Source: Lytechinus pictus
Taxonomy: Eukaryota
Direction: 5' to 3'
NCBI RefSeq assembly: GCF_037042905.1
Contig: NC_087250.1
Span: forward strand, 8,806,001 to 8,870,000
Length of the DNA stretch: 64,000 nt
A model generated the notes under the pieces. It ran no database searches. It saw nothing but the letters and a program-made list of their open reading frames with translations, and was not told the DNA's origin. A program made the translations under genes and the position numbers. Shown piece by piece: positions 1-64,000 of the stretch; positions within the stretch are counted from its first letter, which is position 1; the number at the start of each line of letters is the position of its first letter.

Positions 1-1608
1 GGTTGCCTTTTGACTCTATGCAAATTACATAACCATGTTCTTTTATTCGGGGTCCCGGGTGGTGGGTCAGACCCATCCTCGCCCTCAGTTCCTCGGGACC
101 GCTCGTCAATGTAAGTGGCCCCCCGGGGGCGGGATGTCGTTGCCCAAAGTTGGCTTTCTATAGCAGTCTCTTCCTCCATTCAGGTTTTGGATGGGTTGGG
201 CCGGACCCATCCTTGTCCTCAGTTCCTCAGACCAGTTGTTCCTCAGGAGGGGGGGGGGGTCGGGGTCGTTGCCCCAAGTTGGCTTTCTATAGGGGTCTGT
301 ACCTCCACGGGGAGATCGATCAACTCCTCCCCGGCTTGGACTTGTATCTCTACCATCTGGAAAGAGAAAAGGAAACAGGTTACCCACAATTACAAAGTGG
401 AAAGAAATATTTGTCAATATACATGCCTTCTGCATGAATAACACCAACACATGAAATCAATCATCAGGGTTTGACAGTAGCAGTATCTTTCCTTCCTTTA
501 GTCAGGTCTTGAAGGCTCTGTCTTATCAAGGCACCTTTTACGTTGGTTGTGATTCACAGTCAGGGCCTATTTCCTATAAATCAACCCAATATACGTAAGG
601 AGTATAATGTTTGACAATCTCCCTCCCTTTGTCTGTAAAAAAAATATTAAACTTTCTTCATACACAATAACCCTTATTATATGATAACATTATGTCCTGT
701 CGTGCCCCACGTATTTCCTTTGGGGCCACATCACCAAGGGTACTAGATAAACTAAGATTTGGCCCCCCTATCGGAGAGTATGAGCTATTAAAAAAGTTAA
801 ATTTACCGTTCAGTCCATTGACATTAAGACTGGTTAGTGCAGTCAGATGAAGAGGCTACTAAATGAAAAAGGGTCTAATTTCTCCTCGAAGTATGCAATC
901 TCAATGAAAAGGCCAGAGTTTTTAAGTTTGTCTTTGCTCCAGCCAAGTCTGTAGAAGTCTACCTCAATTTCTTACTGCCCCATAGCATTTGCCATAGTGG
1001 TGTGAACTTTACCCTTGTATACACATATTTGTGATAGATTACTTATTAAAGAACAAGTCTGATTGGATCCTGGCCAGTGCTTTGGCCAAAATATGCATGC
1101 AACAGTGATGGTGATTGGCTGCTGCCACATAGCAATCGATTGCAACCCTATTGAAATATAGTAGTGGTCAACTAATAACTGTCATGTGCCTCCGTTTGGT
1201 TCAGTACTACTGGGTTTATCGAAAGAGTTTGATCTTTCTTTTTTAACAAATAAGAATGAAATAACTACAAAAAATGCTTACACTATGTTTTACTTCTAGG
1301 TATGTATTGTGCTTTTTTTTCAAAAAAGGCATTTGCTTGTTTCTTCAACAAGTGATTGAAAGAAAGAGAAGATATGTTACACTTTGAATTGATTCAAAAT
1401 TTACATTCATTAAAAAAGTGGGCTTCTGTGTGAAAGTTGTGTGCAATCATTAACTGTTATACATGGAGGTAAATGACTTGATGAATATTTGGTATGATAA
1501 GCTCTTATGAAGATGTATTGGTTACAAGAGATTTGCTCCTGCGACAATGCTCTGGGCTGTATTTTGTCTAAAGGGGTTGGGGTTGCAGTAAGGTTTTATG
1601 TTGAGTAT

Positions 1609-2171
1609 AGGGGGAATCCAGCCTTGGTTCACAAAATGTTGTGTTGGAAAGAAGAAAAATAAATAAAAAAGAATGATGAAAGTTTGAAAGAAATTGGATA
1701 AGCAATAAGAAAGTTATGGCTGTTTTAAAATCGGAGATCCGTAATTCTATGTAGATTTCAAATTGGCAACTGAGTAAGAAAATTATGACAAGGGGCAAGG
1801 ACAACTTTCTCATAGGCCATGTACTTAATTATCAGGGATTTGTGGTTTTCTCCTAAGTACCCTTTCGCCTGGGGCAGTAATCTAAATATGACCCAGGTAG
1901 TGCTATTGTTTTATGTCCTCATGAAAGAAAATTACAATTTTAAGTAAGACTTTTTAAAATAATGACATTTTAGCAATTTCATGTATTAGAGTACATGGAA
2001 GAGTAGTCCTTGCCTTACATCACTATGACATCATATATGCGGCCAATTTGAAGTCTCCAGGGGTATAGTGATTACCAATATTTGCAACTTTTGTTCAAAC
2101 TTTCATCTATCAGCTTGTGTGATTTTACTTTTTCCTCTAAAACCAAGTTTTTATTTGGGTTGGATTCCCCT
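1609..2171. mobile_element. MITE (ggggaatcca...tggattcccc) inserted into an older repeat
   Basis: Inverted termini, TTAA on the right; inverted relative at ~15780-16280. Interrupts an element whose intact form is at ~30073-30268. Confidence 0.65.
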
Positions 2172-3789
2172 TTAAGTTTAGGAATGTGGAATTTACAGTG
2201 GAGCAATTGTCACCGGAGCAAGTGTCTTTAAACCATTGTATGAGCCAACTTGATATGATTTTATATGTGTCCATGTTTTCAAATTTCCAATATAGCATGA
2301 ATATCAGTGTTTACTTAATGACTTCTCAGGAAACCAGTATTGATAAAGATCGAGATACCCTTTATAAATAAAACAAAGGGAGCATGGTTTATTAATATAT
2401 ATACATTTGGTACTTACGTTCTTTCTAGGTAATGACATGTTTTCAACAGTTCGAGAAATAATTATTAGATCACAACCTTCGGGGGGGGGGGGGGGCTGAG
2501 TCCAATGATTTTTCCTGTACTTTATATATGGATGGATGTTAAAAAAATTCCAGTGTGCTATTTACATTTTCTAATGGGGGACAGATGAATATCGTGTTTT
2601 TTGTGAAATGTTTTGTTAACTTTGCAGCTGTTCCTAATCAATGATATTAGAATCATGATATTATATATTGAAATGTGATTTTTTTTTCCTTATTATTCTG
2701 AACAAGCTTTTTGAAAATGTAAAATGTAATATTTCAAAAATGCAACAAAAAATGAAGAAAAAAAATTATATGCACAAATTGATTATGGTTTCTCCAACAT
2801 GGTATGACTGCAAAATGACTGTCATTTTAGGCAAATATGCTTCAAGACATGCCAGTCCAATAAAGATCAAGAACAATGATTTGAACCGTAGATACAATCA
2901 CGTGCTAAAAAGTTAGTGAACCCCACAAGAAAATGAACATATTTCAAGTGTTCAAGTTTTAGACATTTTAATGGTTAAGTCGGTTGATAAAATATTACAT
3001 GAAGTAAAGATTGTTTATCTGGGCTCACCAATCATCGTAGTGTTGTTGTCTCCATTGAGCACTCAGCATGGAGGAGTGCATTTTCTGGTGGGGTTGGGTG
3101 TACTAACTTTTTAGCACCGATGTAGTTTAGATACATGAAATTATTGAAACAACACAAAATGATTTTACGATGTAAGGAAATTTAATTCCTGTTGAAGAAT
3201 TCGATTTCTAAATCTCAAGAAATGGGATTTTTAACTGTTAAAGCGGTTTGCCACTCTAATGCTGGCTAAAACATGTGAGCAGTGCATGAACATCATTTTG
3301 TATCATGTAAACCCACACAGTTATGTTCATCAAAATTCCTATGAATGATCATGATGCCTTCGTTGTTTCCAACCCATTTCCATGAATTTTGTGTATTTTT
3401 GAATTATGATACAAATGTGGAAGTTATTTTGAATACGGAATAATGAATAAAATGTGAAAATTTTCTTATATTTTCTTGTATTCATGAGTGAATGTATTTA
3501 TGATATACTTTGTTACATATATGTCTATATTGAAATTTGTTCTTAGTACGAAGTTATTTTTGCCTTGCTATTGATGATTTTGTTTGAAATGTGAACTTTT
3601 GTAATTCGTCTTTTGCCGCAAAGAAAGTATTTTTAATAAACCATTTTGAATTGAATTGAAAAAAAATTAGATGTTTTTTTATTGAATCGTAGACATGGAA
3701 AATAATATTTTGGAAGGGGATCGGTGGAAGTGGGAAAAAAAAGATCAAGAGAGAGGGGGAGGGGGTGGGAGAGCAAATGAAGAAGAGAA

Positions 3790-4490
3790 GGCGGCACGGG
3801 AGGGTGGGCACCGGACGAGTGTGTGTTATGAAGAGAAAGGGTGTGCGTGGGAGAGTCTGTGTGTGGGTGTGTAAGATGGATGAGAGAGAGAAAGGGGAGC
3901 ATGGCAGGGCGGGCATCGGACGAGTGTGTGTTATGAAGAGAAAGGGTGTGCGTGGGAGAGTCTGTGTGTGGGTGTGTAAGATGGATGAGAGAGAGAGAAA
4001 GGGGAGCGAAAATATAAGGGGAGCATGGCAGGGCGGGCATCGGACGAGTGTGTATTATGAAGAGAAAGGGTGTGCGCAGAGAGTCTGTGTGTGAGTGTGT
4101 AAGATGGATGAGAGAGAGAGAAGAGTGAAAATAGAAGGGGAGCATGGCAGGGCGGGTACCGGACGAGTGTGTATTATGAAGAGAGAAAGGGTGTGCGCAG
4201 AGTCTGTGCGTGAGTGTGTAAGATGGATGAGAGAGAGAGAAAGAAGAGCGAAAGGGGAGCGAAAATATAAGGGGAGCATGGCAGGGCGGGCAACGGACGA
4301 GTGTCTGTTATGAAGGAAAAGGGTGTGCGTGGGAGTGTGGGTGTGTAAGATGGATGAGAGAGAGAGAAGAGTGAAAATAAAAGGGGAGCATTGCAGGGCG
4401 GGTACCGGACGAGTGTAGGTAGAGGTGAAGTGAGAGGGGAGGAGGTACGTAGAGAATCTGTGTGTGGGTGTGTAGATTGATTGAGAGAGA
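3790..4490. repeat. GA/GT-rich minisatellite, ~6 units of 110-135 bp
   Basis: gagcatggcagggcggg...ggacgagtgtgt...aagatggatgagagagag recurs at ~3897, 4021, 4140, 4274 and 4386. Confidence 0.9.
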
Positions 4491-6397
4491 AAAGAAATAG
4501 GAGGGGGACATGGGGGCGGGCTACCGGATGAGTGTGGATAGAGAGGAAATAAGAGAGAGGGTAATGTGAGAGTCTGTATGCGGAGTCTGTAGAGATTCTG
4601 TGGGTGTGTAAGATGGAATGGGAGAGTGTGTGTGTGTGTGAGAGAGATAAAAATGGTACAAGAATTGAAAGAAGGATAATAGAGAGGGTGCGTAGAGAGT
4701 CTGTGTGTAGGTGTCAGGGGGTGTCATAAAAACTGCCCCTTTGATATTTCTATAAAGATTTAAAATGAACAAAAAATTGAAAGAGGAAAACGTGAGAAAA
4801 ACGGAGAGGGGAGAAAAGGGAAGGGAAAATTGAAAAGATTTCGCTGTGTCATGTAACCCTACTTTCCATTGAAACAGAAGGGATGCCTTTTTAGCCACTT
4901 TGTACCCCCCCCCACCCCCCCCCCCCCCCCCGCTTCAATACTACGGCGCCACGGCCATGGCGAAGAAATATCCCTTGGAACATTTATATCATATCTCTTC
5001 ATGACATTAAAGAGGATGTTAATCCTGACAAAAAGTTTAAAGTAAAAATTGGATATAAAAAATCATACAAAAATTATTTTTGAAGTTTTGAGGAAAATCG
5101 ATCAAGATTTAAAAAGTAATTGATTTTATGTGTGTGTGTTTGATTGGTAGCGTCAGACGAAAATACCCCCATTATCGTATGGTAAAAAATCAATGAAATG
5201 CCATTTTCTCAAAAATTTGAAAACGGTTTTTTATGTACCTTCAGTATATCAATAGACAGATTCACACCCGCTCCTGATAGAAAAAAAAACATCTTTAGTC
5301 ATCAAGAACCATTATGGGCAGCTGCACGTATATGACGTATTTTTTTATATATTTCTCAATCTTTGATGGATTTTCATCAGACCTTCGGCAATATTTTTTT
5401 TTATTATTTTATTTTTTGGGGAGGGGTATTTTAACAAATTTATTTTCAGGGTTAACTTCCCGTTTAATCATTATAGTTGCTTATCCCCCCCCCCCAAAAA
5501 AAAAAAATGCCTGAAATGGCTCCTTATGAGGGGTACACTACATGTTTCAGGCTCATCGATGTTAGGCTACTACTTTTTGTGTTAGAAAACTGAATAAAAA
5601 TGGAGGTGGGATAGAGAGAGAGAAAGGTGGAGAGCAAAACGAAAAAAAAAGAGAAAAAAAAAACCTAAATCGAAAGGTACGCTTGTGTCGATTTACCCCC
5701 TTCTTATAAATAAAATTGCCAGAATTCAAACAGTTCATGCTACAAATTGCCAAATGTAACTGAATTGGTTGCTCAAACATATTCCTTTTTTCTTTTCTCT
5801 GTATCCCCCCCCCCCCCCCTTCTCCTACCCCTATCTCCCCCTCCCCTTCCCTCTCTTTCTCTTCCTTTCTCTCTACTCCGTCCCACTTTCTCTTAAAATC
5901 TGGAACTAGAATAGTATAGGTTTTACATGTTTAACGGATCCATGTTGAGAAGGAAATGAAAGAGAAAATAAATGTTTTTTATTATGAATTTGAAATCAAC
6001 TAATAGGTTTGTACCAATGAAAATAATACAATGAAGAAAACATCAGAAATTCGCACCACTCGTTTAATCTCTCGTGATTTGTGACTAATAATGATAACGA
6101 AAATTTGAAAATCCAATGCTTTATCTTAACATAAAAAGATGGGTCATACTAGGAATTATGACTGTTTTCCATAAATGACCAATGATCTTCAAGTCGCATT
6201 TTAGGAATAAGCGTCCTGATGAAAATCTGCATTATGGTACGCTCTACACTGACAATGTGTCATATAATGGTTTTATTACCATTCTTCGTGCGCTTATTTC
6301 AGCTTTCGTTAATGAAATTTAGGAACCAAAATGTTATGAATCTCACTTGGCTTTGCTATAATTCTCTAGTCGTAGGTAACTAATCAAAGAGATTATG

Positions 6398-6738
6398 GGC
6401 CATTCTTGGTCACGAAATGACCGAAATTATGACAAATCTTAACTTTACTTAGTCATAAATTTACAAATTTTAGAGATATAGTAATTCAATGGTTATAACA
6501 TTAACATGTAGTCAGCTATCATTTGGAAATATTTTTTGTCTTCGATAATTATGCAGGTTCAAGGTCAGAGGTCAAAAGAAGTGGGTCATCCGTGTGACTT
6601 CACACAGAAGCATGATCATCAAAGTGTAATTCCATCATAATCATTTATAATTCTCTATCTTTCTTAGATTTAGGGCCTTTAAGTAAATAGAGTCAAGATT
6701 TCTCGTAATTTTGGTCACAAACGTGACCAAGGATGGCC
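6398..6738. mobile_element. MITE with GGGCCAT TIRs
   Basis: gggccattcttggtcacg...cgtgaccaaggatggccc; inverted partial copy at ~41315-41531. Confidence 0.7.
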
Positions 6739-8366
6739 CTCAAAGTTCAACTTGACGTCAAGATAAAAGGTCCACAAAAATAAAAAGGGAATGAATTCTT
6801 GCTTGCAGATCTACGGCCGTACCTACATTTTAGTATGCACTCGATCCATTAATTTCACTTGACAAAATACGCAAAACGCCACAATGACAAGCTCGGTCGC
6901 TTCACGCCCTCGCTTTTTAGTTGTTTTTTTCAAAAAAAAAAAACGTAGTGCTGCCCCCAGCGAAAATGTTCTGCTTACGGCCATGTGCAGATATACAGTA
7001 GATGTAGACGTATTGATATAAGAACAAAGACAAACGATTTTCGATTTTACTATCATCATGTTACATCAATCTTTTTTTTTCTGGTAAAAGAAAAAACAAA
7101 ATGACAATACGGTATTCACTGAAATCAACTTGAAGTATTGTACTGTAAAATCTACAGTAGATTTAGAACTACTGCAGTCTTAAATCATAAAAATAATAAC
7201 AATCATAACATTTGGTATATGTTATAATAATGAAACATTTTAAAATGTCTTTTTGTATATTTTGTTTATTTATAATTGTAAAGCGCATAGAAAACAATAC
7301 CAGCTAAACACCCTATATTTTAATTGTTAATAATAGTAAGAAGAGTAATAATAATAACAGTAATAATAATAATAATGATAGTAAAAATAATAATTATAAT
7401 AACAATAATAATATTGGTAATTTTTAAATAATAATATAAAGTATTTGTGTTTAAACAAGGGATTGACTTTGGTCCCAGAAAGTTATAAAAACATATTAAT
7501 AGAGGTTTTTTTTTTTAACAAAATCTTTTTAACAATCTTTTTTTTTCTGGTAAAAGAAAAAACAAAATGACAATACGGTATTCACTGAAATCAACTTGAA
7601 GTATTGTACTGTAAAAAAAAGACTGTAGTTTGACAAACTACAGTCAACGAATAATGTTCAGGAGAGTTTGGAGGCCCAATTCAAGAAGAGAATAACTGCC
7701 CACAACTGATTCTGCCATTATTGTAACTACCATGGAAACCTTGATTGTGATTGGCTGCTGACCCTGTTAGTGTTACCATGGTAGCTGCCATATTATTTAA
7801 TAATCGATTCTATGAAAAAATAACATCATATTTATGTCATTTACGATGTGGGAGATGCTCGCAAGTGACTTCACAAAATCTGTTTTAAAAAAGCCAAATG
7901 TTATTATTCGAGGTATGCTCGTCAAACATCCATTTATGTTTCATCCTATTTTCTGCCTTAATTCATAATAGAGGATATCAAGGTGGACTTTTCATAAGCA
8001 GCTTCGATATTTCAAAGGAGAGTAAAAAATGCAACTTATTTTTCTTGGGGGATGATTAAATTCATAAGCTATCTGTTAGAATGATAAATAAAATTATAGA
8101 TAATTATAACAAAAGAAAACATTTGTTAGGAAAGTAAAGAACGCAACTTATTTTCGGTGAAAAAAAATGATTGAATTCATAAGCCATCCGTTAGAATGAT
8201 AAATAAAAGTTATAGATAACACAAAAGAAAACATAGTAAAATCATAAAAATGTATATAATGACAAAAGTACATTAAACTAAGATTTAAAAAACATCCTTG
8301 CAATTTGAAGTATTTGATATACGTTCCTCAAGAACAGCCATATGCCCCCAATCAAATAATAATTGA

Positions 8367-9959
8367 TTATTTCCATGGGGTCCAATATCCCATTTCGGTG
8401 TAATCTTGATTTACGGTAAGGTTGTTCAAGGGTGTTCTGCAAGACGTGAACCAGACGGAGTCCCGAAGGTACTTAATATCGCCCTCCTCTCGAGGATGAA
8501 TATGAGGGATTGTCCTACACAGATCTCCTGGACGCAAGGGGTAGGTGTTGACTACCTCACCCCGACGTCTCCAGTCGTGGAATTTCCTGTACAAGGTCTC
8601 GTCACGGTCAACTTTCTGGAGGAACTCCGCAAGGCCCTTGACGTCCTCAAAATCACCAATATGGACAAAGGAATTTGGTGGTGCCACCTGCTCGTAATCC
8701 TTCTTCGGGGCACCTAGGACCAGTGGCACTGCACCGTACAGGAGAGATATCATCCAGAACTTTTCGGTGATGTAGTCGCGGCATTCAGAGTTGGGAATGG
8801 CCAGGAAGAACTTGTAACTGGCGAAGAGCCTGTTGCATGCTTCCGACCTCCTCGGGAGGCACTGCTTGTGTCCACACGCGCCGTAATCATCCAGGGGTAT
8901 TTCTTCGAGGATTTTCTGGATGAAGGGCACCCTCGGCCAATACACTTCTTTACAGTTGGTTGCCACCCAGGAAAGAAGTCCTGTCCTGTTCCCAAAGAAG
9001 GCATCAGACATGACCGTGTCATCCGTCGTGGCAGTGGTGTTGTCAAACTCTCTGTAGTACCCAAATGGAATAGGAATATCGGCTTCTCTGTTGTAGGTCA
9101 TCAGAATGTGGTATTTTAAAGAAGCAATGTCAAAAGGCTGAGCCCAACGAGACGCTCTGTAAGGAGACTCCGTACTGAAGTAGATCCAAGTTTGTGAAGG
9201 ATCAGGAGTTATATCTGAAATCATATGAAGCATGTCATGTCCTTTCCATATTGTAGGGACCATCCCAAAGATCACAGCATCTTTTCCTCTTATTGAGTGT
9301 AGCCTATCCCCGAGGGTAAGGACTATATCACAATCATAACCTTCGGCCACGCAGTCGATGTCAGACTCGTAATCAGTCTTGGAGCTCGTTTGTAGAAATC
9401 TTCGAAAGTGGTTCATTTCTGGAAACGTCAACGTGTGTTCCATACCCGAAAATATATGAACTCTCTTGATACATTTCGGCGTCTCCTCCGCCTCCAGTTC
9501 TGTATCATTGTCCATTTCCTCTTTCCCATCAACTGATGGGGCGCCCTCTTCAGGTACCCTACAGCTTGAAGCCATTTCTTTATCAGCTAAAAATAATTGA
9601 TGACATGTTGTGTTATCTCGGATATAATCAAAGTAAGGCCCTTGCAATAGCGTTTTCCTTTGTGGATGTCTGTTAGCATGGTAGTGTCCATCGATGTATA
9701 GGCCCTGCAAGGAGTCATACTGTTTGGTAACTTCGTAAATATGGATGAAACCTCCAGAAGACAGTCTTTGCGAATCAGGCTCAATCAAATCTCTACGGTA
9801 AATGAAGTCTTGTTCCAAGATAGACTCATTACCTTGATGAACTCGGCATCCGATCTTCTCTTCAAATGGCTTGGTGATATCGGAAGGGAACGTCTGTGTA
9901 ACATTTAGTCCGACATGAAACATGATGCCAGAAAGGACGGCCACAACCAGCTTAGTCAC
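8367..9959 (-). CDS. GT10-family alpha-1,3/1,4-fucosyltransferase-like protein, main coding exon
   Basis: 530-codon open frame with the alpha-1,3-FucT motif YKFFLAIPNSECRDYITEKFW, plus WIYFSTESP, MTYNREADIPIPFG, WVATNC, DDYGACG, GAVPLVLG and APPNSFVHIGDF. Starts directly after a polypyrimidine+AG acceptor (minus strand ttttccttctctattag|GTG), so the GTG is not the true start. N-terminal hydrophobic anchor LVVAVLSGIMFHVGL. Confidence 0.93.
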   Translation of the reverse strand: MTKLVVAVLSGIMFHVGLNVTQTFPSDITKPFEEKIGCRVHQGNESILEQDFIYRRDLIEPDSQRLSSGGFIHIYEVTKQYDSLQGLYIDGHYHANRHPQRKTLLQGPYFDYIRDNTTCHQLFLADKEMASSCRVPEEGAPSVDGKEEMDNDTELEAEETPKCIKRVHIFSGMEHTLTFPEMNHFRRFLQTSSKTDYESDIDCVAEGYDCDIVLTLGDRLHSIRGKDAVIFGMVPTIWKGHDMLHMISDITPDPSQTWIYFSTESPYRASRWAQPFDIASLKYHILMTYNREADIPIPFGYYREFDNTTATTDDTVMSDAFFGNRTGLLSWVATNCKEVYWPRVPFIQKILEEIPLDDYGACGHKQCLPRRSEACNRLFASYKFFLAIPNSECRDYITEKFWMISLLYGAVPLVLGAPKKDYEQVAPPNSFVHIGDFEDVKGLAEFLQKVDRDETLYRKFHDWRRRGEVVNTYPLRPGDLCRTIPHIHPREEGDIKYLRDSVWFTSCRTPLNNLTVNQDYTEMGYWTPWK

Positions 9960-10036
9960 CTAATAGAGAAGGAAAATGGGACTCGAGATCATGATTTAGA
10001 CATATACAGTTTTGATGATTAGAATTTGGATACAGC

Positions 10037-10471
10037 CCCCCCCCCCCGGGGGGGGGGGGGCTACTTAGCATAAATGTATGAAACGTATGTGCCTCGGTCG
10101 AGACCCCCCATTTTCAGCGCCTAAATTCCCGTTCTAGAGCATAACCAATTTAGGATATCATAGAAATATTTTCCCCCTTTCCAGAGACCCTCAAATTGTT
10201 TTTTTGTCTAGTTCCAGTGCGCGCCCATCATGAACTACTCAGCCGGTCGGGACGGCGAGCTCGATCGACGAGAAGTCATACGATTTCCAGAGACCAACAT
10301 ATATGATGTGGTCAGTTCCAGAGCAATGCATTTTTAGCAATCATTGATTCAAGGGCCGTTCCGGAGACCCCCATTTCAAAGACCAATATTTAGTTCCAGA
10401 GCCCCCTATATTTTCGAATTTGGTGTGGCACATAGGTATCATGTTATAATCTGAGTAGCCCCTTCCCCAGC
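10037..10471. mobile_element. Poly-G/poly-C-ended element with 8-bp TSD in the fucosyltransferase intron
   Basis: (G)nCTACTTAG...CTGAGTAGCCCC; TSD GATACAGC at 10029-10036 and 10472-10479; internal repeated ttccagag motifs. Confidence 0.7.
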
Positions 10472-12311
10472 GATACAGCTACATGTACTTAATCCTATAC
10501 CTGTTGATTTATCGGAGTATAATTGCCAGTTAAATATTCCCTGGCCAGGTAACAAGCCAATTATTGATGAATAGTTATTTCTATAAAAGAGAGAACATTT
10601 TGCTGTCCTCTTCGACCCTCTAACCGATCTGACAAATCAGCTGTGGACAAAGTATTTTTTTATTTTTGTTCATTTTATTTTTTTAATTAATTAATTTATT
10701 ATTCGTATTTTTATTTTATTCATTTATTTTTTTGTGGGGGAGGGGTCCATTTAATCCTTTTAACAATTAAATTCACTGTTTTACATACCTTTGTAATCTA
10801 CTAACAATATTCATAAAATTTAATTGATATCCAAAGAGTTAAGCATACAAATGACTCTGTTTACAATTTCCCGGCTGAGGAATTCCTCCTACCGCACTGG
10901 CAGATCCACGGGCCGGCTGTGCCCCCTCCCCCTTTTAGAGGCAGTTAAAATTTGTTATGTAAAAATGCCGTTAAAAACATCTTTGAAAGTGAAAACCTTT
11001 TTGGTAATTTTTTTTCGTGGACGAAATTTCCTTAATTTTTTATTGAAAACTTTTTTTTGTCATTTTTTTTCTCGGGAAAATGTGCCCCCCCCCTTTGAAA
11101 ATTCTGGGTCTTTCCCTGTCCTATCGGGTAGGAAAAGAAATCTTGTTCATGATTATGAAAACTGGTCAGAACATTCAAATTTTCAGGATTGTTTGACATA
11201 CATGAAATATCCAAATATTTAAACTAGCGCTTCTCGATCGCCTTGTTCATTTCGGCCTTATGATATGCTCTATCTTATAATGTACTTAAAATTTCAGTCT
11301 TTAAAAGGAGTTACTACTTCCCCTTAAAAAATATATATATACTTTCAGCGGCCGATCGAGGAAACTATTTTTATGTGGACGAAAATATATATTTTTTTCT
11401 GTCAGCCATAATAATATGATGCCTGCTTTGGTTAAAGAAATGACACATTTCTACGAAATTGAATACCCCCCTAGTTCCAAAACACGCTCACCCCCCCCCC
11501 CTTCCCTAGTTCCTGGAATCGTTTTCATTCTTTTTAAAAGGTCAATAGAATCCAAGCAGAACACACTGAAATAATGATTATTTTAATAATCTCCACAATT
11601 TTTTCCCAATTACAGAAACATTACATGAGTTGTCTTATTTCTGCACCTTTCTCTTAAATGTAAGAAAATGAATCGAACATTTTGCAAAGGCACATGTGAA
11701 TCATTATTACATAAAGTGGATGCATTGTACAAAAAATTTGGTTTGCATTATTCTATTATTTTGTGTTTTAATTGTAGGCGTGCGATAATGTAGACGGTAT
11801 AAAGATGCTCTTTAAAATTCTAAGCACTACTGTAAACTTTTGAAACAACTGTTTAAACTCTTTAAACAAGTTGTTAAAAAAAGTTTTAACAAATTTTGTG
11901 TTATAATGACAGGCATAAACAATGTGCTATTTTTGTTTTCACTGTGTAGTATTCAACATGATCAAGAGTGTCGGCTATGACAGGTCAATGGCCTTTCCGA
12001 CTTGCTGCATCCGCTACATTTTCTTTTCATTTATTTACATTTCTACTATTTTCTTCTTGCTTATATTGTTATTTAAATTCTATTACTCTTTTGCTGCTGT
12101 ATATCATTATCCTTCTGCATGTGTTTGTATAGTTTGAAGGATGTCAAATGAATTAACTGAAATGAAAAAAATATAGCCCTACACAGCAATGACCCACTAA
12201 ATCGAGAAGTGTTAATCAAAACAATTTGGAGTGACAAATAGATCACAACCATAATGAAAACAAAATAAATACGCCTACATCAGAGGAAGAATGTTTAAAG
12301 AGATATCTTAC

Positions 12312-12335
12312 CAGACATTTGGAGACACTGTCCAT
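12312..12335 (-). CDS. Probable first coding exon of the fucosyltransferase (MDSVSKCL)
   Basis: Minus strand ATG GAC AGT GTC TCC AAA TGT CTG|gtaaga. The phase-0 donor matches the phase-0 acceptor at 9959 and gives a short cytoplasmic tail before the anchor, as expected for a type II Golgi enzyme. Possible upstream acceptor (tgtacag) near 12412. Confidence 0.6.
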
Positions 12336-13363
12336 CTTTATAAAATAATGCACGTTGTAAAACGATGATCAACAAACTGCCGCAGTTGTCATAATCAAAT
12401 CCTCAATGTTCCTGTACATACTTTGAACGTCAAGCCGTAAGCGCAGTGACCTTCCTAATGAGAAGCTCGATCCTCACGTAGTAGATGACTATTGGCGCCG
12501 CTTTCTTTATCAATAGACCTTTAAATACCAAGGTATTCATGGTTTTGCGGAGCCTCGTAACGAGACATTCCTTTCTCATGAAATTACCATTAAACCCACA
12601 GGGGCGGATGCAGGTTTTTTTTATCCAAGGGGGGGGGGCACATTTTCCCAAGAAAAATCTGATAAAAAAGGAAATAATTAAGGTTGTTACTATTGATTAA
12701 GGTCAGTTTTTTATTTTGTCTCGCTTAAAACTTGACAGCAAAAAGAAAAAAAAATGTCCTCACTTTGGTATCAACGACATATTCCCATTAAAAAATACTG
12801 AAAATATTTACTCTACCTCTCAAGGGGAAGGGGATCCAGGATTTTCCAAAGGGGGGAGGGCACATTATCCTAAGAAAAATCTGACCCCCCAAAAAAGGAT
12901 ATAAAAGGTTGTCACTAAAGAATGAAGGTTTTTTTAATCTTATTTTGTCTCGCTTAAAACTTGACAAGCAAAAAGAAAAAAAATGGTCCTCGCTTCTGTA
13001 TCAACGATTTATTCCCATTATAAATATTACAAATATTTGCTGTTCCTCTCAAAGGGAGGGGGTGAGGTTATTTGTGCTTTTATATTCAAAATATTTACTA
13101 TGACTCTCAATGGGGGGGGGGCACGGGTCGGAAATGCCCCCCTCCCCTTCTGGATCCGCCACTGATACCCAGGGTGTTGTTTCACAAGTCTGCTCGTTAA
13201 AAGTAAGAAAGACTTTATGCAAGACTAAAACATGTTCTTTGGTGCTCATCAGCTGCATAGGTATATCTCATTTACCACAAGAAATAGAAATGGTAACCAG
13301 TCGCGCGTAAAGTCATTCGTAACTTAGGAACAGTATTGCGAAATACCAACGTGGGACCCGGTG

Positions 13364-13544
13364 GGTGTTTCATAAAGCTGTTCGTAAGTTAAGAACGACT
13401 TTAAAAGCGACTGGTGATCATTTCTTGTAGTAAATGGTATACAACAAAATGTTCATTGGAGATGATGGTTCAGCGCGTAAGAAAGGATCACCAGTCGTTC
13501 TTAAAGTCGCTCTTAGCTTACGAACAGCTTTATGAAACGTCCCC
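13364..13544. mobile_element. Short (~150-180 bp) hairpin MITE family
   Basis: gtttcataaagctgttcgtaag...cttacgaacagctttatgaaac. Relatives at ~24758-24925, ~24928-25109, ~35676-35820, ~37597-37811, ~53732-53892 and ~55190-55341. Confidence 0.7.
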
Positions 13545-14129
13545 AAGGCTTGTAAAACTTGTTATAATAACAAATTTGCAATAACAGTTTAAAAGCTTCT
13601 GAAATCATTCAATTGGATTAGCTGATCATAAACTTGTTACAGAAACTGTGCAGCTGTTATTATGACAAGACTTTGTGAAACGGGTCCCTGGAATCTAGAT
13701 TGCATTCATTACCGAACGATAGGAAATTCTCGAGCAAGCTTTTTAATTTGTACTGTAATCCCTATTGTTTGAAGGGGCGGATGGGGGGGGGGGGGCAGGG
13801 GCCACCGCATCCCATGTTTTTATTTAAGTAACAGAACAGATTTGTACTGTAATCCCTATTGTTTGAAGGGGCGAAAGGGGGGGGGGCAGGGGCCACCGCA
13901 TCCCATGTTTTTTTTTAAGTAACAGAACTGCCGCCCACCCGAAATTTTGAAAACGTTCATTTTTTTACTGACATTTTTCACAAAATTTATCAAGAGTGAA
14001 CACGAAATCCTTCAATTTCACTTTATAAAATGCAAAAAACGTTCCCATGACATGATTATTGGTCGCTTCGCTCCAGCACTTTCAATTTTCTTCGAGAATG
14101 GTATCCGAGTACGGCCATGATCGATTTTA

Positions 14130-14315
14130 TGAGTAATAATAAAAAATAATAATGATGATACTAGTGATAACGATAATAGTAATGATGATGATGATCATAA
14201 TAATGATTATAATAATAATAATGATGATGATTACGATAATAATGATAACCACAACAACAACAACAATAATAATAAAAATAATAATGATATTGATAATAAT
14301 AATAATAATAGTTAT
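14130..14315. repeat. (AAT/GAT)n microsatellite
   Basis: Directly visible. Confidence 0.9.
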
Positions 14316-16652
14316 AACGTGATTCATATAGCGCATTTTTCCAGAGGACAAAGCCCAAAAATTGTATTACACCGGCTTTAGAACAAGCTAACAAGTGAAG
14401 AAATAGCCTACAATGATAAAAGAAGTGAAAAAAGTGAGAAACGGAAAGAAGGAAGGAAAGCATAGTTAAAGGGTTCCATGACATTTGTTCCTGCGGCAAT
14501 AGCTCCGCTCTATATTCCACACACTAATCAAATGAAAAATCTCAACCCTGGGTTTAACACTAAACCTAACCCTAAACCTATAAAACCCGATGGCAAACCT
14601 AACCCCAATCAAACACCTTAAATGAAATTAAGTCAGGAGCACATATCGTGTCGCCGAAAAGGTGATATGTTAGCCGTGTAACTCTCAATATAATATAATT
14701 AATTCAAAGGAAAAAAAACACACACTTACTTTCAACTCGTCAAGGCAACTCTTCACACATGTTTTTTAAACAATAATTATGACTGAAGAGAAAAGACATG
14801 GGTAGATACATTATTTTGGTACTAAAATAGATGTATACAAACTTTTGCTTATTAATCAACAGTTCTATGACCAACGTGGGTGTGCACGTCCCTCTATCAT
14901 CCATGAAAAACATTTAAATATTAATAATAAAAGCGAAATCTAAGAAAATTGTAATCTGCCCCCCCCCCCCGTTTTTTTAATCCCTGGATCCGCCTTTTAT
15001 GAACGTACTCACTTCTATTAGAAAGTGTTCACCTATACGGTCACAAATACCTTTACGAACACCGACCGAACGATGTCACCCATTTATTGCTAAGTATATA
15101 CTCGTTCGAACCAGGGGACAAGGAACGGGGGGGGGGGCTTCAGCCCCCACTTTTTTTTCCAAAACTATGTACAAAAACGTAAGAATTACCATCTGATTGT
15201 GATTTTTTGCACGGTCAGCCCCCTCCCCCGTATCAAAACCGTTTCGCGCCCCCTGCGTGCGGCGATCGTAAAGGTAGCAATCAAAGTTTATTTCAATAAA
15301 AGAAGAAAACCGAAAGAAACATATTATTATAGTGAAGGTTCCGCCAAAAACTAACAAAGCAATAGATTTCTAAAGTTTCAATTTCGTTTTGTCACACGCG
15401 AGCAGCTATCCAATATGTCATATGATATCAATAAGTCCATTTTAAATGACAATTTCTCCGAAAATTGAAAGTGATTTTATTTTGCAAATATAAATATTAA
15501 CATACCACAAACATTTCATAATCACTTCTGTGAGGAAAAAAGGAGAAGTCATCATGGCCCATTGATAAAGGAGAATATATGGAATTTATTTCAAATGACG
15601 CAAGGGGCAATGGCTCGCATGTGACGTCAACAATTCAAAAAAATTTAATTTCATAACTCCGTTATTCTTTCATGTATTTCCATCTAAATCTTCAGTAATA
15701 TTTTTTTCTTGAATTTCTCTGCTTTTTTAAAAACCAACTGATCGCCAGGGTGAGCGTCCCGTGTAATATTCCGCAATGAAAGAGGAATCCAACCCAAATA
15801 TTTTTTTTCAGAAGAAAAGAAAAATTAGAAATCAAATAATAAGAGAGTTACGAGTTCTTAAAAGTTGTAAAACTTGGTAATCACTATACCCATGGAGACC
15901 TCTAATTGGCCGCATCGGTGATGCCATAGTGATGTAAGGCAAGGACTACCCTTCCATTTACTCCAATACATAAGATGGTTAAAATGACATTTTTACTTCA
16001 AATTATATTTTTTCTTTTATTAGGACATTAAACAATTTGCTACTTGGTTATATTTTGATTATTGCCCCAAGGGAATGGGTACTTACAACAAATCCACATA
16101 TCCCTGATAATTAAATACATAATTTTGAGAAAGCTATCCCTACCACTTGTCATAACTTACTTAACCAGTTGCCGATTTGAAATTTACATACTCTTAGGGA
16201 TCTCAATACTACTAAAACAGCAATCACGTTCTTATTGCTTGTCCGATTTCATTTCTGTCATATTTCTCTTTTTGAGTAAATAACATATTGTGTCACAGGA
16301 GAGTGCAGAGAAAATTTGAATATTTCATATTTAATATAATAAAATATAAAAGAAACGGTTGAGTGGGTTGACACCATCACTGCCCTCATTTCCCTACTGA
16401 CCAGGATGTGCATTTGACCGTTTTATGAAATCAAGCAAAACTTAAAATATCATAACTTTCTTATTTTTCATCCGATTTTGATGACATTTTTCTCTTCTTA
16501 TTCAAATCAAATTTTCGATGGGGTGGACTTGTCCTTTAACAATGGAATTGAAACTGATCACATACCTCTGTAATGTTAATCAACTACATTCTTCAATAAG
16601 TACAAACTCGACATAAACACAAGGGACAAATATCATTCTTTTGAAACCAATA

Positions 16653-16658
16653 TTTATT
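16653..16658 (-). terminator. Candidate distal polyadenylation signal for plastin
   Basis: AATAAA on the minus strand followed by a U/GU-rich tract (tttgtcccttgtgtttatgt), at the end of a ~5.8-kb stretch poor in transposons. Proximal AATAAA candidates exist near 21740 and 21805. Confidence 0.3.
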
Positions 16659-19600
16659 TGTGAAACTAACTTTACCAAAATAAGCCACTTCCCTTACATC
16701 TGTATAAAGCATTTCTGCCCCATCTTTTCAAATATATATATTTTTTCACATTTGGAATGCCTCTACCAAATAAAACTATTTGCGGTTAACACAACTACAA
16801 AACACACATACTTTTAGCTATGTTATCATAAAACTCTAATATCAAGTTCACGATTACCATAAAGAACTTTTTTCGTGCAATTTTCACCTTTTGGTGGGCA
16901 ACATACAATGCTAATTATACATAAGGATATTCATGATTTTGATGTCAAAAGCGTGTTTTGCTAGGATAAACTACAAAACAAACAATTGGCATTCCATATA
17001 CATATAACGCATATATCTATGATGCTCATTCAATTTCAACAGATCCCTCTTAATATTTTGATTATCATGAGATGTTCAGGTTTTTATTATTGTAATTTCA
17101 TGTCATTTTGATCACTCTTTTTCTAACTTAACCTATACATTTGCTATTTTTTTTATCATTGAAAATGATGATTAAAGTATTACTGAAGAAACTAACATAA
17201 TCAATATTTCTAAAAACAAATGATTTATTATAAAAAAGCAGTTAAAGTCTAAAGTGTCATTTAAAGTTAAAGTCTCTTCAACATATAAGGCAAAAGAATG
17301 ATGAATTGACACTGGTTAAATACACTCAAGTAGTAGGCTCATTCTTGATCAATGTATATAACCATAACACTAAGTGAGTGTTGTATGTTTGACAATGGTG
17401 TTAACTAGGTAAAGTGTTTTCTAGTTAAAGTGTTTACTTAGTAAAGTGCTAACTATGTAAAGTGTTAACTAGGCAAAGCATTCACTTAGTACAGTGCTAA
17501 CTAGGTAAAGTTTTCACAAAGTAAAGTGTTCACTATCTAAAGTGTGAAGTAGGTTAAGTGTTAAACAAAGTAATGAGTTTGCTTAGTAAAGTGTAAACTA
17601 AGTATAGTGTTTGCTAGAAGGAACCCTTACTTAAAATTCCATTGAGATGACAGCAGATAACACTAACACAAAAATATGAGTGTTTAATTTCTTACACTGG
17701 AGTAGGTCAAGTGCTTAAAGATGCAATTATTGATTAACCTAATGATTTCTACAACGTGGATAACACCCTAAACTGAATATAAAGGCTGACGGTTATTACT
17801 CACAGAACCTCTTAGAAGTCACTGGTATTATGCATATCATTATATTTTATGTTCATTTAAATTCAATTCATATTAATGCAGTGATTACACCGATGACTTG
17901 TGATGCACGCTAATAGTCAAATGATAAAAATATGTGCATTAGAATTAACATGAACATTGAAACAGAAAACAATTTCCATAACTCTATAAACTTGATATGT
18001 AATTCCATGCATATTGCTACTGCTTATAAAAGCCCCTTTCACAATTGGTGGTTGTGACTGCTTACAACCCTTGCGATTGCGCACAACATATATCGTGACC
18101 AAATGATCGCAAACGATCGCAAGAGCGATTGTGAAAGCCCCTTGACATGTGGTCCACAATAAGCTCATTGGTGTGCACCTACCTATAACTGGTGAAAAAT
18201 ATAAAATGCGTCTACCACTTATAAACCCTATAACCCACTGCTTCAGTAATCAGTACACATTTTATTTAATATAGCATGCGCCAACACCCACATACCTTTA
18301 ATATACTCCTTATAATCGTAGGTACATGATTCAAATACGGGCCCCGTAACACACGTCCTAGCGATCGATCATGGCGCTGACTTCCACGACTGATCATACA
18401 CAATAATCAATGCAAGCAATCATAGAAATCAGATCTAAAATCGATAGCTTAGCTTTACATTAAGAAGCCCTGTACAAAAACAGATAATTTCGATAACAAA
18501 AGGATTTTGAGCCTATCGCATATCCAAGTACCTGATTGAAAAATCTCTAGATTTCAAATACACCACTACTTCATGTCCAAAAAGAATTTCATCCATGTAT
18601 AACTGTAATACATTGGACATGTACTTGGGAGTAATTTATGATTGTCTCTTTGAAAACAGCTGTGCATCAAACCACTGTTAAGCACATTAGGATAAACATC
18701 ATAATGCATATAGCGAATAGAGGAAGTTTCATAAAGGTATTCACAGAGTTATGCATGACTTTATGAATGAAAGCATATGAAGTGCCATCCGTTTAGCCAA
18801 TATCTTTTTTTATTATTTCACATTAGAATTGTTGCAAATTCTAAACGTTGCACGAACTATGCAGTAAAAGGTTAAGGGCATATTCAACATAGGCTGTGCT
18901 TCGCTTTTAAGTCACTTTTAATTTGAAAGCAAATCTCTTAATTGCCCTTTGCATCTGCTTTTATTGTGATCATTGATGCAACTCTAGAATAAGATATATA
19001 TTTTCATCTTACCACTTAATGAAAAATAAATCAATGTTAGTAAGAATATCAGTCGGCATCAGCTTTTCATCTAGAACTTATAATAAAACTTCCAGAAAAT
19101 ATTGAAAACCCTATGTAGCTTATCATAGTCAAGTCATTTGAAGCCATGCATAACTATTTGAAATTTTTGTGTGAAATTGCTCTCCCTAATTCTGCATACC
19201 CAGCTTGGGACTTCCTTTACAATATCTAATAACAGAAATAAGACGCACAGATACCAATATAAAAGGTCGAAAGACAGAATAACCGGTATTTTGAGTGAAA
19301 GATCAGGTTTACAGAGGCATTGTATGGATGCAAATCTGTGTATAATATAAAACAATTAGCGACTCATCTCAGTTTATGTACAAGTTGGACTAGTAACGTG
19401 TAGACATGATACTATGGCGGCAAAGGTGAGGTTGCACTAATACCTCGCAACATAGGAATGATTCTATTCACAAACCGGATAGAAACGATACATCCGACAG
19501 GAGTGTATAGTCGTATCACTGAGAAAAAGAATTCAAGAAACGATGGTCTCATCTCAATTTATGGGCAAGACAGACTAGTTGTATGCATACATGATACTAC

Positions 19601-22494
19601 AATAGGCAGAGGTGAGGTTGCACAAAATACATCAAGACCTCACAACCTTCTTAACTGACAGTATAGGAATGATTTTGTTCAAAAACTCGAAAAAATGATA
19701 TATTTCGAAGGAGTAGTAACATCATCCAGAAAATGAGAATAATCAGAAAATCATCTTGAAACGAGCGTGGAATGACATAAAAATGAGATTCTTTAAAGTA
19801 TAGAATGCTTGTGATTGAATGTAACAGTACATATCAGTCGTATATGACTTGTTTTTTTATATAGAGATACATTTTCCCACTCTCTCTATTTGTTGTAAAA
19901 AATAAAATTGATTTAAGCCTCTTATGGTGTTCATTGTGCAAATATCCAGAGAAACATTTTGTGCAATGCAAAAGAGAAAAAAAAACAATAACATTTCTCC
20001 TTGCCAAACCGACAAACATACAGAATTTCACTATTAATGAAAGAACGGTTTTCTTTGGAATGGTTTTGAAAACAGAGTATTCCATTGAAGGCAAGTAGGC
20101 ATCGTTTCTTCACAATGGTCACAACCTCGGGTAGAAAAAATAATTCTGTGAACGTGGAATGATCAGTCAACCAATTACATAATGTGGTATAAGAAATAAC
20201 AAACCTATGCAAACTGAATAAGAATGAACAGCTTTTGTTTCGCGGGCATGTCTGGCCACAAATATAGCTATGAAAATAAACTTGTTAACGTGGAATAATC
20301 ACTTATCTCAACTGTACTATATGAGAAGGAGGGGGGGGGGACAAAAATCACAATGCAGAATGGTAATTATTATTAAAACATCTAAGCCTTCCGTCTCCAC
20401 ACATTTGGCCATAATTATACACTGGAAATGAAATTGTGTCAACACAACATGGAATGATTATTGAACCAAAATGTACAATATGAGATTAAAAAAAAAAAAA
20501 ATCTTAGCATGATCAAGTTTCGGTAACATTATCACGCATGAATGCTTCCTTGGGATATAAAAGTTAATTGGTGGTCTACAATCTATGATATAAAGCTATA
20601 TAAAATAGTCATTATCAATTTCCAAATTGTACGAAAGGGCATTACATAATTAATCACCCCTTTAGTAACATTTGACATGAATGATTACTGGGGAATTTAT
20701 GTTCATTGATGGTTTATAATTTACGATATCAAACTACCCAGACTATTCATTATCGATTTCCATGTTGAATAAACAGGCATTATATTATATCGTCCCCTGC
20801 TTCAAGCTTAGAATATAATGACTTGAACTAACAGAAATACAAAAGATACAGAAATAAAGTTACTTTCATACATATATATCAACTGTGACTACATTTGTGA
20901 ACACTTTTAAAGATTCTAAACTGTATTGTACATGTGACCCTGCATGCGTGAAAGAATGAAAACAGAAAGAAATGTACAACAAAATCATCAGAAAATTATA
21001 ACCTACAATTTACAGACGAAAGAAGCGGAAAGAGAAGTACATCATAAGCCTATATGTATATATATATATATTTTTTTTTTACATTGTTCAAGCAATGAGG
21101 GGGGATTGAGTTATGTACCTATTCATATATTTCTAAATGTAATTGGAATTCGTATTCATGGAAGAACGCGGAATTACTGTCGCTGATTCGGAGTGGAATG
21201 CCTTGCTCATTTCGAAAATATAATACCGGTATCAACGATTTGATGATGAAATACAACTATACAAAATGTAATGAATGCGGCATGGCTGGTTCTGTAAAAT
21301 ACTTATTTGGTTCAATCCATGGAATATGACGTTTTGGTGACAGAAAATCATATTCAAAGAATTTTCAACGAAAGCAAATTCACCCATAAAGAAGAAATAA
21401 GCTCAGATTATCTAAAAGCGTGAATTCATTTTTATTTTTTGTTTATGCAAGTGAAATATTTTGAACATACATGTAGGCCAATTTTTATTTAATTAGTCCT
21501 GCCCTTGATTCTTATCAGTAGCAAAGTTTTAAATTGATCTAAAAAACGTTGCCTACAATAGAAACTTATATCTATCTCAAAATTGATTGCAACTAATAAG
21601 ACTAGGGCCATACTGTTTGTGAAACCGGCACTCTAGGCGTTCTGCAAAAATCAGAAAGCCATAATGATTCGTAAGGCGTTGGATACAAATTTGCCTAAAA
21701 TTGAATGTGAACCTTCTTTTCAAAAGATACGGAAATCATTTATTGTCCAAAACAATTTATATTGTAATTTATATGTTCCACCAATAAAATGTTGAATTCC
21801 TTTTTATTGTCTAGTCTAAAAAGAGATTTTTGTTTTTGTTTGATACGGTACATTCTCGCACATAACATATGTTTGATTTTTTTTATGGACAAGTGAATTA
21901 ACATGCAAAATAAAGGTTTATGCTGTTTTAATTTCGCCCAATATCCATAATACTAGTACGTGAAATGTGAACAGAGCAGCAAGGCCTATGCGATCAGGCG
22001 TCTGAGCATTCAACAAAAATGATCCTACCTGAACCGGTTTACATGTACTACAACATGGGGAGCTATAGCTTATTGGAAACCTTGGTTTTGCAAAGATCAA
22101 CTAAGAATTGTGTACAACAGTACTGAACAAAAAAATACAAAGTGATATAAAAAAAAAAAAAAAAACATTCATATGCTATAAACCAATACAAACAGTGAAT
22201 TATTCAGAGAATGCTTAGAAATATCCCACAGGGATTTCTCATACAAAATTATACATTTTACATTCAAGAATGCAAGCATTGATCAACAAAAAAACAATGA
22301 TATAAACAAAAGTAAGTACAGCCCCATTTGACATCTCACAACAAAACATAACATGTTTATTCATCCAAGAATAAGAACAAATCATCTGCGCCAAAACAAA
22401 GTTTACAAATTAATTTTTTCACTATACATCTGTATGCATGACTGATACCATTGGATTGATGATGCGAAAATTGATTACGTTGCTTTGATGATGA

Positions 22495-22668
22495 TTAAGA
22501 AGATTTGGTTAGAGTTCGGTCGAGCGCCATCAGGCAAGCGAAGATCGTCATGACCATCTTCTGGTTGACCTCCACGATGTCGTCTGGGAGCGCGTAGACC
22601 ATGGCGCCGTGTTTGCGAGCAATGCTGATGGTGTACTGGGCATTCTTCATCCTTATGTTATCCCTTTC
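22495..22668 (-). CDS. PLS: Plastin last coding exon ([34 protein letters not shown]...TKSS*)
   Basis: tctacag|GAA...TAA; 174 nt. Confidence 0.96.
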
Positions 22669-25600
22669 CTGTAGATATAAAAAACATTCATTACAATATC
22701 TTAAAGCTAAATGATAGTAGTTGCAGTAAAACACTAATTTCGTGAGAAAGTCTGTAAAACCAAGGTTAAGTAACTATATCATCGTGGATCTAGATCTGGT
22801 ACAGTTACATAAACTGAACTTTGTGAAATCATAAAATCTAAGATGAAATACGATCACACTGAAGATCGCCAACACAGATAGGCACACGTGGGACAGTGCA
22901 TTATTATTGCTGGAATAAAGACCCGACGGAAGTGACCGAATCCGCGCTTATTTTGCTTATTTCTCAGCAATTACACAATTTCTTCCAGAATCCTTTGGCA
23001 CATATTTTTTATTCATACAAACAGACACTTGGGTGGTCATTATATTAGATTTGGTAAAAAGTCGTTTTGAGATCGTTACCAGAACTGAAATTTATCTTTA
23101 AACTATGTTGTAACCTTAGCAACAAGCATCAATATTACAGACTATATGCTTAAAGGGGTACTCCGGAGGGAAAACTTTTCCATCTAAGTAAATAAAGTCA
23201 AATTCACAGAGCAAAATGCTGAAAATTTTATCGAAATCGAGTAACAAATCACAAAGTTATTGAATTTTAAAGTTTAGCAATATTTTGCGTAAAAAATAGT
23301 TATATGCACGTCATCATGAATATTCATTAGGTGGGCTGATGATGTCACATCCCCATTATTACATGAAATCGTAATTGTTTCATTTTTTCATACATGTGTG
23401 AATAATGTGTCTCCTTTATAATGAAATAAGTTGCAGCAATGAATATATAATGCACTTAATCAGTTATCAATCCAATTTTTTTCAGTTCTTGTATAAAAAC
23501 ATTTGAATAAACCTTATTTCATATAATAAAATACAAAAGAACAAGTGGGGATATGACATCATCAATTTGCTCATTGAATATTCATAAAGACATGCCTAGA
23601 ACTGTTTCACCGGATTAATGCAAATCTTTAAATGGCCATAACTTTGTTATTCCTTTTCCGATTTGGATCAAAATTTAAGTGTTTTGTTTGTCTGATTTTT
23701 CTTTATCTGTTTAAATCATATTATCTTCAACCTGGAGCATTCCTTTAAATGATAAAATCTAAATGTACTTTGACACCTACCTATTTATTACCCTTTTATA
23801 CTTTTTTTGAAGCTGAATATTCCGCTATTCATTTTTTTGTTTATCAATGCAATTTATCGTTGTTTTGCCAGTACTTACTAGAAAGTAACACCTTTGTGTT
23901 TTTCCTCCTCATATTGTATGAAATCTATGTTCCTAATTTTAGTTTCCTTTTTCATATACTTGCACCAAAAAATATCAAAAGAATATTCATTCATTCATTC
24001 AGTTCGTATTTATTTTATCTCTAAAAACAATGAGTACATATTTGCACCAAATATACACATCAAGTATACAGATTAATAATAAAGTGTATAAATCATACAA
24101 AGTTAACTTAAGATAGATACAAAATTACAAATGATATAATTTGGCCTGTATAGTCATAGAAGAAATGAAATAGGAAGACTTAGAATAAAACCAGTAATGG
24201 CTTTATCGTTATTACTATCTTTATTGGACATTTTTCAATAAACACATTCATCATTGTGAATTCAGGGCCCCATCTTACAAAGAGTTGCGAATGATCTGAT
24301 CAACCACAACTAGGGAAAGCCAGCAACATCAACATTTAAAATGGATATTTGCTCGAAATATTTTCTAGATAGGCTATAAATTCATGCATTCATTGTTTTC
24401 TTGAATTTCAGTAGGCTTCTCTTTGTTTACAAAAGACATTGTGCAAATTTTTTGTAGAAAGAATTATGACATTGATGGATTTCCGTACAGCTAAGGTTGA
24501 TCGGATCAATCATAATTCGGATCAACCACAACTATGGAAAGCCAGCAACATCAACATTTAAAATGGATGTTTGCTCAAAGTATTTTCTAGATATGCTATA
24601 AATTCATACATTCATTGTTTTCTAGAATTTCAGTGGGCTTCCCTTTGTTTACAAAGGACATCGTGCAAATGCTTTGTAGAAAGAGTTATGAAATTGCTGG
24701 ATTTCCACACAGTTGAGGTTGATCGGATCAATCATATCTCTTTGTAAAACAGGCCAGGTGGGTGTTTCATAAAGCTGTTCGTAAAGTTACGCACAACTTT
24801 AAGCACTACAGGAACATGATATTAGGTGCTAAGTGAGCTACAAAGGGATAGTGTGGAATGAGAAAGGTCACCAGTCATGCGTAAAGACTTGCATAACTTA
24901 CGAACAGCTCTATGAAACACCCACCAGGTGGATGCTTCATAAAGTTGTTAGTTTATTAAGAGCGAAATTAAGAACGACTGGTGATCCTTTCTTACGCGCT
25001 AAATCATCACCAATGAACATTTAATAGGAATATCATTTACCATAAGAAAGGATCCCCGGTCGTGTTTAAAGGTCACTCTTGAATTACAGAGTTATATGAA
25101 ATGGCCCCCTGGCCTGTAAAAATTTTTCACAAAACAGTTACCAACAACTCAGTGACATGCAAATTAGACTTTTGATAATATCCCTCACTCACTATTTTTT
25201 TTTTTATTGTCTGAATTATACAATATTTCATTTTTGTACAGATTTGACAATTATGACCAACTTGACTGAACCATATAGTATCAAACAATGCTAATGCCAC
25301 ATGTTCAGTGAGGTATTAATCTTTGTTTCACTTGACAATGAGCAGAAAATGAGAAAATATCATATCAAATATAATAAAATACAAAAGAAATAGTGAGTGG
25401 ATGACGTCATCAGTCTCATCATTTCCATACTGACCAGGATGTGCTGTTTTGTGAAATTAAGCGAAACTTTCTTATTTTACATCCGATTTTGATGAAATTT
25501 TCAGTGTTATGCTTGTTGGATTTTTCTCTTTTTATCGAAATCAACTTTTGTTGGGGTGGACTTGTCCTTTAAAGTCACTCTTAAATTACAAACAGCTTCA

Positions 25601-28600
25601 TGAAATGACCCCCTGGCCTATAAAATTAAGCAATCTTACCTCCCCATTTTCTCCTGTCCTTGGGTCGATGTAGAGATCATATCTGACGCTGCTCGGCTTA
25701 ATGGCATCTACCAGGTCCAGTATAGGCAGGGAATCAGCGATTCGTGGATCTTTGAAGCTATTGATTCTGGAGGACTTCCCTGCTTCTTCGAGCTAACCAG
25801 AAAATAAAAGATAAATCATAATATGACTCGTTAACTTCTTGAATTAGTTATCACTAGATCAGTTTATACTAATAATAATAGCTGAGAATACAAAGCGGCT
25901 GCTATTATTACCTCAGCTTCAGCTTGAGCTACCATCACCAGCGCTCATTGCATGAAATGGCCCCATTTCATAAAAAGTTGATATGATAGCATTAGCAATT
26001 AACTTTTTCTGGAATATCAACTACCCTGATAACTGTGAAAATCCATTTTTTTTTATTGGCTTTTCTAATGACAATTGACTTTGCAGCAATAATTGCGATT
26101 GTAGTAACTTTTAATGAATTGGGGCCCAGATCAAGTATCCGCAGAGAATCAGGAATTCTTGGATCCGATTCTCGAGGTTTTCGCTGCATCTCAAGCGTAC
26201 TAGAAAATGCAAGATAAACCATAATATGACTTGTGAACATCTCAAATACTACTGGATCAGGTTTACCAGATCAAGTATCCACAGAAAATTATTGATCCCT
26301 GAATCTTTAAAGCTACTATTTCTTGAGGTTCTCCCTGCGTCTCAAGCTACCCAGAAAATGCAAGGTAAATCATAATATGACTTGTTCTTGAACGATTTAA
26401 TACTGGATCAGGTTTACCAGATCAAGTATCCACAGAAAATTGATTCGAGGATCTTTAAAGCTACTGTTTATTGAGGTTCTCCCTGCATCTCAAGCTACCC
26501 AGAAAATGCAAGACAAATCATAATATGACTTGTTAACTTCTCAAATGATTTACTACTGGATCAGGTCTACCAGAGCAAGCTGATCAACCATCCACAGACA
26601 ATTGATTCCTTGATTTTTTAAAGCTACTGATTCTTGAGGTTTTCCCAACGTCAAGCTAACCCGGGCACCATAACACAAAGTCTAGAGTCTGATCCAAATA
26701 ATCAAAATAAAGGAAAAGAAAGAATAGGGCTAGCTCAGGCCTTTCTTTAGAATTTTATTTTGCTAATTTGTATACCTACACGTGGTGTATGCGGCGCGGT
26801 GATGCAGGTATGTGCATGCAGGTAGGCACAGACCATGTTACGCACGTTGAGTTTGCAATTTATGGCACTGCTGGCTCCCTTGCTCGAGAGTGCAATAGTC
26901 GACTATTGCACTGCTGGCTCCTTTGCTGGAGTGTGCAATAGTCGACTATTGCACGGGTGTCATGTGTTGGCGTGCTATAGCTGATTCCTCTGAATGTCAT
27001 GTGATGTGCATTCATCCAATCAGTTGTCAAGGATCTATGTATGTGTTGTATAAAGCATGATATTGCACGGTAAGTTTGAACATAAGCACATGAGGAATTT
27101 GTCAGAATTCAGCGCATTGTGCAATAGGTTCTGATATTGCAGAGGCCTTGAACCTTGAAGAAGTACTATCCCATAAAGCGTACACGCTGTCCTATAGAGG
27201 CAAGTCATGCTGACCAAAATATGCATTTTGATGCACTGCTAAATGTTATTGATGGATAATAATATACAAATAGGCATGAGTGTGATGGATTTCGCATGAG
27301 GTGAAAGAATAGTCTCTTTCTTTTATCGAAGGCATGCCATTGCACAAATAAGAATATTCGCTATTTGTGTTGAATGCCTCAGAAGTTAGCGAAAATAAAA
27401 ACAATTATCAACTTTTCCCTTTGTGCATTTAGCCAGTAAGCCCTACAGGTATTGCACTTGCATTCATTCATCAAGCGCAATGAATTGAATCATATTTAAT
27501 ACGTCAAGATCGTGCAAAGGTACATTTTGGACGGTACGGGTGCAATGGTAAGTAGGCGTTGTATAATATCTTATAATCAACTCCAGAGCATGCACTATTA
27601 CAGACTATTTACCTTTGTATTTGCCCAGCTGACGATCTCTTGATCACCAAGGGGCTTGTCACTCTGGTTGATCTCCTGTAGCATACGCAGTGTATAGGCT
27701 CTCAACAGTTGCCATACAACAGCTGGACAAAAAACCAAAAAAAGGAACAAATCATAATTAACTCAATTCAACAGCCTAAAATGGGGCATTGGAGGAAATT
27801 TGTTCCATTTCCAAATCAAGCATAAGAACTGTTCCAAAAATAACTTGTGCGTGTTAATTCTTAATATTGCCCCCTGTGATGTGTCTTATATCTAAAATAT
27901 CAGGCTAAGCCTCAGGCTGGTCCAAACAGTTTCGAAGGTACCTTGCGTGTTTACTGTTTACAATTCTTACTATTGCCCCCAGTGATGATGTGTATTACAA
28001 GTATAATATCAGGCTATGCCTCAGGCTTATAAAAACTGTTCCAAAGGTACATTGTGTGTGTTAATCCTAAATATTGCCCTCAGTGATGTGTATATATAAT
28101 ATCAGGCTATGCCTTAGGCTTGTGAAAACTGTTCCAAAGGTACCTTGTGTGTGTTAATTCTAAATATTGCCCTCAGTGATGTGTATATCATATCAGGCTA
28201 TGCCTTAGGCTTGTGAAAACTGTTCCAAAGGTACCTTGTGTGTGTTAATTCTAAATATTGCCCTCGGTGATGTGTATATCATATCAGGCTATGCCTTAGG
28301 CTTGTGAAAACTGTTCCAAAGGTACCTTGTGTGTGTTAATCCTAAATATTACCCTCAGTGATTTATATAATATCAGGGTATGACTCAGGTTTGTGAAAAC
28401 TGTTCCAAAGGTACCTTGTGTATATTAATTCTTACTATTGCCCCCAGTGACATGTATTATATGTATAATATCAAGTTATTTGCCATTAGAGAAAAAAGTT
28501 CCAATTCCAAATCAATCATAAGAACTGTTCCAAGATAACTTGTGTGTGTTAATTCTTAATATTGCCCTCAGCAATGTATTATATGCATGATATCAGGCTA

Positions 28601-31600
28601 TGAATCAGGTTTGTGAAAACTGTTCCAAAGGTACCTTGTGTATAATAACTCTTACTATTGCCCTCAGTGACATGTATTATATGTATAATATGAAGTTATT
28701 TGCCATTAGAGAAAAAAGTTCCAATTCCAAATCAATCACAAGAACTGTTCCAAAAAGAATTAAAAGTGTGTACTTGGTGTAAGAAAAGGTAATAAAAAAT
28801 AGGTCCATGACATGGATGACGTTTTACGACGTCATTTGCCAGTAAAAATAAGACAAAAGTGGGCAAAATAATGAAAATCAGGGTCGGCCGACAGATTTTG
28901 GGGGGTCAAATTTGAATAACATAAAAGTTGGCAGGTTTGACAAGGGTCGGTTAGATCGTAGCAAAAATTTTTGTTTTGCCTTACCAAGAGTGAGGTTGAC
29001 AGTTCCATCACAGATGTCCTGCCCTCCAATTCCAACTAGAGAGAACTTCATTTCGCGTCCAAGCTCGACGCAGTAGTTACAGTTCTCAATCTTCTTCATC
29101 TTAGCGGCCATCTTGTACGGAGGTCTGTTGACCTTTTCCCAGTTGACGATACCAGGGTTGACGATGTCAAACAGCTAATTAATAAGAATAATAGCAATAA
29201 TAATAATCATGATGATAACAATGATAATAATGCTCATAGTAATAATAATTATAATCATCACTCTCATTATCACCACTATCATCCATCATCATTATAAAAT
29301 CAATGCCCCCAATCGTCCTAATTGTCATCATCATCACCATCATCATTCTCATTACCATTACCACCATCATTACAATGTCATCATCATCATCATCATCATC
29401 ATCCTCATCCTCATCATCATCATCATCATCATCATCCTCTTCATCATCAGCATCATCATCACGTTATCATCTTCATCATCCTCCTCCTCCTCCTCTTCAT
29501 CATCATCATCATCATCACCATCACCACCATCATTAACAGCAGCATCATCATCATCACCATCACCACCATCATTAACAGCATCATCATCAACAGCAACATC
29601 ATTATCAGCAGCATCATCATCATCTTTCTGATCATTAAAATCATCAACACCATCATCACCGCTACCATCTTCATGATCACCAACACCACAATCATCATCC
29701 TCATCATCATCATCAGCATCACTATCGTCATCATCATCTTCATCATCACCACCATCATCAACAGCAACATCATCATCATCACCACCATCATCATCATGTT
29801 ATCATCTTCATCCTCATCATCATCTTCCTGATCATTATAATCATCACCACCATCATCATCATCATCATCTTTCTGATCATCATCACCATCATCTGAACGC
29901 AACCGCTTCACTGCAGACATCACTGACCTCTAATAGGACAAGACCGTTGGACAGATCGCTGTAAAGGTGATTCACATACGGTTTCACGTTCAGACTGTTC
30001 ATCCAGTTGCGGTATGCTAATTACCGAAAGATAAAACAACAACAACAAATGGTCGCTGGGCTGTTCTAACCGGTGACACATTTGCTCCAGTTACAATTGC
30101 CCCGGGCTTTATTTCGTTTAAGATATAGGGTTAAGGTTAGGGTCACAATAGGGTTTTATGTTAGGTTTAGGGTATGGTATAGTGTTAAATCCAGGGTTTT
30201 AGTTGGTCATTCTATCAATGTGTGGAATTTACAGCGGAGCAATTATCGCCGGAGCAAATGTCATGGAATCGTTAAAACCATATTTCGGTACATTATTTAC
30301 AAGAAGACAACAGAACAGATGGTCGCTGGGCTGTTAAAACCATATTACGGTACATGTATGTGACTTAAAAGAAGACAAAACAACAAATGGTAGCTGGGCT
30401 GTTCAAACAATATTAAGGTATGACATTTAGAAGACAACAAAAAAAATGGTCGCTGGGCTGTAAAAACCATATTACGTATTTTCTAAATAATATTAAATAC
30501 TGTTTGTGACAGATCTTATGGAGACTCTAGAAAGAATGGTTGCCGCCTATCATTTTCTGGGAATGTCAGGGGCAATTTGGGGAGTCACGCATCCCCTCAG
30601 GAAAAATACAATTTTGACTTACTCTTCTCCTCCCGTGTTTCTTCAATGTTTTCATAGTCCATTTCCTCTGTGGGGACAAGGCCATGGTAGTGGTTGAAGA
30701 GGTTAGCCACAAAAGCCATATTCAGCTTGGAGTTCCCAGAAACAATATCCTACAAAAAAAAACAATAACAACTATTATTTATCTAGGGCAGGGGTTCTCA
30801 AACTTTTTCTTTGAAGGGCCAGATGAGACTCCAAGTATACCTGAAAGGGCCACGGTAAAGTGGATACTTAGAAAAAAAATGTGCGCGAAGCGCAAAGACC
30901 CTATTGCGGTCGGGGTCCTAGATGCTCTCTTGTGCAATCTGGCTGTTGTCTTATTTTGGGAGCATTTAATCCAACAAATTTATAACAGTTTCATTTGGAA
31001 CGCAGGCAAAATTAGAAAAGATTTCAAAATACAGCGAGAGTCAATATTGATAACAAAATTGTAATAATTTGTTAAAAGGAATCTAGATTGTATACCTTTA
31101 CATACCTGGTATTGGGAGTTAGATAATGTCTTGAAGTATCAATATTTTTCGTAGTCAAAGTAAAATGAATAATAGAGCATGTCTGTTGTAGACTCTCACA
31201 AGGATGTCAGTCTCCTATAGTCACTTTCAATATGGGAAAAGTGACAGTCTGTCAGCAACAAGTTGCTTGTCACAAAAGGTGTAATTGCCAGACGAAGGCA
31301 CTGGTGCAAAATCAATGTTCACTGGTCAAGCAGGGGCCGCGGAAGCGGGGGGGGGGGGGGGGGGAGTGGGGCTTCACCCCTCACTTTTTTTTCCAAAACC
31401 ATGTGTACAAAAACGTAAAAATTACCATATGATTGTGATTTTTTGCATGGCCAGCCCCCCCCCCCCCCACTTTGAAAACCGTTCCGCGGCCCCTGTCAAG
31501 GTACTTCGGTATGAATTAGTTCTTTAAAATGTTCATTGTGGAAAATGCACTTTCGCACCTGTATGTAGATCCAAACATGGTGAGAACAACGCTATAGTCA

Positions 31601-34600
31601 TCTAATAATTAGAAAGTAGATCGAACAGACAGCTGCTCCACTAAACTTTGTTTAAAAGTCAAATTAATTTGACTGCCATTACTTTTATTACGGTTAGGTC
31701 TACATGAATACACAATGTAATCACATTGATCTATGTTTCATATTGTGACTTAAAAGTGATTTAAAAAAAAACCCAGCAGAGTCTCGCGGGCCGGATTGAG
31801 AAGCTTCGCGGGCCGGATCCGGCCCGCGGGCCGTAGTTTGAGAACCCCTGATCTAGGGTACGTGTTTCATGAACTGTTCTCCCAGTGGGCCCTGCATAAC
31901 ATACTTATGCCACTGAGCCATGGTCATTAAATTATTAGGCAATAAATGATTAGGCTATTAAGGAAAGTGGTTGCAGCAAACAAAGATTCCACGAAAAGTC
32001 TTTATAAATCACGGTTAATCGTCACATCTTTGATGATCAACATCTACCTGTGGTTTCTTTACCTAAATCCTACTCTGTGAAATAGAATACAAAGGATTTG
32101 GTCTCTCAAAATATTCTCAAGAATATTCTAATACTTATAACGATCTTGATAATTGTTATGGCGCATTACTATGCCTTTGATTTTTCTGAAGATGTGAACA
32201 ATGTTTACTTCCTTATCTTAATATGCTATGGGGCATAATTTAAGTTTTATTTTGAATTATTACTATAAGGCCTTGTTTCTGTTACTATATGAACACTTTA
32301 TTTCGAGCCATGTTTTACTTCATACAGTATCTTAAATATCTGCTAGGGTATTTAAACATCTTCAAATATCCTTTGTTTATGCTTAGTTTTTACTATGTAT
32401 TCTTTTCTGCTAATGTATATTTATATGCAAATGTAACACTATATTGTTGTCAAAATGAATATTATTTTACATGGTGAGAGTGAATAAAACAAAATCATAA
32501 AAATTATAAGCTAAAAAAAAAAAATCATACTGATGATTGCCAACGCAGATAAGCACATCTGGGCTAATGTATCATCATTGCTAAGAAAAAAAGACCCAAA
32601 ATGAAACCACTGATCTGAAACAACTGGATAGAGCGACAAAGCACTCTACCCAGGGGTCAGCGGAAACACTTGAACCTATCTAAACTGGGCTATTTCGGAC
32701 CAGAATAACTTGGGGGGGTCTATTTGAGCCCCCCCCCCCTCAGATCTCGGCCTCTGATTGCGCGATTGCCGCGAAAATTAGCATGCAAGTAGAGCAGGAT
32801 GTAAACTACAAGAGTATGGTAAAATTTTCAAAAAAATAATTGCTTATATTCTCTATTATTAATTATGCAAATAAGCGTATGAAATTTGCCCTAAGTATGT
32901 TTTTTGTGTATGTTTTTGCCTTTAACTCAATTTATATAGCTAGAAGAATGCTAATTTTTGGTGGGAGTATCAATTATTACATTTCTAACCAACATCTACA
33001 AAAAAATTGCAAAAATATAAATAATTTCTTATGTATTTTATTGTTTTTTTAATTCTTATGTATTTTTTTGTTTTTATCAAACCTTTTTTTAAATTGTTTT
33101 TTCCGATGCACTTTGTTGGGGACCCTTTTGTGATCATAAATAGCATAAAATAAATCCATTTAAGGACGTTCCACAGTTAAAGTGAAATCCATGTCATTTT
33201 CACCAAACTTTGCACATAGATACTTTAGAACCTTAATATTCGAAATATGCAAAAATTAACATAGGTCCATGTGCTTGATTTTTTGCTATAGAGCTTCAAA
33301 GTTCACCCAAATTGATGTTCTTAAGAATTGCGCATTCAAAAGAATTTGGCATTTTTATACCGCCCAAGATTACTACAATGAGTTTAAACCTCCATTACTC
33401 ATTCAAAATACATGAAAAAGTCATCAAATTTCGCAAGAGAGTTAATAATTGTATCGTTAGAATGGAGAATCTATTAATAGTGCTATTTGTTTGCAATTTT
33501 AAGTTTAACAGCATTGTCAGTTCTTAAAAATGGCGTAAAAGATAACAAAATCCCAATCTAAAAAATGTAAAATTTCAGTAACAAACTACAAACGTACAAT
33601 AAATGCTGCACTTTATTCAAAATCCATGTCATTTTCACCAAAATTTGCAGAGTTGTAGAGGAAGGTATACCTAAGAGGTACAAACATAAAAAAATAGGGG
33701 TTCATGTGCTTGTTTTTAAACTATCAGCATTTTTATTAGAGCAAATGTGCTTTTTAAAACACCAAAAATGGGCCGAATGATTAGTATCTATGTGAAGAAA
33801 AAATCAAAACCACTTTACCATTTATTCAAACTCGGGCTAATATTCGTGATTCTTGGCAGCACTGCAGAGTAAAGTATTTTGAAATTGTAGAGAATATTTT
33901 TTTGAATGGTCCATGGAATAATTCAATTTTTTAGCTTCATGAAATAACGCATCGGATCTGCAGTTAAAGTGCAGAAGATGAGAAAAATCAGCTCATACCC
34001 GCAGCTAATTAATCACCTGTTCATCCATTGTGACGTCAGCGCGCAGAGTGTAAACTATGCGCAGATCATAATGCGCACAAATATAACTGTGGAACGTCCT
34101 TAAACCAACAAAAAGTAAAAATATTCATAAATTTATGATTTTTGGTTAAAAAACACAATTTGCATTGACTTTGTACACGGAATCATGTTTTTGAGCAATT
34201 TCGGGTCTGACATGCACTTTCAAAATGTTGCGTAATTTCAGAACCGCTTACCCAGGCGTCACAAATTTGGTCTCAAATGATGCGCAAGGCTTGAAAGTAA
34301 AAAGTCAGTGAGCGGCGCGGTCAAAAAATTTAGCGCGGCCGCATAGTGACAAAATTGGTTGAGGGGGGGTCAAAGTGACCCCCCACCCCCTGTTTAAGGG
34401 CTAAAGCATACTCCAAAATGTTGAGCGCGCACAAAGTTCCACACCTTTTTTCTCCTGCCAGTGCATACATGTATGTGCGTGTTGTTTCTAATGTGTTAGT
34501 ATGGCCCCATATACTACTAGTTATGTTATGGAGTACTCTTCCTGTATCTTCAAGGTCGAGGCAACATACAACAAGCTCTATCCAGTTTTTTTTTATATCA

Positions 34601-37600
34601 ATGATACAACACCCGTGACCTACCTTCGATGTAACAAATGCTCTGCAATCAAGAAGTCCAGCATTGTTAAGGACATCTTCGGCACGAGCATCCAGACTCT
34701 AATAGTTGACAAAAAGAAAGACACAAACAAGGAAAACCGAATTAATAAATTAAAAATAATTGCACTTATTTTGCGCAATATGTACATATGTACTTTACTC
34801 CATTTGCGCACTACATTAATGTTATTATTATTATTACCCTGGCTATAGCCGAGCTGCCTACAGGCGCTCTGGCATTCGAGGAATTTCTTCCTACCGGGTG
34901 CTTGTTCACCTCACCTGGGTTTGGTGCAGCACAATGTGGGTAGATTTTGACCCTAAATGACCTTTGACCTTGTCATGTGACTTGAAACTCGGGCAGGATG
35001 TTCAGTAATACTTCATTGCCCTTGTGTCCAAGTTTCATGAACTAGGTCCATATATTTTCTAAGTTATGATGACATTTCAAAAATTTAACCTTAGGTTAAG
35101 ATTTTGATGTTGACTCCCCCATCATGGTCTAAGTTCATTGACCCTAAATGACCTTTGACCTTGGTCATGTGACTTGAAAGTCAGGCAGGATGTTCAGTAA
35201 TACTTGATTACCCTTATGTCCAAGTTTCATGAACTGGGTCCATATACTTCCCAAGTTATGATGAAATTTCGCCGCCGTAGGAAAAGCGAAACCCATAGTC
35301 TCGCTCTGCTATGCAGGCGAGACAAAAATGTAATCAATAAAACCAATAAATGAATAAATTACCAAATCTCAAAGTAAAAAGAAAAAAACAAATTGAAACA
35401 AAGATGTGCACCTCCATATAGAGGAAACAACAACTGATATACAGAGTGGAAATATCTAGAAATCAAAAAGGTGGGTCGTTAGCAAGGTCTAAAATTAATC
35501 TAAGGAGTATCATGTTACATGTACTTTGTACAATAATATTCCATGGTTTTATTAGTGAAATTAATAAAGTTAAACATTAAAGGTAAAAGAAAATAATTGC
35601 AGCAAATAACCGTTTCATGAGAAAGTCTTTTAAATCAAGGTTAATTGTCACCGTATCATCATATCACTAGATCGGCGGCCCGTTGCAGAAAGAGTTGCAA
35701 TCAATCGCAACTCTAAAAATCATGCGCAACTTGATTTTCAACCAATCAACAGCGCACATTTGGGACTTATGATTGATTTTTTGGCTTGCGTTTAAACGCA
35801 ACTATTTCTGCAACGGGCCCCTGGTACATTAATATAAACTCATCTTTTAGAATTCATGAAATCTTCACTCAAAACCAACAATTATGATGATCATTAAAAC
35901 AGAAAAGCATACATAGGACAGTGTATTAATTTTCAAGCATGATATTCCCCTCTTAAAAAAATCGGAAAATTAGCCAAGGGTCGCTAAGTCACCGCCGAAG
36001 TCCAAGGCGCCCCAGTCGGGGTTACAAGCTCTTGCATATTAAAGAAATCGAAAGTGATTTTTCAAGGCGAGTCTGCATGATAGTTTTGTCATTTGACTTT
36101 AAAAAGCAGTAAGACACAGCATAAGAATGTTCTTAAGCAAAGGATTTTACATAAAAAAATAAAACAAATAAAAATAAATAAATAAATGAATAAAAAATTA
36201 TTTTTTTTAATATTTAAAAAAATCAGAATTCCAATTTAAATCGGGAATCTATCATGCCTGTAATATTGCCTTGAAAAATACCAGACATTTGATGGAATTG
36301 CGTGCTTATTGTGCTCATTTCTCAGCAATTTCACATTTTTGTCCAGAGCCATTTGGCAAATATTTTTCATTCATACATACCGATCTGTTGTGTTCTAGAG
36401 TGTAGTGCAGGGCAATGTCTTTGGGCGCTATCTGTCTCATAAGGCAGTAGTACACCTCGGAATCCTTGATATCCTCGGAAAAGTTTTTAATGCGGCGAGC
36501 AGATCCTGTAATTAATGGAATCAGAGAAGAAAATTTACATCCATGGGTGTCTCGTAGTGCTGTTATCGATAACCTCTTTATCGCAAGTCCTATCGATAAA
36601 CGCATGTTTTTGCCACTGAGCGATATATTGATAACCTTTCTCTTGTAATCAGGGGTGTGAGTGGTCACAAATAAAAAGATCTGAAAAAAGCTGAAGAGTG
36701 TTGAAAAAGTCTGAAATAGAAAGAGCTCCCATACTTTTTGTACAGAGGAAAGCCAAAAATAAGCTGAAATTAAGCTGAAAATCAAAACAACAAAATCTGA
36801 AATCAGATAAAAATCTGAACTCTCACACCCCTGCTTGTTGTTGACAATACCCACTATTATGTAGTACAGTAAAGTTCCTCCGCATTCGCACTTTTCGCAG
36901 TAGCGGCCTTTTTTTTTTCTCCATAAAATACCGCTGCTGGCCCACTGTGGCATGCACGAATGCAAAGTCACAAGTGTGGGAAATGGTCAATTGATAAATG
37001 AATATACAAGGGGAAACCCAGCTCAACCGGCCAGTAATAACAGTCTAATTGCTCCAGCTGTTAGCGATGTTTTTAGCCTCACAGGTAAATTTCCTTCTGT
37101 TTAGTTCGTATGGGTGTTATTCATTTCTTCATGTTCCTAAGTTCAGAAAGTAAAAAAGTTGGACTGACAGTGCACAATCTGCGTCGCTGGTTACGCTATG
37201 TTGGCGTCGCCCAAGCCTAGCCTAAAGCTACGGCACAGACGTGGACACTATAGGTTGTGAAAGGAATGACCCGAAAATGAAAATGCATTCGATATTCATT
37301 GTTACTTGTTTTTATAATAAGGGAGACACAAGCATGAAAATATGAAATAATTATGATTTCATGTAATAACATAAGAAAAAGCAAAGTGGGGATGTGAAAA
37401 CATCAGCCCAGCGAATAAATATTGAATGATGACGCAAGCCAGACTCAAGCACCGCAGGCAGCTGATTTTAATAGATTTAAGCCAAAATATTTAGCAAAAA
37501 ATGGCAATTTAATACCGAAGATGGTTAAGTATTTTACTTGAGCAAAATGCTGAGTAACATACTTAAAATTCTGTCTTAAGTTTTGAATTGAATACCAGGG

Positions 37601-40600
37601 GGTGTTTTACAAAGATTTAAGTATGACTTAGGAGTCGCACTTAAATGCCCAGTTGTGTGCGGTTTTAAAGGCATAACCGCACTGGTCAGATCATGCAAAG
37701 AGGACACGCACTACTGCGTATTGATCAATTAGATTGCGCGTTGCATTTCAGATACATGTCGACATTTAAGTGCCATTTACGTCATTTTTAAATCTTTGTG
37801 AAAAACCCCCCAGCTCAGGGGGTCGTTTCATAAAGAATTGAATATGACTTAAAATGTCTAGTGCTGACGCCAACAGGAAGTGTAACTAGCGTTCTTATTC
37901 ATTAATACACAGTAGCATGTGTCCTCTAAGCATGATTTGACCAATGCGGCGTTGCCTTTTATATGGTCCACAAATTGACATTTAGTGCGACTCATATGTG
38001 GTGTGAATTATATTTTCCCATGACATATGTTGTGCTCTGAAGGAGGCAAGATGCAATTTGAAAGATAATGAGGAAAATCTGTAAATTTGTGTACAAAATA
38101 AATGGAGAGTTGTCCACAAAATCAGCCATTTTGAAGCATGTTTGCCAATTTGAGGATCCCCAAAGAAAGTACAAGACTTTTTGAACGTTTATAACTTGCT
38201 TATTTCATAACCGATTTTGATGAAACTTTTTTTAATTTGTTCCTCTCATTTTACTCTTCCCAATAAGATTGCTTCTCTTCTTGGGTTTTGATTTCCTTTA
38301 ACACTTAAATGCCCAGTTGTGTGCGGTGTTAAAGGCATAACCGCATTGGTCAGATCATGCAATGAAGACACGCACTACTACGTATTGATCAATTAGATAA
38401 AGCGTTGCATTTCAGATACGCGTCAACATTTAAGTGCCATTTACGTCATATTTAAATCTTTGTGAAACCCCCCCCCCCTCAGGGGGTTGTTTCATAAAGA
38501 ATTGAATATGACTTTAAAAGTCATGTCTAGTGCCGACACCAACAGGAAGTGTAACTAGCATTCTTATTGATAAAATACGCAGTAGCGTGCGTCCTCTAAG
38601 CATGATTTGACCAATGCGGCGTTGCCTTTTATATGGTCCACAAATTGACATTTAGTGCAACTCATATGTGGTGTGAATTATATTTTCCCATGACATATGT
38701 TGTGCTCTGAAGGAGGCAAGATGCAATTTGAAAGATAATGAGGAAAATCTGTAAATTTGTGTACAAAATAAATGGAGAGTTGTCCACAAAATCAGCCATT
38801 TTGAAGCATGTTTGCCAATTTGAGGATCCCCAAAGAAAGTACAAGACTTTTTAAACGTTTATAACTTGCTTATTTCATAACCGATTTTGACGAAACTAAT
38901 TTTAATTTGTTCCTCTCATTTTACTCTTCCCAATAAGATTGCTTCTCTTCTTGGGTTTTGATTTCCTTTAACTCTTTGAGAAACACCCCCCCCCCCCACG
39001 GAATCCGAACCTCACCGTCTTGTTCAAGATGGTAATTGACCCATCTGATAAGGAGTTCCTCAGGAGACAGTTTCTTGAGATCCTCTAGCTCTTCACCCTC
39101 GTTCAGAAGAAGGATCAGCTCGGGCCGGAATTGAAGATCGATGTTCGCAAATAGTCCAATCTGTGTGGAGTCAATACAAACAGACAATGAATTATCGCAT
39201 TTGATATAAGTCGGGCTTGAATTGAAGATCCATGGTTGGGCTTGAATTGAAGATCAATGTTCGCAAACAGTCCAATCTGTGTGGAGTCGATACAAAAGGG
39301 CAATGAATTATAATGGATGTAATTTAGGCTTGAATTGAAGATTACTGTTCAGGCTTGAATTGAAGATCCACGTTCGCAAACGGTCCAATCTGTGTGGAGT
39401 CAATACAAAAGGGCAATGAATTATCACAATTGATGCATTCATGTATATAATGGATATAATTTAGGCTTGAATTGAAGATCACTGTTCGGGCTTGAATTGA
39501 AGATCTGTGTTCAGGCTTGAATTAAGCATCAATGTTTGGGCTTGTATTGAAGGTCAAGGTTTGGGCTTGAATTGCAGTTCAATGTTCGCAAACAGTCCAA
39601 TCTATGTGGAGTCAATACAAAAAGACAATGATATCGCATTTGATACATACATAGGATATAATTTTGGCCCGTTGGAAAATGCCTATTTTTCAATGATCCG
39701 TCAAATACATGTGGGCATTTTCACGGTAACTGACGTTACACGGCACAATTTTACACACAATGAAAAGTGTGTAAAATTGTGCCGTGTAACGTCAGTTACT
39801 GTGAAAATGCCCATGTAGGTAGAAATCAAGCTTGTTTCCAAGCAACTTTTTCTCGACCATGCGTCATTCATACTTTACGCATAAAGTTTCACATGGAAGA
39901 GGAAAAGATGGATATTCAAGATATAATAAACTTTGTTTTCCAAATAGATCAGTAGAAGCCAGAAAAACTCACTAGGTGGTTTCAAACCGCCTCGATCACA
40001 AGAATCCCCGTTAAATTACGAGAACCTTTTTAGGCTGAAAAATACCCATTCATTATTCCTGCATTCACACCGCCCTGAAACATACCCTTCGGGATAAGTT
40101 CCTGAAGTTACGAGCATGCGCAGTATGGTCTGATAAGCAGCAAGGCGCGAAATTCAAAATCACTAGCCCAGCAGCAACCCATGCACGGCGCCGCACCCAA
40201 CGACACGCTGGGCTAAAAGTTCCCGTAATTTGCTTTCAGACCGCCAAAATACCCACGACCTTGGAAAAATCCCCGCGAAAGTTCTCGTAATTTCGCCAAG
40301 TACCTACTATTTATCGGGTATTTTCTTTCGGGGATATTACGCGTAGTTTGCTTTCAGACCGCCAAAATACCTGGTATTTTCTGATCGGGGTAAATTTCCC
40401 GATCAGAGAATACCTGGAACTGGCGAACTTCGAGGCGGTCTGAAACCACCTAGTGAAAATCAATTTGCTTGTGCAAATGAATATTTGATAGCACCCCTTT
40501 CCATTGTTCTAACTCGGTCATGCATGCGTAATGAACGTTGAGACAGGCTTCAAAAATGAAAGAAGAAAAGCATATCTTTCCACTGATACATTACATGAAG

Positions 40601-43600
40601 CTAATTTATGATTATGACAGTAAAAATTTTCATTGAATTACAGTTTCCTTTTCTCTCGGATGCACTGTATTTCATTTTGAAGCTAAGGGTGTCCATTGTC
40701 AAGCTCAACAAAAATCTCAAATTTCATTTTTTATTTATTTATTTACCACTCGTGGGATGGAACACCCTAATCAGCAAATTATGTTTTTTGTAGGTGTCTT
40801 ATTGTTGATTTGGGGGAGGCATTGTAGAGCATTTTCCATGTATCTTTCGCTGTAAAAAAACAAGTTTTCATCACAAAACAACCAGGTTTTTATTGGAAAA
40901 ACATTATTGAATTCAGAGGCGGGAGAACGTCAGGCTCATACAATGAAAGTGGAGGGGCACCTATTGTTTGGCAGACAAAAGGTGACTTTCCACTTTCTTT
41001 GTCCGAGCCTGATGTTCAGCCGCCTCTGACTAAATTAGAATGATAGTAATTAAATGAATAATATAAAACAACCAAATTTTTTCAATTAAACCTTAGCAAA
41101 AATATACTCTCTGTTTTTTATTAACAGACAAATATAATAAACATGTAAGTAACTAGGTTGTTCCTGAACTTTCAACAATGAAGAAAAATATGGTACATGT
41201 AGTTATAAATCTCGGAATGTTAGGGATTTCTAACTAATGGTGATGATTTTGAAAGTTTATTTTAATTTTGAAATTAACAGATATTTCAAAATGAAAATAA
41301 ACTTTCAAAATCGGGCTTCTGTGTGAAGTAACACACGTGATCCACTTCTTTTGACCTCTGACCTTGAACCTACATATTGAAGACAGCAAAAAATATTCCA
41401 AAATGATACCTAACACATTTGTCATATAACTTTTGAATTACTATTAATATGTAACATTTTTAGATTGATAAAATTAAATAAAAGTCAAGATTTGTCATAA
41501 TTTTGGTCACACACATGACCAAGAATGGCCCAATATGCAGCTTGAAATAGGCAATTAAAAGGCTTTTAACCGTACAATTTTCCACAGTACTAGCCTTCAT
41601 GACAACAAGGAATCAAAAAAATCATCGAGGATTTCTCCTTTAAATATAAATGAAATGGAAACTATTAAGAGGAAGACAAGATGATACAAGGAAATTATGT
41701 ACACTTTTAATAGATTACACTTTCTATACTGTACACATATTACAAACTATTGACTGTATCCTAGTGTATATTACCATATATGTACTTTGCCTTTTGGCAA
41801 GGTTCAGTGAGGAAAAGAGGAAATGGTAACAACTATTCTCACATTGCAATGCAGGATATTTATAATATCCTTTTAGTTTCAGTGCCAGGCTTGTAGTACA
41901 TGACAGTAGTTTACGGGCAGTCTGTTAGAAATGGGAATAGATGGGGAGAGAGATAGATAGAGGGGGGGGGGGGGAGATAAAGAGGGGAGAAAGCAAAGGA
42001 TAGCCTCAATAAAAGGCACAATTTAAAGCTAATAGAAAGTGATTGACGCATACAATTATTTCATGAGAAAGCTTTTAAAATCAAGGTTAATTACCACTAT
42101 ATTTTCATAGACTACATTTAGATTAGGTACATTGAAATCAACTCAATTGTTGTGAAATCAATGAAATCCTAGCTGAAAACCGATAATTCTGATAACTAGC
42201 ACAAAAAAGGCATACCGGTATGTGGGACAGTATATTAATAATGCATGGAAAAAAACATGACCTTTCATGGAATTCTGTGCCTATTTTGCTAATTTCTCAG
42301 CAATTACACACTTTTTCCAGAGCCCATTGGCACATATTTGTTATTTATACATGCAAACACTTGTGAGAGGTAATTTTATTGGATTATTTTTGAACTCATT
42401 TTGAGATCATTACTTCAACTGATATAAAATATAGAAAATGTAATTAGGGTGTTGTGCAACTGTAGTCTGCAGGCACAGACCCTGATCAAAACTTTGATCA
42501 ACAAGTGTGTCTCCACGCAAAGACTAGCACATACAAAACTTGCTGTTTCAATTCCTGAGCGAGAGGGCCTTCAGTACACAAGGCATGAGTAGGCTGCACA
42601 TTCAGACCCTTAACTCGAGTGAAGGGTTTGCACAGCAGACTAGTGCAACTGTGAAACACATGTACATCATCATGATCGTTGCATTGCCAATGGGAGATGT
42701 CCACATAGTAATGTCAACATTCCAATGCTCATAACTTTTTTTTCACATTTATCAAACTTTCACTGAATTGTTTCTTTAATTTGTTTCCTGTTTTCACACA
42801 AGCTAGCTCATTATCAGGATTTAATTCTCATTTCAAAGGCATTGCAAATAAAAAACATATATACAGAAGAAAGGGGATAAGGATAAGAATATAAGCAAAT
42901 CAATCTGGGAAGTGTGTTTATCAAATGACTTAAAGACTGCATGACAAAAGAATGGATACCTGGCCAAAGAACTGGGCAATTATATGTAGAATTTAGAATG
43001 AATTCATACATATAGTGCATCAAAGCATTTAACTGCACATTACAACTCTATCAGTGAAAATACAAGTAATTGAAAACCTACTTGTAGCTTTCATAAAAAC
43101 GGTACTGTAAATATGTCCAGGAGAATCATTAATGACCCTTTTTGTTTGCTAAAATACTTTTTTTTCTACCCCCTTCAAGTATGGTAATTTGGCAGAAGTA
43201 AAAAGGGGGAAATTCAAGAGGCAGAACAAAATAGGACGTACATGTAGGTTTAGAAAAAATAATTTAGTTTAGAAACATCAGCTAATTCTTTCTGAGCAGT
43301 AATTTTGACCTTCAAAGGGCAAAATGATAGAATTTTTTCCCCATTTCCTTCTCTCATAATCAACAACCTACAGCTAAAAGACAAGATATTAAAAAGGAAC
43401 AACAGAAATATTTGAGCAAATAAGTAGATTTGGAAATGAATTTTGACCGCATAATTCGAAAATTATGGCAAAGATAATGAAAAGGTTAAGAGGAAGTCTG
43501 CTGATTAGCAAGAAGTCCGACCATCATATTTATCATTTTATGCCATTTTGGCGCAAGCTTCCTTTTTAACCCCAGACAAAAACATTCCGTGTTCGCTCAA

Positions 43601-46600
43601 GCATGAACGAAACTAAATTATTTTAATGGCGTTTGAAGGATAAGACTCCAGAGCACCTATTGACACCAAAATATACAGATCATAATTTGAAACAATTTTT
43701 TTTCAAATCTGTCCCGTTTTTTTTATACGCACTGTATATGAAACTAACCCTTGAAACTAGAGCTCAGATATTGACGCTAGAAATAATAAATGGAATCAAA
43801 CCGAATTGGAAAGTTGTTTAAAACTAGAGGAAAAGGAAAATCAGACATGTAGATACATGTGGGTGAAAGTTTGAATAATGAACTATAACAACATTAATAG
43901 TGTAGTAGATTTCACAGTACACGATGTATCTTCCGTGGGCAAGTGTTGGTCCCTGAAAAGGACCACCCAATCTCTTTTCGGTCAACACTTGCCCGGGAAA
44001 GATACATAGTGTACCGTGAAACCTACTACCCTATTCTCTTTCGCCATGGAAACCTTCAGAAGTTACAACAACATCAATCTTCAAAATTTTAAAAGAGTTG
44101 TAATTACTATACCCATGGGGTCATATCAATTGAAGGCATTTCATTGATTGGTGGGGATTTGTTACCTGATTGCTAAGAAAGCATGAATGCTTGTAAGCAA
44201 GCAACCAGAGGACCGACGGCTTAAGGTCCTCTCCGAAGGACCTGGTAATGAGGATTAATGCCTTACCAAAGGGCACTAGCGCACCAAGTGGGAATCGAAC
44301 CCGGGTCACCGGAATACGAATCCCCGCTCTACCGACTGAGCTATCGCGCCTCCCTAGACGATGTATAAAACAAACAATCCGAGGTTTCCGATCAAAATTT
44401 GTTATAAGCTACAGAAATCCTTGCATGCGATTGGCTCAAGAGCAAAATTTGAATTCTGGGACACCTACCCGGATGATCTGCCAGACGAGGCCCAGGACCA
44501 GATGCTTGGTCTTGTTCTGTATGTCCATGGGGTCGATGTTGATGACGCTGCAGCCGATGGCCTTGGCCGAATTCAGAGCCAGGGTCAGGTTCTCAAGCTG
44601 GGTGAACTTGTTCAGCTTGGTCGTCGTGATGACCCTTTCGTCGATGGTGTTTGCAACCGAACTGTTGATCATTTTGCTATTAAAAAAGAAAAGAGAAGGA
44701 TTTGATAGATTTAAAGCGAAGTCTTCGTAGTCTACAGTAAAGCCACATAACTAATTTCCAATTTGCTTTCTAATCACTTTGCACTTTTTTTATGAGAGAA
44801 TTGGATTCTATAGACAGTTTACCTAAACATAGGAACAGGAGGTGTCAGTCTTTTAAGCATTGTTAGCCCATTTGGATATTAGACAAAATGGGTATAGCCT
44901 GTCTGTAAATTTGCCAAATGAATGATCAGGACCCAGTCTTACAGAGTTGTGATTGATCCGATCAATCACAACTATGAAAAGGAAGCAAAATAAAGATCGA
45001 ATATTACATGTTTGTTCAAAGTATTTTCTAGAAATGATGAACATTCATACATTCACTGTTTTCTTAACAATTCTGTTTGCTTCTCTTTGTTTTTATAGGA
45101 CATTGAGCATATTTCCTAACGAAAAATTATCACATTGATGGATTTCCATATACTTGAGGTTGATCGGATCAATCGAAACTCTTTGTAAGACGGGCCCTGA
45201 TCTACATGGCCTTTACATTGCAGAAGACAAATAAACTAGGTGTAGATTACATGTAGAATAAAGTGGTGTTAGACTATAAAAGCGGTGATAGACCAACTGG
45301 CGAGCAACTGCTTGTGCTTGAAGCAATTGCTTGCAAGCAATCGCTACATTTTTATGCATCTGACCCATTGTAATAGCAGCATGCTATGCATTCCACGTAG
45401 ACATTGATCAATGTGTTATTCTAGTCACCTGGGGCCCGTAACACAAAGCTTAGCAATGATTGTAGAACATTTATCTACGATTGACTACAACGTACGATCA
45501 ATCGTAGAAATCAAGTGTACGATTGATTGCTAACCTTTGTTTTACAGAACTCTGCTGGTCTATGCAATTTCTGCATCCTGCTATATCAGAAACACTTATG
45601 CAAAGCATTGCTTTGAAATTTGAAAGAAAGGAAAGGTTATTTGAACAACTTGCCCATGAGGTATTTACAAACTGGCTTTTAAATATTTTACCCAAGTGAG
45701 TAGTCAGGGCGGGCTAAAAAATATTTTCGTTTTATCTTCGGGGGCTATTCTTCACAACTCACTGCCTAAATCTGCAGCATTGGATAAGCTTTAACATTGC
45801 AATGAATGGGGCTTTCCAGGGCTCCTTTTTTATAGTTTCCAGTTTTCTTTTGAGCATTTCAAGGGCAAAATCGCCCCCAGCCCCAGTCTAATTTTTCCCC
45901 TCGTCAGGGTCACTTACCATAGCAATATGCCGTCCACCACAGCTTCAAAGAGCCCACCGTCCACACTTATCGGCAATTTGGAAGCAAGGGCGGGATCCTT
46001 CCTAAAGTTCAGACCCTCATTGATGTATCCTTTAAACAAGAAATGGAAGAAAAAAATGGAGTTCGGTGGCTTTGTGGTCTAGTGGTTACGACTCCAAGGG
46101 TTTGAATCCCAGACATGACGTGTTTTCCTTCAGCTAGAAATTTACCCACATTATTATTATTAGAAAAGGATACATTGCATCGGGGCTCCAGACTTAAATC
46201 AACAATCAATATTCTTTCTGATTTAACGACTGACGATATTTTGGGGGCGTCGAATGTCATATCTACATGTATTTGTGAATGGAAAAAAATCCACATATCT
46301 GCCCTTATCCCTCCCTCCCCTTCCCCCCCCCCCAACTCTACTCTTTCTATATACATTAAATACAAAATACACTAGGCAGAGTCAGTCACTAGACATAGAT
46401 GACAGTAAAGTTTAATTATATAAAAGAATGGAACAAAAAGAAAAGCAAAAACAAAAGATGAGAAAAATGAAAAAAAAGGAAAAGGAAAGAAAGGAAAAGA
46501 AAAAGAATAGATAAGAAAGAAAAAATACAGAAACAAAAAGAAAAGAAAAATAAGAAAGAAAAAAACTAAGAAAAGAAAAGAAGAGTATTAAAAGAAAACA

Positions 46601-49600
46601 AAATAAATATTATAAGATACCAGTTATCCAAAAAACAGGAAAAGAGAATAAAAAATAAAAGAAAATATAAAAGATAAAATAAATGAAAAAAAAAACAGCC
46701 TTCGACGTGATAAAAGATCCCGGGGAGGGGAGCACTTACATTGACGAGTGGATACCATGCGCGACCCCAAAAACATGTAAAATTATGTCTTTTTCAAGAT
46801 AGGGCATGTTACGTACGTAACATAATAAGGGTGTCAAAAACACTAAACAAATTTTGAAAAGGTATCTATTTTGCTAGGATGCTATGTGTTAAGGGTAAAA
46901 TTTGCGAGGGTATACATGTAAAAAAGACTAAAATGTTTTATAAAGGATGTCCTTTTTGCCCCAACTACGTGTTTAGAGTCCGATTTGCGCGAGGTGTGGA
47001 AGGTGGGCTGTACTAAACCCAATTATGAATAAAGGTGAAGCTGACGACCGACCGGCCCGCGACATAACAATTAAAATATCGCTGTACTTGTTTAGTGGTT
47101 CAATTCAGGGAATACTTGCAAAGGGTATAGTTTTGTTTCAAATACTTGTGAAGGGTAGGGTTTCACACGCCATACTTGTTAAGGGTTGCATTTTCAGAAT
47201 ATGGAAAATTCTTGTTTAGGGTGCTTTTCGAGACCCCATGGTCGCGCATGGTATCCACTCGTCAATGGAAGTGCCCCCCCCCCCCCCCCCCGGTAAAAGA
47301 TACATAATTTTCATCGTACTTGTGAAAGCTGCTGTCTCCTCCTTTGAAAAGGAATGAGTTGTTCCGGCAGCGCTTACTTCTGATGTTCCCTTCTCTGCCT
47401 GGATGCCTACCCTGGCTTTCACTTGAGTGAGGAACCTTGATGACACCTTGTTTTTCTTGATGTCATCGTATAGCTGTTAATAAAGATATGAGATTGAGTG
47501 AATTGAAATATTAGTAATTCACATCTTCAAACTTGTGAAAAAGAATTTTCCAGCTCTGGCTGTTTTTTCGGTGAAACTACATTTGCTCCTGGTTCAGAAA
47601 TTACACTTGTTCATGTACATGTACATGTAGTAGTGTCAAAATTGCTCAAAAATATGATTCCATGTACATGTACAAATCCAATGCAAATTTTATTTCTAGT
47701 CTACATGTACAGTACATGTACATTCCTGTATCATTGTCTTTCCTTTTACTGATTAGAATCAATTGTTAAATTCCATGTTGTTTATAAAGGACAAGTCCAC
47801 CCCAAAAAAAAATTGATGTGAATAAAAAGAGAAAAATCCAACAACCATAACACTGAAAATTTCATCAAAATCTGATGTAAAATAAGAAAGTTATGACATT
47901 TTAAAGTTTCGCTTAATTTCACAAAACAGTTATATGCACATCCTGGCTGGTATGCAAATGAGGAGACTATGACGTCATCCACTCACTATTTCTTTTGTAT
48001 TTTTTTATATGAAATATGAAATATTCTAATTTTCTTCTCATTGTCAAAAATTTCAAGTGATACAACGATTAATTCCTCCCTGAACATGTGGAATGAGCAT
48101 TGTTTAATACTATATGGTTCTGTCAAGTTGGTCCTTATTGTCAAATCTATAAAAAATGAAATATTATTATTAAAATTATTATGAAATTAAAACAATAAAA
48201 AACCAAAGAAATAGTGAGTGATGGACATCATCGACTGACACACCTAGTTGTGCATATCACTGTTTTGTGAAAAATAAGCGAAACATTAAAATGTCATAAC
48301 TTTCTTGTTTTACATCCGATTTTGATGAAATTTTCAGCACTATGCTAGTTTGATTTTTGTCTATTTATTCAAGTCAGCATATTCCTGGGGTGGACTTGAC
48401 CTTTAATGAACATAAAAACAAAAATGTACATGTAGTAAGTACTATATAAAAGAAATAGATAAATAAAAACGAATATATAAAATATGTATAAAGAAAACAT
48501 GAATTTTTACTGATTATTTTTTTTATGTGCATTTGATCAGATTCCCACAGTCTCTATCAAAAAAAAAAATTGCACTTCATGGTCTTCAAATTGTAGATTT
48601 ACAGTCAAATTTTAATTTCATGCATAAATTTGCACTATTAATTCAAAATATATACATGCATGAATAATTTATAATGAACAATCCAAAAATAGGAGTTTGC
48701 AGATTGAGTCATGGGCGATGGGCTTGTCGATTTCTACGGTAATTGTACAAAACGGCTGGGGTCATTAAAGGAGAATGAAACCTTTGGAACAAGATACATG
48801 TAGCTTGTGTGAAAACAGAAAAAATCAAAAGAAGCAGATCAACAAAAGTTTGAGAAAAATCAGATTAAAAAAAAGATAAAGTTATGAGCATTTGAATATT
48901 GCGATTACGAATCCTATAGAGATCCTCACATTGGCAATGCGAAAAAGATGTGTGATGTCACTTGTGAACAACTCTCCCCATTAGCTTTAAAGTACAATGT
49001 ATATATTTCACTCAAACTGCCTCTTTTATCACATCCAACTGTATCAGTAGATCACATGTTCTTTCTACAGGAGGGCATGTAATACAATTTTTTTTTAAAT
49101 ACACAATGGATAAAGAATTTTATCACCACACAAAAAGCAAAAAGAGACATTTTGAGGGTATTTTAAAGGGAAAGTTGTTCACATATACATCACACATCTA
49201 TGTTGCATTGCCAATGGGAGGATCTCCATGGCATTTAATAGTGATTTCAATATTCAAATGCTCATAACTTTCTCATTATTTGTCCGATTTTTCTCAAACT
49301 TTCTTTGTTCTTATTCTTTGATTTTTCTGTTTTGACACTAGCCTACTTGTTCCAACAGTTTCATTCCCCTTTAAGGGGCGTGCCAGTCTATCCAGCGTCC
49401 AAAGGTACAGTACATGTACCCCCCCCCAAAAAAAAAGGAATGAATGTCATACCTTCATAAACTCATTAAAAGTGAGGCGCCCATTATTGTCGGTGTCATA
49501 CTCTCTGATGAAGTCCCGGCATTTGTAGGCAGGAACGCTCTCACCCTTGGCCTGGAGGATCTCCTGGATTTCTTTGTCCGTCAGAAAGCCGTCCTTGTTC

Positions 49601-52600
49601 AAGTCCATCTGAAAACAATGATTGAATTGAATTGATTTCAGCATATTTACTTTTGTTTATTAATCATCATTATTATCATTATCATCATTAATATTACTAT
49701 TGTTATTCATTCCGCATTCCATTAAAAACAAGTGCTAGAGAATATTGACAATAATAAATTACTGTAGAATATGACAGATTTTTTTTTTTAAGTGCTAGCA
49801 TCGCAATTAGCCGGCTAAGCCTGCTTTTTAGCAGGGCCGGATATTACCGTAGTATTTACATGTACGGTGCTAGATCACTTTGGTCAAACGTAGTGTAAAA
49901 CCGAAGTGGGCTTAACCCCAGGAAATAGGTGGGGCTATGGGGGGGTTAAGGAAAATTTGTGCAGTGTGAAAAGCATACCATGAGCAGAATGACTGCACAG
50001 GAGGCCCCTAGAATTATGTTGTGTGTGTGTGTGTACTGTTTGTTTGTTTGTATGGTTTTTTTTTTGGGGGGGGGGCAATAAAAGACAGCAAAAGTCTTTT
50101 TTTATGTTTTTTATTTATTTTGGGGGACCAGTAAATGTTAGGTTCAGATGAGTACAAAATGGAAAATCTGGGTATCTACTGGTCCAACATGAACAGGTTG
50201 GACCAGTAGAAAAAAAGTTAGAGTGGAGCCTTGTAAAACACTCAATAACTGAGTCTGAAATATAGACTAAAAACTGAATGGTTTTGTTTACCATCCAAGG
50301 ATAGGGCTCAATGATTATTTACATTTACTTCCTGGTGTAATGATATACAGTAGGAATAAGGGTGATCAAATTCCACAATTGCCCAGTTGGGTACTTTAAT
50401 AAACCGCTGGCAATGCACAAACCACTCCCTGTGACAGTGATACAGCACGAAAATGAACGGATCTACACAGTATGGTCTGAGGTTTAATACTACGTATGAA
50501 TTCTTATACTTTTTCTTTTCATTATGTTCCTATTTTTTTCTTCTGATTACTCATCTATTTCATCTATTTTTTTCTCTCTCCCTAACCACTACTCCATCCT
50601 CCTCTTCTTCTTCTGCTTTTCCTTCTTCTCCTCCTTTTTCTTCTTTTTCTCCTCCTTCTCCTCTTTCTTCTTGAATCATCTCATTCTTCTTCTCCTTCCT
50701 CCTCCTCCTCCTCCTTCGTCTTCTTCTTTTTCTTCTTCTTCTTATTCTTCTAGTTCTTCTTCTAGTTCTTCTTCTTCTTCTTCTCCTCCTCCTTCTCCTT
50801 CTTCACCTTTTCTCCTTCTCATTCTTCTTTTTCATTACATGTACATACATGTATCATATGTTTTTGTGAGGCAATGATGCAAATAATGGTTTGTTTCACT
50901 AAATTGTGTACAGGGCCTACAAGCTCCATTTGAAATAGTTTGTTTTCTTTATTTTTCACCATTTTATTTCCTTGTTTTTAATATGGCATGTACCTTTTTT
51001 TTAAATTGGCATGGACGCCCAGTGGACAGACTACTACAAGCCTTTCAAGAGATGACTTATTTTGGATTTTAAACCATCTTTCCAAGCCCTATGCTATGTA
51101 CGCCTACATGATGTACATTTAATACATGTTCTTGTAAATGTTGAAATGTCAAATAATCTAGGGGCCAACCCCACATGTTTGTTTTACAAAGCAAATACAG
51201 AATCGGATTCTCTAGTCTCTAGATCTCATGCCAAAAAACTGTTCCTTTTGAGTCTTTGCAATAATACATTTTACTTCCCTAAAATAAATAAAGCCAAATT
51301 GCAGCATCGTTTGTACATGTACATGTGTGATGTACATGTACATACATGTAAATGTTCATGTAGGTCTTCGTATGACTGAAGATTTACAACAAACCATTGT
51401 TTTATCAAAGTAAACAGTGTATGATTTCTATTTCAAGCGAACTACTTTTACCAACCAAAGAGTGAACTGAACTGCCAGGGAGCTGGTAGAACTACACGTA
51501 TTTCAAAATTTGATAGGCCTTTAATACAGCGTAGAGTTCAATATGATTAATAGCATATTGTAATAGGGTTTTTGGTTCCGAATGATGTGTACACATGTAT
51601 GGAAAAGGGGTTACATGTAGGTTTGGAGCGTGGGTTTATGTTTGACTTTTTCGAGTGGCTTTTCCATATTAAAGGACAATTCCAACCCAACAAAAAGTGG
51701 ATTTGAATAAAAAGAGAAAAATTCAACAAATATACATGTAATTCACTGAAAATTTCATCAAAATCAGATGTAAAATAATAAAGTTTTGACATTTTAAAGT
51801 TTTGCTTAATTTCACAAAACAGTTATATGCACATCCTGTTGGGTATGCAAATGAGGGGACTGATGACGTCATCCACTCACTATTTCTTTTGTATCTTATT
51901 ATATAGAATAGGGAATATCCTATTTTTCTCCTCCTTGTCAAGTGAAACAACGATTAATTCCTCCCTGAACATGTGGAATGAACATTGTTTAATACTATAT
52001 GATTCAGTCAAGTTGGTCCTTATTGTCAAATCTATAAAAAAAATGAAATATTGTATAGTTGAAACTATAAAACACAAAAGAAATAGTGAGTGAGGGACAT
52101 CATCGACTGTCTCATTTGAGTTGTCTTTATCACTGTTTTGTGAAAAATACGCAAAACTTTAAAATGTCATAACTTTCTTATTTTACATCCGATTTTGATG
52201 AAATTTTCAGCATTTTGCTAGTTTGATTTTTGTCTATTTATTCACATCACCATTTTTTTGGGGTGGACTTAACCTTTAAAAAGCAATTGTTATCACAGGA
52301 AAGTCGGTCATGGAGCCGACCCAAGAACCACTTTATAGATTAACGTTTGAATCAGGGTCTGTGCCTGCAGACTAGCATCATACTTTACCATGATGCAGGC
52401 AAAAACAATATTTTATTTTATTTTTATAGGGTGCTATTAATACAAGTATATGCTTCATGTGTACCTTTTAAACTTTAACATTGTAGTGAATGGGAATTTC
52501 AGGGTTTTTTTTTAATTATCCAGGGCTCTTTTGGGCATTTCGGGAGGGAAATGTTTTCCCTGTTGTGATCCCGGGGGGGGGGGGGGGGGGGGGGGGGACC

Positions 52601-55600
52601 GGTCAAATATATCGCTGTACACACGCGTGACCAAGGAATTTCCAAACACCCCCTAAACGAGTTTTTCTCTGTGTGCAGAATACCCCCCTAAACAAGTTTT
52701 TCTCTGGCTTTATTTACACATTTTGGCCCCTAAACAAGTTGTTGCCAAAATATGACCACGGGGGAAAAAGCTAGGGGAAAAAACCATAGTATACCCTAAA
52801 CACGTTTGGCTAGTCTTAAAAAAAAAAGCTTTGGGAAAAAAAAACATACCCTAAATACGTTTGACCCCGCGATTGACCATTGACCAGTCTTTCAAAACCA
52901 CCCTTTTTCTTGAAAATCAGTGTTTTTGATACCCTTAACGAGTCCACGCGCGGACCGCGTCCAAAACTGAAAAAAACACCCCTTTAAATGCGTTTATTGG
53001 TCACGCTTGCGTACAGCAATATATTTGACTGCCCCCCCCCCCCCCGGGTTGTGATGTCACTAGGCATACATACATGTATATTCAGACCAACTCGATGTTC
53101 AAGATTTTGAGGAACATTTGATAAAATCTGATACTCTGATCTACAGTGTATACTTTTACATGTCCCCCCCCCCCCCCCCCCGTTCAGAAAAAAAACCAGG
53201 TATTTTTGTCAGTGTATTGAATTTAAGCAAATAATGTACAATGTACATTCCCCAAAGAAAGTACATGTATATGTACATAATGTACAGGTCCAAATTGTCA
53301 AAATCACAGAACTTCCCCATTATCCGGGGGGAGTATCCTCGCAGTTTTGTGTTGTGCAAACTGGTATTAAAATCTACTTTAAGGCGTCTGAATGCACACT
53401 GCACAGGCTACGTTGACTTGCGTAAGTACTACAGGCCCTCCGGAAATTGAAACGGCAAGTTTCATACATCTACAGAACATGTATGCGAGTGTCTTCTGTG
53501 AAGACTCACTTGTTGATCAAAGTTTCAATCAGGGTCTGGGCCTGCAGACCAGTTTGAAAGCATTACAAACATGTGCAAGAACTTTTCTTTGGACCTGTGA
53601 GAACATGGCCCTGTCTTACAAAGAGTTTGATTGATCTGATCAACCTCAAGTGTCTGGAAATGGTAAATTGCCAACTCTCCACTCGTCACAAAATGCCATT
53701 CCATCCATCAACATTTCGTCTAACAACCATCTGGGGCCTGTTGCATAAAACCTTTTACCTGAGAAAACTCTGGTAAAAACTGAAAACTATAAAGGTTAGT
53801 CTGATTTCTGCCATTGACTTTAACACAGGGCAAAAACTCAACGGTAAAAAACAACCTGAGTTTTCTCAGGTAAAAAGTTTTATGCAACGGGCAGCTGGTC
53901 CAATCATCACTTCGTCTCATTACCTTTCGTCTATGACCATTTCGTCTCATAACCAGTTGGTCTAATATCCATTTCATTTTCATTCATTATGCACAAAACA
54001 CTTTAATAATAGTCCAAATAGACCAAATGGTATGGCTATTTTACCAACTGGTTATGAGACAGCATGGCATTAGACTATAAATGAAAGTACATTATACATG
54101 TAGACAGGGTGCTACATAACTTTTTAGAAGCACTTGCCCAGTTGGGCAAGTAAATTTTTGAATAGTTGTAATATACTTGCCCGAAAATCTATTTCACTTG
54201 TCCGAAAAAAAATCTTGAAAAAAAGTTTTACCTCTTAAAAAGAAAGTATATATGTATTGTGGTTTTATAAACCATTGACCTTTTTCTCTCTTTTGACGTG
54301 AACTGATCTACCTTGTTATTGCATTTCTTTTTCCAAAGTGATTTTATCTTGCCTGCGATGACCAAAATTAGGGCTAATATCATATCATATCAACCCTAAT
54401 TTTTCTCATTTAACTTTGAGAATTTTGCTTGCCCAATTTCGGCAAGTAGTTTTGGTCTTTACTTCAAAACACTTGCCCGACTGTAACTTTTACTTGCCCC
54501 GGGCAATCGGGCAAGTGCTTATGTAGCACCCTGCATGTAGACCATGTGGAAATTCTCAAAAACTACATAACAGTTACAGGTACTTTGGTGATCAAGCCAA
54601 TTTGAAACTTTCAAATTAACTTGAAAACAACTCCTGTGTCTCAATCCAGTTTGGCCTAGTACAAATCTGCATGCATCTATAAATGTCAGTGTCTGTCTCA
54701 TCCCTGAAGGCTATTCCATGGCCATGACTCATGCGTCAAGACATTAGCCGTTTATAGGTCAGTCTCTGATTCACAAAATCAAAGGGGCCGTTTCATGAAG
54801 CTCTTTGTCAAGTGACACACAACTTTCGTTTGGCATATGACTGAAGACTAGTCTGTAAGCACAGACCCACGCTTGCCACTAATAACCAATTATACCATGT
54901 CTAGAGTGAAAAATAGACACCAAATTCTCTGTCTGTATTTTTGTCATTTTAACCAATAAGCATGTCTAGAGCAAAGACTCGACGCCAAACTCAAATTTGT
55001 CATTTTAACCAATTACAACATGTCTAGAGTGTAGACTACAGGTACATGTACAAATGTGCAATTTATACATTTTATAGCTCTCTGTGACAGGCAGCCACAG
55101 CACTTATAGTGAATCTGGTCTCACTACTTCAGACTCTGAATTATGCACTATGCAAATTCCAAAAAACTAAAAGACCTGCCCCCCCCCCCCCGTTTCATAA
55201 AGAGTTATAACTGTTGTAACTTTGCCATTATGGCAACTACCATGGCAACATGGCTCAGCAGCCAATCAAAATCAAGGTTGCCATGGTAGTTGCCATAATG
55301 GCAAAGCTACAACAATTGCAACTCTTTATGAAACGATCCCCTGTTCTTGTGCACTTCGAATTATTAGCTTGCCCATATTTTTTCCAGATGGGATTTTTTT
55401 TTTGTGGGGGCTACATGTAGATAGTAAACAGTGGTTCGTGAATTTCAAGGTAAAATTTCCCTTGGAGGAAGAGGACAAGGAGGTCTTTGAAATTGAAAGA
55501 CTGAGGAGTACAGTATTCAAAGACCAGATGCTCTGCCTGAATGCAAACAAAGAAACAAAGAGTGAAAGGAAAATGAGATCTCCAGAAAATGGAGGGTTCT

Positions 55601-57704
55601 GAAAAAAGACCCAACTTTTTCCATGGACCTACTACATGTACGTATTGTAGGTACATGGTTTTTCTCATCCCCTTTTTTTTCATACTTTGAGAAGGAAATG
55701 TGGCAAATCAATCATCAAGCTACAATACATGTCTAACCAATTAGGCCTACATGTACATGTATGTACTGTCTGAAGATTTCTTTGTGGAGCCTGTACCTTC
55801 AAAATAATATTTTTCACATTATACAGTTTTCAAAGAGGTCAAGTAGAACTAAAAAAGAAACAAAGTCTGTTCTTGATCAAATAAATTGACCCCCCCCCCC
55901 CCAGATGTTGGCCTACATGTAAGTAAACATCTGAGTTTATTCAAATTCCTTTTTGGGCATTATCTGGCTTGCATTATAGACTTTCAGATATATTTGTATT
56001 GGCTTGGTAAAGTAAATAAAGTAATCTGAAACTCTGAATAAACTAAAAGTAAAACACAAATACAAAAAACATTGCCTAGCCAAGTAAATTGCTATTCACA
56101 TCAATCAGTGCTCTAATAAAACCTGCTGATCCGGACAAGTCTCGGGCCAAGTCATAAAATTTTGAGTTTATTTTATTTATGGTGCAAGCTACATGTATTT
56201 CAAGAACGGGCTATTTTGATGTTACTTTTATGAGCATCAGGCCAGCCCCAGGCCCACATTTTTTAATGGGTGATCATAAAAGTAGCGCCAGCTCTGCTAA
56301 AGGTACCGAACGCAATGTTTTGGACTATTATTGGCACGGGCCTGGCGCGGCGCAAAAAATAAATTTTGGTATAGAATACCAGCCCTGCAATACAGACTAT
56401 TCTCCATGTACAGGTGGCTAGCAAGCAAGAATATACATGTGTAGGTAACCAGATATAGTCATATGAGTCATCCACAGCTGGGAATTTCATTAAAGGTCAT
56501 TTTTTTTGCTCTCAACTCAAGGGTTAAAGTAAACACAGAAAAACCAACTGTGTTTTCAATCTAGACTGGCCAACATTTCTGAGTTATTAAAAAAAATATC
56601 AAAAACTATTTCAATCTGTCCTTTATGGCGACCGTATGTACCTCGAGCTGTTTCATGAAAAAAATTAAAGAAATGACACTATTCATGAATTTTCATGAAG
56701 AAATTAAAGAAATGACATTATTACCCCCCCCCCCATAGGCATTATGTACTATGGGCTTGTTTCGGTGAAGAAACTAAAATAATTACCCCCCCCCCCTTGT
56801 CCCCTGTGTAAATCCTGTTTATAAAAAGATAAAAACGTGTAAATTTATGAAAAAGTGTGTTGTCTTTGGATGATTAAATTTACTGCATGTGCTGTGTTGA
56901 TGCAAATGTGCTGTACATGTACATATACTGGGACGCTTGTCTGAGTCAGCATTGCTCATTGTGTGTGTGCAACCACTGGAAGGTCATGCAAATAAGGTCA
57001 ACTTTTTTGTGACTTCTGATAAAAATAGGAACCATTACTGTTCGAAGTTATTGTTTACCTTGGCGGAACAATTGAATGATATCAGGATTTCATGTACATG
57101 TAACCAACACCAAATTTAAAGATAAATATTTTACATACAATACTATGCTTTTCACACTGCACTTTTTTTCCTTAACCCCAGGGTTAAACTATTAAAGCCC
57201 ACTTCGTTTTCACACTACGTTTAGCAAAGTGGGCTAGCATGGTAAATACACTGTAGTACGGTAGTATCTGCCCCAGCAAAAAAGCACGGCTAGCCGGCTT
57301 ATTGTGGTGCTAGCACCACAAATTGCAGTGCTTAGAGATGCAACGTGAAACGAAACATGGCTATTAAAGGAAAAGCGGGGCTAAGCATTAGCCAATCACA
57401 GAAGTCAAAATTGCTCGTTAATCGCGCTCTGTACGGTAAAATCATCAATATTCATGAGCTGTGCGATAGTCCGGGGTTAAGGCGTTAACCCCGGCTATTA
57501 AAGCAAATAGTATGGGGTTAAGAAAGACAGTGTGAATCGAAAAAGAGTATGGGGTTAGGAATAGTCTGGGTTATGGGATTAAGGAAATTAAGTGTGAAAA
57601 GCACATAAGAGTGCTTGATATCACAGGGGAAAGTCTCTATTTATTCTCTTCAGAGCTAAACTTACCTTATCAAAGTATTCCCTGATTTCATCCATCTCAT
57701 CCAT
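22495..57704 (-). CDS. PLS: Plastin/fimbrin (actin-bundling protein), 14 coding exons, 618 aa, whole-gene span
   Basis: Exons 57666-57704, 49453-49608, 47320-47473, 45918-46029, 44469-44676, 39016-39160, 36381-36505, 34624-34698, 30623-30749, 29928-30016, 28985-29174, 27613-27722, 25640-25792, 22495-22668 join in frame with GT-AG boundaries (1857 nt). Two EF-hands followed by four calponin-homology domains with plastin signatures ([107 protein letters not shown]). Confidence 0.96.
22705..23097. mobile_element. TTAA-flanked repeat family member
   Basis: TTAA|AG...CT|TTAA; homologous segments at ~42025-42425, ~35580-35670, ~31960-32040 and ~36280-36380. Confidence 0.65.
23154..23744. mobile_element. 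TTAA-flanked MITE (Kolobok-like)
   Basis: TTAA|AGGGGTACTCCGG...CTGGAGCATTCCT|TTAA; internal similarity to the other TTAA families. Confidence 0.7.
25640..25792 (-). CDS. PLS: Plastin coding exon 13 ([16 protein letters not shown]...LDLVDAIKP...), CH4
   Basis: ctggttag|CTC...GAG|gtaaga; 153 nt. Confidence 0.95.
27613..27722 (-). CDS. PLS: Plastin coding exon 12 ([11 protein letters not shown]...EIVSWANTK)
   Basis: tgtccag|CT...AAG|gtaaat; 110 nt. Confidence 0.95.
27826..28755. repeat. Intronic minisatellite, ~91-bp unit, ~10 copies
   Basis: aactgttccaaaggtaccttgtgtgtgttaat... at 28127, 28218, 28309, 28398 and others. Confidence 0.9.
28985..29174 (-). CDS. PLS: Plastin coding exon 11 (LFDIVNPG...[10 protein letters not shown]...GTVNLTL), CH3
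   Basis: aattag|CTG...CTT G|gtaagg; 190 nt. Confidence 0.96.
29180..29892. repeat. (AAT)/(CAT)n compound microsatellite
   Basis: Directly visible trinucleotide repeat. Confidence 0.95.
29928..30016 (-). CDS. PLS: Plastin coding exon 10 ([29 protein letters not shown]), CH3
   Basis: aattag|CA...GAG|gtcagt; 89 nt. Confidence 0.95.
30623..30749 (-). CDS. PLS: Plastin coding exon 9 ([19 protein letters not shown]...EETREEK)
   Basis: ttttgtag|GAT...AAG A|gtaagt; 127 nt. Confidence 0.95.
30789..31850. mobile_element. Non-autonomous hAT-type element
   Basis: TIR CAGGGGTTCTCAAACT...AGTTTGAGAACCCCTG; 8-bp TSD ATCTAGGG; nested small element at 31331-31495. Confidence 0.85.
33164..34099. mobile_element. 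Non-autonomous element with TTAA TSD (Kolobok-like), nested in another repeat
   Basis: TTAA|GGACGTTCCACAGTTA...TAACTGTGGAACGTCC|TTAA. The host repeat spans ~32670-34404 and resumes after the insertion. Confidence 0.8.
34624..34698 (-). CDS. PLS: Plastin coding exon 8 ([25 protein letters not shown])
   Basis: ctattag|AGT...AAG|gtaggt; 75 nt, phase 0/0; matches the plastin RAE.ML..A..L.CR.FV motif. Confidence 0.92.
34820..34947 (-). mobile_element. 3' fragment of a SINE-like element with (TAA)n tail
   Basis: (tta)n tail on the plus strand followed by a SINE-like body; overlaps in sequence with a decayed tRNA-like head at ~46065-46152 (tacccacatt). Confidence 0.45.
34948..35328 (+). mobile_element. 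Repeat with two ~190-bp internal units and a 3' hairpin (Helitron/Helentron-like non-autonomous element)
   Basis: Unit tgaccctaaatgacctttgacc... occurs at 34948 and 35139; terminal stem-loop gtctcgc...gcgagac followed by an A run. Classification is an inference. Confidence 0.5.
36381..36505 (-). CDS. PLS: Plastin coding exon 7 ([28 protein letters not shown]...), CH2
   Basis: ttacag|GA...TCG|gtatgt; 125 nt. Confidence 0.92.
37638..38971. repeat. Tandem duplication of ~665 bp
   Basis: 37638-38301 is collinear with 38302-38971; identical ORF translations at 37992-38174 and 38662-38844. Confidence 0.92.
39016..39160 (-). CDS. PLS: Plastin coding exon 6 (IGLFANIDL...[18 protein letters not shown])
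   Basis: cacag|ATT...GAC G|gtgagg; 145 nt. Confidence 0.95.
39975..40450. mobile_element. MITE with ~21-bp TIRs flanked by TA
   Basis: TA|GGTGGTTTCAAACCGCCTCGA...TCGAGGCGGTCTGAAACCACC|TA; internal repeats tttgctttcagaccgccaaaatacc. Confidence 0.8.
42463..42642. mobile_element. 180-bp non-autonomous element with TAG...CTA ends and 9-bp TSD (Academ-like)
   Basis: Termini TAGTCTGC...GCAGACTA; TSD GTGCAACTG at 42454-42462 and 42643-42651. Related inverted copy at ~53400-53551 and related termini at ~52353-52374 and ~54850. Confidence 0.75.
44140..44353 (-). mobile_element. tRNA-derived SINE
   Basis: Minus strand head GGAGGCGCGATAGCTCAGTCGGTAGAGCG...GGGTTCGATTCCC has Pol III A and B boxes, followed by a non-tRNA body; no complete cloverleaf or terminator. 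The 3' end is approximate. Confidence 0.8.
44469..44676 (-). CDS. PLS: Plastin coding exon 5 ([14 protein letters not shown]...LGLVWQIIR), CH1
   Basis: ttaatag|C AAA...CGG|gtaggt; 208 nt. Confidence 0.96.
45918..46029 (-). CDS. PLS: Plastin coding exon 4 (YINEGL...[12 protein letters not shown]), CH1
   Basis: tttaaag|GA...TG|gtaagt; 112 nt; phases match both neighbours; absent from the ORF track. Confidence 0.93.
46719..47293. mobile_element. Poly-G/poly-C-ended element with 8-bp TSD
   Basis: CCCGGGG...CCCCGG ends; subterminal inverted repeat cattgacgagtggataccatgcgcgacc; TSD TAAAAGAT. Confidence 0.8.
47320..47473 (-). CDS. PLS: Plastin coding exon 3 (LYDDIKK...[23 protein letters not shown])
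   Basis: taacag|CTA...ACA A|gtacga; 154 nt; plastin headpiece-ABD1 linker motif GT.HS.S.EE..AF. Confidence 0.93.
47788..48402. mobile_element. MITE of the AGGACAAGTCCACCCC family (TTAA-type, Kolobok-like)
   Basis: Long imperfect terminal inverted repeats. Other copies at 51673-52275 (full) and ~25125-25568, ~16300-16535, ~57840-58520 (partial). Confidence 0.8.
48769..49370. mobile_element. TTAA-flanked MITE (Kolobok-like)
   Basis: TTAA|AGGAGAATGAAAC...GTTTCATTCCCCT|TTAA with long inverted arms. Confidence 0.75.
49453..49608 (-). CDS. PLS: Plastin coding exon 2 (EF-hand loops [12 protein letters not shown] and [12 protein letters not shown])
   Basis: ttttcag|ATG...AAG|gtatga; 52 codons; two canonical EF-hand loops. 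Confidence 0.95.
50595..50830. repeat. (CTT/CCT)n microsatellite
   Basis: Directly visible. Confidence 0.9.
51673..52275. mobile_element. MITE, same family as 47788-48402
   Basis: TTAA|AGGACAATTCCAACCC...GGGTGGACTTAACCT|TTAA; collinear with the other copy. Confidence 0.8.
52570..53047. mobile_element. Poly-G/poly-C-ended element with 8-bp TSD
   Basis: CCCGG(G)n...(C)nGG; subterminal inverted repeat gtcaaatatat.gctgtac; TSD GTTGTGAT. Confidence 0.8.
54105..54533. mobile_element. Non-autonomous hAT-type element
   Basis: TIR CAGGGTGCTACATAA...TTATGTAGCACCCTG; 8-bp TSD CATGTAGA; repeated subterminal CTTGCCC/GGGCAAG motifs. Confidence 0.85.
57147..57602. mobile_element. MITE with GCTTTTCACAC TIRs
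   Basis: gcttttcacact...agtgtgaaaagc; inverted partial copy at ~49790-49975. Confidence 0.7.
57666..57704 (-). CDS. PLS: Plastin coding exon 1 ([13 protein letters not shown])
   Basis: ATG...AAG|gtaag, phase 0; encodes the entering helix of EF-hand 1. Putative acceptor (atcatttgcag) near 57832 implies a further upstream non-coding exon. Confidence 0.85.
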
Positions 57705-58119
57705 TCTGTTGGTTTATTTCCTATCTACTGTAGCTATGAAGAGGCGTACTGTATCGGTTTACTTCCGTCAATTCTCGATGTGAAAGATCTTATGACCAGC
57801 TCTGCATGAAAATGTACATGCCACTCAGAAGCTGCAAATGATGATAAAAAGGAGAATGATGGACTAATTTCAAGCATAATGCTAGAATTTCATCAAAATC
57901 TTATTGTAAAATAAGAAAGTTTTGCATATTTTTTTCACAAAACAGTATGCAAATCTCATGCAAAGGAGAGTTAGCGATTTCCCTTAGGCCTACTCAATAT
58001 TTTTTTTTAATTATTTAAATTCAACATTTGAATTTACACAGATTTGACAATAATGACCAACTTGACTGAACCACAAAATGCTCAAACAATGGACATTCCA
58101 CATGTTCAGGGAGTAATTA

Positions 58120-58463
58120 TAGGGAAGAAATAATAAAGATAAACTTATGTCAACTACATTCAGCTAAACCACCATTCCAAAAAATAGTGAATTTTGATGA
58201 CAAACAGATCGGGATCAGCCAGGCCAGGTTCTTCATCCATCGCCGTCAGCTACAGCTGAGCGTACGGACGCGCCAGCGGATTGGCTGGCACGTTCGTATG
58301 CCCGGCTGTAGCTGTGCTTACGGGGATCGAACTTGAAGAAGATTCTGATCTGTTAGACTTAGTTAGTGTTAGTGTTTGTCATCAAAATTCGCTATTTTTA
58401 GGAAAGGTGGTAATAAAGCTGAATGTATTTTAATAAAAATCTATCTTTACTATTTCTTCCCTA
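58120..58463. mobile_element. Inverted-repeat element inserted in a decayed TTAA-family MITE
   Basis: tagggaagaaata...aattttgatgacaaaca pairs with tgtttgtcatcaaaatt...tatttcttcccta. The flanks (ggacattccacatgttcagggagtaat and its inverse) match the 47788-48402 family. Confidence 0.6.
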
Positions 58464-58667
58464 TTAGTATTACTCCCTGAACATGTGGAATGTCCATTGT
58501 TAATAACATTTTGTGGTTCATTCAAAACAAAAAAATATGAAAAGCTTTGCCTAGGCTTTCTTTCTTCTCATCTCATTTCTTTCTTCTCATCTCAGCCGGC
58601 CTCAGGCTCAGCCTGCGCTTCAGCGCAGGCCAGCGCCGGGCAGTGGGCGCAGCTCACTCGCAGTTAA

Positions 58668-59186
58668 CCCAGAGAGCTCCCGCCCGCGCAGCGGGCGGGA
58701 GCCCAGAAGCTTACCGTGTATTTTACCATTGTCACCGGACTAGTGTGATTTATGGTCTAAATATTTCTCAAAATGAATTGTGAAAACAGAAAGTATACAA
58801 TTACCACGATTATATGGATGAAGGTCTAACGAGTGGCAGTTTCCTGACATCTGGGCACAGACTGGAACCTCAAATAAACGAAAAGTTCTCTCCTCTACCC
58901 CAGTCTCGATCGGCCATTTTGTTACGATTTTTAACAAAAATGGCCGATCGAAACGGGGGTAGGAGAGAACTTTTCGTTTTTTGAGGTTCCAGTCTGTGCC
59001 CAGATGTCAGGAAACTGCCACTCGTTAGACCTTCATCCATATAATCGTGGTAATTGTATACTTTCTGTTTTCACAATTCATTTTGAGAAATATTTAGACC
59101 ATAAATCACCCTAGTCCGGTGACAATGGTAAAATACACGGTAAGCTTCTGGGCTCCCGCCCGCTGCGCGGGCGGGAGCTCTCTGGG
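58668..59186. mobile_element. Fully palindromic 519-bp MITE with TTAA flanks and CCC...GGG termini (piggyBac-type signature)
   Basis: TTAA|CCCAGAGAGC...GCTCTCTGGG|TTAA; ~255-bp near-identical inverted arms around a ~7-nt spacer (58925-58931). Confidence 0.85.
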
Positions 59187-59295
59187 TTAACTCGCAGTGA
59201 GACATGAGTTGACTAGCTAGTGAGTAGTGGGCGTGCCCGCAGACACAGCTGGCTTCGGCCCGCGCTCCGGGCAGCGTGGGCAGTCGGTCACGGAT

Positions 59296-60232
59296 TAGCC
59301 TCTTGTCGAGGCCCTGTCGGCTGCTTTCCGAGCGAACATGGCAAAGCACGGGAGAGAGCGAAGCAGAGCGAAGCAGAGCGCCGCGAGACAGGGCCTCTGG
59401 ACATCTGTACCGAATTTCACCGACTTTCTTTTGTTTTTTATTGTTTTTACCAATTCACCGACCAAAAACTGGTCGGTGAAAATCATCCAATGAGAGCGCG
59501 AGCTGCTATGACGTCATATTAAATATTCATGAGCTCATCTTGAATGGCGACCCTTGGATTCTTGGCGAAGAGTGACGACGAAATATCAAAGAGCACTGAA
59601 TATGCCTCTAAAATGCTGAATATTGACCGATTTAAGGATTTGCAAGTCGATGAAATTAACTCTGCACTGAAAGGACGAGATGTCTTTGTAAATCTACCCA
59701 CAGGATATGGAAAAAAAAGTAATATTTCATGCGATTCCACCGGTCGATCCGGGGCGTCGATTATCGATCTCCGCTTTGCAGTGCAGTGAGGGAAGCTGGA
59801 GTGGAGTTGCTGGGAGTTGACTCGAGTCTGACCAGCGGCTGAGCAGTATCTCCCGGGAAGTTTCGGGGCGGTGATGGGTCTGTTACGGCCAGTAGTAATA
59901 GTAGTAGTAGTAGTAGTACCACTACTTGTAGCATTTTGCTGGTTATATCCCCTTTAGTGTCCCGCAATTAAATGAATCCCCTGCAGAATAGTGTACTACT
60001 ATATAGAGTATTCCGAACCCAAGACGAAACAGCTCTGACATTTCATTGGTTTACTCGGTGACCGGTAATATCATGACTCATGTATATTCATTAGGAAGAC
60101 GTTCCTCATGAATATATAATTCAGTTCAGATGTCAAGAGGCCCTGGCTCGCGCCAGGCCTAATTCGCTTCGCGAATTAGGAAAGCCCTCGCTTCACTCGG
60201 GAAGCAGCTGCCAGGGCCTCGACAAGAGGCTA
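59296..60232 (+). mobile_element. Non-autonomous AcademH-like DNA transposon (937 bp) with a RecQ-type helicase fragment
   Basis: Perfect 21-bp TIR TAGCCTCTTGTCGAGGCCCTG, extending imperfectly to ~41 bp; 9-bp TSD GTCACGGAT at 59287-59295 and 60233-60241; internal SF2 helicase motif I remnant. Confidence 0.85.
59544..59750 (+). pseudogene. Truncated, frameshifted RecQ-like SF2 helicase N-terminus inside the transposon
   Basis: FKDLQVDEINSALKGRDVFVNLPTGYGK (Q-motif region plus Walker A). After the A8 run at 59711-59718 a shifted frame continues VIFHAIP; the rest of the domain is missing. Confidence 0.8.
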
Positions 60233-61859
60233 GTCACGGATAGGTGGCTCGCTTGAGCCGTGGGCTTCGCTTCAGCAAGAAAAAGACACCTCAAAATCCC
60301 AGGGTAAGATCTACATTGTCATCAAAGATATCACCTACGAATAATACCTGTAGCTTGGATGTTACTTTTCCTCGAGTTGGTAAGTGAATAAATCCTGATA
60401 AAAACCACAATGAGCCAAAATATCTGTTTACTTTCACAAAGAAACCATTCCTCTCACACACGACACACACACGATCCAGCGAAAATATCAAGTTCACCCA
60501 CTGACTGAATTAAACTATTTCACCGACCACCTGTGGATGTTCCGCATTGCCAATTTAACATTACGACAAAAAAACGTATAAGTTTCGACAAAAGAAAACA
60601 AATAAAAACTTATATTGCTACGTTTACAAAATCTATACAAAAACTTAAAATGCATATATAATTATTATATAAATTACAATAAAATAGTAACATTATATTT
60701 GTTTACATCAAATAAATATGATAATCGTTATATATGCTAGCAAACAAATTGGATTTTATAAATAGTCCGCTTACATTAGTCCCAGAAGAGGAGGAAGTTG
60801 GAGAGAGAGAGTGGAGAGATAGAATAGTTCACCAAATAAGGAAGTCAAGATAAGTTGTGCCAGTGCCAACGTACCCGGAAGCTGCGGAAACACAAGTGGG
60901 AGGGGGGCTGTAGATCCCACCACCCCCCTCCTCTATCAGCCCGCTACCCCTGATAAAAAAATATTTTAAAAAAATAAACACTTTTCAGAGACAATGGCCA
61001 ATTTTCAGTCATTATGCCCCCACATAGCACTAGACGGATCCAGCAGCGGTAGCGTTTTTTTTCTTCTTCGTCGATCTTTTCTTACTATTGGGCAACAAAA
61101 AGTGGGGGGTCACAGGCATATTTAGTATTCTTTTTTTAGTACTTATTTTTCAGTTTTAGAAAATTACTAAGGGCATGCGCAAGTATATAGGGAGGGCAAC
61201 ACTATGACTGTGGGGCAAATTCGCCCCCCCCCCCTTCCTCCTCAATTGCTCGGGCCTTGTGAAGATCCAAAACGGTGGCGGAATGACCCAAATATTTTGA
61301 GGAGGCACAATATGAAGGAGGCCTATTTGTGGGGGGATTCCTGAAAGTAGATGGTGATCGAGACAAGCGAGAACGGTCGGCCTTTTAAAACTTAAAACCT
61401 TATATATATTTTGTGATATTCAACAAAATTATCATTTTCTTTTCATTTCCTTTTCTTTTTCTCAATCCTCTACTGTTGTTGTTGCTATTTTGGGGGGAGG
61501 GGCTATAGAGCCACCCAAGACTCGTCTATTTCACAAGAGGGCCATTATGATTCTGATGGCCCCTCATTGTATTTATTTATTTATTTATCTATTTATTTAT
61601 TTATTTACTCATTTATCTATTTATTTATTTGTTTGTTTGTTTCTTCTATTATTATTATTTTGCGATAGGGAAAACTGGGTGGTGGGATATTACATAATTC
61701 AGGAGGAAAAAACGAATTTCAGGGATAACACAAGAGTGAAATTTTAAACCAAAGTAAAGTCTGGGAAAACAAAACTGCGGATAATTATGTGAATATCGGC
61801 CCCTCAAGCATCAGTCGCAGTGTTAAACTTTTTTTTGACCAGCAACTGACGCATGGAAA

Positions 61860-62122
61860 CTCTTCTTCTTCTCCCTCCTCCTCCTCGATGCTCTTCTTCT
61901 TCTTATTCATCATCATCTTCTTCTTCTTATTCTTCTTCTTCTTCATCATCTTCTTCTTCTCCTTCTTCTTCATCATCATCTTCTTCTTCTTCTCCTCCTT
62001 CTTCGTCTTCTTCATCATCATCTTCTTCTTCTCCTTCTTCTTCTTCTCCTCCTTCTTCGACGCCTTCTTCTTTTTTTTTCTTCAAGTTCTTCTTCTTTTT
62101 CCTCCTACTCCTCCTTCTCTCC
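61860..62122. repeat. (CTT)n microsatellite
   Basis: Directly visible. Confidence 0.9.
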
Positions 62123-63516
62123 CTTTTAAACAATATAATATAAGATCTCCTGATTTCAAGTTATCTTTATCATCAAGACATATTGCCCGGCAACATATAG
62201 CAGAAACAAAAGGCTGGTCATCTTTGCCAATATTGACAAACGAGCGATACATAAAAACTGATAAGACGTATAGGACCAAATGGCGACACTATAATAGGAG
62301 GGGGGTCGCGCCCTATACCAAAAAGGCACCCCCCCCCCCTTGGTTGGCAACTAACATGTTAACATAGCTCAGCGGCCAATCATGATCAAGGTTTTTATGT
62401 ATAGGTGCCAATCAATGGAAAGTCATTGTGGTTTAGACTATAACCATGCCAACAACAAAAAGTGTCGTGTTGATTGACGTAAATTATAAAGGCTACACCA
62501 TGTCATTTTACTCCAGGGTTAAAATTTCCGGTGCTAGATCAGCACTGTTACTCCAACACCGTGATTGTTAGTTTTACACCCTTTGGTGCTATGTTAATTC
62601 TCTAGGGTGTATTTTGAACACCTTTTGAACACATGTGGGTGTGATACTCTGCCTGGAACACCAAATGGTGTCAATTTCAACACCCCTTCTTTTTCCTCTA
62701 AAGACTGATCTTTTTTTCGTGAACAAATTTGTGTCAGACGCGATCATAAAAGCCTCAGCCAAGTTATCAGATTGTGGTTAGATCGAGCTCCTGATAAATT
62801 TGGGATTTTGTTTGTTTTTCCTCCTTTTGTTACGTTTGTCTTTCCGGTTTTGCTCGTCACATAGGTAAATTGCCAATTCGTCTATTGCAACTCGTCCACT
62901 CATCACATGTTCTAACTTCATCTATTAACATTTCGTCTAACAACCACTTGGTTCAATAACCATTTGGTCCAGCCACCACTTTGTCTAATAACCAGTTCGT
63001 CTATAACCATATCGTCTCATAACCAGTTGGTCTAATATCAATTTCATTTTCATCCATTTCGCCCAGGTATAACTGTAGTGAGACGAAATGGTGAGTGGAC
63101 GATTTGGATTTTAGTGGACGAACTGCATGCCGTAGACCAAATTATAGTAGAAAATAAACCGTTATGCAGGCTCCTAAAATGAAGACCTCTGATTTCGCAT
63201 AACAAAGTACATCATTACATTCAGATTTGGATTTTATATATTTTGTCATATCTTTCCCAAGACTTGTCTGACATTGAGCAATGAAATATTCTTGTTCTAT
63301 TCTAACAAAAATTAATTAAAACACGTTAAATGAAAACATCAATATATCACTGGCGTAATGAGCTCAATTTTTAGGAGGCCAGACATGGCGTATATATGGG
63401 GTAAAATTTATAAAGAGCTACGACACAAAAGTCTCATTCTCTAGCTGCTAGATTTAAATTAAGAAAACTGATGTCATATCCGTTTCCAACTCCTCTCTTT
63501 TTTTTCTCGGTCGTGA

Positions 63517-63547
<31 letters not shown>

Positions 63548-64000
63548 AGTGCCACCAATTGAATATTAAACAAAGACCTGCGAAACTTATACAATTATTA
63601 TTCATTTGATCAAAATAAATCATACTTCAAATAAAAAAATAAGACAAAGACGATTCATGGACAACCCATTATTCGGCAACAACAAACGTATTAGGCCTTG
63701 GCCAAATTATCAGGATGCTTTCTACATGTTCTATTACTTTTCTTTATTTTAACTTGTTTAGGATCGTAATGAAGGCAAAAACACTTGAATAAGAAAGAGA
63801 TGGAAAATAATGACTTGCCATTCTCGGCGGAAACTAGCGCGTCTATCAGACAAACTTCGATAAACCATCGGTTGTCATGGTAATATCATCTCGTGATTAC
63901 ATAATCAGTAATATAATGGAAATTGATGGGAGAAAAGGGCAATGGCAATTTATTTTGAATGGAGTTTCTGATAACGGAAAACATAGTCCCTTCACAGTAA

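What the first reader, a model, noticed from the sequence alone, without database searches (positions are those of the whole stretch)
59287..60241. AcademH-like transposon derivative carrying a RecQ-type helicase fragment, upstream of the plastin start codon
Seen: perfect 21-bp TIRs starting TAG, an exact 9-bp TSD (GTCACGGAT), a second inner inverted pair (cagggcctctggacatctg ~59389 / cagatgtcaagaggccctg ~60127), small hairpins (~59452-59482, ~60159-60179), and an ATG-initiated fragment ...LQ..I...LKGRDVFVNLPTGYGK that frameshifts at an A8 run into VIFHAIP. Established: AcademH transposons have TAG termini, 9-10-bp TSDs and encode a RecQ-related SF2 helicase. Inference: this is an internal-deletion derivative of an AcademH family. 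The intact TIRs and TSD suggest recent movement, so an autonomous transposase-helicase partner may exist in this genome.
Basis: partly seen in the sequence, partly recalled or inferred. Interest (0 to 1): 0.75.

Follow-up and report, generated by a model that had tools for sequence, protein, structure and literature searches.

The report
Gutted helicase-carrying transposon in plastin intron
A 937-base jumping-gene remnant that keeps only its two ends and the broken start of a DNA-unwinding gene sits in the first intron of an animal's plastin gene; it is a clean but ordinary copy of a known, little-studied transposon type (AcademH).

Summary
Confirmed. A 937-bp element (59296-60232) has TAG ends, a perfect 21-bp TIR (37/41 over 41 bp) and an exact 9-bp target duplication; 0 of 20 shuffles give such a pair. 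It holds a frameshifted 5' stub of a RecQ-like helicase, motif 0/I to Ia. The stub groups with helicases of TAG-ended, 9-bp-TSD elements and away from WRN, BLM, RECQ5 and Sgs1 (SH-aLRT 97-99); two of those elements (4.2 and 5.3 kb) also carry a converging DUF6589 transposase. Sequencing contigs show a multi-copy family whose other copies end exactly at 60232. So: a non-autonomous, internally deleted AcademH-type element moved in trans.

Corrections: it lies in plastin intron 1, not just upstream of the gene; the 'inner pair' is one inverted copy of the TIR core at each end, shared by 20 of 33 relatives' ends; this copy carries at least 11 private substitutions. No autonomous partner could be sought, because no genome is held. 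The scan found such elements before, in fungi and elsewhere in this genome. One lead: a near-identical copy in a third organism hints at horizontal transfer.

The parts
59287..59295 (.). left 9-bp target site duplication
   Evidence: exact copy at 60233-60241; only two occurrences in the window
59296..59336 (+). left end, outer TIR block; starts TAG; 21 bp perfect, 37/41 against the right end; core motif at 59308-59318
   Evidence: an X1 contig begins exactly at 59296
59355..59374 (+). tandem 10-bp duplication, probably private to this copy
   Evidence: family D20; X1 record 3 and X12 record 12 each lack 10 letters over this stretch; that these are the duplicated letters is inferred
59382..59416 (+). 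left end, inner block, holding an inverted copy of the TIR core (59387-59397)
59454..59480 (.). hairpin, 11-bp stem, 5-nt loop
59487..59516 (+). CCAAT and TGACGTCA motifs upstream of the helicase ATG; possible helicase promoter (inferred)
   Evidence: a TGACGT motif also lies upstream of the helicase in L094 and L103, but not in L104, L108, L109 or L113
59544..59740 (+). 5' stub of a RecQ-like SF2 helicase (Q motif, Walker A), frameshifted at 59711-59719
   Evidence: Pfam DEAD E 0.0024, below cut-off; BLM E 7e-5; 73% identical to P0003
59930..59962 (+). motif Ia remnant (SILLVISPLVS) in another frame, after a low-complexity insert that relatives also have
   Evidence: 11.2 bits against the family HMM
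60118..60152 (-). right end, inner block, holding an inverted copy of the TIR core (60137-60147)
60158..60180 (.). hairpin, 10-bp stem, inside the right-end spacer
60192..60232 (-). right end, outer TIR block; starts TAG read inward
   Evidence: three contigs (X1 records 7 and 8, X12 record 16) end their match exactly at 60232 and go on with other DNA
60233..60241 (.). right 9-bp target site duplication
   Evidence: a single-copy-depth contig of organism B begins its match exactly at 60233
57832..60347 (-). plastin intron 1 (5' UTR intron), the host site
   Evidence: joint 57831-60348 with CT..AC ends in X1; GT donor and AG acceptor
60348..60444 (-). plastin non-coding exon 1 (at least this far)
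   Evidence: X1 record 2; stranded X21 reads
57666..57831 (-). plastin exon 2 with the start codon at 57704 ([13 protein letters not shown])
   Evidence: downstream EF-hand and CH exons

Best explanation
This is a non-autonomous member of an AcademH-type cut-and-paste DNA transposon family. The parent had a RecQ-like helicase gene starting about 250 bp inside the left end and pointing inward, and a transposase gene coming from the right end (shown for relatives, inferred for this family). An internal deletion removed most of the helicase and all of the transposase; the 0.94-kb remnant then multiplied as a family (shown). Each ~120-bp end carries two copies of the core motif facing each other, most likely transposase-binding sites (inferred). 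A transposase supplied in trans excised a copy and inserted it through a 9-bp staggered cut (TSD shown) into the CpG-rich start of plastin intron 1, after the split from organism B (inferred). The helicase stub is a frameshifted passenger with no protein function. The role of the full helicase in giving 9-10-bp duplications is a published suggestion and was not tested here.
For: TIR and TSD beyond chance. Family HMM from 5 named echinoderm and hemichordate proteins scores the stub 56 bits, a host-RecQ HMM 31. Trees: stub inside the family clade, SH-aLRT 99 and 97 together with helicases from three TAG/9-bp-TSD elements. L103 (5311 bp) and L094 (4166 bp) have exact 9-bp TSDs, 39- and 54-bp TIRs starting TAGCCT, helicase plus converging DUF6589 protein. 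L106 (606 bp, exact TSD) is a parallel deletion derivative. Walker A lies at +399 here and at +267 to +387 in 7 of 7 relatives examined. Multi-copy family, ends fixed at 59296 and 60232, probable empty site in organism B. AcademH = helicase plus 9-10-bp TSD (PMC10045372, passage).
Against: No full-length element with these exact TIRs was seen: no genome is held, and TIR scans gave one chance hit in metagenomes and none in viral contigs. The TSDs of other copies were not visible. The stub fills only 32% of the tree columns; both trees are quick searches with SH-aLRT support only, and the element helicases are its cousins (43-51% identity, no higher by BLAST than some prokaryotic or viral RecQs), not its nearest relatives. 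The family set was picked by similarity to P0003. That DUF6589 is the Academ transposase, and that AcademH ends start TAG, are recalled; the defining paper was not held. Of four further short relatives, none had an exact TSD (one 8/9).
Confidence: 0.88

Rival explanations
1. Pack-MULE-like element: a Mutator-type transposon (9-bp TSD, long TIRs; recalled) that captured a piece of a host or transposon helicase gene as cargo.
For: 9-bp TSD and ~120-bp imperfect TIRs fit MULEs as well; no transposase is left in the element to classify it.
Against: The end sequence is in register with those of helicase + DUF6589 elements (TAG-YCT...CSAGRC at positions 12-17). The stub has the same place and direction as their own helicase gene, and it is not a host RecQ.
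Confidence: 0.05
2. Nested or composite element: an inner transposon bounded by the CAGGGCC... inverted pair (hAT-like start; recalled) inserted into a 160-180-bp TAG-ended MITE.
For: Short forms lacking the inner part exist: joints 59390-60145 (X21, X1, X9) and 59370-60149 (X9); the first cuts almost symmetrically in the inner pair.
Against: No duplication flanks the inner pair, and the inverted match runs on beyond CAGGG. The inner motif is an inverted copy of the outer core, and each end's two copies share that end's variant base. The same layout recurs at 20 of 33 ends of longer relatives. The short forms are at only 1-2 times single-copy depth in X9, as expected of further deletions.
Confidence: 0.04
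3. The stub or the element is functional: a truncated helicase peptide regulates transposition, or the insertion acts as a plastin regulatory element.
For: Six short derivatives (this one and L104, L106, L108, L109, L113) keep the helicase 5' part. The site is in a CpG-rich region 106 bp from the exon-1 donor. RNA reads cover the family on both strands.
Against: The relatives were found by a Walker-A pattern, so keeping that part is built into the search. The stub is split over three frames. The RNA reads cannot be assigned to this copy, and plus-strand RNA over the unique DNA next to it is near zero (0.11 at 60232-60415; that animal may lack the insertion).
Confidence: 0.03

Closest known systems
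AcademH lineage of the Academ superfamily (Kojima 2020, Mob DNA 11:15; not held, seen only through citing passages in PMC10045372 and PMC10799480, plus recall)
   Same: RecQ-like helicase gene; 9-bp TSD; animal host; TIR-bounded DNA transposon; in relatives a separate converging transposase gene.
   Different: This copy is non-autonomous (937 bp against a mean of 5565 bp for curated bivalve Academ elements, PMC10294476 passage), with no transposase and only a frameshifted helicase stub. The inverted two-site layout of each end was not found described in the listings and passages seen, but the defining paper could not be read.
AcademX (nuclease-bearing Academ lineage; PMC10045372, passage)
   Same: Same superfamily.
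   Different: 3-4-bp TSD and a nuclease instead of a helicase; not met here.
KolobokH (PMC9587614, passages)
   Same: DNA transposon encoding a RecQ helicase.
   Different: [quoted passage not shown] Kolobok TSDs are short (3-5 bp for KolobokP in that paper), not 9 bp.
Host RecQ helicases (WRN, BLM, RECQ5, Sgs1, bacterial RecQ)
   Same: SF2 motifs; BLM is the best PDB hit of the stub (E 7e-5).
   Different: Separate clade. The family proteins start 20-30 residues before the Q motif, carry an insert between motifs I and Ia, and P0074 shows no RQC or HRDC domain, whereas most of the long host proteins have RQC.

Membership tests
AcademH | 9- or 10-bp target site duplication | tested here: met
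   exact 9 bp; criterion from PMC10045372 passage; TSDs of other copies of this family were not visible
AcademH | RecQ-like SF2 helicase of the element-borne lineage | tested here: met
   stub groups with helicases of three TAG/9-bp-TSD elements, apart from host RecQs; no Repbase reference sequence was available
   TAG ends and core motif in register with L094, L103, L106 and others
AcademH | Academ-type DDE transposase in autonomous members | tested here: inconclusive
   absent from the element and the window; present as DUF6589 in relatives L094, L101 and L103; equating DUF6589 with the Academ transposase is recalled (one paper listing holds the term, not read)
AcademH | autonomous element sharing these TIRs in the same genome | not testable with these tools
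   no genome held; TIR scans of metagenome and viral contigs found no true copy
AcademX | 3-4-bp TSD and nuclease | tested here: not met
   9-bp TSD and helicase stub
KolobokH | [quoted passage not shown] | tested here: not met
   9-bp TSD; in relatives the helicase is a separate converging gene
MULE / Pack-MULE | 9-11-bp TSD with MULE-type TIRs and captured host gene fragments (recalled) | tested here: not met
   TSD length fits, but the ends match helicase + DUF6589 elements and the fragment is not from a host RecQ
Host RecQ pseudogene | orthology to WRN, BLM, RECQ1/4/5 | tested here: not met
   RECQ1 and a named RECQ4 were not in the trees (RECQ1 PDB hit E 3e-4)

The most novel reading that the evidence does not exclude
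This AcademH family crossed between species recently and may still be active. A third organism (C) holds about two copies with no private substitution over 577 nt, although its run shows none of the unique DNA around the site. Each AcademH end is a self-contained module of two facing transposase sites, the same unit as the 47-112-bp mini-elements with 9-bp TSDs, with spacing loosely tied to the helical repeat. If so, this element and its missing partner would be a ready substrate for reconstituting Academ transposition and testing why it needs a helicase.
Probability: 0.2. Interest if true: 0.55.

Novelty: new member of a known kind. Interest (0 to 1): 0.27.

Why it matters
A gutted AcademH copy is ordinary in itself. 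Its value is practical. Academ is little studied, and I know of no biochemical test of it (recall; my searches were not aimed at this). This copy defines the cis sequences a family kept while multiplying: two ~120-bp ends, each with a pair of facing core motifs. It is also a dated insertion 106 bp from the first splice donor of a cytoskeletal gene, 97 bp from a second 9-bp-TSD element, so it is a usable marker for target preference and for allele-specific effects. It also shows that proteins annotated as 'WRN homolog' or 'RecQ-like' in Lytechinus and Ptychodera belong to the element-borne helicase clade.

Tried and rejected
Genome-wide TIR search: impossible, no genome held. TIR 20-mer in metagenome contigs: 1 hit, a GC-rich bacterial-looking contig with no other similarity, rejected as chance. 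TIR 18-mer in viral contigs: 0. P0003 in viral contigs: 0. The family alignment in viral contigs gave 79 loci at 25-32% identity, taken as ordinary RecQs; 3 went into the tree and fell outside the family, the rest were not examined. Two searches among long proteins (1020-2910 aa) found host RecQs and no transposase-helicase fusion; one search was meant to cover 160+ aa but the tool set that range, so it did not test for a close full-length partner. No RNA holder was listed on record. Rfam over 57500-61000: 0. The careful tree did not finish; quick trees were used; P0031 and P0180 were dropped from the second. Helical periodicity of the spans is weak (Rayleigh p about 0.01, 20 non-independent values). 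The left-end fold is not unusual in energy (z -1.3); the right-end fold is (z -4.8). ATG at about 58240 (MDEEPG...) was rejected as the plastin start; it lies inside another foldback repeat. Kojima 2020 and its supplements could not be read; they may already describe this family or the end layout.

Full report
Observation. The 9-mer GTCACGGAT occurs only twice in the 64 kb, at 59287-59295 and 60233-60241. It brackets a 937-bp element that starts TAG at both ends, with a perfect 21-bp TIR extending to 37/41. A scan of the window for a perfect 10-bp inverted repeat flanked by an exact 9-bp direct repeat gives two hits, this element and a neighbour, and none in 20 shuffles. The inner pair (59382-59416 / 60118-60152, 89%) and both hairpins are real. 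There is no second copy of the element in the window.

The peptide. The frame from 59544 gives the Q motif and Walker A of a RecQ-like helicase and continues one base on as VIFHAIP. It scores weakly against Pfam DEAD (E 0.0024, below cut-off) and against BLM in the PDB (E 7e-5). Its best relative, P0003, is 73% identical. The alignment of 18 sequences shows a family that begins 20-30 residues before the Q motif and has a low-complexity insert before motif Ia. The element keeps that insert and a motif-Ia remnant at 59930-59962 in another frame, so the stub runs about 420 bp over three frames and then stops. Of 10 relatives looked up, the clusters with names were 'RecQ-like' or 'WRN homolog' proteins of Ptychodera and Lytechinus. 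An HMM from five such named proteins scores the stub 56 bits, one built from the host and bacterial RecQ set 31 bits. In a 53-row tree the stub lies inside the family clade, separated from WRN, BLM, RECQ5, Sgs1 and bacterial RecQ with SH-aLRT 99; one of the 25 'family' rows fell with the fungal host proteins.

Link to whole elements. A scan of GTDB genomes with the family alignment returned 34 loci. I examined 20; 16 had 36-48% GC and look like animal DNA carried in bins (inferred from GC, introns and repeats). Three contain an element spanning the helicase with TAG ends and an exact 9-bp TSD: L103 (5311 bp, TIR 39), L094 (4166 bp, TIR 54) and L106 (606 bp, TIR 28). L103 and L094 carry, on the other strand and converging, a DUF6589 protein with DDE-like motifs, with an N-terminal zf-AD in L103; L101 has the same two genes but no ends were found. 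That DUF6589 is the Academ transposase is my recall. Four more short TAG-ended stubs (496-901 bp) had imperfect or no TSD. Walker A lies at +267 to +387 in these seven and at +399 in the window's element. In a 59-row tree of the N-terminal region the stub and the three element helicases fall on one side of a branch with SH-aLRT 97. This tree is a quick search, the stub fills 32% of its columns, and the element helicases are only 43-51% identical to it. AcademH is defined in a citing passage by a helicase and 9-10-bp TSDs, against a nuclease and 3-4 bp for AcademX (PMC10045372, passages). The defining paper was not held.

The family and the site. Four runs were laid on 56000-61500 (tables truncated by the tool). 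An organism-A contig matches 57666-57831 without a difference and is spliced to 60348 across CT..AC ends, so the element is in plastin intron 1, 106 bp from the donor, with its helicase stub antisense to plastin. The raw-read run showed no read for that joint. Three contigs end their match exactly at 60232 and continue with other DNA, and one begins exactly at 59296. In organism B, whose unique DNA here is about 8-10% different, summed contig depth over the element is 2200-8600 against about 36 for unique contigs; this is a rough sign of many copies, not a count. A contig of B at single-copy depth matches 60233-60445, beginning at the first base of the TSD, and has at least 260 further letters on that side that do not match the element end. 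That is what an empty site gives, but the joint to the left flank is not among the rows shown. At 11 listed positions most X21 reads and the X9 and X12 contigs share a letter that differs from the window, and two contigs lack 10 letters in the left spacer. So this copy is at least 1.2% from the family majority: young, not brand new. One of these positions is the last A of the 'A8' run. Whether the family as a whole is in frame there is not shown. Shorter forms joining the two ends (59390-60145, 59370-60149) also exist.

The ends. The core GAGGCCCTG occurs four times in the window, all in this element. The left end's two copies share one following base and the right end's two share another, so each end is a local inverted pair: 0 and 1 of 500 shuffles match this. 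Across 16 loci and the window, 44 TAG-type ends were found; 26 have an inverted copy of their own core (at most 1 mismatch in 9) within 130 nt, against a shuffled mean of 0.5 and a maximum of 3. Eleven of the 44 belong to mini-elements under 130 bp, where the copy is simply the other end (6 of the 26). That leaves 20 of 33, two of them from this element, and not all independent. An earlier scan note reported long and short ends one helical turn apart for Academ-type elements in this genome (e1-7787493); for this motif I did not see that.

How it works. Shown: ends, TSD, decayed stub, multi-copy family, relatives with both genes. Inferred: origin by internal deletion, mobilisation in trans by a DUF6589-type DDE transposase binding the paired cores, a 9-bp staggered target cut, and insertion after the split from organism B. 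Established for DDE transposons in general (recalled): cut-and-paste with gap repair giving the duplication. No transposase remnant is in the element or the window, and the partner could not be sought.

The transfer lead. In organism C a 577-nt contig differs from the window at 7 sites, all of which are also seen in organism A. Depths (21.5, splitting into 11.4 and 10.1; one right end with its own flank at 12.2) suggest about two copies. The same run gives almost no depth on unique DNA, including both plastin exons. Transfer is one reading. But the tool drops human-like records without notice, C also holds pieces of other repeats from this stretch at 96-99%, and contamination or a close relationship is not excluded.

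Literature seen: passages of PMC10045372, PMC9587614, PMC10799480, PMC10294476, PMC5751038 and PMC9004415; no 'Academ' passage in PMC9148063 or PMC12730594; otherwise search listings only.

Verdict. A real, well-formed non-autonomous AcademH-type element; a new member of a known kind; interest 0.27.

Noticed in passing
window 58665-59189 (TSD 58656-58664 / 59190-59198): A second element 97 bp away in the same intron: a 525-bp near-perfect foldback with TAA ends, an exact 9-bp TSD that is almost palindromic, and a local inverted pair at positions 12-38 like the AcademH ends. A TTAA/piggyBac reading also fits the letters, but an X12 contig ends at 59189, one base short of what TTAA would give. 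Parts reach about 120,000 summed depth in X9.
   Followed up: partly
L094 9356-14060 and 9858-14023: One TAG/9-bp-TSD element has inserted into the inner inverted motif of another's end; its TSD is that motif. Possible targeting of related ends.
   Followed up: partly
L112 16391-16437, 17127-17165, 17201-17310; L113 16204-16315; L114 13168-13222: Mini-elements of 39-112 bp with TAG ends on both sides, the first two with exact 9-bp TSDs; same geometry as one end module of the long elements.
   Followed up: partly
window 30789-31850 and 54105-54533: Two CAGGG-ended elements with exact 8-bp TSDs, hAT-like (label recalled).
   Followed up: no
window 8370-9959, minus strand: Single 530-codon frame encoding a family-10 fucosyltransferase (Pfam E 1e-43), downstream of plastin on the same strand.
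   Followed up: partly
window 60232-60415: In total-RNA run X21 the mean minus-strand depth (13.7) exceeds what exon 1 alone (depth 11-12 over 68 nt) explains, so RNA continues past the donor towards the insertion site: nascent RNA or a longer first exon.
   Followed up: no
L094-L114: Many contigs of GTDB bins carry intron-containing, animal-like DNA with these transposons: probable host contamination in species-representative genomes.
   Followed up: no
window 58062-58525, 47785-48406, 51670-52279, 25122-25572: An abundant foldback repeat family with several copies in the plastin introns.
   Followed up: no
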